Shown here piece by piece: positions 1-64,000 of a stretch of DNA of 64,000 bases. The stretch is from Macrostomum lignano (taxonomy: Eukaryota). Numbering within the stretch: position 1 is the stretch's first letter; the number at the start of each line of letters is the position of its first letter. The stretch lies in the NCBI GenBank assembly GCA_002269645.1, contig NIVC01000035.1, positions 372,001 to 436,000 on the forward strand, in the 5' to 3' direction. The translations under genes were made by a program, and so were the position numbers. Under the pieces are notes generated by a model, which saw only the letters and a program-made list of their open reading frames with translations, had not been told where the DNA came from and made no database searches.

Positions 1-100
1 TCCTATTCCAGTTGCATTCCAATCCTATTCCAGTTGCATTCCAATCCTATTCCAGTTGCATTCCAATCCCATTCCAATCCAATTCCAATCCCATTCCTAC
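1..100. repeat. 22-bp intronic tandem repeat (tcctattccagttgcattccaa), degenerating towards the acceptor
   Basis: About 3 direct copies, then ccaatcc-like decay. Confidence 0.75.
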
Positions 101-120
101 CCAATGCAACCCAACTCCAG

Positions 121-723
121 CTCGGCTATAACTGGCGACGCTGGAAACCAGGCGACACGGTGGGCTGCCTGCTGGACTTCACCAGCGGCTCCGCGAAGTT
201 CAGCCTGAACGGCAAATGGTCCGGCGAGACTCACAAAGCATTCCTTCAGCAGCAGCAGCGGCAGCATGCTGAGCCCCAGTCCGACCTGGCCATCTACCCG
301 GCCGCCAGCCTCATGTCCAATCAGCAGTGCCGTTTCAATTTCGGCAGCCGGCCGTTTCGCTATCCGCCGCCCGAAGGCGTGTCGGACACGATGGACAGCG
401 CTGGCCAGCTGCCCGCCGACTCGCTGGCTCGCCGAATCCTGCCCTGGACGGCGGCGGTGCGGCACCGTCGGGAACGTCTGATGCGCCAGGACTTCAGCGG
501 CCTCTGCCACATCTGCGCCGATTTGCCGGCTACGACCCGACTGAAGCCGTGCGGCCACTCTGGACTGTGCGTCCGGTGTCCGGGAATGCTGGCCGAGTGC
601 CCGTTCTGTCGGGCTGGCATTGAGAGCTGCGAATTAGTTGACGGCGACAGCGGCGAGGAGGACACCGAAGCGGAGACCGGATCGGCGATGTGTCGCTGCA
701 AACTCGCCGATCAAGAGGTGTGA
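121..723 (+). CDS. RSPRY1: RING finger and SPRY domain-containing protein 1, terminal coding exon (5' exons lie upstream of the window)
   Basis: Acceptor ctccag at 115-120, phase 0. SPRY C-terminal motifs [37 protein letters not shown] are followed by [34 protein letters not shown]. This matches my recollection of the RSPRY1 C-terminus (..TQLKPCGHSDLC..CPLCR). TGA at 721-723. Confidence 0.9.
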
Positions 724-749
724 TGTCTGTGTAATAGACAGCCACTGTT

Positions 750-1193
750 ACAGACACTGAGACAGACACTGACACAGACACTGACACAGACACTGAGACA
801 GACACTAACACAGACACTGAGACAGACACTGAGACAGACACTAACACAGACACTGAGACAGACACTGAGACAGACACTAACACAGACACTGAGACAGACA
901 CTGAGACAGATACTGAGACAGACACTGAGACAGATACTGAGACAGACACTGAGACAGACACTGAGACAGATACTGAGACAGACACTGAGACAGACACTGA
1001 GACAGACACTGAGACAGACACTGAGACAGACAGACAGACATAGACAGACACTAACACAGACACTGAGACAGACACTGAGACAGACACTGAGACAGACACT
1101 AACACAGACACTGAGACAGACACTGAGACAGACACTGAGACAGACATAGACAGACATAGACAGACACTGAGACAGACAGACAGAGACAGACAT
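750..1193. repeat. 12-bp tandem repeat (gacagacactga)n just 3' of the RSPRY1 stop
   Basis: Seen directly. Explains the SV/VCLS ORFs. Confidence 0.95.
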
Positions 1194-1769
1194 AACCCAC
1201 CCTCGTTATTGGTAGTACCAAATTAATTTGTTGGATTTTCTATGTTCCTAAAAAGTGAAGTAGACATGTGCTTAGAATCATTTCATTAAACATTTTCTCT
1301 CTCTAAAGGTAATTAAACCGGATAAAATTTAATTGTTGCTTCAATCAAGCAAGTTAATAGTACTGCAAGTTAAATTTAAATCTATAGCAAATCTACAAAA
1401 CTGTAGCGTCGCTTATTATAAAAAAACTTGCAAACATAATTTCTCAATTGTATATTAAAGATGTTATTTGTTTGGCCTATTTTTGCAGATGTATATGCAT
1501 ATTCTGAGAGAGGTCTTGTTTTTACTTTTTTTGTTGCTGTAAAGACGTTACACCTCTGCAGTGTAGTTGGTATTATTGTCCATTCGCTCTCTTCCATATG
1601 TGACGCTCTGATTGGAATAAAGTTATAGCCTTTTTTTCTGGAGTTTTTCATCGCAGCAAGGGGGTAACAATTGTAACTCAATTGTGACAATGAACTTCAT
1701 ATCCTGTTCGTAGCTGTTCTCTGCTTATTCCTCTATATTGTACTACTACGATTTCTAAAGGTTTCTCCG

Positions 1770-3183
1770 TATCTCCCTCTTCCCTCCTCACCCTCCGTAT
1801 CACCCTCTCCCCTCCTCACCCTCCGTATCACCCTCTCCCCTCCTCACCCTTCGTATCACCCTCTCCTCTCCTAACCCTCCGTATCTCCCTCTCCCCTCCT
1901 CACCCTGCGTATCACCCTCTCCCCTCCTCACCCTTCGTATCACCCTCTCCTCTCCTAACCCTCCGTATCTCCCTCTCCCCTCCTCACCCTCCGTATCTCC
2001 CTCTCCCCTCGTCACCCATCCTTATCACCCTCTCCCCTCCTCACCCTGCGTATCTCCCTCTCCCCTCCTCACCCTTCGTATCACCCTCTCCTCTCCTAAC
2101 CCTCCGTATCTCCCTCTCCCCTCCTCACCCTGCGTATCACCCTCTCCCCTCCTCACCCTCCGTATCACCCTCTCCTCTCCTAACCCTCCGTATCTCCCTC
2201 TCCCCTCCTCACCCTGCGTATCACCCTCTCCCCTCCTCACCCTGCGTATCACCCTCTCCCCTCCTCACCCTCCGTATCACCCTCTCCCCTCCTAACCCTC
2301 CGTATCACCCTCTCCCCTCCTCACCCTCCGTATCACCCTCTCCCCTCCTAACCCTCCGTATCACCCTCTCCCCTCCTCACCCTGCGTATCTCCCTCTCCC
2401 CTCCTCACCCTTCGTATCACCCTCTCCTCTCCTAACCCTCCGTATCACCCTCTCCCCTCCTAACCCTCCGTATCACCCTCTCCCCTCCTAACCCTCCGTA
2501 TCACCCTCTCCCCTCCTAACCCTCCGTATCACCCTCTCCCCTCCTCACCCTGCGTATCTCCCTCTCCCCTCCTCACCCTTCGTATCACCCTCTCCTCTCC
2601 TAACCCTCCGTATCACCCTCTCCCCTCCTCACCCTCCGTATCTCCCTCTCCCCTCCTCACCCTCCGCATCATCCTCTCCCCTCTTCACCCTCCGTATCAA
2701 CCTCTCCCCTCCTCATCCTCCGTATCACCCTCTCCCCTCCTCATCCTCCGTATTACACTCTCCCCTCCTAACCCTCCGTATATCCCTCTCCCCTCCTCAC
2801 CCTCCGTATCTCCCTCTCCCCTCCTCATCCTCCGTATTACACTCTCCCCTCCTAACCCTCCGTATATCCCTCTCCCCTCCTCACCCTCCGTATCTCCCTC
2901 TCCCCTCCTAACCCTCCGTATCACCCTCTCCCCTCCTCACCCTCCGTATCTCCCTCTCCCCTCCTCACCCTCCGCATCATCCTCTCCCCTCTTCACCCTC
3001 CGTATCAACCTCTCCCCTACTCTCCCTTCGTATCTTCCTCTCCCCTCCTCACCCTCCGTATCACCCTCTCCCCTCCTCATCCTCCGTATTACACTCTCCC
3101 CTCCTAACCCTCCGTATCACCCTCTCCCCTCCCAACCCTCCGTATCTCCCTCTCCCCTCCTCACCCTGCGTATCACCCTCTCC
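1770..3183. repeat. 28-bp pyrimidine-rich minisatellite (ccctccgtatcaccctctcccctcctca)
   Basis: cgtatc recurs at 2301 and 2329 (28-bp period). About 50 units with variants. Confidence 0.95.
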
Positions 3184-3539
3184 TGATACTATATTTTGAG
3201 TATCACTAACAGATTTCAGTATCTCAGTTATGCTATTAAATCAGGCAGAAAAATTAATGCACTTAAATTGCTGCTTCAGTCGGTGTTTAAATTGTTATAA
3301 ATATGCTAATTGTTCTCGTCTCTGTTGCCATGCGAAAGTCTCCGCCTAAATTTATTAAAAATATAAATTTAAAGCACTATCTTTATAGCGCACTTAGGAT
3401 ACACCGCGCAAAATGTCTTCTGAATGATCGTTTTAATCGTCTCGCTTGCCTTGCTGGTCTGAATGGATTCCTTTTTTTAATCCCATGATACTAATTACTA
3501 ATATCCTTTCTAATCCCTCAATTCCAAAATCCATAGTTC

Positions 3540-3926
3540 TGATCCCATAATCCTGGTTTCTGATTCCATAATTCTAAGATCCCCCAATTATGATCCCATA
3601 ATCCCCAGCTCCCCGTTTCTGATCCCATAATCCCAAGCTCCCCGTTTCTGATCCCATAATCCCAAGCTCCCCGTTTCTGATCCCATAATCCCCAGCTCCC
3701 CGTTTCTGATCCCATAATCCCCAGCTCCCCGTTTCTGATCCCATAATCCCCAGCTCCCCAATTCTGATCCTATAATCCCAAGCTCCCCAATTCTGATTCC
3801 ATTATCCCAAAATCCTCGATTTTGATCCCATAATCCCAAGCTCCTCGTTTCTGATCCCATAATCCCAACCTCCCCGTTTCTGATCCCATAATCCCAAGCT
3901 CCCCGTTTCTGATCCCATAATCCCAA
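3540..3926. repeat. 29-bp minisatellite (gatcccataatccccagctccccgtttct)
   Basis: Period 29 seen directly. About 13 units. Confidence 0.93.
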
Positions 3927-4017
3927 ACGAATTTTATATTTTCGTCTCTGGTTTTTGTTTTATTGATGATTAGCAGATACACCTGTAGAGTGAAAAAATA
4001 GTTTTCGAGATTCAGAA

Positions 4018-5471
4018 TCACTCATTGCAGATTTGACTCAGCTGGTCAAAGTCTTCAAGACTGAGCAGCTTAGCACTCAGTCCAAAGCAGGCCATCTCTC
4101 CATTCAGGCACTGGGCATCAACTGCGCCATAGCCCAACCTGAGGCACTGAAACACGGCCGTTGAGATATTAGCAGAGACTGTGTTAATTGTTGCTACGGG
4201 CGCCAAAGTTCCATTGTGATAGACGCTCTGGTGAACAGTCTGGTTGAAGGTGATGCCGGCTGATAGTCCACGCGGCAGGCCATCGCTGGGCAGGAAGCTG
4301 GCAGACAAACCGAATGTGCCCTCGCCGTAGCCGCTGCTGGCCACCCAGCTGAATCCGTACACCAGGCCTGTTGACTTGATGAATGAGCTGCCCGGATTGG
4401 TGCCGTTGCACTCTTGGAACCGGCTGTAGTACCGGGTTCTACCAGGATTTCCAGGTGGAGGCGTACGGGGACTCCGATTAGGCTGCTGCATTTGTGACTG
4501 CAAACTGGATTGCATAAAATCTGCTCACTCACCCGTGTCCATGCCGTGATATATTTTGGTGAACACTGAATACTCCGTGCCAACCTGAAGGAACTTCTCA
4601 AATCCAGGTGTGTTAGTGCTCAGGTAGGAGCCCGTGTTACCCTTGAAGTGAGCACCTGCTGCATCAACTGTCACATCGTGAGCCTTGAGACAGGACAGTC
4701 TCGGGTTGACCTCATTCTTCAGACCGCTCCGAGAGAACTTGTAGAACAGCTTCAGCTTGAGCGGTTTGACCAGGGGCTCAGTAGACTCTGCAGTGAATTA
4801 AAAAACAATTGATTACAATGGGCAGATGTACAAACGACAGCTCAGCCGCAGCTATTGCGCAGCGCATCTGAAGACTGTGTACGGCTGTTCAGTCCAAGGA
4901 CTGGGGGAAGGTCGCCACACACACCCTCAATTACCCCAGCTAATGCAGGCACCCATTTTACAGCTGGGTGAACTGAAGCAATGCAGAGTTAAGTGTCTTG
5001 CTCAAGAACACAAGTTGTTCTAGTGGGATCGGGAATTATAGTAAATTTTCCTACAAACTAAATGATAGACTAAGAACGAAGTGGTCCTTGTATAGAATTG
5101 TCAAGACAGCAGCCGCTGAGCCGCTCACCGCAGTCTCCGCACAGCACATCGGTGTACTTGTAAGAGTCGCAGTCGCCGTCAGTCCATTGCTCGAGTTGGG
5201 AACACGCGTCTCCATGGTAACACAGGCGGGTGGCGATGTCGAAGTGGAATGCGTTGCAGGTGGGCAGTCGGGAGCAGGCGGCGGCGCACTGCAGCTTGCT
5301 GGCCAGGCGGTGCGGCAGCGGAGAGGCGGCCGCGGTGGGGCAGCGTCGGGTCTTTGTCGCGGCGAATTTCGGCAGCACCTTGGTTTCAGCTTCCCAGTCA
5401 GTGTTGCAAGCCAAGATGTTCAACAGTGTGGCAAGAATCCACCATCTTAATATAAGTGTCGCTAGTTTCAT
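4018..5471 (-). CDS. Secreted protein: signal peptide + PAN/apple-like domain + LamG/concanavalin-A-like domain (~335 aa)
   Basis: Exon 1 is 5471-5129 (MKLATLILRWWILATLLNILA signal; CAAACSRLPTCNAFHF..C apple-type Cys pattern; donor gtgagc, phase 1). Exon 2 is 4787-~4529 (ttcactgcag acceptor; YSVFTKIYH). Exon 3 is ~4423-4018 (GITFNQTVHQSVYHNGTL, LamG-like). The exon 2/3 junction is ambiguous (alternative 4533/4412). Confidence 0.65.
4916..5035 (-). mobile_element. 5'-truncated copy of a tRNA-derived SINE in intron 1 of the PAN-LamG gene
   Basis: About 120 bp nearly identical to 56139-56255 (cacacaccctcaattaccccagctaatgc..cccattttacagctgggtgaactgaagcaatgca..gttaagtgtctt). Lacks the A/B-box head. 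Confidence 0.8.
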
Positions 5472-7674
5472 ATGTTCTGTGTCGAATCTGAAGTCTTGGC
5501 TTTGAATGGAGCTTTAGACCGCTGAAGATGCAGGCTTCAATCAATTCGAAAGATGAAATTTATATATCAACTTGGAACACAATGCAGAGTATTTAATTTA
5601 ATTATATTGGCGGCAGTGTGTTGTTGGCTTTTGAAAGCTTAACTTGAAAGCTTTTGGCAGGTGACAACTTCAATTGTCTTTAATTTATTTGACATGACTG
5701 AAAAAGGTAACAATGCTGCCTTTCATCTGTCAAGTGCCACACGTCATAACTAATTAAGGTTTTGGGTTCTTGCTTTTATATCGCAAAAACGTATCGTGCC
5801 TCTTCCGTCGAAAAGCTGTCATTTTTCGGAATGGAAAACAATTAATTTCTATAAATTAAAAATCAAGAACGACGCTATGCAGTACTTAGTAGCCTATATA
5901 TAAAACATGCATTAGTCTTTTTTACTGTCACGACTTCGGATTCTGTAAAACTAAAGGCAAAAGATCGCTGTACGTAATAAAAGAAAGTGCAGTAGCGTGA
6001 TCATAACTAAACAGTCCCAGTTTATTATAAATTAATTATACATGTACATCTGAGCTCGCAATCTATTTTCACATGTACATGTATAGCAGAACTACAGGTT
6101 GTTGGAGGTTGGCTCTCACGAGTTCCAAATGGATGTCGACAATTCCCAAAAGTCTCAAATTAGCGATGGTCGCTCACGATCATCGAACTGAGGTACATGT
6201 ACATTGTATACATGTACATGCACATGCAGGTACTTTAGAGCCAGGCTCGGACGCGTTCCCACCCTATAGCGTCCGACTAATTACATGTAATACAAAACCA
6301 AACTCTCGTTGATTGTCGTGCATTCTTTGCTTAGAATAAACAATTAGATTCATCAGTACGCAGTAGTGTTTGAAGTGCCATTTCTGGTAGTAGATTATTT
6401 AGTAATTAGGCTCAAGCTAATTAATTAGTTTTCAACTGTCAGCAACAACCCCGAGGTTTTATGATAACATATTGATTTGTGATTTTGATAAGCATTCAGG
6501 CTTGGTCGCAGAGCTTCTGCAGCTATTGAAACTCGCTCAGGCTAAAGGGCTTTCGCGCTGAATCCATAGCATACATGTAGCATGTCGCCTTCCAGACATG
6601 AGCCAGCATTGGAATTGAATGCGCGAGATTTAAGCATCCGAAAAGGACCGTAGTGTAAGAATACATTTTTGGACTCAGATCTACAAAGTCTACAGAGTCC
6701 AAGGGTGCCGTACCGTCAGGCGTAAACTGGCTGATTGGATGGCGAATGCGACTCAAGACGGTAAGGTGAAGCTGGTGAATCACCGTTCATCTACGAGGTT
6801 TCTATATTGACTGTCGCAGATCGCTCCTACCAACACCGAAGGAACACGTTTAATCGCATGTAATCCCAATTTTACCAACGGATTTCCTTCTAAGACAGCT
6901 GTCAGATTCTCAAAAAAAACAATGCAATTATGCAGACAAACGGAGCTTAAAGGCTGTCACAATGTCTCAATACAGCAGTCTACATAGGAAGTTGATCAAT
7001 GAAGGAAGCCAGATGTCCTCCCGAGCTACCAACCAATTCAAAGTATGACTCTTTAGCACCCGTTATTGACAACAGCACAATGAGCCATGAGCAACATTTT
7101 AATGTCTCAGAGACAGCACCTTCTCGATACATATCGTGCAACGTATTTTATTCAATATCTATCGTCACTTTGAAATAAATTAAAGCAAAATTTAATGCAC
7201 AATTAATTTAATAATTTCAAATTGAAAACACAAAATTATATTGTAATAAAAGAAACTCTTATTTATTAAAAACAACAACAGCCTACTATCAGTAGGAAGC
7301 AAAATAAATTAGTATCGCTTGATAAAACGTTTGCGAATGCAAAAATCTATTCTCAGATTAATAGAGTTTGTTGACTCAAAACCGTTAAAATAGTTTGTAA
7401 GTAAAAACAACAGAGTAAAAAAACTACGAGTATGCTAAGGGGGCCTACGAGAAAAAAGTTTGTTAAAACGGAGCAAATATCATGGCTTAGAAAATTTGAA
7501 ATGTGCTGCAGTGGCGAGAAAGCAGATCACTGCAAACACTTAGAAAAAATATCAAGTTTCTTTGGAATTCACTGCTAACAGTAAGTGAAAATCAACGACA
7601 CAATTTTAATTAGGAATGCGCCTTGATGATCTATCGCTGCTTGCTGTTGGTGTAGTTGGGAATCTAAAGGCTGG

Positions 7675-9275
7675 CCCAGCAATTGAGCATCTGGGAGGCT
7701 GGTGGCCCAGCAACTGAGGATTTGGGAGGCTGGTGGCCCAGCAACTGAGGATCTGGAGGCTGGCCCAGCAACTGAGGATCTGGGAGGCTGGTGACCCAGC
7801 AACTGAGGATCTGGGAGGCTGGTGACCCAGCAACTGAGGATCTGGGAGGCTGGCCCAGCAACTGAGGATTTGGGAGGCTGGTGGCCCAGCAACTGAGGAT
7901 TTGGGAGGCTGGCCCAGCAACTGAGGATTTGGGAGGCTGGTGGCCCAGCAACTGAGGATTTGGGAGGCTGGTGGCCCAGCAACTGAGGATCTGGGAGGCT
8001 GGTGGCCCAGCAACTGAGGATCTGGGAGGCTGGCCCAGCAACTGAGGATCTGGGAGGCTGGTGACCCAGCAACTGAGGATCTGGGAGGCTGGCCCAGCAA
8101 CTGAGGATTTGGGAGGCTGGCCCAGCAACTGAGGATTTGGGAGGCTGGTGGCCCAGCAACTGAGGATCTGGGAGGCTGGTGGCCCAGCAACTGAGGATCT
8201 GGGAGGCTGGTGGCCCAGCAACTGAGGATCTGGGAGGCTGGTGGCCCAGCAACTGAGGATCTGGGAGGCTGGTGGCCCAGCAACTGAGGATCTGGGAGGC
8301 TGGTGGCCCAGCAACTGAGGATCTGGGAGGCTGGCCCAGCAACTGAGGATCTGGGAGGCTGGTGACCCAGCAACTGAGGATTTGGGAGGCTGGCCCAGCA
8401 ACTGAGGATTTGGGAGGCTGGTGGCCCAGCAACTGAGGATCTGGGAGGCTGGTGGCCCAGCAACTGAGGATCTGGGAGGCTGGCCCAGCAACTGAGGATC
8501 TGGGAGGCTGGCCCAGCAACTGAGGATCTGGGAGGCTGGTGACCCAGCAACTGAGGATCTGGGAGGCTGGTGACCCAGCAACTGAGGATCTGGGAGGCTG
8601 GCCCAGCAACTGAGGATCTGGGAGGCTGGTGACCCAGCAACTGAGGATCTGGGAGGCTGACCCAGCAGCTGAGGATCTGGGAGGCTGGTGACCCAGCAAC
8701 TGAGGATCTGGGAGGCTGGTGACCCAGCAACTGAGGATCTGGGAGGCTGGTGACCCAGCAACTGAGGATCTGGGAGGCTGGTGACCCAGCAACTGAGGAT
8801 CTGGGAGGCTGGTGACCCAGCAACTGAGGATCTGGGAGGCTGGCCCAGCAACTGAGGATCTGGGAGGCTGGTGGCCCAGCAACTGAGGATCTGGGAGGCT
8901 GGCCCAGCAACTGAGGATCTGGGAGGCTGGTGACCCAGCAACTGAGGATCTGGGAGGCTGGTGACCCAGCAACTGAGGATCTGGGAGGCTGGTGACCCAG
9001 CAACTGAGGATCTGGGAGGCTGGTCCAGCAACTGAGGATCTGGGAGGCTGGTGGCCCAGCAACTGAGGATCTGGGAGGCTGGCCCAGCAACTGAGGATCT
9101 GGGAGGCTGGTGACCCAGCAACTGAGGATCTGGGAGGCTGGTGACCCAGCAACTGAGGATCTGGGAGGCTGGCCCAGCAACTGAGGATCTGGGAGGCTGG
9201 TGACCCAGCAACTGAGGATCTGGGAGGCTGGCCCAGCAACTGAGGATCTGGGAGGCTGGTGACCCAGCAACTGAG
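7675..9275. repeat. 28/31-bp minisatellite (tctgggaggctggt[g/-]gcccagcaactgagga)
   Basis: Period 31, with a 28-bp variant lacking tgg. About 53 units. All three minus frames are open, giving artefact ORFs. Confidence 0.97.
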
Positions 9276-9799
9276 ACCCCCACAGAATGAATACCAAGCA
9301 AAGGCTTAACAATTAAACCAATATTATCGTCAGTATCAAATTTCCATACTACACAAAAACTATATAATGGCGCTGGACAACAGACAACGAAAATTATTAC
9401 TAAATAATGATTTCAACAGACAAATCCATTTAATGAATCATTTTTGATAAACAGGGATATTCAAGATCAACAGGGCTCCAAATATATAGGCAGACAGAAA
9501 CGAAAATAAGAAAAAAAGAGGAAAAATGATTTTAGATACCGCTAGGCATGATGGCTTGAGTAAAACAAAAATAATATAAACTGTTCATTGTATCCATGTC
9601 AACAAAAAACGCAATCAAGAGAGTGACCAGTGCCAGCAATATGTATGGCGACTGGAAATGCTTTCTTTGTTGAAAAAAAGTATAAGCAATCACACAAGCT
9701 GGATTTGGTTTTAGATGCGATTTTAGTACATTTATCTTTTCCGACAGCTCTACTAACAGTAGTGATTCAGACGGTGAGAAAATCTATTTTTTTTAAGAA

Positions 9800-10010
9800 T
9801 TTAAAGGCCACGACCCTGAGAAATCTGAGGTCACGAACATAAGAAATCTGAGTTTACGACCCTAAGAAATCTAAGGTCACGAGCCTAAGAAATCTCTGAG
9901 TTCACGACCCTAATAATCTGAGGTCATTGCCCGAAGAAAGCTGAGGTCACAACCTCAAAGAGCTGCGGTAACGACCGTAAAATCCAAGGTCATTACCGAA
10001 AATCTGGGGT
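9800..10010. repeat. Degenerate ~23-bp tandem repeat (gaaatctgaggtcacgaccctaa) 3' of TTC39
   Basis: About 8 imperfect copies. Confidence 0.65.
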
Positions 10011-10179
10011 CACGGCCTTAAAAACATAAAGAATTAGAGCATAAATAAGAATTAACATCTGAGATGGCGATCTCAAAAATCGGTAAAAAGAGACAATCTG
10101 ACAAATCCGAGATGCATGATCCTCAAGTTAAAATGCCCCGGCCGTAAAAAAATCAATTCGATCGTGGTTACTCTGAGGC

Positions 10180-13100
10180 TTAAAAACACAAACAGCTACT
10201 TAGCGGTCGAGGGGTCTCAGCCATAGACAGCGCCAGGGCGTGCGCCCGGAAGTGAATTCGAGATTCCAAGCTGATCCCGCGGCAAGACAGACAGGCATCA
10301 ATGCAGGCGGAGGCCTCCGGCCGGCGACCCTCGTCCAGGCGCAGGTGGGCCAGCTCCAGCCAGGCCCAGGCGATCACGTGACGATCTTGCCGGATACGGC
10401 GGGCAAGGCGATCGTCGACGATTTCCTGATGGATGGTTGGGCAATTAACAAGGTGACCAGCGGGTTAACTGGCTGTTTCTCTTTACCTGCTAACATGCAG
10501 GACAAGTCATTCATATCATTATCCACACCTGTCAATTATAACCTAGCTCGTAAACCTGTCATTTTTCTACAAGCCAATCCTGTAATAACCAACCGTACAG
10601 CCTGTCAATCATAACCCTAACCCTACACCTGTCAATCATAACCCTAGCCCTACACCTGTCAATCATAACCCTAACCCTACACCTGTCAGTCATAACCCTA
10701 ACCCTACACCTGTCACTCATAACCCTAACCCTACCTGTCAGTCATAACCCTAACCCTACACCTGTCAATCATAACCCTAACCCTACACCTGTCAATCATT
10801 AACCCTAACCCTACACCTCTCAATCTTAACCCTAACCCTACACCTGTCAATCATAACCCCAACCCTACACCTGTCAATCATAACCCTAACCCTACATCTG
10901 TCAATCATAACCCTAACCCTACACCTGTCAATCATAACCCTAACCCTACACTGTCAATCATAACCCTAACCCTACACTGTCAATCATAACCCTAACCCTA
11001 CACCTGTCAATCATAACCCTAACCCTACACCTGTCAATCATAACCCTAACCCTACACCTGTCAATCATAACCCTAACCCTACACCTGTCAATCATAACCC
11101 TAACCCTACACCTGTCAATCATAACCCTAACCCTACACCTGTCAATCATAACCCTAACCCTACATCTGTCAATCATAACCCTAACCCTACACCTGTCAAT
11201 CATAACCCTAACCCTACACTTGTCAGTCATAACCCTAACCCTACACCTGTCAGTCATAACCCTACACCTGTCAGTCATAACCCTAACCCTACACTGTCAA
11301 TCATAACCCTAACCCTACACCTGTCAATCATAACCCTAACCCTACATCTGTCAATCATAACCCTAACCCTACACCTGTCAATCATACCCTACACAGAGTC
11401 AACCATAATCATAACTTTAAAATTACTCGCACTTGTCAATCAATCACACTCAACATAAATTGAAGCTGTACAACCTACACACCTGAAAGCACTTGTCGGC
11501 AGCCTCAGTCTGATTCAACTGTTTCAAACAGGCGCCTCGAAGCAGCAGAATCAGAGCGCGTCATCGTCAGGATAGGGCCAGCTGCCACCAGCCTGCGCAG
11601 AGTCGCCCTGACCTGAGGTGACCCGGCCTCTGTCCAGCTGGTCGGAGGCCAAATCAACGGCCGCTAAAAACGAACGAACCACGTCAGGGCCTTCGCAACC
11701 AACTAAAGGGAAGCCGTTCCACACGTAGACCACCTCCAGGCCCGGCAGGGTGAGCCGGCCGCCCTGTTCGGCGAATCGGCGAGCCCGGCGCATGGCGAAC
11801 TTTTCTATTGGCAAACTCTTGCCAGCGATGCGCTTGTATAGGCGGGGCACCTGAGCGGTGGTGGGGGTGAGTGACTGGTGTCAGTTGCGATTGACAGGCA
11901 ATGAGTATTGATGACAATGTATAATGAATGACAGTTTTAGGATTATGATTGGCAGGTGTAGCGAGTGACTGGAATATTTGATTATGATTGACAGGCGTGG
12001 GGAATGGCATGCTGAAGATTATAATGATTGACAGGTGTGGGAATGACATGCTGAAGATTATAATGATTGACAGGTGTGGGGAATGGCATGTATACAGTAG
12101 ATCCTTTTGATTGACAGGTGTGGGGAATGGCATGTATACAGTAGATCCTTTTGATTGACAGGTGTGGAGAATGGCATGTATACAGTAGTATCCTTTTGAT
12201 TGACAGGTGTGGGGAATGGCATGTATACAGTAGATCCTTTTGATTGACAGGTGTGGAGAATGGCATGTATACAGTAGTATCCTTTTGATTGACAGGTGTG
12301 GGGAATGGCATGCTGAAGATTATAATGATTGACAGGTGTGGGGAATGGCATGTATACAGTAGATCCTTTTGATTGACAGGTGTGGAGAATGGCATGTATA
12401 CAGTAGTATCCTTTTGATTGACAGGTGTGGGGAATGGCATGCTGAAGATTATAATGATTGACAGGTGTGGGGAATGACATGCTGAGGATCCTATTGATTG
12501 ACAGGTGTGGAGAATGGCATGCAGAGGATCATAATGATTGACAGATGTGGGGAATGGCATGCTGAGGATCCTATTGATTGACAGGTGTGGGGAATGGCAT
12601 GCTGAGGATCCTATTGATTGACAGGTGTGGGGAATGGCATGCTGAGGATCCTATTGATTGACAGGTGTGGGGAATGGCATGCTGAGAATCATAATGATTG
12701 ACAGGTGTGGGGAATGACATGCAGAGGGTCCTATTGATTGACAGGTGTGGGGAATGGCATGCTGAGGATCCTATTGATTGACAGGTGTGGGGAATGGCAT
12801 GTTTAGGATTCTATTGACTGACAGGTGTGGAGAAAAGTATGCTCAGGGTTTAGGTTATGACAGACACGTGCTAGGAATGAAAAGCTCACACCTTGTCCAT
12901 CAAACCGGCAACGTGGTCTTCATCGCCAGTCGCAGCCTTGGCGCCCTCATCTCCTGTCCCGGCGACATTCTGGTATTGGTAAAGAAATGCCGCCTTCTGA
13001 TAAACCAGCGTGGCCTTACTCCATCGGGACTCTTTGGCTAGTATCTCGGCGTATTTCATAGCCAATAGCCAATCGGCTTTGTAAGCTTGAGTCCACATTA

Positions 13101-16100
13101 GCTCCCAGTAGCAGACAAGATGCAGTTGGATCCATTCGGTCTGGCTTTCAATGCTGCGCTCGAATGCTTGGATAGCTCGGTGCGAGTTGCCGGATAGCAG
13201 CTGCTGACGGCCCTGAATTTGAGTTTGATAAATAATCAGAAACTTCAGGAGAATTTTTATAAGGAGGTCATTGACCTCCATAGAGAAAAAGCAAGATAAA
13301 TCAGAATCCTATCCAACCAACAATATATGGGGCCATTGACCCCATCCCCAAATGAAAGCAAAGCACCCTATTCAGAACTTTTGAAAGCGGTACATTAAAT
13401 AGCGACAGGAGAGGCCATTAACTCCCAGCCTCTAAAAACAATCAGCCAATAAGGGTTTAAGAATCATCGGGTGTCATTGACCCCACAAAAAACTAAGCGC
13501 TAATTAGAATATAATACCTTAACCTCAGAATCATGAGAGGGGTCATTGACCCCACAAAAATAAAGAGCCAATTAAAATCTGCTACTTAGACCTAGAATCA
13601 TGAGGGGTCATTGACCCCCAAAAGAAACTAATAGCCAATTGGAATCTACTACTTACACCTAGAATCATGAGGGGTCATTGACCCCCAAAAGAAACTAATA
13701 GCCAATTGGAATCTACTACTTACACCTAGAATCATGGAGAGGGTCATTGACCCCCCCCAACAAGAAATAAAGAGTCAATTAAAATCTATCACTTACCCCT
13801 AGAATCAGGGGGTTATTGACCCCCACAAGAAATAAAGAGCCAATTAAAATCTGCTACTTAGACGTAGAATCATGAGGGGTCATTGACCCCCTAAAAGAAA
13901 CTAAGAGCCAATTGGAATCTACTACTTACACCTAGAATCATGGAGAGGGGTCATTGACCCCCCCCAACAAGAAATAAAGAGCCAATTAGAATCTAAGACT
14001 TACGCCTAGATTCATGCCGGAGGGGTCATTGACCCTCCGTGGAAGCTAAAGAGCAAATCCACCGCTAGAAATGCCCTTATATACTCACCTGAAAGTACAG
14101 GAACATAGCCCCATCAGGGTGAGCAGCTAAGCAGGGCTCCAACAGCTGGTGGACAGCGGCTAAATCGCAGCCTCCGGCACCCAGGATATGAGCAAAGGTA
14201 GTGTGATAGACTAGCAGTATAATCCTGCCCAGGGGTGCCCGGACACTGCCGTCCAACTCGGTGGCCAGCCGAATCTGCTCGAGTCCGTATCGCCTGTCGC
14301 CGGAGAATCCAACGAACTCCAACAGTCTGAGCAATCGGGGCGGCAGCAGACTCAGCAGCAGATTGAAAGCGCCTTCTCCAATTCTGGCGCCGCTTTCGAA
14401 ATGCAAGCGCAGTTCGGCGTTCAACCAGCGGCGCTTGTGCAACAGGCGCCAGCACTCTTTGTAGGCTTTGTAGCACTCGCGAATCTTGATGCCGCCCTGA
14501 ATTGGATTGTTGTGATGCGGTCTTTGTTCAGTCTAAGCCAGTCGCTGTACAGATAAACTCAGTCTTTGTTCAGCCTAATCTAGTCTGTACAGATAACTCA
14601 GTCTTTTTTCAGACTAATCTAGTCTGTACAGATAACTCAGTCTTTGTTTAGCCTAATCTAGTCTGTACAGATAACTCAGTCTTTGTTCAGCCTAATCTAG
14701 TCCGAACAGATAACTCAGTCTTTGTTCAGCCTAATCTAGTCCGAACAGATAACTCAGTCTTTGTTGAGCCTAATCTAGTCCGAACAGATAACTCAGTCTT
14801 TTTTCAGCCTAATCTAGTCTGTACAGATAACTCAGTCTTTGTTTAGCCTAATCTAGTCTGAACAGATAACTCAGTCTTTGTTCAGCCTAATCTAGTCTGA
14901 ACAGATAACTCAGTCTTTGTTCAGCCTAATCTAGTCCGAACAGATAACTCAGTCTTTTTTCAGCCTAATCTAGTCTGTACAGATAACTCAGTCTGTTTAG
15001 CCTAATCCAATCTCTGTACATATAGACTCTGTCTGTCTTTGTTCAGCGTGTTAACAGTCTGATTGGTATTTTTCAACTCAAATCTGATCTTTGTTAACGT
15101 CGAACTCAGTCGATTTACAGTTTTTGTCTTTGTTTGCACAAAAATTTAATTGGACGTTTTTATGATGAACTCTGGTCTTTGTGGTCTGAATTGTGGTCTT
15201 TTTCACAGTGAAATGTGGTCTTTCTTCACAGTGAAATGTGGTCTTTCTTCACAGTGAAATGTGGTCTTTGTTTACAGTGAAAAGTGGTCTTTGTTCACAG
15301 TGAAATGTGGTCTTTGTTTACAGTGAAATGTGGTCTTTGTTCACAGTGAAATGTGGTCTTTGTTCACAGTGAAATGTGGTGTTTGTTTACAGTGAAATCG
15401 ATCTAGAGTCCATTTTTAAAAGATTTGTTTTATACGAGTGTATTCAAAACCATCAGGCAAATTTACCTTGACAAAAGCAATAAAATTCTCGTCCTGAAGA
15501 AACGTGAGCACAGCTTTTTCTAATAACAACTCAGCGTAGCACAGCTCAGCGTGGCACTGCTCGTCAGTGAAATCGTTCGGCTGACGAGACGCTACGAAGC
15601 CTCGGCGTCGTAGCCGCTGAGAGACTTGCAGGCCCTGTTTAGTGGCGTCCAAAGCCTGCTGTATGTTAGGGCGCTCCATAGTCATGGAGGCCTGCAGGTA
15701 GCAGATGGTGGCGTAGCCCAGGCTGTGGTACATGGATGTGGCCGACCTGGGTATTGTTGGTGTCATCAAATGTGTGACATTTTCTGTGCCTTATCTGACT
15801 ACTGGATATCTATTAATGGCGTCATCGATATCTAATAATTGCGTCATCGATATCTAATAATAGTGTCATCGATATTTAATAATGACGTCATCGATATCTA
15901 ATAATGGCGTCATCGATATCTAATAATGGCGTCATCGATATCTAATGATAGCGTCATCGATATTTAATAATTACACCATCGATATCTAATAATAGCTTCA
16001 TCGATATCTAATAATAGCGTCATCGATATCTAATAATAGCGTCATCGATATCTAACAATGGCGCCATCGATATCTAGTAATTGCGTCATCGATATCTAAT

Positions 16101-17487
16101 AATAGTGTCATCGATATTTAATAATGACCTCATCGATATCTAATAATGGCGTCATCGATATCTAATAATAGCGTCATCGATATCTAATAATAGCGTCATC
16201 GATATTTAATAATTACGCCATTGATATCTCATAATAGCGTCATCGATATCTCATAATAGCGTCATCGATATCTAATGATAGCGTCATCGATATCTAATAA
16301 TAGCGTCATCGATATCTAATAATAGCGTCATCGATATTTAATAATTACGCCATCGATATCTCATAATAGCGTCATCGATATCTCATAATAGCGTCATCGA
16401 TATCTAACAATGGCGCCATCGATATCTAGTAATTGCGTCATCGATATCTAATAATAGTGTCATCGATATTTAATAATGACGTCATCGATATCTAATAATA
16501 GCGTCATCGATATCTAATAATAGCGTCATCGATATTTAACAATGGCGCCATCGATATCTAATAATAGCGTCATCGATATCTAATAATAGCGTCATCGATA
16601 TCTAATAATGGCGTCATCGATATCTAATAATGGCGTCATCGATATCTAGTAATGGCGTCATCGATATCTAATAATGGCGTCATCGATATCTAATAATAGC
16701 GTCATCGATATTTAATAATAACGCCATCGATATCTAATAATAGCGTCATCGATATCTAATAATAGCGTCATCGATATCTAACAATGGCGTCACCGATATT
16801 TAATAATGGCGTCATCGATATCCAATAATGGCGTCATCGATATCTAATAATAGCGTCATCGATATCTAACAATGGCGTCATCGATATTTAGTAATAACGC
16901 CATCGATATCTAACAATGGCGTCATCGGTATTTAATAATGGCGTCATCGATATCTAATATTGGCGCCATTTATAACCTAAAGTACATTTCAAGTGATTTA
17001 AAAACCAACTCACAGCGGTTCCATTACGGCCCTGGCCTTCTCAAACTGGTTACTAAGGAACAGGTCTAGAGCATTTTGAGCTTCGCCAATCGACTGGAGC
17101 AAGTCTGGCAAGTCAGCTGGTGGCGGCAAAGGAGGCTGTTGAGCGGCATCCCCTAGCAACTGAGAGGCTGATTCCTCTCGTTCCAAGGCCATTGCAGAAT
17201 CAACACCATTTACACTGTGAAAAGAAAAATTAAATTAGTGCTGAGACATGCCTGCATACAGAATTGATATTTTAAATAAAAACCTAATCACTTACACTGC
17301 ATCTTGATCTTCAGCTTCATCATCAGATAGAAACTCAACAGCATCTTCAAATGCCTAAATTTTAAGTTATGTTAGCTTAGTGTCTTAACATGTTAAACAA
17401 TTTATTTATTAAAAAAGTAGCAAGTAAAAAATGATAACTTACCTCTTCATCATTCATACTCTGAAGACTTTCTTTGTCCTTTTCCAT
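10180..17487 (-). CDS. TTC39: Tetratricopeptide repeat protein 39 family (Iml2/TTC39), 8 coding exons, apparent 1-nt frameshift in exon 7
   Basis: Exons 17487-17443, 17354-17296, 17214-17014, 15746-15467, 14496-14089, 13212-12892, 11850-11483, 10425-10180, all GT-AG with consistent phases. Family motifs: SMYHSLGYATI, CHAELCYAE, LHLVCYWELMW, ESRWSKATLVY, RIAGKSLPIEKFA, SLESRIHFR. Exon 7 is 368 nt where 369 is needed. The exact paralogue (A/B/C) cannot be assigned. Confidence 0.9.
10575..11395. repeat. 27-bp minisatellite in TTC39 intron 7 (acacctgtcaatcataaccctaaccct)
   Basis: About 29 units, each with a telomere-like aaccctaaccct block and the core acacctgtcaatca. Confidence 0.95.
11960..12830. 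repeat. 40/43-bp minisatellite in TTC39 intron 6 (tgattgacaggtgtggggaatggcatg...)
   Basis: About 20 units. The core tgattgacaggtgt is the reverse complement of the intron 7 core. Confidence 0.95.
13330..14045. repeat. ~67-bp minisatellite in TTC39 intron 5 with the palindrome ggggtcattgacccc
   Basis: ggggtcattg recurs at 13604 and 13671. About 10 imperfect units. Confidence 0.9.
14520..15010. repeat. 39-bp minisatellite (cagataactcagtctttgttcagcctaatctagtctgta), TTC39 intron 4
   Basis: About 12 units. Confidence 0.92.
15195..15400. repeat. 23-bp tandem repeat (cagtgaaatgtggtctttgttca), TTC39 intron 4
   Basis: About 9 units. Second, unrelated array in the same intron. Confidence 0.9.
15810..16965. 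repeat. 22-bp minisatellite (taataatagcgtcatcgatatc), TTC39 intron 3
   Basis: About 52 units, each with atcgat. Confidence 0.96.
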
Positions 17488-18359
17488 CTTTTAAACTGAA
17501 TAAAGCACTGAAAAACAAAAAAATAATGGATGGTATATCAACTGTCTTGTTTATAATGCCATACTTAGATAGCTTTTGAAACTTTGAAAGTTTTAAGCAA
17601 TCAGCTTAAATGCATTGGTCCCCTGATATTTTTAATTACTTTGAAATCTTTTTTGGGCCAATTTAGGGTTTTAATTTTGAAGCTTACTGAATAAGATTAG
17701 CAAAAAAATACAAATAAAATTGGTAAGATATAGAGCATTCTGCCCAAAAAATACAAAGCCTAAAAATTATAAGAACATATAATTAAAAAATATTGAAATA
17801 GTTCAATATCTAAATTATCAAAATTAAGAAAAACCTTGTTGCAGGAAAAACTTGACAAGAAAACCTTCAGCAAGAAATCCTCATTGCAGGAAAAGCTGAT
17901 GGCCTCATGCAAGCAAATTTCAGTAGGATTTTTTTGCAATAATTTTTGTGCTTCTAATAAGATATAAGTAATGAAAAAACTTGTTAAAATAAATATTATT
18001 GATTTGATAGGCCTACTAATAATATTATTAAATATACAATGAAGCGTATATAATATAATTCTAAATTTATAGATAACAAGCTGTTGAAACCGGCGGATTT
18101 TGAACCTGGGGAATTCTAATCCCTGGAACTACTTTTGCATGTATTCTGAAATCTAAGGCCATACACAAACAAAAACTTGTTAATAGTATTAGTAGGATAG
18201 AGGTAGACATAAAATGGACACATTTGTGTAAAATTAGGATTTGAGGCAAACATCAATTTGATATTGTTGGCTGGGGTACTGCACAGAATGTCAGGCAATG
18301 TTTATCTGACTCTAAAACATCCTTTAGGATATCCCTAGCATCCTTTAAAATTGCTATTG

Positions 18360-18649
18360 TCTTTTCTGTTTCCTCTCTTCTCTCTTGTCCCTCGTCTCTC
18401 CCCTCTTCTCTTGTATCTTCCCTCATCTCTCTTCTCTTTTATCTCTCTTATCTCATCTCTTGTCTCTTCTTTTCTCTCTCCTCTCCTCTCTCCCCCTCTT
18501 CTCTCTTCTCTTCCTTCTCCTCTCTATCCTTTTCTCTCTCCTCTACTCTCTCATCTCTCCTCTTTCCTCTCTCTCATCTCTTCTTTCCTCCCTCCTCTCT
18601 CCCCTCTTCTCTCCCCTCTTTTCTCTCTCATCTTTGCTCTCTCATCTTT

Positions 18650-18734
<85 letters not shown>

Positions 18735-19400
18735 TTTCTCTCTTATCTCTCTACTTTCTCCCCTCTCCATTCTCCTCTTACCACTCCTCTCTCCTCACTC
18801 ACTTCTCTACCTTTGTCTCTCCTCTCTCCTCTCATCTTTGTAATCTCTCCTCTGTTCTCTCTACTCTCCCATCTTTCATCTGTTCACTCTCGTCTCTGCT
18901 CTCTCATCCCCCTTTTTAATCTGGCATGTCTGTCTTATATGTTCTCTCACCTCTCTCCTCTGTACTCTTTTCTTTCCCCTCTTTTGACTCCTCATTTTCC
19001 TTTCTCCTTTCTTCTTTTCTCTTCTCTTCTCTTTTCTATACTGTCTCCCTCTCTTCTCTCTCTCCACTCTCCTTTATCTCTCATCTCTCCTTCCACCTTT
19101 CATCTCTACAACCTTAGAGATGTAGAGATGTATCTTTATCTCTTCTCTCTTCCCTTTACTCTCTCATCTCTTCTTTCACCTCTTTCCTCTATGCTCTCCT
19201 CTCTGCTGTCTTCTCTCTCCTCTTATCTGCAGCTCTCTGCTCTCTCATCTCTACTCTCTCCCCTTTTCTCCCCCTCTCTCTCTCATTGTCCTCACCCCTC
19301 ATCTCTCCTATTATCTTTTATCTTTTCTTTTATCCCCTCTGTCGCCTCTCCTATCTTTGAATCGTCTATTCCTTCTTCTTTCCACTCTCATCTGCCCCTC
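18360..19400. repeat. CT-rich low-complexity tract with a pure (CT)n core at ~18650-18722
   Basis: Seen directly. The L/S/P ORFs here are artefacts. Confidence 0.93.
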
Positions 19401-21387
19401 AGCCATGAGCTGGATTCTTTATCTGGTCTTTGAGGTAAAAATCTGCCCATCCCTGCTTGGAAAGCCAGTTTGTAGGACGTAGTACTCTCATGGTTGTTCT
19501 CATGCTTTGATCATGTCATCTTTCTTGCCAATTTGCAGCCTTGAAAGGAATTTGTGTATCTTCAGCTCCACTGCAGTCTGAATCAGTCTAACTACCAAGG
19601 AAAAACACATTTCTTAGGCCATTTAAAATTTACACAGTACCTTTAAAAGAAACCTAAAATTTCCATGGTGTGCCTAATTTAGTAGGGTTGTATAGATTGC
19701 ATTGCATCGCATTGCCTTTTCATAAATCTTTCGCTTTTACAAACCATGCTAGATTCCCTCGATTTGCCAATTGCCATCCACTGTTAAACTGCTACAGAGT
19801 TTGCCAATACAGAGGGGAGGGCAGTGGTTAGAATTTCTTACTAAACTGTTATGGCTAAACATAGCCTCTCCAGAGTCTCCACTCTTGGGGTGCAGAGAAG
19901 GCTATAAATAAAATTATTCCAAAACACTGTACATTTGCTATGTACATTCAGTCCTATCGCCTGACCCTTGGTCTGGCTCTGGGGGAATGAATAAGTGAGT
20001 GGCACAAACAACAGAAAAAGCAGACAAACTTCACATGTTTACAGTTTCTGTTCTGATTGAGTTACAGAGTTGAAACTTTACATTTAGACAGAGAATGAGT
20101 CAATGAAGAATTGTGTCAAGTTTGAAGTTAATTGCTTTACATGGAGCAAACTTATGGCAGCTGAAAGTTAGTAATTTTGAAACCCCTTTTACACATCTGG
20201 GCCCAGATTGGGATCAGGAAAGAGAGGCAGGCTTGAGGACCTTCTGGCTGTTAGCGTTTTTTTACAAAATGCAGCATGCTGCATATCAAAGTTAAGAGAG
20301 CAAGGGGTAGGCCTAGTCATTAGTAGATAGACTTGACCAAATTTTTTGTGGCTGCTTCTTAGCCTTGGCAGTAGAGTAAAGACAGTAGAGTAGACAGTAG
20401 ACAGTAGACAGTAAAGACAGTAGAGCAAGTTAGCCTTGGCAGTAGAGTAAAGACAGTAGAGTTTAAGAGTCTTTTATCACTATTAGAATTATGGTCAATA
20501 CTTTATTGGAAATGCACAATACCATGTTATTAAAGTTGAATTGGTTAGATAATAAGGCCTAAATATTGTGAATCAATAAACTTGAAAGTTGTTATTGCAA
20601 AGTGGCAAGTCAAGTAGCTAAAATTAAAAAGTCAAATGGCCTATTCAATATAGAATCTTCAAATAGGCCTATTCTTAAAGAATGCCAATTGATTTGTTAA
20701 AGACAATTTTTCTATAAGTTTTTAATATTATATCAAAGTGCAAATAGTATAAGCTTGGCATTTAGCAGTTGAATTTTGCAATTAGTAAGCTTTTTGACAA
20801 TGTTGGAAAGCTTGCTGAACAATTCAACAATGTCATTTCAAATGAAGCACAATAGCACATTATTGCACAAGGCTTATTGGTCAATGTTTGACCTATACTC
20901 AATTTTTATGGCATAATTAATAAATATTCAATTTTTGTTTAAGCATATATACCCAGTGTGATCTATACTAGGCCCTATAGACTGCATTAACATACACTAA
21001 TAATACTTAAGCCTAACCAGGCCTAGGCCTAACCTAAGCCAAGACATGGCTAGAGTTCTAGTACTAGAACCCATTTTCTAATGGCTAGGGCCTAGGCCCT
21101 ATGGATCTGGCAGTTGAGTCTTCTGCAGGTAACTTTCATCTTTCATCTACTAATGAAATCTTTGAACATTAGAAGTATTTTGTTTTGAATCTCATTATTT
21201 TGTTTTGATCTTAGGGCCTATCTTATCTTGAACAAAATCTCAATAGGCCTATCAACCATCCGTTAAAAAAAGTAAAATGTTTACTGCTATATTATACCCA
21301 TAAATTGCACTGAGTTCATAAAAGTCGGGACTCGGGATTGGTTGGGATTGGGATCAAGATTTACCATTGGCATCTAGGCTTATTAAG

Positions 21388-21649
21388 GAGCCTCTTCATA
21401 GCAATCGATTCCAGAACCAGAATCGGTTCGGATTTCCAAGAAAAAAAGCAGTATAACTATTTAACTTTGTTGAATGTTTGACTGCCGTAACAGCCTCACT
21501 TTGCACAATTTATCACTTTCTTCTTGGCTTTTGCCATTCAATAATCACAATTTTAAAGCACTAATATCCCTCTAGTTTAGGAGACAAAAAGTTATACTTT
21601 ACAAAATGGTTCTGGTTCTAGAACCAGAACAAGCAATATGAAGAGCCTC
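21388..21649. mobile_element. Possible MITE with imperfect terminal inverted repeats
   Basis: Left gagcctcttcata..ccagaaccagaa versus right ttctggttct..tatgaagagcctc (inverted). No clear TSD. Confidence 0.4.
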
Positions 21650-21706
21650 TAGGTAGGCCTATACGATGGCTAAGTACATGCTTGGGCGCAACCCCGGCCT
21701 AGTGAT

Positions 21707-21831
21707 TCACCCGGCCGTTTCTATTGGCAACACCACATGTAAGTCGCAATTGGACGGAATAATAGTCACGTGACTGCTCTCAGCCAATAGCGACTTACAT
21801 GTGTGTGTTGCCAATAGAAACGGCCGAGTGA
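21707..21831. other. 125-bp palindrome (~45-bp arms) with GTCACGTGAC in the loop; MITE or regulatory element
   Basis: Arms cggccgtttctattggcaacaccacatgtaagtcgc / gcgacttacatgtgtgtgttgccaatagaaacggccg. E-box palindrome at 21765-21774. Four CCAAT/ATTGG motifs. Confidence 0.8.
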
Positions 21832-23378
21832 TTTCCAAGGTTGAGCATGTATGGAAGTAAGGATCCATTTATTATTATAATAAATAGGCACATGTATTTA
21901 TTAGTAGGCCTATTAGTAGTCAAGCGATATTATTATTAATATTACTATACTAGCCTAACTTGTTTGTAGTTTAGTATAAGTTAGTAGGCCCTACTTACTA
22001 CTAGATCGTAGAGGCCAGACAAACTCAGGTTTTGGTCAAGTCAAGTGACCAAACTTTGGGAGTTCGAACTGAGTATTCAAGTCAAGTTTTGTTGCATGAG
22101 CAGTCGAGTAGAAAGAAAATTCGGTAGTTCTTGATTTTCAAACCTCAACCTATTTGACTATTGTCATATTTTTTCACTAAACTTCGTAATTTTCATTTTG
22201 TTAGTATTTCCAATAATTAAAGATTATCAAATAATACTTTTAGTACAAAATTGGGCTTTTTAATTACTTTTTGTTTGAGTAACTTAATTAATTCATTTAA
22301 CTGAAGATATTCTAGGAAATCAAAAATAACCTCGAACCGAAGGCTCGAACTAAATAAACGAATCAATTCGGCATACTGCCATACTTGCCTCATTTAGTCC
22401 TTTCAAAATTGCTTCTAAGCGATTTTTCGGGTATACCTAAAATTAAAAAACCTTTTATAATCCCGCCTAACTTTTCCCGACTCCTGACACTTACTCCCGA
22501 CATGGTCGGCAATCTGAAAAAACACCGGGTCCCAACCAAGAACCAAGTTGGGATCGGGATCGGGATCCCGGTCGAACTCTACTAGGTTCTATGTATTATC
22601 TTGCAATAGCAGCATACTTCTATGGTGATCACCTTCCTGCTGACTGGCCAGCCTTTGCCTTCCTTGGAAGGCCCTATTAGTTCCCTTGGTATGGACGTAT
22701 GGTACCTTCTATTGCTTTTACTGCTGCTTGGGGTTGGATTCTGGATAGAATTGATAAACTTAGGGCCTATGTTTTGTCCACTGTCATACATGCGCAACAG
22801 TCAGCCGAGTTGGCTGATCTAGCCGACCAATTTGGTTGGTGGCCAACCAAGGTAAATCGCAAAAATGCCCACCCAAATAAATACCCAAGTAGATGTAGTA
22901 AGCTAATGAGACATTTTGCCTTAATAAGACAATCATAGTTACTCCTGCCATTTACCCAAAGTTGCATTAATTTTGCTTTAGGGTTTCTTTTACATGTAAG
23001 TCATATTTTTTGTTAAAACTAAGTTGCATAGCTGACCAAATTTTGGAGGTTGTGCATGTTTAGGCCTATCTAGGCCCCTACAGGCCTACTATTACCAAAT
23101 GCTATTGAAATCAATTGGGATTAGCCAGGGACTACCATGCTACAGGAATTCCCATATTTGCAGGAATTCTATGTATAGGAAACAGGTAAGTAGAGTTTTT
23201 TTAAAGTGTCTATAGGAATTTTAAAATAAACCTAATAATATCAAGTTTACCTATTTTGTTATATAATTGAACTTGAGGTTTTATAGGTTCTCTATATTGT
23301 TGAGAGAAACAAGGTGTTTGAAAGTATGTCCTATATTATATAACTTTAAAAAGAATGTTCCCTGATTCTATTATATTA

Positions 23379-26168
23379 GGGGGTCCAGTAAGAAAATTTT
23401 TTGTGAAACTCAAATTTTTAACTAGGCCATGTTGTAGCTCTGGATGTTATGAGTGAAATGATACTAGACTTTTGAAAATTGATCTAGTAATAAAAAAGTT
23501 ATGAAGTTTTTTGTTTAAAAAATGGTGTTTTTTTCCTATCTCAGAAAAGTTTGTTTTTTGCAGTAAAATGTCTGTAACTTTTTTACTTCATAACCGATTT
23601 TAGTGTTTAAGGTGTTATTTTGTAGATTTTTGTTACCATAACATTTTCTAATATTTTGTACATATATACTATTCTTTATAAGCAGATATCTAGGGATTAA
23701 GACAAAAGGGGAAGAAATTTTTTTCTAGAGTACCACTTTTTGGCTTTATCATGGTATTCTTTCTATAAACCTTAATTTGTATTACTTTCATGTTAAAGTA
23801 ATACTATAATTAGTAAGATTTTTGACTTTCTACTGTAAGTAGTATGCAAAAAGTTGACCATTATTTCCATGAAAATGGGTCTTCTAAAGTATCACTCTGG
23901 TTGTCTAAAAATTGATGTAGCTCCTGACAATCTTAATCTTCTATCTTCATGCTGAAGTCATTAAAAACTTTTTTTGTAGTCCATCTGACAATTGTAATGA
24001 ATCAATGCTTTACTAAGTAATTATGTTACTAAATCATGTACTTTCATGTTTGAAAAGACCATGCCCAAATTCAGCAATTGAATCTACTTTTACAGTTTAC
24101 CTGCACTATTTGATTCATTTACTTGTTCACTGTGTCCACTTTTCAGCACAATTCGCTTTCCATTGTAATCCAGTCAATTTGTCTGCTACCACTTCATCTG
24201 AAGTCAGCTTGTCAGCAAATATCTGAATGAGCATTTCGTCTACTGTGCTGGTCTTCTCATTGTACTATGAGTCTACTACAGTACTACAACTGTAGCTACT
24301 ACAGTCAAGCCAGTCAGGCATGAGACAATGTTACAGGGTGGGTTTCAGGGCTTTGACACAAATGTATAGGTCGCATCATTGGCAGTGTCAAGGGTGTCAG
24401 CTGCATCAGCTGGCAGGCAGTCAATAAAATGTGAGTGCATGCCTTTCATCTCCAGTATTAAGGTGCCTACAGCATCAGCACCAGCTGTGGGCAATACGAA
24501 TCGGCTTGGTTGACATGGCCTGGCAGCTGGAGACTGGAGTCGCCAACTGCGCAACAACAGTTTGCTAAGACGGACACCAGTTCGGCGATAAAGTGTCACA
24601 TTGCTGACTCGCTCGTAGCTAATCTAACAATCTTCGGGCAGTACAATACACAGCGTGATTACATTGTATATGTACATGTACATTATGAGAGTATGACAGT
24701 CGATTCGTCTGCTCCCTTTTTCATTCCCAGTCAGTTTGTCTGTCAGAAGCTGAATTGACTGGGGGAGACTGAGAACCCTTTTAATCAGCTCAGCTTTTAC
24801 TCAGCTGTTCCATTTTAGTGCTTTAATACTGTATTAATTAGCTTGGCAGAATGTATCAATCTGTCTGTATACACTGAACCAGACGTACTTTATAACTTTA
24901 TAACCTGTGGCTGTGGCAGGCAGTAACAAAAGTGAAGGAAAAAATGCGGGACCTGTTGAGGTCGAAGGTGCGCAAGAAAGCTGCTGGCAAGCAGAGTCCC
25001 TAGGCCATCTACATGGACCAGGCACTTGTCTTTCCTGCAGTGGTCCCAGCTGCAACTGCGCCAGAGTTGACTTCCAGCTCGCCAGTTTGCCAACATTTCT
25101 CTGCTGCTGTTGTTGCCTCGTCCCCTTTAGAGAAGAGGGGCGCCGATGCAGGCCTTCAAGAAGCTTTGAAGCGCGATCTTCGGGCCCAGCTGGAATGATC
25201 AGAGGCGACTGTGTAGAAAGCTACACCATGAGATTGTCAAGCACTCATAGCAGATACTGTATACATGTAGGTGCAGCATGTCTGGCATCTGCAAGATCTG
25301 CAAGTAAAGGATGGATTAGTAAGAAATGCATAAAAGATAAAGTATATCTTAAGTCCTGCTATCGTTTTTAAAAAAAATGCATATATGACTTCTTTTCGAA
25401 TGCACAACCCCTCAATGTACATTTTTCCTATCTCTGTAGTGTATTTTGCATGTACACCTGTGCCAATTATGCTTAATAACTTTGGTGCGGCAAAAGCTTT
25501 CAGGATGTGCCTTTAGGACAAAGAGTTTGGCCTCTTTTGCTATCATTTTATCAAAGAAACTAACTGGCCATTCTTTCGAGCTTCAAAAATTTCCCAATTT
25601 TTATGTTTCTTATAGGGATTTGCATGTATTTTGGCAATTTCCATTAAGCACACTGCAGCAAGAGTTATACTCATCCTGTCTAGCCTAAATGTTTTATTTT
25701 GTCATTAAAAGTAAGTAGCAAAAAGAATTAGGGTGGCCGCTCTTTCCATTCAAAAGTTATGGCCATTTTAAATTTTACATGTACATGTAAATGTACATGT
25801 ACATATTTTTGAACAAAAAAGTTCACTTAAAATGACCTCCAGGAAGTTACCTACACTCAGTGTGCAAGCATTCTTAGCAGTTATGCACTCATTTACTAAA
25901 AAACGAATCCTCCCGATCCCATATTTTCAAGCAAATTTGGCACAGTTTTGAAAATGTACAAAAATGTACACAATGTTTGACAGTCTGTATCTTTGTAATG
26001 GTATGTTCTAAACATGTAAACTATATGTCGTTTGAAAGATCTGTTTGCCTTCTTTTTAATGAATATAAGAACATTGTCATATTTAAAAAGTTACATTCGT
26101 TTAAAGAAGACCACTTTTTTACCATTTTTCGGTTTTGCACATGCTAAAAATAGGCTCGCTGGACACCC
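23379..26168. mobile_element. Probable decayed TA-flanked DNA transposon (~2.8 kb)
   Basis: Left TA|GGGGGTCCAGTAAG and right (rc) TA|GGGTGTCCAGCGAG match at 13/16 including the TA. AT-rich subterminal regions with aaaagttatg motifs. No recognisable transposase. Confidence 0.4.
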
Positions 26169-29054
26169 TACTATTATTCCAAAAACCATGAAACTTTCTC
26201 CTAAAAAGTTTTTTACCTTTTGATAAACAGTATTCATATCTATCTAAACCAATAAGGCTTAGCTACACAAGCTCATGAGTAAAACCTATTTTTTGTTGCT
26301 TGTTGCTGAAGCCAACAAGGGGCAAAGTCACCTAGCAATAGTTATCTACTATTTTTAAGGTTGGAAGATTCAAATAGTTTTGCTAGGCATACTTACTATC
26401 CATGCAACAAATGCAAAAATACAATTGCAGATATAAATAGGAACAATAAATATGTAGACAAACATAGAAAGATGAGCAACTGTGTTTCTCTTATGTCAAA
26501 CTGTTATGCCAAAATTATGTGTGGTTCAATGGCTAATAGTATAAAATTGGTCTAGGATCAAGGTGCAGCTTAGCTGGACATTGGAGGATATAGCCCTTAT
26601 CATGCTTACAATGCCTAGAGGAAGGCCATTGATTCCCTTAAAGGATTTGCTTCTGTTATATTCTATTCAACCTGCTTTGTTAGCGTCCCAATATAAAAAA
26701 ATTATAACCAGTTAGCTAATTTGTTAGAAGTAAAAATGTTGAAATTTCTATGGCCTGTCAAGACTAGATTGTTGCAGCTTTTAGTTGTAAGGCAAATCTT
26801 GGATTAGTTTGATTTGTTGAAAACCTTCTTCAACAAACATTGTGATGAGCTTGCTAGTCAAATAGACCATATAGCTCAAATTCAAGCAATGCTGCAAGAC
26901 CCACTTACTAAGCCACTTCTGCTGGTCAATGACTATAGCATCACTATAGAGCACCTTGAGCAGCTTTTCTAAAGTGGAAACATATAGGTTCCTGCCTTGT
27001 TGTATATTTCTATGGTTGAACTCTATAAGTCTTGGCTATTGTGTTTATCTTGATTTTAATTAACTACATTGAAAATGGGAATTTGATCCTAGTATGGGAA
27101 AGTAAAAAAAATTAGTTGCTGTGGGGCCTAGGATCAGCCTAGAATAGCTAAAGATTCTGCTTGCTCATTGTGTGCTAGATCTGAATTTGTTCTTGTATGA
27201 AGTCATGGCACTTACCAAATAGTCACCTTTTTATTAGCAATTGTTATATAATGATGGCATGAATTTTTATAACATATCAAGAGTGTTAGCAATGTAGCAC
27301 TTTGCACTCAGTTACTTGGGTGGTCAGCAAGTCTTGAATTCTGTTTGCCATTTCTGTTATAGTGACTTGCAGGCTATGCTAATAATCATCTTCTAGGCTT
27401 TCTCTCATGCTTGAACCTCGCAAATTATTTCTTAACTATAGTATAAGATGGTATGTCATCTTCAAAGGTGGCCATTATGTTGAAATGAATTTCCTATGGC
27501 AAATATTTGATGATAGTGTTATGCTTGATTTTTTTATGGCAAATGTTAAAAATGTTTTTCTAAAATAAAAGCTTTTTTAAGTTTTTCATATAGTTAATAT
27601 GCTTCAAATTGAGTTAATAAACTCTCAATATATAGTGAATTGACTAACTAACATAAGGTATGTAAGATAACTGCTTCTGTGTTAGGCTGCAACTTTTTTA
27701 TCAAGCCTTGCATTGCAATTCTATCCTACCAAGATAAAATAAAAGGAAGCATGAATTGACAATCTATGCAAGCAAAAGATTAAAAGAATAAATGTTAAAA
27801 AATTGTTTTTATCTGTCACTATGAATTTGTCATTCAATGCATTTGTCACAAAAAAATTAACAAAGATTTTTTTATATTGGAAAGACAAAACAGTATCTAT
27901 ATAATAGAACTAAAGAACCAAAGGTATGGCAAATATTGTGGGTAAGAAAGTTTAAATAATGAGGTCTATCTGGGGTCTACCTATTGCTACCTATATAAGG
28001 AGTATTGGCTTTGACTTTTGCTTCTTTTTTGAGAAAAAAAGTTGCCTATAATACTTAATAAATTATATTAAATGAGTAGTGTATATATGATTTTATATTA
28101 TATAATACATTTGATTATAGTTTTAAGGAAAATTATGAGTCTTGATTTAGGATTTATTTTAATCTGGGTATTGAGGTGGGCAGCAGCTACTGTGTGCCAA
28201 ATGAATTTGTATTTGTAGAGAGCAAAAAGTTCTTATAGGTGTATGTATACAATCAGGTTAAATAGGCCAATGCATTAATTAGTCAGTCAACTCCAACTCC
28301 TACACACTAGGCTAGGTGGGCAACCCCTACTAGGTTAGTGGCACACAGATTTGGCATGATGAGCAGGTTGGTTGAAGGGCACCTAAATGGCTGCCTTCAG
28401 GTGCACTTGTACTTGACTGCCACAGTACGATAATTTTTAAATGAGGGTCCATTTAATAAAGGATAATATTACAAGTTATTTAGAATCAAACCTTTGAAGT
28501 AATCCCTGACTTTATACAAATAAAAAATTAGGAAACCAGGATGCTAATATATACCTTAGTTCCATTATACAAGAATAGATTGGGAGGGAAAGAGACCCTG
28601 TCTCTAATAACCCACACTAGATTTTGCCTAAGGAAATGATGGTCTCCTCTTGGAAAATGTGTAATGTCTAGGTGAGGCTTTTAGAGTCCATGAGCTATGG
28701 CAATGGAGTATGTACCTATGGTACCAGGATTGAAAGATGCAAGATAAAGACAAACAGGGGAAGTAAGGGTTGATAGAGACCAGAGGTTGGCAAAAGTTTT
28801 ACTTCAAACTTTACACTAAAATTGTAAAATCTCAAAAGACCCTAGTGCCTGATAGAGAGGCTTTATGGGCTGCATGTAGCCCATAGGCCGGAGTTTGCTC
28901 ACCACTGATTAAGATATACACAAGTATCAATATCATGCCGCTACTTGTGAGTAGTGCTACTAGTAAATTTGTCCAATTTTAGCACTGTGAACAAAAGCCA
29001 AATGCAGAAAATGTATTTTCTATTTACCAAAAAATTGCATGCCAATCAAACGCA

Positions 29055-32000
29055 ATGTCCGCTTCGGCAATTTACATCCTGGACACCAAGGGCAAGGTGT
29101 TAATTAGCAGGAATTATCGCGGCGATGTGCCAATGTCTACTATTGAAAAATTCATGCCTCTATTGGTTGAGCGAGAAGAAGAGGGCACAGTACAGCCTGT
29201 GCTGCCATGTGACGATGCCTATTTTATGTACATCTCGCATAACAATGTCTACCTGGTTGCCACCACTAGGAAGAATGCCAATGCCGGTCTCGTGTTCACC
29301 TTTCTGCACAAAATTGCCGACGTGTTTGTTGAGTACTTCAAAGACCTTGAGGAGGAGAGCATTCGGGATAATTTTGTGATTGTGTATGAACTGCTCGACG
29401 AGGTTATGGACTTTGGATTTCCGCAGACTACAGATACGAGAATTCTGCAGGTAACGATTAGCTTGCTTAGCTTACCTTGTCCCTAATTAATTATCAAAAT
29501 CCCAATCTGACTAATTAATTATCGAAATCTTAATCCCTACCAATAATAATCGATCTCCCAGGCCTCCCAAGCCTACTAATTATTTATCAATATCTCAACC
29601 CTACTAATTAATTATCGATATCTCAACCCTACTAATTAATTATCGATATCTTAAACATACTAATTGATTGTCGATATCTCAAACCTACCAAATAATTATC
29701 AATATCCCAAGCCTACCAAATAATTATCAATATCCCGACCCTACCAATTAATTATCGATATCCCAACCCTACCAATTAATTATTGATATCCCAAGTTTAC
29801 TAATTAATTATTAATGTCTCGACTCTACTAACTACTTATCGATATCCAAACCCTACTAATGTATTATCGATGTCCCAATTCCTACTAGATAATTATCGGT
29901 ATCTTAACTTTACTACTTAGTTATCGTTATCTCAACCATATAAATCAATTATCAGTATCTTAAACCTACTAATAATTTATCGATATTTTCAAATCCCTGC
30001 TAATTAATTATGATATCTCCTAATTCCTAATAATTAGTTTTAAAAAATCTCCTAATCGCTACCCATTAACTATTAACATCTTCCAATACTTACAATTTAG
30101 TTTTGAATAGTCTAATCCCTACTAATTACTTTTAATATCCAAATCCCCTCTTTAATTATAGAAATCCCATAATTGACTTTTTAAATTCCCCAAAAAACAA
30201 GGAGTTCATCACCCAGGAGAGCCACAAGCTGGAGGTGGCCCCGAAACTGCCACCAGCCGTTACTAACGCCGTCTCGTGGCGCTCCGAGGGCATCAAATAT
30301 CGCAAAAACGAAGTCTTCCTAGACGTTATCGAAAGCGTCAATTTGTTAGTAAGCGTTAGCGGCAACGTGTTGCGCAGCGAAATTGTTGGCAGCGTTCGTA
30401 TGCGAGACTATCTGAGCGGAATGCCCGAACTGAGGCTGGGTCTCAACGATAAAGTTCTGTTCGATGCTACTGGAAGTAAGTTGTTTGATTTTTTCATTAT
30501 CTTTGAAAATACATGGAGAAAATTGTATGTCGGCTACACTACTTAACTTAGTAGCTGAATTTGCATTCTATATCCACAAAATAGCGGGTCCTTTAATACT
30601 ACTAACTAAGTAGCTGAATTTGCATTTTTAATCTACAAAATAACGGTCTATTTACACTACTTACTAAGTACTCGAATTCGAATTTTAAATCCACCAAATA
30701 GTGTGTCTATTTACACTACTTACTAAGTACCCGAATTCGAATTTTAAATCCACCAAATAGTGTGTCTATTTACACTACTTACTAAGTACCCGAATTCGAG
30801 TTTTAAATCCACAAAATAGTGTGTCTATTTACACTACTTACTAAGTAGCTGAATTCGAGTTTTAAATCCACAAAATAGTGTGTCTATTTACACTACTTAC
30901 TAAGTAGCTGAATTCGAGTTTTAAATCCACAAAATAGTGTGTCTATTTACACTACTTACTAAGTAGCTGAATTCGAGTTTTAAATCCACAAAATAGTGTG
31001 TCTATTTACACTACTTACTAAGTAGCTGAATTCGAGTTTTAAATCCACAAAATAGTGTGTCTATTTACACTACTTACTAAGTACCCGAATTCGAGTTTTA
31101 AATCCACAAAATAGTGTGTCTATTTACACTACTTACTAAGTAGCTGAATTCGAGTTTTAAATCCACAAAATAGTGTGTCTATTTACACTACTTACTAAGT
31201 ACCCGAATTCGAGTTTTAAATCTACAAAATAGCGTGTCTATTTTTACACTACTTACTTATTAAGTAGCTGGATTCGCATATTCAATCCTAAATACTCGAC
31301 ATTTCTTCATTTTTCAGGAGGCAAGAGCAAATCTGTCGAATTGGAGGACGTCAAATTCCATCAGTGCGTCCGTCTCTCTAGGTTTGAAAACGACCGTACG
31401 ATATCTTTTATACCGCCCGACGGTGACTTTGAGCTGATGTCCTACCGGCTTAATACTCAGGTTAAGCCGCTAATCTGGGTTGAATGCGCCGCGGAACGTC
31501 ACGCGCATAGTCGAGTCGAGTACATGATCAAGGTGAGCTGGAGTTTGATCTATTGGCGTTTGACTATACCGATGGGTTAGTAGAATCCACCGATGGGTTA
31601 GTAGACTCTACCGATGGATTAGTAGTCTCTACCGATAGGTTAGTAGACTCTACCGATGGGTTAGTAGACTACCGATGGGTTAGTAGACTCTACCAATGGA
31701 TTAGTAGACTCTACCGATGGGTTAGTAGACTACCGATGCGTTAGTAGAATCCACCAATGGGTTAGTAGACTCTACCGATGGGTTCGTATTTAGTAGACTC
31801 TACCGATGGATTAGTAGACTCTACCGATGGGTTAGTAGACTCTACCGATGGATTAGTAGACTCTACCGATGGGTTAGTAGACTACCGATGGGTTAGTAGA
31901 CTCTACCGATGGGTTAGTAGACTCTACCGATGGGTTAGTAGACTCTACCGATAGGTTAGTAGACTCTACCGATGGGTTAGTAGAATCCACCGATGGGTTA

Positions 32001-33121
32001 GTAGACTCTACCGATGGGTTAGTAGACTCTACCGATGCGTTAGTAGAATCCACCGATGGGTTAGTAGACTCTACCGATGGATTAGTAGAATCCACCGATG
32101 GGTTAGTAGACTCTACCGATGGCTTAGTAAAATCTTTTAATTGGGCTAGCAGAATATACCGCGATAGGGTAGTCACAATATACTAAATCTTCTAATCTAC
32201 TAAACTCGTAATATTTGTTTGAATTTAAGAAGTGTTAGTTTACTAGTGTACTAATCTGACATCGAACCCACTACTCGTATCAAAGTCAACAAAGCAGCCT
32301 TGCAATCTGTGGATACAATACTCCAAGCTTATCTATTTCTAAGTAATCGCCATTCTACTCTCGCAGGCTAAAAGCCAGTTCAAGCGACGCAGCACGGCAA
32401 ACAATGTGGACATCATCATTCCTGTGCCTGCCGATGTTGACTCGCCAAAGTTTAAGGTTGGCTTTTGGTTTTCTACTTAACAGTAGTTTGTTAAAGTTTA
32501 TAAGTATTTAGAAAAGCATTTCGAAATGTCTACAGAATCATTAATATGCTTCTTGTTTTTGATTTATAGATGCAAATCCAAGAAGCAAATAAAGATAAAG
32601 TTGAATACGAAATTAAAGGAAATTAAGGTGTTTTGGATTCCAAATCTAAGGAACAAATGAAGGTTAATTAGATGCAAATCTAGGAAGCAAAAGGTCAAGT
32701 TCAATACGAAACTAAGGAACAAATGAAGGTTAATTGAATTCAAGTCTAAGGAAGAAAAATAAAGTCAAGTTGAAAACGAAAAGGGACAAATGAAGGTCAA
32801 GTCGAACATGTGAGACAATGAACAAATGGACGTAATTCAACCATCCCCGCAGACTACGGTGGGCAGCTGCCGCTACCAGCCCGAGAGCAGCTCTCTGGTG
32901 TGGAGCATCAAAGCATTCCCTGGCGGCAAGGAGTTCATTATGAGGGCGCATTTTGGACTGCCTACGGTTGACACCGATGAGAGCAATGGGAAGCCGCCGA
33001 TTGCCGTGAAATTCGAGATCCCATATTTTACTGTGTCTGGCATTCAGGTAAGATATTTTTCACTGATGTGTGCTATATGTAAGGCAGACAGACAGACAGA
33101 CAGACAGACAAGCAGGCAGAA

Positions 33122-33181
<60 letters not shown>

Positions 33182-33201
33182 GGATAGACAGACAGAAAGA
33201 A

Positions 33202-33260
<59 letters not shown>

Positions 33261-33340
33261 CAGGCAGAAAGACAGACAGACAGACAGACAAGCAGGCAGA
33301 AAGACAGACAGACAGACAGACAGACAGACAGGCAGACAGG

Positions 33341-33375
<35 letters not shown>

Positions 33376-33393
33376 GCAGGCAGACAGACAGGC

Positions 33394-33433
<40 letters not shown>

Positions 33434-33449
33434 GGATAGACAGACAGAA

Positions 33450-33492
<43 letters not shown>

Positions 33493-33493
33493 A

Positions 33494-33552
<59 letters not shown>

Positions 33553-33597
33553 CAGGCAGAAAGACAGACAGACAAACAGACAGACAAGCAGGCAGAA

Positions 33598-33650
<53 letters not shown>

Positions 33651-33653
33651 GGC

Positions 33654-33694
<41 letters not shown>

Positions 33695-33874
33695 GGCAGA
33701 AAGACACTAAGAAGGCAGACAGACAGAAAGGCACCTTAATCTCAGCATTCGATCAAACCCGAACCTGCCCGCCAGGTGCGCTACCTGAAGATCATAGAGA
33801 AGAGCGGCTACCAAGCCCTGCCCTGGGTGCGCTATATCACTCAGAATGGAGAATATCAACTGAGAACGCAGTGA
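29055..33874 (+). CDS. AP1M1: AP-1 adaptor complex subunit mu-1 (422 aa)
   Basis: Exons 29055-29450, 30202-30475, 31318-31532, 32367-32456, 32853-33047, 33776-33874 sum to 1269 nt with an intact frame. Runs from MSASAIYILDTKGKVLISRNYRGD through YRKNEVFLDVIESVNLL and EDVKFHQCVRLSRFENDRTISFIPPDG to YQALPWVRYITQNGEYQLRTQ*. Confidence 0.98.
29500..30140. repeat. Degenerate ~28-bp minisatellite (ccctactaattaattatcgatatctcaa), AP1M1 intron 1
   Basis: Recurring ctactaat/tatcgata. About 20 imperfect units. Confidence 0.8.
30535..31275. repeat. 59-bp minisatellite, AP1M1 intron 2
   Basis: ctatttacactacttactaagtagctgaattcgagttttaaatccacaaaatagtgtgt, about 12 units with near-identical central copies. 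Confidence 0.95.
31570..32128. repeat. 21-bp minisatellite (gggttagtagactctaccgat), AP1M1 intron 3
   Basis: About 26 units. Confidence 0.95.
33085..33727. repeat. (GACA)n microsatellite, AP1M1 intron 5
   Basis: Seen directly. Source of the RQTD/VCLS ORFs. Confidence 0.97.
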
Positions 33875-34474
33875 TTCAACTATCACGTGCAGACTCTCAG
33901 TTTGGACAGACAGATTGAAAGCAAAATGATTGCCTTTTTCTGTGGCTTGCGTCTTGCTTGAAGTTGTCTGGTCAGCAATTGCCCTAGGCCCCTATATATA
34001 TAAATGCGTTTTGATTATTGAAAAATTTACTGTATACTCCATTGTTTGTTGAGAATGGAAAGTTGGTTATATTTATTAACTGTTGTCAAGTTCAATTGTT
34101 TTAAATTCAAAATTCTGGCCTCTTTTCTCTTTTACGTTGTATTTATCAAATTTTATAGTCAGATTCTGAAGAAGTTTTGATAGGTTGAGTAAGCGCGTCT
34201 CAATTCTTGTGCCACACCAAAAGCCTTGGTTCAATTCCACGTGTAGAACAACATTTATTTGGGGCTAGTGTGCACGAAGTTTTGGCAGCGGTGGTGGGGT
34301 GAGGCTTTGTCCTTCGAGCCGCAAAGGGCCAGCCCCCAACGCACTGAGAGTGTACATTCCTGACGATTAGAAAGTCAAAAAGGGCCAGTGTACACACTGT
34401 GCAAACACTGTACACACTACACACTGTGTACACACTGCACACACACAAAAATGTGCAAAATTTTCCTTGGTTGT

Positions 34475-36360
34475 GCTGGAATGTTAAAGAGGATGCTGAA
34501 TTGTTGGAGAGGATGCTGGAATGTTGGAGCTGATGCTGTAAATGTTGGACAGGATGCTGGAATGTTGGCGAGGATGCTGGAATGTTGGCGAGGATGCTGG
34601 AATGTTGGAGAGGATGCTGGAATGTTGGAGAGGATGCTGGCATATTGGGGAGAATGCTGGAATGTTGGAGATGATGCTGGAATGTTGAAGATGATGCTGG
34701 CATGTTTGAGAAGATGCTGAAATGTTGGAGATGATGCTGGAATGTTGGAGAGGATGCTGGAATGTTGGAGATGATGCTGGAATGTTGAAGATGATGCTGG
34801 AATGTTGGAGAAGATGCTGAAATGTTGGAGAGGATGCTTAAATGTTGAAGAGGATGCTGGAATGTTGAAGATGATGCTGAAATGTTGGCGAGGATGCTGG
34901 AATGTTGGCGAGGATGCTGGAATGTTGGAGAGGATGCTGGAATGTTGGAGAGGATGCTGGCATATTGGGGAGAATGCTGGAATGTTGGAGATGATGCTGG
35001 AATGTTGAAGATGATGCTGGCATGTTTGAGAAGATGCTGAAATGTTGGAGATGATGCTGGAATGTTGGAGAGGATGCTGAAATGTTGGAGATGATGCTGG
35101 AATGTTGAAGATGATGCTGGAATGTTGGAGAAGATGCTGAAATTTTGGAGAGGATGCTTAAATGTTGGAGAGGATGCTGGAATGTTGAAGATGATGCTGA
35201 AATGTTGGAGAGGATGCTGGAATGTTGGAGAGGATGCTGGAATGTTGGAGAGGATGCTGAAATGTTGGAGAGGATGCTGGAATGTTGGAGAGGATGCTGA
35301 AATGTTGGAGAGGATGCTGGAATGTTGGAGAGGATGCTGGAATGTTGGAGAGGATGCTGGAATGTTGGAGAGGATGCTGAAATGTTGGAGAGGATGCTGG
35401 AATGTTGGCGAGGATGCTGGAATGTTGGCGAGGATGCTGGAATGTTGGAGAGGATGCTGGAATGTTGGAGAGGATGCTGGAATGTTGGAGAGGATGCTGG
35501 CATATTGGGGAGAATGCTGGAATGTTGGAGAGGATGCTGGAATGTTGGAGAGGATGCTGAAATGTTGGAGAGGATGCTGGAATGTTGGAGAGGATGCTGG
35601 AATGTTGGAGAGGATGCTGGAATGTTGGCGAGGATGCTGGAATGTTGGAGAGGATGCTGGAATGTTGGAGAGGATGCTGAAATGTTGGAGAGGATGCTGG
35701 AATGTTGGAGAGGATGCTGGAATGTTGGAGAGGATGCTGGAATGTTGGAGAGGATGCTGGAATGTTGGAGAGGATGCTGAAATGTTGGAGAGGATGCTGG
35801 AATGTTGGAGAGGATGCTGAAATGTTGGAGAGGATGCTGGAATGTTGGAGAGGATGCTGGAATGTTGGAGAGGATGCTGGAATGTTGGAGAGGATGCTGG
35901 AATGTTGGAGAGGATGCTGAAATGTTGGAGAGGATGCTGGAATGTTGGAGAGGATGCTGGAATGTTGGAGAGGATGCTGGAATGTTGGAGAGGATGCTGG
36001 AATGTTGGAGAGGATGCTGAAATGTTGGAGAGGATGCTGGAATGTTGGAGAGGATGCTGGAATGTTGGAGAGGATGCTGGAATGTTGGAGAGGATGCTGG
36101 AATGTTGGAGAGGATGCTGAAATGTTGGAGAGGATGCTGGAATGTTGGAGAGGATGCTGGAATGTTGGAGAGGATGCTGGAATGTTGGAGAGGATGCTGA
36201 AATGTTGGAGAGGATGCTGGAATGTTGGAGAGGATGCTGGAATGTTGGAGAGGATGCTGGAATGTTGGAGAGGATGCTGGAATGTTGGAGAGGATGCTGG
36301 AATGTTGGAGAGGATGCTGAAATGTTGGAGAGGATGCTGGAATGTTGGAGCTGATGCTGT
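34475..36360. repeat. 20-bp minisatellite (aatgttggagaggatgctgg)
   Basis: About 94 units, more homogeneous towards the 3' end. Confidence 0.97.
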
Positions 36361-36884
36361 AAGTACTAGAATATATTAAATTGTAGTTACGAGCGTAACT
36401 TTTTTATAAGCTTTCGATACCCCGTGGCTTCACTGTTTTGTGTGCAATATCAAATTTTCAACGAAAACAATGATTTTGAATTTTTTAGCCTAATAATGCA
36501 TATAAGAAATGCATATTGATGTAAATAATAAGTCACCGGCTTTTGATCTCAAATCCACCTATATTTATTCGCAATAGCTCATTCAAATTTCTTTGGGTCA
36601 CTCGCTACAATTTTTGCACTTTTTCAACTGCAATGCCTATTATTGTGTAATTCCATTGCATTGTCAGAACGTTCTTGCAATTTTTATAGGGTCTCTTTTT
36701 GTGAGGATGTTTTTGGATAATATAATAATGTTAATATACTCATAAATTAGAAGATTTTTGTTTTAATTGTCCCGTCAGCTGTGTAAACTCATGTACATGC
36801 ATCTTTCAGCTGTCGTGGCGGCTTATTATTTGTGATTTACAGATGATGTAGGTTGCAAATCCCCCCTTTGTCTCCTAAGACACA

Positions 36885-39800
36885 TTTCCCATCCTAGACA
36901 CTCATTTCTCACCATAGACTCAGCATAGACACTCATTTCTCACCATAGACTCAGCATAGACACTCATTTCTCACCATAGACTCAGCATAGACACTCATTT
37001 CTCAGGATATACTCAGCATAGACACTCATTTCTCATCATAGACTCACCATAAACACTCATCTCTCACCATAGACTCAGCATAGACACTCATTTCTCACCA
37101 TAGACTCAGCATAGACACTCATTTCTCATCATAGACTCAGCATAGACACTCATTTCTCACCATAGACTCAGCATAGACACTCATTTCTCACCATAGACTC
37201 AGCATAGACACTCATTTCTCATCATAGACTCACCATAAACACTCATCTCTCACCATAGACTCAGCATAGACACTCATTTCTCATCATAGACTCACCATAA
37301 ACACTCATCTCTCACCATAGACTCAGCATAGACACTCATTACTCACCATAGACTCAGCATAGACACTCATTTCTCACCATAGACTCAGCATAGACACTCA
37401 TTTCTCACCATAGACTCAGCATAAACACTCATCTCTCACCATAGACTCAGCATAGACACTCATTTCTCATCATAGACTCAGCATAGACACTCATTTCTCA
37501 TCATAGACTCAGCATAGACACTCATTTCTCACCATAGACTCAGCATAGACACTCATTTCTCAGGATATACTCAGCATAGACACTCATTTCTCATCATAGA
37601 CTCACCATAAACACTCATCTCTCACCATAGACTCAGCATAGACACTCATTACTCACCATAGACTCAGCATAGACACTCATTTCTCACCATAGACTCAGCA
37701 TAGACACTCATCTCTCACCATAGACTCAGCATAGACACTCATTTCTCACCATAGACTCAGCATAGACACTCATTTCTCACCATAGACTCAGCATAGACAC
37801 TCATTTCTCATCATAGACTCAGCATAGACACTCATTTCTCACCATAGACTCAGCATAGACACTCATTTCTCATCATAGACTCAGCATAGACACTCATTTC
37901 CCATCATAGAATCAGCATAGACACTCATTTCTCACCATAGACTCAGCATAGACACTCATTTCTCATCATAGACTCAGCATAGACACTCATTTCTCATCAT
38001 AGACTCAGCATAGACACTCATTTCTCATCATAGAATCAGCACAGACACTCATTTCTCATCATAGACTCACCATAGACACTCATTTCTCATCATAGACTCA
38101 GCACAGACACTCATTTCTCATCATATAATCAGCACAGACACTCATTTCTCATCATAGACTCAGCATAGACACTCATTTCTCATCATAGACTCAGCATAGA
38201 CACTCATTTCTCACCATAGACTCAGCATAGACACTCATTTCTCATCATAGACTCAGCATAGACACTCATTTCTCATCATAGACTCAGCATAGACACTCAT
38301 TTCTCACCATAGACTCAGCATAGACACTCATTTCTCACCATAGACTCAGCATAGACACTCATTTCTCACCATAGACTCAGCACAGACACTCATTTCCCAT
38401 CATAGAATCAGCATAGACACTCATTTCTCACCATAGACTCAGCACAGACACTCATTTCCCATCATAGAATCAGCATAGACACTCATTTCTCACCATAGAC
38501 TCAGCATAGACACTCATTTCTCATCATAGACTCAGCATAGACACTCATTTCCCATCATAGAATCAGCATAGACACTCATTTCTCACCATAGACTCAGCAC
38601 AGACACTCATTTCCCATCATAGAATCAGCATAGACACTCATTTCTCATCATAGAATCAGCATAGACACTCATTTCTCACCATAGACTCAGCACAGACACT
38701 CATTTCCCATCATAGAATCAGCATAGACACTCATTTCTCATCATAGACTCAGCATAGACACTCATTTCCCATCATAGAATCAGCATAGACACTCATTTCT
38801 CACCATAGACTCAGCACAGACACTCATTTCCCATCATAGAATCAGCATAGACACTCATTTCTCATCATAGACTCAGCATAGACACTCATTTCCCATCATA
38901 GAATCAGCATAGACACTCATTTCTCACCATAGACTCAGCATAGACACTCATTTCTCACCATAGACTCAGCATAGACACTCATTTCTCACCATAGACTCAG
39001 CACAGACACTCATTTCCCATCATAGAATCAGCATAGACACTCATTTCTCACCATAGACTCAGCACAGACACTCATTTCCCATCATAGAATCAGCATAGAC
39101 ACTCATTTCTCACCATAGACTCAGCATAGACACTCATTTCTCATCATAGACTCAGCATAGACACTCATTTCCCATCATAGAATCAGCATAGACACTCATT
39201 TCTCACCATAGACTCAGCACAGACACTCATTTCCCATCATAGAATCAGCATAGACACTCATTTCTCATCATAGAATCAGCATAGACACTCATTTCTCACC
39301 ATAGACTCAGCACAGACACTCATTTCCCATCATAGAATCAGCATAGACACTCATTTCTCACCATAGACTCAGCACAGACACTCATTTCCCATCATAGAAT
39401 CAGCATAGACACTCATTTCTCATCATAGACTCAGCATAGACACTCATTTCTCACCATAGACTCAGCATAGACACTCATTTCTCAGGATATACTCAGCATA
39501 GACACTCATTTCTCATCATAGACTCACCATAAACACTCATCTCTCACCATAGACTCAGCATAGACACTCATTACTCACCATAGACTCAGCATAGACACTC
39601 ATTTCTCACCATAGACTCAGCATAGACACTCATCTCTCACCATAGACTCAGCATAGACACTCATTTCTCACCATAGACTCAGCATAGACACTCATTTCTC
39701 ACCATAGACTCAGCATAGACACTCATTTCTCATCATAGACTCAGCATAGACACTCATTTCTCACCATAGACTCAGCATAGACACTCATTTCTCATCATAG

Positions 39801-40890
39801 ACTCAGCATAGACACTCATTTCCCATCATAGAATCAGCATAGACACTCATTTCTCACCATAGACTCAGCATAGACACTCATTTCTCATCATAGACTCAGC
39901 ATAGACACTCATTTCTCATCATAGACTCAGCATAGACACTCATTTCTCATCATAGAATCAGCACAGACACTCATTTCTCATCATAGACTCACCATAGACA
40001 CTCATTTCTCATCATAGACTCAGCACAGACACTCATTTCTCATCATATAATCAGCACAGACACTCATTTCTCATCATAGACTCAGCATAGACACTCATTT
40101 CTCATCATAGACTCAGCATAGACACTCATTTCTCACCATAGACTCAGCATAGACACTCATTTCTCATCATAGACTCAGCATAGACACTCATTTCTCATCA
40201 TAGACTCAGCATAGACACTCATTTCTCACCATAGACTCAGCATAGACACTCATTTCTCACCATAGACTCAGCATAGACACTCATTTCTCACCATAGACTC
40301 AGCACAGACACTCATTTCCCATCATAGAATCAGCATAGACACTCATTTCTCACCATAGACTCAGCACAGACACTCATTTCCCATCATAGAATCAGCATAG
40401 ACACTCATTTCTCACCATAGACTCAGCATAGACACTCATTTCTCATCATAGACTCAGCATAGACACTCATTTCCCATCATAGAATCAGCATAGACACTCA
40501 TTTCTCACCATAGACTCAGCACAGACACTCATTTCCCATCATAGAATCAGCATAGACACTCATTTCTCATCATAGAATCAGCATAGACACTCATTTCTCA
40601 CCATAGACTCAGCACAGACACTCATTTCCCATCATAGAATCAGCATAGACACTCATTTCTCACCATAGACTCAGCACAGACACTCATTTCCCATCATAGA
40701 ATCAGCATAGACACTCATTTCTCATCATAGACTCAGCATAGACACTCATTTCTCACCATAGACTCAGCACAGACACTCATTTCCCATCATAGAATCAGCA
40801 CAGACACTCATTTCCCATCATAGAATCAGCACAGACACTCATTTCCCATCATAGAATCAGCATAGACACTCATTTCCCATCATAGGCACT
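36885..40890. repeat. 31-bp minisatellite (catagactcagcatagacactcatttctcac) with a higher-order duplication
   Basis: About 129 units, ending ~75 bp before the acceptor preceding the CHMP7 ATG. Confidence 0.97.
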
Positions 40891-40966
40891 CATAACTCAT
40901 CAACACTCATCTCCTGTGTGTTCTCCAAACTTGCTGCCTCTAATCAATCCGATCGCATACAACAGC

Positions 40967-43900
40967 ATGCCGCCGAAGCCACCAGCTCCTGAGCTAAACT
41001 ACGACTCCCTTCCCCCGGAATGGTCGGACGACGAGGCCGTCTACCCGCTGTTCCAAGCCTTCAAGCGGCCTCGAGCAGTGGATCCGGACAGTTTCGATCG
41101 CAAAATGAAATTCTGGTCTCGCCTATTGCTGGCCTTCTGCAGGCGGAACCGCATTGCCGCTTTGTCCGCAGACGATCTGAGACGATTGTTTCGTAGAAAG
41201 TTTCCAAGCGTCGGTAGAGACTACGAGCCCGAGTGCTTGGGCGCCGTGCTGCATCAGATGCTGCTGGATCAGCGTGGTCGGGATTTCAAATCCACTGACG
41301 AAAATGACTGGCTGCTGGACCCGGCTGATGAGACGCAGAAGCAGCAGGGACTGGCTGGGAAGTGCGTACTTGACTTCTGATATAATATCCTGCTGACTCA
41401 CCTGACACCCGGTTGACTGACTCACCTGACACCTGAGTGACTGACTCACCTGACACCCGGATGACTGACTCACCTGACACCCGTATGACTGACTCACCTG
41501 ACACCTGAGTGACTGACTCACCTGACACCCGGATGACTGACTCTCCTGACACCTGAGTGACTGACTCTCCTGACACCCGGATGACTGACTCACCTGACGC
41601 CCGGATGACTGACTCACCTGACACCCGGATGACTGACTCACCTGACACCCGGATGACTGACTCACCTGACACCCGGATGACTGACTCACCTGACACTCGG
41701 ATGACTGACTCACCTGACACCCGGATGACTGACTCACCTGACACTCGGATGACTGACTCACCTGACACCCGGATGACTGACTCACCTGACACCCGGATGA
41801 CTGACTCACCTGACACCTGAGTGACTGACTCAGCTGACATCCGGATGACTGACTCACCTGACACCCGGATGACTGACTCACCTGACACCCGGATGACTGA
41901 CTCACCTGACACCCGGATGACTGACTCGCCTGACACCCGGATGACTGACTCACCTGACACCCGGATGACTGACTCATCAGCCCATGACGCCTTACTCATC
42001 TACTGACTCACCTGAATCGCCCAACGAACAATCGCAGGGTGACCGGCGCCGCCTATGATTGGCTGCTCCGTCGACCAATCGCGTACGCCTGGGGCACCTT
42101 CGTCTCCGGCTCGACTGCTGCCGAAATGCCAGCCAGCCTGCCCGACCGTCACGAGCTGGTTCACGCTGGAGTGTTGCGTAGCCTCATCGGGGAGGTGTTG
42201 AGCGGGTTGCAACAGGCGCAGGCTGCGGATCACGACTCTGCCGGCCACGAGACTGTGAGTGACCTGTCGTATGTGTTTGCTCACATGCCAGCATCCTAAT
42301 GATTTTAGACACGTTATTACTGACGTATTAGGACATTCTACTGACATCCTACTGACATATTAGTGACATTCTACTGACATCCTACTGACATATTAGTGAC
42401 ATCCTACTGACATATTAGTGACATTCTACTGACATATTAGTGACATTCTACTGACATATTACTGACATTCTACTGACATATTACTGACATTCTACTGACA
42501 TATAAGTGACTTTCTACTGACCTATTAGTGACATTCTACTGACCTATTAGTGACATTCTACTGACATATAAGTGACATTCTACTGACCTATTAGTGACAT
42601 TCTACTGACATATTAGTCACATTCAACTGACATATTAGTGACATTCTAATTACATTCTACTGACTCTCACTGACATTCTACTGACATCCTACTGACATAC
42701 TAGCAACATTCTTCTGACATTCTATTGACATAATAATGACATTCTAATGACGTTCTACTCACATCCTAATGACATTAGTCACATTCTACTGACATCCAAC
42801 TGACAGAATTGACGCGTTACTGACATCCTAATATTATATGTACGAGCGTATTATAAAAATTATTTTGTTAATTTCTTAAATCCAAACATTTCATTCCAGG
42901 ACCCAGCATCTCCGCCTCATCGTTTCGCTCCGAGTTTGAACGTGTGCAGGAAGCGGGATTTCGACCGCTATCTGGAGTCCCTGTGCCCTCATCAGCCTAC
43001 GAGGCGGCTTCTGGTGCAGCGGTTGATGTCTGACAGGCTGCTACACTCCAGAACTGTGCAGGTGCGGCTGTGCATTTCTTCTTCAAGTGATATTCTTGTT
43101 TCTTAACTTTTGTAATAGACATGACTAATACAATAAATAAGCAATCCTGCTATAAACCTTGGGCCTCTCAACTTTTTAACTATGGGTTTTATTAAATACC
43201 CTGAAGAATTAAAATAAACTGCCCTAAAAAACCTGAACCAACCCTGAACCAACTCTGAACCAACTTTGAACCAACCCTGAACCAACTCTGAACAAACCCT
43301 GAACCAACTCTGAACCAACTCTGAACCAACCCTGAACCAACTCTAAACCAACTCTGAACCAGCCCTGAACCAACCCTGAACCAACCCTGAACCAACTCTT
43401 AATCAACTCTGAACCAACCCTGAACCAACCCTGAAACAGCCCTGAACCAACTCTGAACCAACTCTAAACCAACTCTGAACCAGCCCTGAACCAACCCTGA
43501 ACCAACTCTGAAACAACTCTGAACCAGCCCTGAACCAACCCTGAACCAACTCTGAACCAGCCCTGAACCAACCCTGAACCAACTCTGAACCAACACTGAA
43601 CCAATCCTGAACCAACCCTGAACCAACACTTAATCAACTCTGAACCAACCCTGAACCAACTCTTAACCAACCCTGAACCAACCCTGAAACAGCCCTGAAC
43701 CAACTCTGAACCAACTCTGAACCAACTCTGAACCAACCCTGAACCAACTCTGAACCAACTTTGAACCAACCCTGAACCAACTCTGAACAAACCCTGAACC
43801 AACTCTGAACCAACTCTTAACCAACTCTTAACCAACCCTGAACCAGCCCTGAACCAACCCTGAACCAACTCTTAACCAACCCTGAACCAGCCCTGAACCA

Positions 43901-46900
43901 ACTCTGAACCAACCCTGAACCAAATCTTAACCAACCCTGAACCAACCCTAAACCAACTCTTAATCAACTCTGAACCAACCCTGAACCAACTCTGAACCAG
44001 CTCTGAACCAGCCCTGAACCAACCCTGAACCAACCCTGAACCAACCCTGAACCAACCCTGAACCAATCCTGAACCAATCCTGAACCAACTCTGAACCAAC
44101 TCTGAACCAACCCTGAACCAACTCTGAACCAACCCTGAACCAACTCTTAACCAACCCTGAACCAACCCTGAACCAGACCTGAACCAACCCTGAACCAGCC
44201 CTGAACCAACTCTGAACCAACCCTGAATCAACCCTGAACCAACTCTGAACCAACCCTGAATTAGCTCTGAATCAACCGTGAACCAACCCTGAATCAACCC
44301 TGAACCAACCCTGAATTAACTCTGAATCAACCGTGAACCAACCATGAACCAACCCTGAACCAACTCTGAACCAACCCTGAATCAACTCTGAATCAACCCT
44401 GAATCAACTCTGAATCAACTCTGAATCAACCGTGAACCAACACTGAGACAACCCTAAATCAACCCTGAACCAACCCTAAACCAACTCTAAACCAACCCTG
44501 AACCAACTCTGAACCAACCCTGAATCAACTCTGAATCAACTCTGAATCAACCGTGAACCAACCCTAAACCAACCCTGAACCAACCCTGAACTAACCCTGA
44601 ACCAGCCCTGAATCAACTCTGAATCAACTCTGAATCAACCGTGAACCAACCCTAAACCAACCCTGAACCAACCCTGAACTAACCCTGAACCAGCCCTGAA
44701 CCAACCCTGAACCCACACCCGAAGGTGGGTCGCGCGGGCTCCGAGGAGCTGCTGGTGTGGGCTCGGTCTGCTGACTGCCCCCTTACAGACGAGTCGGCCA
44801 TCTCGGCGGATGTGGCCACCGCCAACAGCATTCTGCACCTGGTGCACACCATCAAGACTCTCGAATCCGAGGAGCAACAGTTGAAGCTGCGAATATCGGC
44901 CGGCCGAGACGAGTGCAAACGCCTGCTCAGAGACGGTCGCAAAGACAAAGCTCTTGTTGTTATGCGACGGACCAAAGCGACTGAGACTCTGCTGGACGAG
45001 CGGAAACAGCAGCTGATGAATCTGGACCGGATGCTCATACAGGTTCAGATGGCTAACAGTAATAAGCAGGTGAGTAGCGGTGGCCTGAGTTTGCCCTCAA
45101 ACGCCAAAATTTTCCTAACGGCTCAAAATCAGTTTTGATCCTCCAAGAATCACCTCTGACCCCCAAGAATTGCCTCTGATCCTCATCCCCAATAATACTC
45201 TTTGGTCCTCCAAGAATCGCCTCTGATCCCCATCCCCAATAATCACCTTTGGTCCTCCAAGAATCGCCTCTGATCCCCATCCCCAATAATCACCTTTGGT
45301 CCTCCAAGAATCGCCTCTGATCCCCATCCCCAATAATACTCTTTGGTCCTCCAGGAATTGCCTCTGATCCCCATCCCCAATAATACTCTTTGGTCCTCCA
45401 GGAATTGCCTCTGATCCCCATCCCCAATAATACTCTTTGGTCCTCCAAGAATCGCCTCTGACCCTCATCCCCAATAATACTCTTTGGTCCTCCAAGAATT
45501 GCCTCTGATCCCCATCCCCAATAATCACCTTTGATCCTCCAAGACCCAATAAAAGAATCGCCTCTGACTCCAATAAAAGAATCGCCTCTGACCCAATAAA
45601 AGAATCGCCTCTGACCCAATAAAAGAATCGCCTCTGGTCCCTTTAAAGAACTGCCTCTGATCCCAATAAAGAATCGCCTCTGATCCCAATAAAAGAATCG
45701 CCTCTGACCCCAATAAAGAATCGCCTCTGATCCCAATAAAGAATCGCCTCTGACCCAATAAAAGAATCGCCTCTGACCCTAATAAAAGAATCGCCTCTGA
45801 CCCTAATAAAAGAATCGCCTCTGACCCAATAAAAGAATCGCCTCTGACCCAATAAAAGAATCGCCTCTGACCCAATAAAAGAATCGCCTCTGGTCCCTTT
45901 AAAGAATTGCCTCTGATCCCAATAAAGAATCGCCTCTGATCCCAATAAAAGAATCGCCTCTGACCCCAATAAAGAATCGCCTCTGATCCCAATAAAGAAT
46001 CGCCTCTGACCCAACAAATGAATCGCCTCTGACCCAATAAAAGAATCGCCTCTGACCCAATAAAAGAATCGCCTCTGACCCAATAAAAGAATCGCCTCTG
46101 ATCCCAATAAAAGAATCGCCTCTGACCCCAATAAAGAATCGCCTCTGATCCCAATAAAGAATCGCCTCTGACCCAATAAAAGAATCGCCTCTGATCCCAA
46201 TAAAGAATCGCCTCTAACCCAACAAATGAATCGCCTCTGACCCAATAAAAGAATCGCCTCTGACCCAATAAAAGAATCGCCTCTGACCCAATAAAAGAAT
46301 CGCCTCTGACCCAATAAAAGAATCGCCTCTGATCCCAATAAAGAATCGCCTCTGATCTCAATAAAGAATCGCCTCTGACTCCAATAAAAGAATCGCCTCT
46401 GACTCCAATAAAAGAATCGCCTCTGACCCAATAAAAGAATCGCCTCTGACCCTAGTAAAAGAATCGCCTCTGACCCAATAAAAGAATCGCGTCTGACCCA
46501 ATAAAAGAATCGCCTCTGACCCTAATAAAAGAATCGCCTCTGACCCAATAAAAGAATCGCCTCTGACCCAATAAAAGAATCGCCTCTGGTCCCTTTAAAG
46601 AATTGCCTCTGATCCCAATAAAGAATCGCCTCTGATCCCAATAAAAGAATCGCCTCTGACCCCAATAAAGAATCGCCTCTGATCCCAATAAAAGAATCGC
46701 CTCTGATCCCAATAAAAGAATCGCCTCTGACCCCAATAAAGAATCGCCTCTGATCCCAATAAAAGAATCGCCTCTGACCCAATAAAAGAATCGCCTCTGA
46801 CTCCAATAAAAGAATCGCCTCTGACCCAATAAAAGAATCGCCTCTGACCCAATAAAAGAATCGCCTCTGACCCAATAAATGAATCGCCTCTGACCCAATA

Positions 46901-49877
46901 AAAGAATCGCCTCTGACCCAATAAAAGAATCGCCTCTGACCCAATAAAAGAATCGCCTCTGACCCAATAAAGAATTGCCTCTGATCCCAATAAAGAATCG
47001 CCTCTGATTCCAATAAAAGAATCGCCTCTGACCCCAATAAAGAATCGCCTCTGATCCCAATAAAAGAATCGCCTCTGATCCCAATAAAAGAATCGCCTCT
47101 GACCCCAATAAAGAATCGCCTCTGATCCCAATAAAAGAATCGCCTCTGACCCCAATAAAGAATCGCCTCTGATCCCAATAAAGAATCGCCTCTGACCCAA
47201 TAAATGAATCGCCTCTGACCCAATAAAAGAATCGCCTCTGACCCAATAAAAGAATCGCCTCTGACCCAATAAAAGAATCGCCTCTGACCCAATAAAAGAA
47301 TCGCCTCTGACCCTAATAAAAGAATCGCCTCTGATCCCAATAAAAGAATCGCCTCTGACCCCAATAAAAGAATCGCCTCTGATCCCAATAAAAGAATCGC
47401 CTATGATCCCAATAAAGAATCGCCTCTGACCCAATAAAAGAATCGCCTCTGACCCAATAAAAGAATCGCCTCTGACCCAATAAAAGAATCGCCTCTGACC
47501 CAATAAAAGAATCGCCTCTGACCCTAATAAAAGAATCGCCTCTGATCCCAATAAAAGAATCGCCTCTGATCCCAATAAAAGAATCGCCTCTGACCCCAAT
47601 AAAAGAATCGCCTCTGATCCCAATAAAAGAATCGCTTCTGATCCCAATAAAAGAATCGCCTCTGACCCCAATAAAGAATCGCCTCTAACCCAATAAAAGA
47701 ATCGCCTCTGACTCCAATAAAAGAATCGCCTCTGACCCAATAAAAGAATCGCCTCTGACTCCAATAAAAGAATCGCCTCTGACCCAATAAAAGAATCGCC
47801 TCTGACCGAAAAAAAGAATCGCCTCTGACCCCAATAAAGAATCGCCTCTGATCCCAATAAAGAATCGCCTCTGACCCAATAAATGAATCGCCTCTGACCC
47901 AATAAAATAATCGCCTCTGACCCAATAAAAGAATCGCCTCTGACCCAATAAAAGAATCGCCTCTGACCCAATAAAAGAATCGCCTCTGACCCTAATAAAA
48001 GAATCGCCTCTGATTCCAATAAAAGAATCGCCTCTGACCCCAATAAAAGAATCGCCTCTGATCCCAATAAAAGAATCGCCTCTGACCCCAATAAAAGAAT
48101 CGCCTCTGATCCCAATAAAAGAATCGCCTATGATCCCAATAAAGAATCGCCTCTGACCCAATAAAAGAATCGCCTCTGACCCAATAAAAGAATCGCCTCT
48201 GACCCAATAAAAGAATCGCCTCTGACCCAATAAAAGAATCGCATCTGACCCAATAAAAGAATCGCCTCTGACCCTAATAAAAGAATCGCCTCTGATCCCA
48301 ATAAAAGAATCGCCTCTGACCCCAATAAAAGAATCGCCTCTGATCCCAATAAAAGAATCGCCTCTGACTCCAATAAAAGAATCGCCTCTGATCCCAATAA
48401 AAGAATCGCCTCTGACCCCAATAAAAGAATCGCCTCTGATCCCAATAAAAGAATCGCCTCTGACTCCAATAAAAGAATCGCCTCTGACCCAATAAAAGAA
48501 TCGCCTCTGACCCTAATAAAAGAATCGCCTATGATCCCAATAAAGAATCGCCTCTGACCCAATAAAAGAATCGCCTCTGACCCAATAAAAGAATCGCCTC
48601 TGACCCAATAAAAGAATCGCCTCTGACCCAATAAAAGAATCGCCTCTGACCCAATAAAAGAATCGCCTCTGACCCTAATAAAAGAATCGCCTCTGATCCC
48701 AATAAAAGAATCGCCTCTGACCCCAATAAAAGAATCGCCTCTGATCCCAATAAAAGAATCGCTTCTGATCCCAATAAAAGAATCGCCTCTGACCCCAATA
48801 AAGAATCGCCTCTGACCCAATAAAAGAATCGCCTCTGACTCCAATAAAAGAATCGCCTCTGACCCAATAAAAGAATCGCCTCTGACTCCAATAAAAGAAT
48901 CGCCTCTGACCCAATAAAAGAATCGCCTCTGACCGAATAAAAGAATCGCCTCTGACCCAATAAAAGAATCGCCTCTGACCCAATAAATGAATCGCCTCTG
49001 ACCCAATAAAAGAATCGCCTCTGACCCAATAAAAGAATCGCCTCTGACCCAATAAAAGAATCGCCTCTGACCCAATAAAAGAATCGCCTCTGACCCAATA
49101 AATGAATCACCTCTGACCCAATAAAAGAATCGCCTCTGACCCAATAAATGAATCGCCTCTGACCCAATAAAAGAATCGCCTCTGACCCAATAAAAGAATC
49201 GCCTCTGACCCAATAAATGAATCGCCTCTGACCCAATAAATGAATCGACTCTGACCCAATAAATGAATCGACTCTGACCCAATAAAAGAATCGCCTCTGA
49301 CCCAATAAAAGAATCGCCTCTGACCCAATAAATGAATCGCCTCTGACCCAATAAATGAATCGCCTCTGACCCAATAAATGAATCGCCTCTGACCCAATAA
49401 AAGAATCGCCTCTGACCCAATAAAAGAATCGCCTCTGACCCCATGTAAAATCACCCTGCCCCGCAGGTGCTGGACGCATTCAAGGTCACCAGAGACTGGT
49501 TCAAAACCTCGCAAGCAGCGGAGGCTGACTCTCACGAGGCCGCTCACGAAGCTCTGGGCGAAATTCGCGACGTCCTCGACGAGCAGCGCGAATTGGCTGA
49601 CGCCCTCGCCTACTCGCCTGGCGCTGAAGGCCTGGACGATAGCGAGCTGGAGTCCGAGCTGGACAAGCTGCTTTTAGAAGAAGCGGAACAGCCAGACTCT
49701 GCAGCCGGCAATTCTACTAAGCGGAAGAAGCCGGCAGCGGCCGACGCCGAATTGGATGCCAAATTTTCCGAACTCGACGTTGACAGCCTGCAGCTGCCCG
49801 ACGTGTCCGACCTGCCGCTGCCGCACAGCCCCAACGTGTCCCTTGACGAGTTGAAGAAGCGACTGCAGGCGCTTTGA
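40967..49877 (+). CDS. CHMP7: Charged multivesicular body protein 7 (ESCRT-II/III hybrid, ~509 aa)
   Basis: Exons 40967-41361, 42038-42254, 42900-43061, 44725-45069, 49467-49877 sum to 1530 nt with consistent phases. N-terminal LPPEWSDDEAVYPLFQAFKRPRAVDPDSFDRKMKFWSRLL is the CHMP7 winged-helix signature. Followed by an Snf7-like coiled coil (GRKDKAL..NLDRML..QVLDAFK) and an acidic tail. Confidence 0.93.
41385..42016. repeat. 24-bp minisatellite (ggatgactgactcacctgacaccc), CHMP7 intron 1
   Basis: About 26 units. Confidence 0.96.
42315..42830. repeat. 11/22-bp degenerate repeat (ctactgacatattagtgacatt), CHMP7 intron 2
   Basis: Recurring tgaca every ~11 bp. Confidence 0.88.
43228..44712. repeat. 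10-bp tandem repeat (ctgaaccaac/cctgaaccaa), CHMP7 intron 3
   Basis: About 148 units, running up to ~12 bp before the acceptor. Confidence 0.96.
45135..45545. repeat. 47-bp minisatellite, 5' part of CHMP7 intron 4
   Basis: cctcca recurs at 45301 and 45348. Shares gaatcgcctctga..cccaata with the downstream 23-mer. Confidence 0.92.
45545..49442. repeat. 22-24-bp minisatellite (aataaaagaatcgcctctgaccc), CHMP7 intron 4
   Basis: About 165-170 units, nearly all containing AATAAA on the sense strand. Confidence 0.97.
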
Positions 49878-49959
49878 GCTGCCGTGTTGGGTTTGATCGG
49901 ATGCTCAGCACTCATTCACTTCACTTCTGGCTTGGCTTTTGCTTCCTTCTTGATCTCCA

Positions 49960-49987
49960 CCTCCCCTCTCCCTCTCTTCCACTCCCC

Positions 49988-50020
<33 letters not shown>

Positions 50021-50053
50021 CTCTCCCTCTCCCCTCCCTCTCTTCCACTCCCC

Positions 50054-50088
<35 letters not shown>

Positions 50089-50121
50089 CTCTCCCTCTCC
50101 CCTCCCTCTCTTCCACTCCCC

Positions 50122-50158
<37 letters not shown>

Positions 50159-50194
50159 CTCTCCCTCTCCCCTCCCTCTCTTCCACTCCCCCTT

Positions 50195-50226
<32 letters not shown>

Positions 50227-50258
50227 CTCTCCCTCTCCCCTCCCTCTCTTCCACTCCC

Positions 50259-50316
<58 letters not shown>

Positions 50317-50575
50317 CCCTCTCCCCTCCCTCTCTTCCACTCCCCCTTTCTCCCCTCTCCCACTCTCCCCCTCTCCCTCTCCCTCTCTCCCTCTCCTTCT
50401 CCCTCTCTCCCTCTCCTTCTCCCTCTCTTCCACTCCCCTGTCTCCCCTCTCTCCCACTCTCCCTCTCCCACTCTCCCTCTCCCTCTGTCCCTCTCCCTCT
50501 TCCTTTCTCTCTCTCTCTCTTCCTCTTTCCCTCCCTCTCCCTCTCTCACTCTCTCCCTCCACTCTCCAGCTCTCA
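49960..50575. repeat. CT-rich compound microsatellite 3' of CHMP7
   Basis: (ct)n blocks alternating with ctcttccactccccctttct. Confidence 0.93.
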
Positions 50576-51104
50576 TTTAGCTCTGCTTGCTTGTCCCTAG
50601 TCCCTCTCTTAAATTTCCTCTTTACATTTCTCATTGCTGTGTAAGCAGGCGTTAACTTTGTAGAGCGTGCGCACCATCGATAATTAATAGTCGGGGATAC
50701 ATCAGTGAATAAACAGATTCACAAATTTCATGTTCATGCTTGATGGATCCAGCACTCCATTCTAAACTAATAATAAACTGGCCCGGATCGTTTAATCCAG
50801 AAAAATGTTTCTAATTTTGTTCCTGTTCCACTGTGTAGGCACATCTACAATCGCAATTGTTATTTCTTATAAAAACTTAATTAAATACTCCTACTTTAAG
50901 TAGGCTAGAAAAATGCGCGTAAATTATTTTTTTCTGTTTTCGAACCCAACAGTGATTAAGTATAACAAATAAATATTCAGTCAGTTGGTCAACTGCGCAC
51001 TATTAATTTTTTGCGCTAAAGCCAATTAAAAATGTACAAAACTGAAATTTCACTACTGACTTCCATCACTACTGAAATCACTGCAGCCGCCTTGCTGGAC
51101 AAGC

Positions 51105-51742
51105 CAATTCAATTAGGGGATTTATTAGCCAATTCAACTAGGGGATTAATTAGCCAATTTAACTATGGGATTAATTAGCCAATTCAACTAGGGGATTAAT
51201 TAGCCAATTCAATAAGGAGATTTATTAGCCAATTCAATTAGGAGATTTATTAGCCAATTCAATTAGGGGATTTATTAGCCAATTAAATTAGGGGATTCAT
51301 TAGCCAATTAAATTAGGGGATTCATTAGCCGATTCAATTAGGGGATTCATTAGCCAATTAAATTAGGGGATTCATTAGCCGATTCAATTAGGGGATTCAT
51401 TAGCCAATTCAATTAGGGGATTCATTAGCCAATTCAATTAGGGGATTTATTAGCCAATTCAATTAGGGGATTCATTAGCCAATTCAATTAGGGGATTCAT
51501 TAGCCAATTCAATTAGGGGATTCATTAGCGAATTCAATTAGGGGATTCATTAGCCAATTCAATTAGGGGATTCATTAGCCAATTAAATTAGGGGATTCAT
51601 TAGCCAATTAAATTAGGGGATTCATTAGCCAATTCGATTGGGGGATTCATTAGCCAACTTAATTAGGGGATTCATTAGCCAATTCGATTGGGGGATTCAT
51701 TAGCCAACTTAATTAGGGGATTCATTAGCCAATTCAATTAAA
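51105..51742. repeat. 25-bp minisatellite (ccaattcaattaggggattcattag)
   Basis: About 25 units. Confidence 0.95.
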
Positions 51743-52599
51743 ATATTCATCAGTTACTAGAAATATGAGTTTAGCATAGGCGACCATGCTTTGGTGGAGC
51801 TATCCGATTCAGATGTAATCAGGGATATCCGTGTATTCGCCATTGTGTGCCGGCAAGAGACATATTGCTTGTCTATTTTTACATCTCGTAATCACTTGAA
51901 ATTTACGAAAAGGAATGTTCGTTGGCAGTGACTAATTGAATCTACTTATCCTAGGAAATATAATTGAAGCCAGAATGAAGCTGTGTTCAGCTGCAGAACC
52001 TAAAATTCTAGTTCCGGCTGTTACAACACAACGCAACCAACAACGTGCAATGACTTGTTCTCCATGTCATGTCAATGGCGATGAGTATTGCACATTGATG
52101 CTTACCAGCAACGGAAGTATAGGGTTGGATCCTGGTGAAGCTATACTATTTTTGTCAAATATTGTTACGGATAATATTCTCATATCATTTGGACCTACTC
52201 CCGTGCGAACCTCCTTCCTTCAACATTCTTGTTTCAGTGAGTTCTCAGCCGATCTATGATGAGATTGAAAATATTCTAGTTTCACCTCCACCACAACCTC
52301 ACCTCCACCTAAACCACAACCTCGACCACAACCTCAGCCTCAACCACCAACTGCACAACCACATTGGCAAGCATATCCAAAGCGTAACGTCTGTAAAGGT
52401 TTCTGCAACTGCTTCAAAAGCAGAAATTGCGCCTGGTCTTTGGTTGCATTTCTTCTTCATTTGCTGTTGGCCTGTTGTCTGACATTGACCGTAGTGCTTT
52501 TTGGCCCGCTGCGGCTGTTAAAGGATAATGGACTGGTGAGCTGACACTGAAAATGGTAAAAGAAAGGTATTTTAGGCGAAAGAAAATATATTTTCAGCT

Positions 52600-53712
52600 A
52601 AAAATTCTGCAAATTCTAGATAATAAATTCTGAGATTCTTGGCAGAAAATTCTGTAGATTCTGGGCAGAAAATTCGGCAGCTTCTAGGCAGAAAATTTGG
52701 CAGCTTCTGGGCAGAAAATTCTGTAGATTCTGGGCAGAAAATTTGGCAGATTCTATGCAGAAAATTCGGCAGATTCTGGGCAGAAAATTTGGCAGCTTCT
52801 GGGCAGAAAATTCGGCAGATTCTGGGCAGAAGTACTGCAGATTCTGGGCAGAAAATTTGGCAGATTCTGGGCAGAAAATTTGGCAGATTCTATGCAGAAA
52901 ATTCGGCAGATTCTGGGCAGAAAATTTGGCAGATTCTGGGCAGAAGTACTGCAGATTCTGGGCAGAAAATTTGGCAGATTCTGGGCAGAAAATTCGGCAG
53001 CTTCTAGGCAGAAAATTTGGCAGCTTCTGGGCAGAAGTACTGCAGATTCTGGGCAGAAAATTCGGCAGATTCTGGGCAGAAAATTCGGCAGATTCTGGGC
53101 AGAAAATTCGGCAGATTCTGGGCAGAAAATTCGGCAGATTCTGGGCAGAAAATTCGGCAGCTTCTGGGCAGAAAATTTGTCAGATTCTGGGCAGAAACTT
53201 CTGTAGATTCTGGGCAGAAGTACTGCAGATTCTGGGCAGAAAATTTGGCAGATTCTGGGCAGAAGTACTGCAGATTCTGGGCAGAAAATTTGGCAGATTC
53301 TGGGCAGAAGTACTGCAGATTCTGGGCAGAAAATTTGGCAGATTCTGGGCAGAAAATTCGGCAGCTTCTGGGCAGAAAATTTGGCAGATTCTGGGCAGAA
53401 AATTTGGCAGATTCTGGGCAGAAAATTCGGCAGATTCTGGGCAGAAAATTCGGCAGATTCTGGGCAGAAAATTCGGCAGATTCTGGGCAGAAAATTCGGC
53501 AGATTCTGGGCAGAAAATTCGGCAGATTCTGGGCAGAAAATCGGCAGCTTCTGGGCAGAAAATTCTGTAGATTCTGGGCAGAAAATTTGGCAGATTCTGG
53601 GCAGAAAATTCGGCAGATTCTGGGCAGAAGTACTGCAGATTCTGGAAAGAAAATTCGGCAGATTCTTGGTATAAAATTTAAGTAGTTTCAAAGCAGAAAC
53701 TTCGGCAGATTC
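52600..53712. repeat. 23-bp minisatellite (gggcagaaaattcggcagattct)
   Basis: About 48 units. Paralogous to 57440-58130. Confidence 0.95.
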
Positions 53713-54375
53713 ATTGCAATGAGGGGGATAGACTTGGGATTGAGAATTGAAAATTCAGGAAAGAGAGGAAGAAAGATTCATGGGGGAGGGGCAAAAATGA
53801 AGGTAATTATGGACAGACATAGCAGACCAACGCTAATTATGTGCTGTTCCTGATTCATCAGCTAATTACCTACGTGCCTACGTGTATTCAGTAACTATAG
53901 AAAACTCCTCCCACACCAACATGGCACAGGTACGAGTATCACAAGAGTGGATCAACTTGTCGTCGAAATTCGAGTCTACAACCCCATGGTTCGTGACTGT
54001 AAGTTCATTTGCTAGACAAATGAAATGCTTACATGTACTCGAAATTAACGTCTATATTAGGATATTTTCTTGGCCTGAAGCCGAACTTCCATATTTTCTG
54101 GCGTACATTTATTTATAGCCAGCTAGTTATTTTTGCGAGATGTTTTTTTTTGAAAGACGATTCTACGAGCGTAATTGTTGTAAACATGAAACCGTGGCTC
54201 TCTGCCTGCGTACGCGATGTGGTTCCTAATTATTAATCTAGAATATACACATGCACATAAATCTATATTTAGTCATTTGTTTCATACTGTTTATAACACA
54301 CTTACTTAATTAAAGTGCGAAGGTAGAGAGTGGAAGTAGAGGAAATTGAGGTAGAGGGCGGGGTAGAGGGGCGGT

Positions 54376-55542
54376 GTTAGGCTTTCTGTTCTCCGGGGTC
54401 TTAATTTATCCGGGGGACACTGCAAAGCAAAATTATTGTCGCTTTGCGATAACCTACCCTGGATAATCCAAGGCACAACAAAATCGGGCTTTGAAATATC
54501 CTGGGTCTTAAATTGTCCGGGGTGAATAAAGATTGGTGGTCAAGTTATTTACCTGATAAAGCGCATGTGAATGGGGCAGGACATCATTTCGAGAGAATGG
54601 GGCTGACTCAGAGGCCAGGGAAGGGCCCTGACTGCACCTTAGACAGGGGAGGGGCAGATGAGGTGCAGTCTAAGAATAAATCGATAATGGACTGGCGTCA
54701 CATTGCTAGCACTACAAGCGTACGTGCAATGAAGATGAGTGTACGAGCTAATAGCACACAAGGGAAAGTGTTGCGCAAATTACGAGTATATTACACGTAA
54801 CTTTTAAGATATACAGAGTTTATTTCTTGTCGAAGTTCTAAGTTCAGGAAAATTTATCTCTCGATGGCTAAAGTATCGCTGAACCAAGTGTTCTTTATGT
54901 TTTGAACGAGTATGTTGAGCTTCCGGAAAATTCCAGTACGAAAGAGAGAGATAATCTAAAAAGAAAAATGAGAGAAAAGAGCAAAAACTTCACGCTTCAT
55001 TCAGCGGATGGCCTGTTTTTGATTGATCGAATTACATGTATGAATAGATTGGTGAATCAAGTAACAGTTTTTCGGCTGACAATGTATAGTATCAATAGCT
55101 TTAATTTTGCTTCTGTTTGGAGTGTGAAATGCAAGATAGTGATTGAAAATACACTCGGTTAAATAAGCATGACGCAGATGTTTGCCAATTGAAAAAGTAG
55201 CAAAAATGTTTTCTTACTTTGCCTTTCCTAACCCCGGATATCAGTAGCCGGATGTCCTAAAGCAAACCTCTGTCTCCGCAGACTGACCCCTCTCTTTCAA
55301 CCTACAGTCGGATGTCCTACGACAACTTCCCCTTCTTGTGATCTCCGGGCCGGATAGCAGAGTCAGTGCCGTAGGATGTCCGGGAGAGACATCTCAAAGT
55401 GCCCGGACAATGCAAAGCAGCTCAAGATATCCGGTTAGGAGAAAACAAAGCAGGCTTTTTGCTTGGCAGTATCCGGGCGGATATCGTAAGTGCGTTCGGA
55501 TATCCGGGCCAGACAAAAAAACCCCGGAAAGTCTAAACTGTA
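54376..55542. mobile_element. Probable DNA transposon/MITE inserted in the pseudogene intron
   Basis: Absent from the paralogous intron at 58670-58960. Right end (rc) TA|CAGTTTAGACTTTCCGGGGT, left end degenerate ttaggctttc..ccggggt. Many ccggata/tccggg subterminal motifs. Weak integrase-N-terminus-like peptide at ~54865-55020. Confidence 0.5.
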
Positions 55543-55799
55543 ACAGCGGAGATAGAGAGGGTACATGCAGAGGGCGGGGGTAGAGGCGGATATAGAGGTT
55601 AGAGATGGAGGGCTGGAGGTAGCTTGTAGTAGGTGTGGGGCAGTGTACATCTGCCTCCATCTCTCCCTCTAATTTCCCCTCTCTGTCTCGCTCACTTGGT
55701 CCGGCGTTATAACTGCACCGTACAACAGCAAAAACAACAAAAGCAACAAAGACAACAACAAAAAACAACAAAAACAGCAACAACAACAGCAACAACAGC

Positions 55800-56042
55800 A
55801 ACTGGTTACGGTCGAGGCGCTGCAGCTCCGCTGTGTGGCCTCCCGGGTCACAGGCGTCATGAACCGCGTGCTCGTCGGCGCTCCTGCGCCCACCACCGAG
55901 TGGACCGTCGCGCACATCGTGCCGATCCCGAAGAAGGCATTGACAACGCGGAAAGAAGACCACCGCGGGATCTCGCTGATGTCCTGCACCCCGAAGCTCT
56001 TCAACCGGCTTCTGCTCGATCGTCTGCAGTCGGTGCTGGACC
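55800..56042 (+). mobile_element. Internal fragment of a non-LTR retrotransposon reverse transcriptase (RTE-like)
   Basis: VTVEALQLRCVASRVTGVMNRVL..EWTVAHIVPIPKKALTTRKEDHRGISLMSCTPKLFNRLLLDRLQSVLD matches the LINE RT domain 0-1 pattern W..A.IVPIPKK...(N/D)YRGISL.S..K.(F/Y)NR.L..RL. Confidence 0.8.
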
Positions 56043-56138
56043 GGAGATAGAGGGGTTAAAAGTAGAAGGGCCGAGGTAGACATAATGAAGGTATAAAACC
56101 GAGAAGTCTAATTGCACTCTGTAAAACATGAAGCGTGG

Positions 56139-56310
56139 CACACACCCTCAATTACCCCAGCTAATGCTGGCACCCATTTTACAGCTGGGTGAACTGAAGC
56201 AATGCAAAAGTTAAGTGTCTTTCTCAAGAATACAAGTTGTTCTAGTGCGATCGGAAATCGAACCCCCAACCATCAAGTCGTGAGTCCGATGCTCTCACCA
56301 CTAGGCTACA
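56139..56310 (-). mobile_element. tRNA-derived SINE with a CORE/MIR-like central region
   Basis: On the minus strand: A box TGTAGCCTAGTGG at the 5' end (56310) and B box GGTTCGAT (~56265-56258). The body resembles the MIR/CORE motif cccattttacag..aactgag..gttaagtgacttgcccaag. A second copy lies at 4916-5035. Confidence 0.8.
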
Positions 56311-56715
56311 AACCCTCACTCAAAATGAGATCACGCAAGTGTAACTAATGATTGTATGTTATCATACTCGAAATTCTATTAATTCTTTTTGAAATTGAAA
56401 CCACCTGGTGCCTAAAATAGCGGCTAGAAAACCTATTTTTATTCTATTTTTATCTAGTAGAAGTTTAAGAAAAGGATGTCACTCTGGAATCTTACTTGGA
56501 TAAGCTACCTGAGCCAATTAAATTTATTTATTCTATGAAATATAACAGGAGCCAGAATTAACTGCGCCCACTAAGCTAATGTTAAGCTGCCGGACTAATA
56601 GGAACACCTGGACTCTACTTCTGCTGTTTCACTCGCAATGGCTTGTTCTCATTCTCAATGTCGTGTCAGTAGCGGTCATGCGTATTGCACATTGGTGCCT
56701 ACAATTGACGGCATT

Positions 56716-59540
56716 ATGATGGTGGATCCTGGTATGAAACCAGTTATTATTGCATAAAACTATATTCTCATACCGTCACGAACTACATGTAGATAACTCC
56801 CGTCCGAACCTCTTTCAACTCTCCCGTTACAGTGACTTCGGAGCCGGAATATGTAGAGATTGAAAAAATTACTCCAGCTTCACCTCCGCCGCGACCGCCG
56901 AGACACGGAAAAACGTCACCTCCGCAAACTCCACCACAACCTCCACCTAAACCTAGACCACAACCTCCACCTAAACCTAGACCACAACCTCCACCTAAAC
57001 CTAAACCACAACCTCCACCTAAACCTATACCACAACCTCCACCTAAGCCACAACCTCGACCACAACCTCGACCACAACCTCGACCACAAACTCCACCACA
57101 ACCTCAACCACAACCTCAACCACAACCTCGACCACAACCTCGACCACAACCTCAACCACAACCTCGACCACAACATCCACCACCTACTGCACAACCACAT
57201 TGGCAAGCATATCCAAAGCGTAACGTCTGTAAAGGTTTCTGCAACTGCTTCAAAAGCAGAAATTGCGCCTGGTCTTTGGTTGCATTTTTTCTTCATTTGC
57301 TGTTGGCCTGTGGTCTGACATTGACCGTAGTGCTTTTTGGCCCGCTGCGGCTGTTAAAGGATAATGGACTGGTGAGCTGACACTGAAAATGGTAAAAAGA
57401 ATGGGATTTTAGGCGAAAGAAAATATATTTTCAGCTAAAAATTCTGCAAATTCTAGATAATAAATTCTGAGATTCTTGGCAGAAAATTCTGTAGATTCTG
57501 GGCAGAAAATTCTGTAGATTCTTGGCAGAAAATTCTGTTAGATTCTTGGCAGAAAGTTCTGTAGATTCTGGGCAGAAAATTCTGTAGATTCTTGGCAGAA
57601 AATTCTGTAGATTCTTGGCAGAAAATTCTGTAGATTCTGGGCAGAAAATTCTGTAGATTCTGGGCAGAAAATTCTGTTAGACTCAAGGCAGAAAATTCTG
57701 TAGATTCTTGGCAGAAAATTCTGTAGATTCTGGGCAGAAAACTCTGTAGATTCTTGGCATAAAGTTCTGTAGATTCTGGGCAGAAAACTCTGTAGATTCT
57801 TGGCATAAAGTTCTGTTAGATTCTTAGCAGAAAGTTCTGTAGATTCTGGGCAGAAAATTCTGTAGATTCTGGGCAGAAAATTCTGTTAGACTCAAGGCAG
57901 AAAATTCTGTAGATTCTTGGCATAAAGTTCTGTAGATTCTGGGCAGAAAACTCTGTAGATTCTTGGCATAAAGTTCTGTTAGATTCTTGGCAGAAAGTTC
58001 TGTAGATTCTGGGCAGAAAATTCTGTAGATTCTGGGCAGAAAATTCTGTTAGACTCAAGGCAGAAAATTCTGTAGATTCTGGGCAGAAAATTCTGTAGCT
58101 TCTAGGCAGAAAATTCTGCAAAATTTACTACGATTTAGTCTACGGCAGATTCATAGTAATGAAGGGATAGATTCGTCATGGAAAATTGAAAAATTCAGGG
58201 AAGAATGAAAGGAATATTTAGTGGACGAAAATTAGGATAATTATATAGACAGACGAAGTTAACTAAAGCTAATCATGTGTTGTTCCTGATTCATTAGTTA
58301 GCTAACTATTCAGTAGAAAACTCCCCCACACCAACACGGCGCAGGTACGAGTATCACAAGAGTGGATCAACTTGTCGTCGAATTTCGAGTCTCCAAGCCT
58401 CACGGGTCTTGGCTGTAAGTCCATTTGCCGGGCATATGAATTGCTTACTCAGCAATTACGTCTATAGTATACAATTATTTTCTTGGCCTGAACTTCCATA
58501 TTTTCTGGCGTACATTTAGCCAGCAAATTGTTTAACAAAACTGGTCTTTCGTCAACCGTCAATGTTTGACATAAACACATGAAGCCGCTACTTTGCCAGT
58601 CTGAATTATACCCGTGCACAAAAATTATATTTAGTCATTCAATTCACTGTTTATAGCACACTTACTTGAAGTGCGAAGGTAGAGGAGTGAAGATAGAGGG
58701 TGAAGGTAGATTTAGAAGGCGGGGTAGAGGACAGAGGTATAGAGGGGCGAAGATAGAGAGGGTGTAGTTAGAAGGGCGGAAGTAAAGGGCGGAGGTAGAG
58801 AGCGGAGATGGAGGGGGCGGAGATAGTGGGGGTGTAGTTAGAAGGGTGAAGGTAGAGGGCGGAGGTAGATTGTGGACTTACGAGCGTAGAAGGGCGGAGG
58901 TAGATATAATGAAGGTATAAAATATGAGATGCCCAATTGCACTTTGCAAAACACGAAGCCCGACAGCCGGGAACTACAAGCAACTTTTTCAACTGAAGCC
59001 AAACTATTTTCAGTACAAACTCGCTGCTAAGCCAAACAAAGATTGATTGCTCACCTGCCAATGCCCCAACTTCAGCCGTGAACTTCGCCGCAATCGACCC
59101 GTCTATTAAGATGGTCAAGATTGAAGAGGACGAAAACGGCCAAAGAAGCAAAATACTCATCAAACAGGGTGGTCTGTTCCGCATCAATTTCAATGTGAGT
59201 AGAAGCTCAACCTCACTGAAAGTAGCAGATCTTATTTGATTCTTATCTGATTTATATTTAGTCATTAATTAAAAAGACCTTATATTTCCAGGTAAATTTT
59301 GATTGCAAGAACGGCGTAACTACTGTTCAATCGAGAGTTCAATATTCGACGCCGAAGCATCAGGAGTCCCAAAAACTGCACGAGTGCATGCGAAAATGGA
59401 TTGGTCAGTCAAGCCGCGATTTAATTGTGTGCAGTTTCAGCATAGTTCGTCCACTAACGGTCAATAGTTGGCTGCAGTTGCAGTTTTCTAGATATAACTG
59501 CAAAAATAACTTTACTGTAAGCTTGGAGAGAATGGTTTAA
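56716..59540 (+). CDS. Type II membrane TNF-like ligand with a proline-rich cytoplasmic tail; one apparent 1-nt frameshift
   Basis: Exons 56716-56731, 56833-57371, 58317-58344, 58967-59194, 59292-59540 have consistent phases if one extra A at ~59038-59040 is removed. No signal peptide. PPPKP/PQP tail and a single TM (AWSLVAFFLHLLLACGLTLTVVLF). C-terminal beta-rich domain with SKILIKQGGLFRINFN|VNF and VCSFSIVRPLTVNSWLQLQF, a TNF homology domain-like strand pattern. Family assignment by motif only. Confidence 0.6.
57440..58130. repeat. 23-bp minisatellite (ggcagaaaattctgtagattct[t/g])
   Basis: About 30 units in intron 2 of the TNF-like gene. Confidence 0.95.
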
Positions 59541-59654
59541 CAAATTTTTGCATTCGTGAATTGTGCCATATAAGCCTTAAAGAGAAATAGATTTACAGCC
59601 AGAGTCCCAGTCAGCCAGCCCACTTATCTGCCCACTTATCACTGACTCTTTTTA

Positions 59655-59935
59655 AATTCTAAAGACTTCCTCAGCCCCGTCTTGCCCCACCCCTCCACTA
59701 GAGCGTCTCCTTCCTACCCCACCGTACATTCATTTAATAGCTGCGTACAAACCCGCCCCTCCTTTTAAAGCGCCCACCCCAATTTTCTCGTCCTCTCGTC
59801 TTTATACCACTTCAAATTCTAAAGATTTTCTCACCCCTGCTTGCTCACCTCCTCACTAGAGCGTCGCCTTCCTACCCCTCACTGTACATTCATCCAATGG
59901 CTGTGTACAAATCCACCCTCCCCTTAAAGCCCCCC
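59655..59935. repeat. Imperfect ~160-bp tandem duplication
   Basis: ttctaaaga..cactagagcgtc.ccttcctacccc..gtacattcat occurs at ~59657 and ~59816. Confidence 0.7.
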
Positions 59936-60099
59936 ACTAATCTCCTCATCAAATTAGCTATTTAACTCAATTTGTATTTCATCAGTGTACATTTTTCTCC
60001 AGTGAGTGTACTGCTTAAAAATCGTTAATTGTCGACAGTTACTTATGCTTTAGATATCAAAGTGCTTATCAATTAACACTTTATAGTTAACATTAACAA

Positions 60100-60850
60100 T
60101 GTCCATGTCCTACCCGTTTTGCCTGCTGAGTTTTATTGACCATGCTTGTATATAACAGGCGCTTGTATTTTTCATCATGCAGGTATTCGTGAAATGAACT
60201 CAGTTCAGAGCGCGTTAAATTCCTAAATATCATTTTTGTGCTTAATTTTTGCAGTAAAATATTTTTGTACACACAATTGGCTTTCATTCATGTTTTGAGC
60301 TACTTTGAGTAGGTTAATTCTGTTTACCGCTAAAATCATCTGAATACATCTAAATACATTTTGTAACTGCTTGTTGTTGTTTAAATTTATTTTTTCTCAA
60401 GGCGTTTGTTACCTTATCATTATCTCAATGGCGCAATTGTGTCATGGAAAAGTACAATTATAGAATCATTATCATGAATCTTGTAGCAGCAGCCAAAACA
60501 CGTGATCCAATGGTTACTAAGCAAGTATTGCATTGGAGTGAATCATCCAAACCCGATAGCCCAAAAGCAGCGCATAGTTTACATTCGAAAGATTTGAAAA
60601 TACAGTGTGGCATCGAAACGGAGTTATAAAAACCGAAAATAGCTTCTTTAAATACTTGGTAAGCTTTTTGGCATCCTTGGCAGTAGTTTCTTATCTAGCC
60701 CAACAGATCAAAGCAAACGTTGGCAGCAAGACTTTGCAAATTGGCAACACAGTTTTATTAGTATACGGTGGTTTTGCTTGGTTGAATCAAAAGAGAAGGT
60801 CAATAGTCCATTTTTCAACTTCATTGAACCTAACGATGTACTAATATGTA
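60100..60850 (-). mobile_element. Possible highly decayed LINE (CR1/L2-like) 3' remnant
   Basis: Stop-interrupted minus-strand peptides (KTVLPICKVLLPTFALICW; AFGLSGLDDSL; FRNLTRSELSSFHEYL) loosely resemble the post-RT region of CR1/L2 ORF2. Weak. Confidence 0.25.
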
Positions 60851-61094
60851 ACGGAAGTCTAGCCTTTAAAGTCAACAATTTTTAAACATTTATTTTCCTT
60901 TTCTTACTACTGGCTTGAGTAGACAGTTCAGAGTGCAAAAATACAGCTATTTTTATTAACAGACAGCCAATCAGAATTGAAGCCATCTTTAATATAAATA
61001 TTGCATCTTTACACGGATTTATCTTAGCAAAGATTTTAGTAACTGCTACAGTCCTACAATTACATTGAGCCTCACATGCGCTGACTTAACTACA

Positions 61095-63403
61095 ATGGCT
61101 AATAATACAGTAAAGTTCAGCAAAGAGCAGGACAATGTATACTTCACCATAGTATCGCTGACCGGTGAACAATCGCAGCCGTCACCGCAGCTGCCTGCCC
61201 CAGGTACCAGCAATGAACTTCCGCCTTCAATTCTCTTGTCGTCATCGCCAATTCCAGAAGCCTCTACGTCACATGGCCGCCGGTTCGAGCAGAATCGACA
61301 GGCAAAAACTCGGATGACCTCAAGTAGAGGTTCGCAGAGGTCTTCGTCGTTCTTTGCCAGACGGCAGAAGCAGCAACACCAGGAGCAGCAGCAGATGAAA
61401 CAGCAGTCTAGTCTGCGCCAGCAGGATAAACGAGGTGCCCGGACTCCTTCGTCGAGACAATCGTCGGGAACTCGAAGGTCTGGAAAGTCTCGAAGCAGTG
61501 CTCGAAATTCGCAGGAGCGTCGCCAGCTGTCAATCATCAATACCACATCCTTCATCGTGTTCATGGCCAACCTACTGGCAACCATGGCTGTCCTGGCCAT
61601 GTTCTCGTCTGACTTCGCTGCCCTGACTGCTGCAGGCGGGGAGCCCAGCGATGAAGCTGAAAGTGAACAGGTATTTAGTCTGATTTGTTTTGGGGAGGGA
61701 GCTAGGGAGAGACAGGCGTTGCGAGGAAGAGAGGGGAGAGGAGAGGAAGAGTGGGAGAGAGGGAGAGTGGGAGAGAGGGAGAGTAGGAGAGAGGGAGAGT
61801 GGGAGAGAGGGAGAGTGGGAGAGAGGGAGAGTGGGAGAGAGGGAGAGTGGGAGAGAGGGAGAGTGGGAGAGAGGGAGAGTGGGAGAGAGGGAGAGTGGGA
61901 GAGAGGGAGAGTGGGAGAGAGGGAGAGTGGGAGAGAGGGAGAGTGGGAGAGAGGGAGAGTGGGAGAGAGGGAGAGTGGGGGAAAGGGAGGTGGGGGAAAG
62001 GAGAGAGTAGGGAGAGAGGAGAGAGAGTAGAGGGAGAGGGAGAGAGGAGAGAGGGGGAGAGAGAGAGAGAGAGAGGGGTAGAGGAAGAGAGGGGTAGAGG
62101 AAGAGAGGGGTAGAGGAAGAGAGGGGTAGAGGAAGAGAGGGGTAGAGGAAGAGAGGGGTAGAGGAAGAGAGGGGTAGAGGAAGAGAGGGGTAGAGGAAGA
62201 GAGGGGTAGAGAGGAAGAGGAGGAGGTAGAGGAGAGAGAGGGAAGAGAGAGAGGAAGAGAGGGGTAGAGGAAGAGAGGGGAGAGGAGAGAGAGGGAGAGA
62301 GAGAGGAAGAGAGGGGGAGAGAGAGAGAGGGGAGAGGGAGAGAGGGGGAGAGGAGAGGGGGAGAGAGAGAGGGAGAGAGGAGGGAGAGGACAGAGAAGGA
62401 GAGAGAGGGAGGGGGAGAAGACAGAGAAGGAGAGAGAGGGAGGGGGAGAAGACAGAGAAGGAGAGAGAAGGAGAGAGGGGGAGAGGACAGAAAAGGAGAG
62501 AGAGAGGGAGAGAGGGGGAGAGGACAGAGAAGGAGAGAGAGAGGGAGAGAGGGGGAGAGGACAGAGAAGGAGAGAGAGGGAGAGAAGGGGAGAGGACAGA
62601 GAAGTGAGCATGCAGTTGTCAATCAGAATGGAATGCCGCACCCGCAGGCTTGGCTCAGTCTGTCAATCGGCAGAAGCCGGATCTGTCAGACAAGCGAGGA
62701 CACAGAATGTCACCGCCAAGATCAAAGCACCTATTTTTCGGGGGGTGAGCATGGTTGCATGTACATATGAATAGTTTTTATGCCCTAAAATCAATTCATA
62801 GTCATATTTCAAGTCTATTGACTTGGGCGTATTCTAACGATTTGAACTTATTTTGTCATTTCTTTTTAAGCGAAGTTGAAAATCTTGTTAGCAAGTTCAG
62901 CTTCAGAAAATCTGGTGTGCAAAATTCAAGAAATTTTTAAGTAAATTGCTGCACTGATTGCAATCTGTCTTTGACCAGAATTTTAGTAGAGAAATCAAAT
63001 GCTTTGCTGGTGTTTAAGGCCAGGCCATATCAATGCTTTCTAGAGGGACAGTAGTGTGCACAAGAGTGCCTATAATGTAGGGTGTGACAAGATCGCCTAT
63101 ACCGTATAGGGTGTGACAAGAGTGCCTATATTGTATGGGGTGTGACAAGAGTGCCTAATGAAGAGTGACGAGGTTCACTACATATTGCTTTTCTGCACAT
63201 CATGAGAACAGTTGCAACCAAACAAAGATCTCCAACTCATCCGCAATCGCATAGTGAACTCAATCGGCCCCCTGACGTGCAGCGACTGGTCTAAGCACTC
63301 TGCCAACTGTGAAAACGGCATCCGTGGTCCTCTGTACAAACTGATTGGCAACTCCAACCGGATCCAGGTTGCTAGGGATGGCTACTACAGGATATACATG
63401 ATG
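61095..63403 (+). CDS. Second type II membrane TNF-like ligand (3' end beyond the window)
   Basis: Exons 61095-61670, 62616-62744, 63212-63403, all phase 0. Basic/Ser-rich cytoplasmic tail, one TM (IINTTSFIVFMANLLATMAVLAMF), RQAR furin-type site before NVTAKI, then CSDW and NRIQVARDGYYRIYMM (TNF/EDA-like IxVxxxGxYxIY strand). Donor gtgaga at 63404. Confidence 0.65.
61735..62602. repeat. Purine-rich compound array (16-bp gggagagagggagagt, then 16-bp gaggggtagaggaaga, then GA-rich)
   Basis: Fills intron 1 of the second TNF-like gene. Confidence 0.93.
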
Positions 63404-63444
63404 GTGAGATGAGATGGACTGCCCTACAGCCTCGGACATACATG

Positions 63445-63950
63445 TACACCTCACTCCACCATGCACCCACCTCACTCCACTATACACCCACCTCACTCCA
63501 CTATACACCCATCTCACTCCGCTATACACCCACCTCACTCCACTATACACCCACCCACTCCACTATACACCCACCTCACTCCTCTATACACCCATCTCAC
63601 TCCGCTATACACCCAACCCACTCCACCGTGCACCCACCTCACTCCACTATGCACTCAACCCACTCCACCGTGCACCCACCTCACTCCACCGTGCACCCAC
63701 CTCACTCCACCTTGCACCCACCTCACTCCACCGTGCACCCACCTCACTCCACCGTGCACCCACCTCACTCCACCTTGCACCCACCTCACTCCACCGTGCA
63801 CCCACCTCACTCCACCGTGCACCCACCTCACTCCACCGTGCACCCACCTCACTCCACTATACACCCACCCACTCCACTATACACCCACCCACTCCACTAT
63901 ACACCCACCACTCCACCATGCACCCACCTCACCCCGCTATACACCCTTCC
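63445..63950. repeat. 21-bp minisatellite (cacccacctcactccaccgtg)
   Basis: About 24 units starting ~40 bp after the donor at 63404. Confidence 0.93.
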
Positions 63951-64000
63951 TCCTCTAAACCTAAAAGTACTTCAGGCTACTTACTACCATATAAAAGTTC

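What the first reader, a model, noticed from the sequence alone, without database searches (positions are those of the whole stretch)
51900..64000. Tandem cluster of highly divergent TNF-like type II ligand genes, largely missed by the ORF track
Hand splicing gives two type II membrane proteins whose C-terminal exons carry TNF-homology-like strands (ILIKQGGLFRINFN|VNF; IQVARDGYYRIYMM|) with an intron at the same position and phase. They also share an F-x(1-3)-L(K/Q)PN...CS segment. A third, truncated copy lies upstream. The two intact-looking genes have unrelated cytoplasmic tails (Pro-rich versus basic/Ser-rich), suggesting a diversifying cytokine locus in an invertebrate. Gene structure is seen in sequence; the TNF assignment is inference from motifs.
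Basis: partly seen in the sequence, partly recalled or inferred. Interest (0 to 1): 0.75.

Follow-up and report, generated by a model that had tools for sequence, protein, structure and literature searches.

The report
Divergent TNF-like membrane ligand genes
The last 12 kb of this eukaryotic window holds one complete gene for a membrane-anchored protein whose outer domain is predicted, at low confidence, to fold like a TNF-family cytokine, plus a broken partial copy and a second, cut-off candidate; it is a modestly interesting new member of a known family.

Summary

Gene A (56638-59540, +) splices with five GT-AG exons into a 386-aa protein with no stops. It has a Pro-rich N-terminal tail, one transmembrane segment, a stalk and a 142-aa beta-rich C-terminal domain.

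- **Sequence tests are negative.** Pfam finds no TNF or C1q domain. PDB sequence search, two word-index searches, an exhaustive phmmer over 1.84 billion proteins and two metagenome scans find no relative.
- **Structure tests are weakly positive.** Two single-sequence AlphaFold models (pLDDT 57 and 47) both retrieve almost only TNF-superfamily ligands from the PDB (EDA, CD40L, 4-1BBL, BAFF, TNF, Eiger). E-values are 3e-3 to 7e-2 and TM-scores 0.4-0.6.

Gene B (61095-window end) is type II and carries a TNF B/C-strand-like motif. Its phase-0 intron falls at the same profile column as in A. Its domain is cut by the window end, and A and B show no significant similarity.

Copy 1 (52050-53998) is a frameshifted 5' duplicate of A that lacks the ectodomain exons.

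Verdict: a probable divergent TNF-like ligand locus, a new member of a known kind.

The parts
56638..56731 (+). Gene A exon 1 (ATG; MACSHSQCRV...MMVDP, phase 1 end)
   Evidence: ATG at 56638, donor G|gtatga
56833..57371 (+). Gene A exon 2: YVEIE motif, about 120-aa Pro-rich repeat (PQPRPQP), Cys-rich juxtamembrane stretch, transmembrane segment LVAFFLHLLLACGLTLTVV
   Evidence: acceptor cccgttacag|, donor CTG|gtgagc; hydropathy 2.42; 12/48-nt coding repeat 56925-57183
58317..58414 (+). Gene A exon 3 (98 nt, stalk; least certain exon)
   Evidence: Only exon choice that joins exon 2 (phase 0) to exon 4 (phase 2) without stops. Predicted disordered.
59014..59194 (+). Gene A exon 4: N-terminal half of the jelly-roll domain, ends ...ILIKQGGLFRINFN, phase-0 donor
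   Evidence: acceptor ctattttcag|, donor AAT|gtgagt; 80-codon open frame against 28 and 38 in the other frames; hhalign to THD columns 41-65
59292..59540 (+). Gene A exon 5: C-terminal half of the domain, VNFDCKNG...FTVSLERMV, stop TAA
   Evidence: acceptor atatttccag|; 92-codon open frame; AF2 strands and Foldseek TNFSF hits
61095..61670 (+). Gene B exon 1: Ser/Arg/Gln-rich tail, transmembrane segment SFIVFMANLLATMAVLAMF, acidic stalk start
   Evidence: ATG 61095, donor CAG|gtattt; hydropathy 2.14, flank charge +2 and -4; TATAAAT at 60993
63212..63403 (+). Gene B candidate ectodomain exon: LQPNKD...W...NRIQVARDGYYRIYMM, phase 0 at both ends; the rest of the gene lies beyond 64000
   Evidence: acceptor gagaacag|, donor ATG|gtgaga; hhalign to THD columns 44-58; 68-codon open frame
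52050..53998 (+). Copy 1: frameshifted 5' partial duplicate of gene A (exon equivalents 52050-52134, 52238-52535, 53901-53998), no exons 4-5
   Evidence: blastn and alignment to gene A. The ATG frame leaves the TM frame inside the contracted Pro repeat, and there is a TGA in the exon-3 equivalent. The duplication ends at 56134, matching 58959.
57462..58118 (.). 23-bp minisatellite in gene A intron 2 (homologous array 52625-53712 in copy 1)
   Evidence: TRF
61723..62595 (.). GA-rich repeat in gene B intron
   Evidence: TRF
63447..63946 (.). 21-bp minisatellite in the gene B intron that runs to the window end
   Evidence: TRF

Best explanation
**Gene A** encodes a type II (signal-anchor) membrane protein. 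Its C-terminal ~120-140 residues most likely fold as a TNF/C1q-superfamily jelly roll of the TNF-ligand type.

By analogy with TNF-superfamily ligands, I infer (none of this is shown) that:
- it trimerises through the beta-sandwich and is displayed on the cell surface;
- it may be shed by cleavage in the disordered stalk;
- it engages a cysteine-rich-domain receptor;
- its long Pro-rich tail, conserved Y-x-E-I-E motif and juxtamembrane cysteines could dock SH3/SH2 proteins or carry palmitate for reverse signalling, as in FasL.

**Gene B**, next door on the same strand, is probably a very old paralogue. It has the same architecture, the same B/C-strand motif and the same phase-0 intron position, but a replaced cytoplasmic tail.

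**Copy 1** is a recent 5' segmental duplicate of A that has decayed into a pseudogene.
For: **Shown**
- A has a stop-free five-exon GT-AG model.
- A and B each have a single transmembrane segment, no signal peptide and a basic N-terminal side.
- The AF2 model of exons 4-5 has pTM 0.54 and 7-8 strands in TNF order.
- Foldseek against the PDB gives CD40L, EDA, 4-1BBL, GITRL, TRAIL, OX40L, APRIL, BAFF, Eiger and LIGHT in the top 50. No C1q entry appears there.
- A second construct reproduces this, with EDA-A1 at E = 3e-3 and TMt up to 0.60.
- BFVD hits are collagen/C1q-type heads.
- A and B both align to THD profile columns 41-65 and 44-58. Both introns fall after column 59, in phase 0.
- Both score in the top 1-2% of their own shuffles against the THD HMM.
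- B keeps counterparts of TNF G54, Y56 and Y59 in the aligned stretch, plus a Trp 31 residues upstream that would match W28 by eye (invariant columns).

**Background**
TNFSF homologues are widespread in invertebrate phyla (bioRxiv 10.1101/2024.07.27.603686).
Against: - No sequence method supports TNF. Pfam is negative and PDB phmmer is negative. hhalign probabilities are 1-4%.
- No homologue of A turned up in 1.84 billion representatives. The three hits are repeat-summation artefacts in two unrelated families.
- Nothing for A or B came from the word-index database or JGI metagenomes.
- Both AF2 models are low-confidence single-sequence models, and Foldseek E-values never fall below 1e-3 in the PDB.
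- Exon 3 is chosen only by frame logic.
- There is no expression evidence.
- No AATAAA or ATTAAA lies within 860 nt after the stop of A.
- The B domain is incomplete, and A-B homology rests on a post-hoc motif plus an intron position.
Confidence: 0.5

Rival explanations
1. The exons are not a functional gene. Gene A is itself a decaying or never-expressed pseudogene, or a chance ORF chain, and the TNF-like fold is an AlphaFold artefact from a beta-prone sequence.
For: - No homologue was found anywhere.
- pLDDT is low.
- The neighbouring copy 1 is demonstrably decayed.
- The locus is full of repeats and retroelement debris.
- There is no polyA signal and no TATA for A.
Against: - Five canonical GT-AG exons give 386 codons without a stop.
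- Exons 4 and 5 have open runs of 80 and 92 codons, against 28-54 in the other frames.
- Two different constructs converge on one specific, topologically complex fold family rather than generic beta hits.
Confidence: 0.25
2. The ectodomain of A belongs to the C1q or another C1q/TNF-superfamily head type (as in collagen-head or spore and phage fibre proteins), not to the TNF ligands proper.
For: - The BFVD search returns collagen-repeat and C1q-domain proteins.
- ExsFA and a phage receptor-binding protein appear in the PDB lists.
- The classical THD sequence signature is absent from A.
Against: - No C1q-family entry appears in either PDB top 50, while nearly all hits are TNFSF ligands.
- There is no signal peptide and no collagen or coiled-coil stalk. 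The architecture is an N-terminal cytoplasmic tail plus a signal anchor, which is the TNF-ligand layout.
Confidence: 0.12
3. Only gene A is TNF-like. Gene B is an unrelated type II membrane protein whose 15-residue GYYRIY motif and exon end match by coincidence, so there is no cluster.
For: - There is no significant A-B similarity in the proposed register.
- The only weak BLASTP hit, E = 0.014, is in another register.
- B against the THD profile gives 1.2 bits and hhalign probability 3.7%.
- The B stretch WSKHSANCENGI also weakly resembles a TSP1-type repeat.
Against: - B has the same strand, adjacency and architecture as A. Its motif falls at the same profile columns, with a phase-0 donor after the same column 59.
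- The Trp and the spacing upstream of the motif fit a THD A-to-C region (inspection).
Confidence: 0.3

Closest known systems
Fas ligand (TNFSF6)
   Same: Type II membrane protein. It has a proline-rich cytoplasmic tail before the transmembrane segment and a C-terminal jelly-roll domain that ends at the C-terminus. The Cys in the C-D loop and a second Cys about 27 residues later resemble the THD disulfide (inference from sequence).
   Different: No detectable sequence similarity. The Pro-rich region of A is about 120 aa of PQPRPQP repeats. An intron splits the C strand. The C-strand Tyr residues are replaced by Phe and Asn in A.
Ectodysplasin A (EDA-A1/A2) and 4-1BBL, GITRL, OX40L (divergent THDs)
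   Same: Best Foldseek matches: EDA-A1 at E = 3e-3, TMt 0.57-0.60; 4-1BBL at 6.5e-3. Like 4-1BBL, GITRL and OX40L, the domain is hard to recognise by sequence.
   Different: There is no collagen stalk as in EDA. Identity is 7-18% over the structural alignments, and the model confidence is low.
Eiger and other invertebrate TNFSF ligands
   Same: Type II layout in a non-vertebrate genome. Eiger structures (6zt0, 6i50) appear among the fold hits. TNFSF is widespread in invertebrates.
   Different: The survey read found invertebrate TNFSF homologues with sequence profiles. Gene A is not found that way: Pfam shows no TNF match at E <= 10.
C1q-domain proteins
   Same: Same fold superfamily. Viral C1q and collagen-head proteins are matched in BFVD.
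   Different: C1q-domain proteins are secreted with a signal peptide and often have a collagen stalk. Here there is a signal anchor and no collagen. No C1q entry appears in the PDB top 50.

Membership tests
TNF ligand superfamily (TNFSF) | Type II topology: cytoplasmic N-terminus, single signal-anchor segment, C-terminal ectodomain | tested here: met
   No hydrophobic N-terminus. One segment with mean hydropathy 2.42 (A) and 2.14 (B), with basic residues on the N-terminal side.
TNF ligand superfamily (TNFSF) | TNF homology domain recognisable by sequence profile (Pfam PF00229 or equivalent) | tested here: not met
   Pfam finds no TNF match at E <= 10 for A, the A domain, B or the B exon. hhalign against a THD profile validated on the PDB gives probabilities of 1.4% and 3.7%.
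TNF ligand superfamily (TNFSF) | Ten-strand jelly-roll fold superposable on known THDs | tested here: inconclusive
   Two AF2 models give nearly pure TNFSF top-50 lists, with E 3e-3 to 7e-2 and TM 0.4-0.6. The models have pLDDT 57 and 47. B could not be tested because its domain is truncated.
TNF ligand superfamily (TNFSF) | Conserved core residues (Trp after strand A; G-x-Y-x-I-Y in strand C; F-x-G in strand H) | tested here: inconclusive
   B has W, G, Y, I, Y in register. A has G, F, I and the Phe after strand C, but lacks both Tyr and the F-G of strand H.
TNF ligand superfamily (TNFSF) | Homotrimer that binds a cysteine-rich-domain receptor | not testable with these tools
   No multimer prediction was available, and no receptor candidate lies in the window.
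C1q domain family | gC1q domain by profile (PF00386) | tested here: not met
   No Pfam match.
C1q domain family | Secreted: N-terminal signal peptide, usually a collagen or coiled-coil stalk | tested here: not met
   The N-termini are hydrophilic and there are no Gly-X-Y repeats. An internal signal anchor is present instead.

The most novel reading that the evidence does not exclude
A and B are founding members of a lineage-specific family of TNF-fold membrane ligands. The family would have diverged beyond all sequence-profile detection. It would keep only the fold, the type II layout and one intron position, and it would swap cytoplasmic tails (Pro-rich SH3-type against basic/Ser-rich). If so, profile-based censuses of invertebrate TNFSF repertoires would miss such loci systematically.
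Probability: 0.3. Interest if true: 0.55.

Novelty: new member of a known kind. Interest (0 to 1): 0.4.

Why it matters
If real, this is a TNF-fold cytokine-like ligand that no sequence method recognises. It sits in a small, rearranging locus with one intact gene, one decayed duplicate and one divergent neighbour.

That would show that surveys of immune and developmental ligands in non-model animals, which rely on Pfam-type profiles, undercount the TNF superfamily. It would also offer a natural example of tail swapping on a conserved extracellular fold.

It does not change what is known about how TNF ligands work.

Tried and rejected
rejected, because every frame has stops.
- **28-nt exon 3 ending at GCAG|gtacga:** rejected. 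It leads through the 58967 acceptor into a frame that stops at 59044.
- **Shared 12-mer CCAAACAAAGAT as evidence of A-B homology:** rejected. It is at chance level and read in different frames.
- **phmmer hits P0001-P0003:** rejected. They are repeat proteins (an Ig-like array, a bacterial repeat array and a discoidin-like array). Each stretch scores about 23-28 bits, and one alignment crosses a repeat boundary.
- **Pfam Cohesin (E = 0.024-0.14, below cut-off):** rejected as noise.
- **TSP1-repeat resemblance of B (E = 0.29-0.47):** noted, not significant.
- **Exact-protein look-ups, tried to extend the contig and name the species:** none on record. The spliced protein was not accepted.
- **Metagenome scans for A and B:** nothing.
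- **Rfam and tRNA scans of the window:** nothing.
- **Including exon 3 in the fold prediction:** it did not add a strand and it lowered confidence.
- **Species identification:** failed. The nearest sequence is an ENA metagenome contig with about 85% aa identity in AP-1 mu.
Full report
**What the window is**

The window is eukaryotic nuclear DNA. It holds spliced housekeeping genes upstream of the finding:
- a SPRY+RING gene at 34-723;
- a PAN-domain exon at 5070-5471 (-);
- TTC39 exons at 12886-15769 (-);
- AP-1 mu at 29055-33860;
- a CHMP7-like Snf7 gene at 40916-49877.

Many introns are filled with minisatellites. The AP-1 mu first exon is 69-70% identical to animal orthologues and 62-67% to fungal ones. 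Animal phyla differ from each other by the same amount, 65-71%. A metazoan host is therefore plausible, but the taxon is not fixed.

The species itself seems absent from the protein collection. The best AP-1 mu match is 87% identical, on an ENA metagenome contig. Exact look-ups failed.

**Gene A (56638-59540, +)**

The 'FQLKPN' string lies in frame 58942, which ends at TGA 59044. The TNF-like strand lies in frame 58940.

A model with canonical GT-AG sites and no stops has these exons:
- 56638-56731
- 56833-57371
- 58317-58414
- 59014-59194
- 59292-59540

It gives 386 aa, arranged as follows:
- a short N-terminus;
- a Y-V-E-I-E motif;
- about 120 aa of PQPRPQP repeats (60 Pro in 150 residues);
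- a Cys-rich basic stretch;
- one transmembrane segment (mean hydropathy 2.42);
- a stalk;
- a 142-aa C-terminal region.

Exon 3 is the weak point. It was chosen because it is the only way to keep the frame.

In the exon 4 and 5 regions the coding frames have open runs of 80 and 92 codons. The other frames have 28-54.

**Copy 1 (52050-53998)**

Copy 1 is a DNA-level duplicate of gene A exons 1-3 and the intron minisatellite. Identity is 66% in exon 1, about 99% across the transmembrane part and 78-86% in the introns. The duplicated unit ends at 56134, which corresponds to 58959, just 5' of exon 4.

Three defects mark it as a pseudogene fragment:
- The ATG frame leaves the Pro/TM frame inside the contracted Pro repeat and then hits stops.
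- The exon-3 equivalent carries +1 and -1 indels and a TGA.
- Exons 4-5 are absent.

**Gene B (61095 to beyond 64000, +)**

Exon 1 (61095-61670) encodes a Ser/Arg/Gln-rich tail and a transmembrane segment (hydropathy 2.14; flank charge +2 and -4). A TATAAAT lies 102 nt upstream of the ATG.

Exon 1 joins in phase 0 to 63212-63403. That exon ends ...NRIQVARDGYYRIYMM at a phase-0 donor. A 21-bp minisatellite then runs to the window end. The rest of the domain cannot be seen.

**Is it TNF-like? Sequence tests**

All sequence tests are negative or sub-threshold.
- Pfam gives no TNF or C1q match at E <= 10 for any construct.
- PDB phmmer gives nothing relevant.
- Word-index searches with A and B give nothing at E <= 1.
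- An exhaustive phmmer of the A domain against 1.84 billion representatives gives three hits. All are long repeat proteins from unrelated families. Each stretch scores about 23-28 bits, so they are summation artefacts.
- JGI metagenome scans give nothing.

It recovers 82 TNFSF sequences in the PDB, including TL1A, LIGHT and APRIL, which were not in the alignment.

Against that profile:
- A scores 4.8 bits and B 1.2 bits. This is reached by 4 and 8 of 500 shuffles respectively.
- hhalign gives P = 0.038 for A and P = 0.012 for B, with probabilities of 1.4% and 3.7%.

These values are not significant. Both proteins do align to the same place, the B/C strands at columns 41-65 and 44-58. In both, the phase-0 donor falls after column 59.

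**Is it TNF-like? Structure tests**

AlphaFold2 without an alignment gave pLDDT 56.8 and pTM 0.54 for exons 4-5. The model has strands in the order expected for a TNF jelly roll.

Foldseek against the PDB returned a top 50 made almost wholly of TNFSF ligands: CD40L, EDA-A1/A2, 4-1BBL, GITRL, TRAIL, OX40L, APRIL, BAFF, LIGHT and Eiger. E-values were 7e-3 to 7e-2 and TM-scores 0.40-0.50. No C1q entry appeared.

A second construct that included exon 3 gave pLDDT 47.2, with the exon-3 part disordered. It again returned TNFSF ligands only. EDA-A1 scored E = 3e-3, with TMt up to 0.60.

In the viral library the hits were collagen-repeat and C1q-type head domains of giant viruses and phages, which belong to the same fold superfamily.

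The models are low-confidence and the E-values are marginal. A TNF-type jelly roll is still a specific and complex topology, and two constructs converge on it. I take that as real but weak support.

**A versus B**

The two genes are not detectably homologous by BLAST in the proposed register. One weak hit, E = 0.014, is in another register. The shared 12-mer is at chance level.

What links them is adjacency, strand, type II layout, the motif and the identical intron position.

**Mechanism (inferred)**

None of these steps is shown; each rests on established knowledge of TNFSF ligands.
- The protein is a surface-displayed, probably trimeric ligand.
- It may be shed at the disordered stalk.
- It binds a cysteine-rich-domain receptor.
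- The Pro-rich tail, the Y-x-E-I-E motif conserved between copy 1 and gene A, and the juxtamembrane cysteines recall FasL-type reverse signalling and palmitoylation.

**Comparison and novelty**

TNFSF ligands are already known across invertebrate phyla: 290 homologues in 148 proteomes (bioRxiv 10.1101/2024.07.27.603686). This would therefore be a new, unusually divergent member of a known kind.

On membership, topology is met, the sequence signature is not met, the fold is inconclusive but positive, and trimer formation and receptor binding are untestable here. I file it as 'works like and probably folds like a TNF ligand', not as a proven TNFSF member.

**Verdict**

Confidence in the TNF-like ligand reading for gene A is about 0.5. 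Interest is 0.4.

Noticed in passing
window 52625-53712 and 57462-58118: The homologous introns of copy 1 and gene A each carry a large 23-bp minisatellite (47.7 and 28.3 copies). The consensus units differ at three positions within four adjacent bases (..TTCGGCAG.. against ..TTCTGTAG..). Each array has therefore been homogenised separately since the duplication.
   Followed up: partly
window 54370-56134: Copy 1 is interrupted, relative to gene A, by a roughly 1.7-kb insertion. It holds a GC-rich fragment resembling the N-terminus of a LINE-type reverse transcriptase (55835-56050 +; Pfam RVT_1 E = 0.072 only) and GGCGGAGGTAGAG-type short repeats that also occur at 58675-58870.
   Followed up: partly
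window 56140-56320: A stretch that looked tRNA-derived or SINE-like by eye follows the end of the duplicated unit. ARAGORN and Rfam found nothing there.
   Followed up: partly
window 52353-52535 vs 57189-57371: The transmembrane and juxtamembrane coding part is about 99% identical between copy 1 and gene A. Exon 1 is only 66% identical and the introns 78-86%. This suggests gene conversion or a very uneven divergence history.
   Followed up: no
window 52250-52270 and 56845-56868: A Y-x-E-I-E motif (IYDEIENI / EYVEIEKI) is conserved at the start of exon 2 in both copies despite the low identity around it. It may be an SH2-type or sorting motif.
   Followed up: no
window 63280-63320: The gene B stretch SDWSKHSANCENGIRG weakly resembles the WSxCSxTCGxG core of thrombospondin type-1 repeats (PDB phmmer E = 0.29-0.47). 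It lacks the first Cys.
   Followed up: partly
window 1-51000: Almost every intron or intergenic stretch holds long tandem arrays, for example 7575-9312, 33060-33918, 34200-36379, 41123-41999, 43464-49547 and 49874-50644. This makes spurious long ORFs on both strands. The CHMP7-like gene spans one such array of about 6 kb.
   Followed up: no
L001 (ENA ERZ25070786 ctg136407l) 9800-12660: A metagenome contig carries an AP-1 mu gene with the same exon boundaries and about 85% aa and 73% nt identity to the window copy. It is therefore a related but different species, and a possible handle on the taxon.
   Followed up: partly
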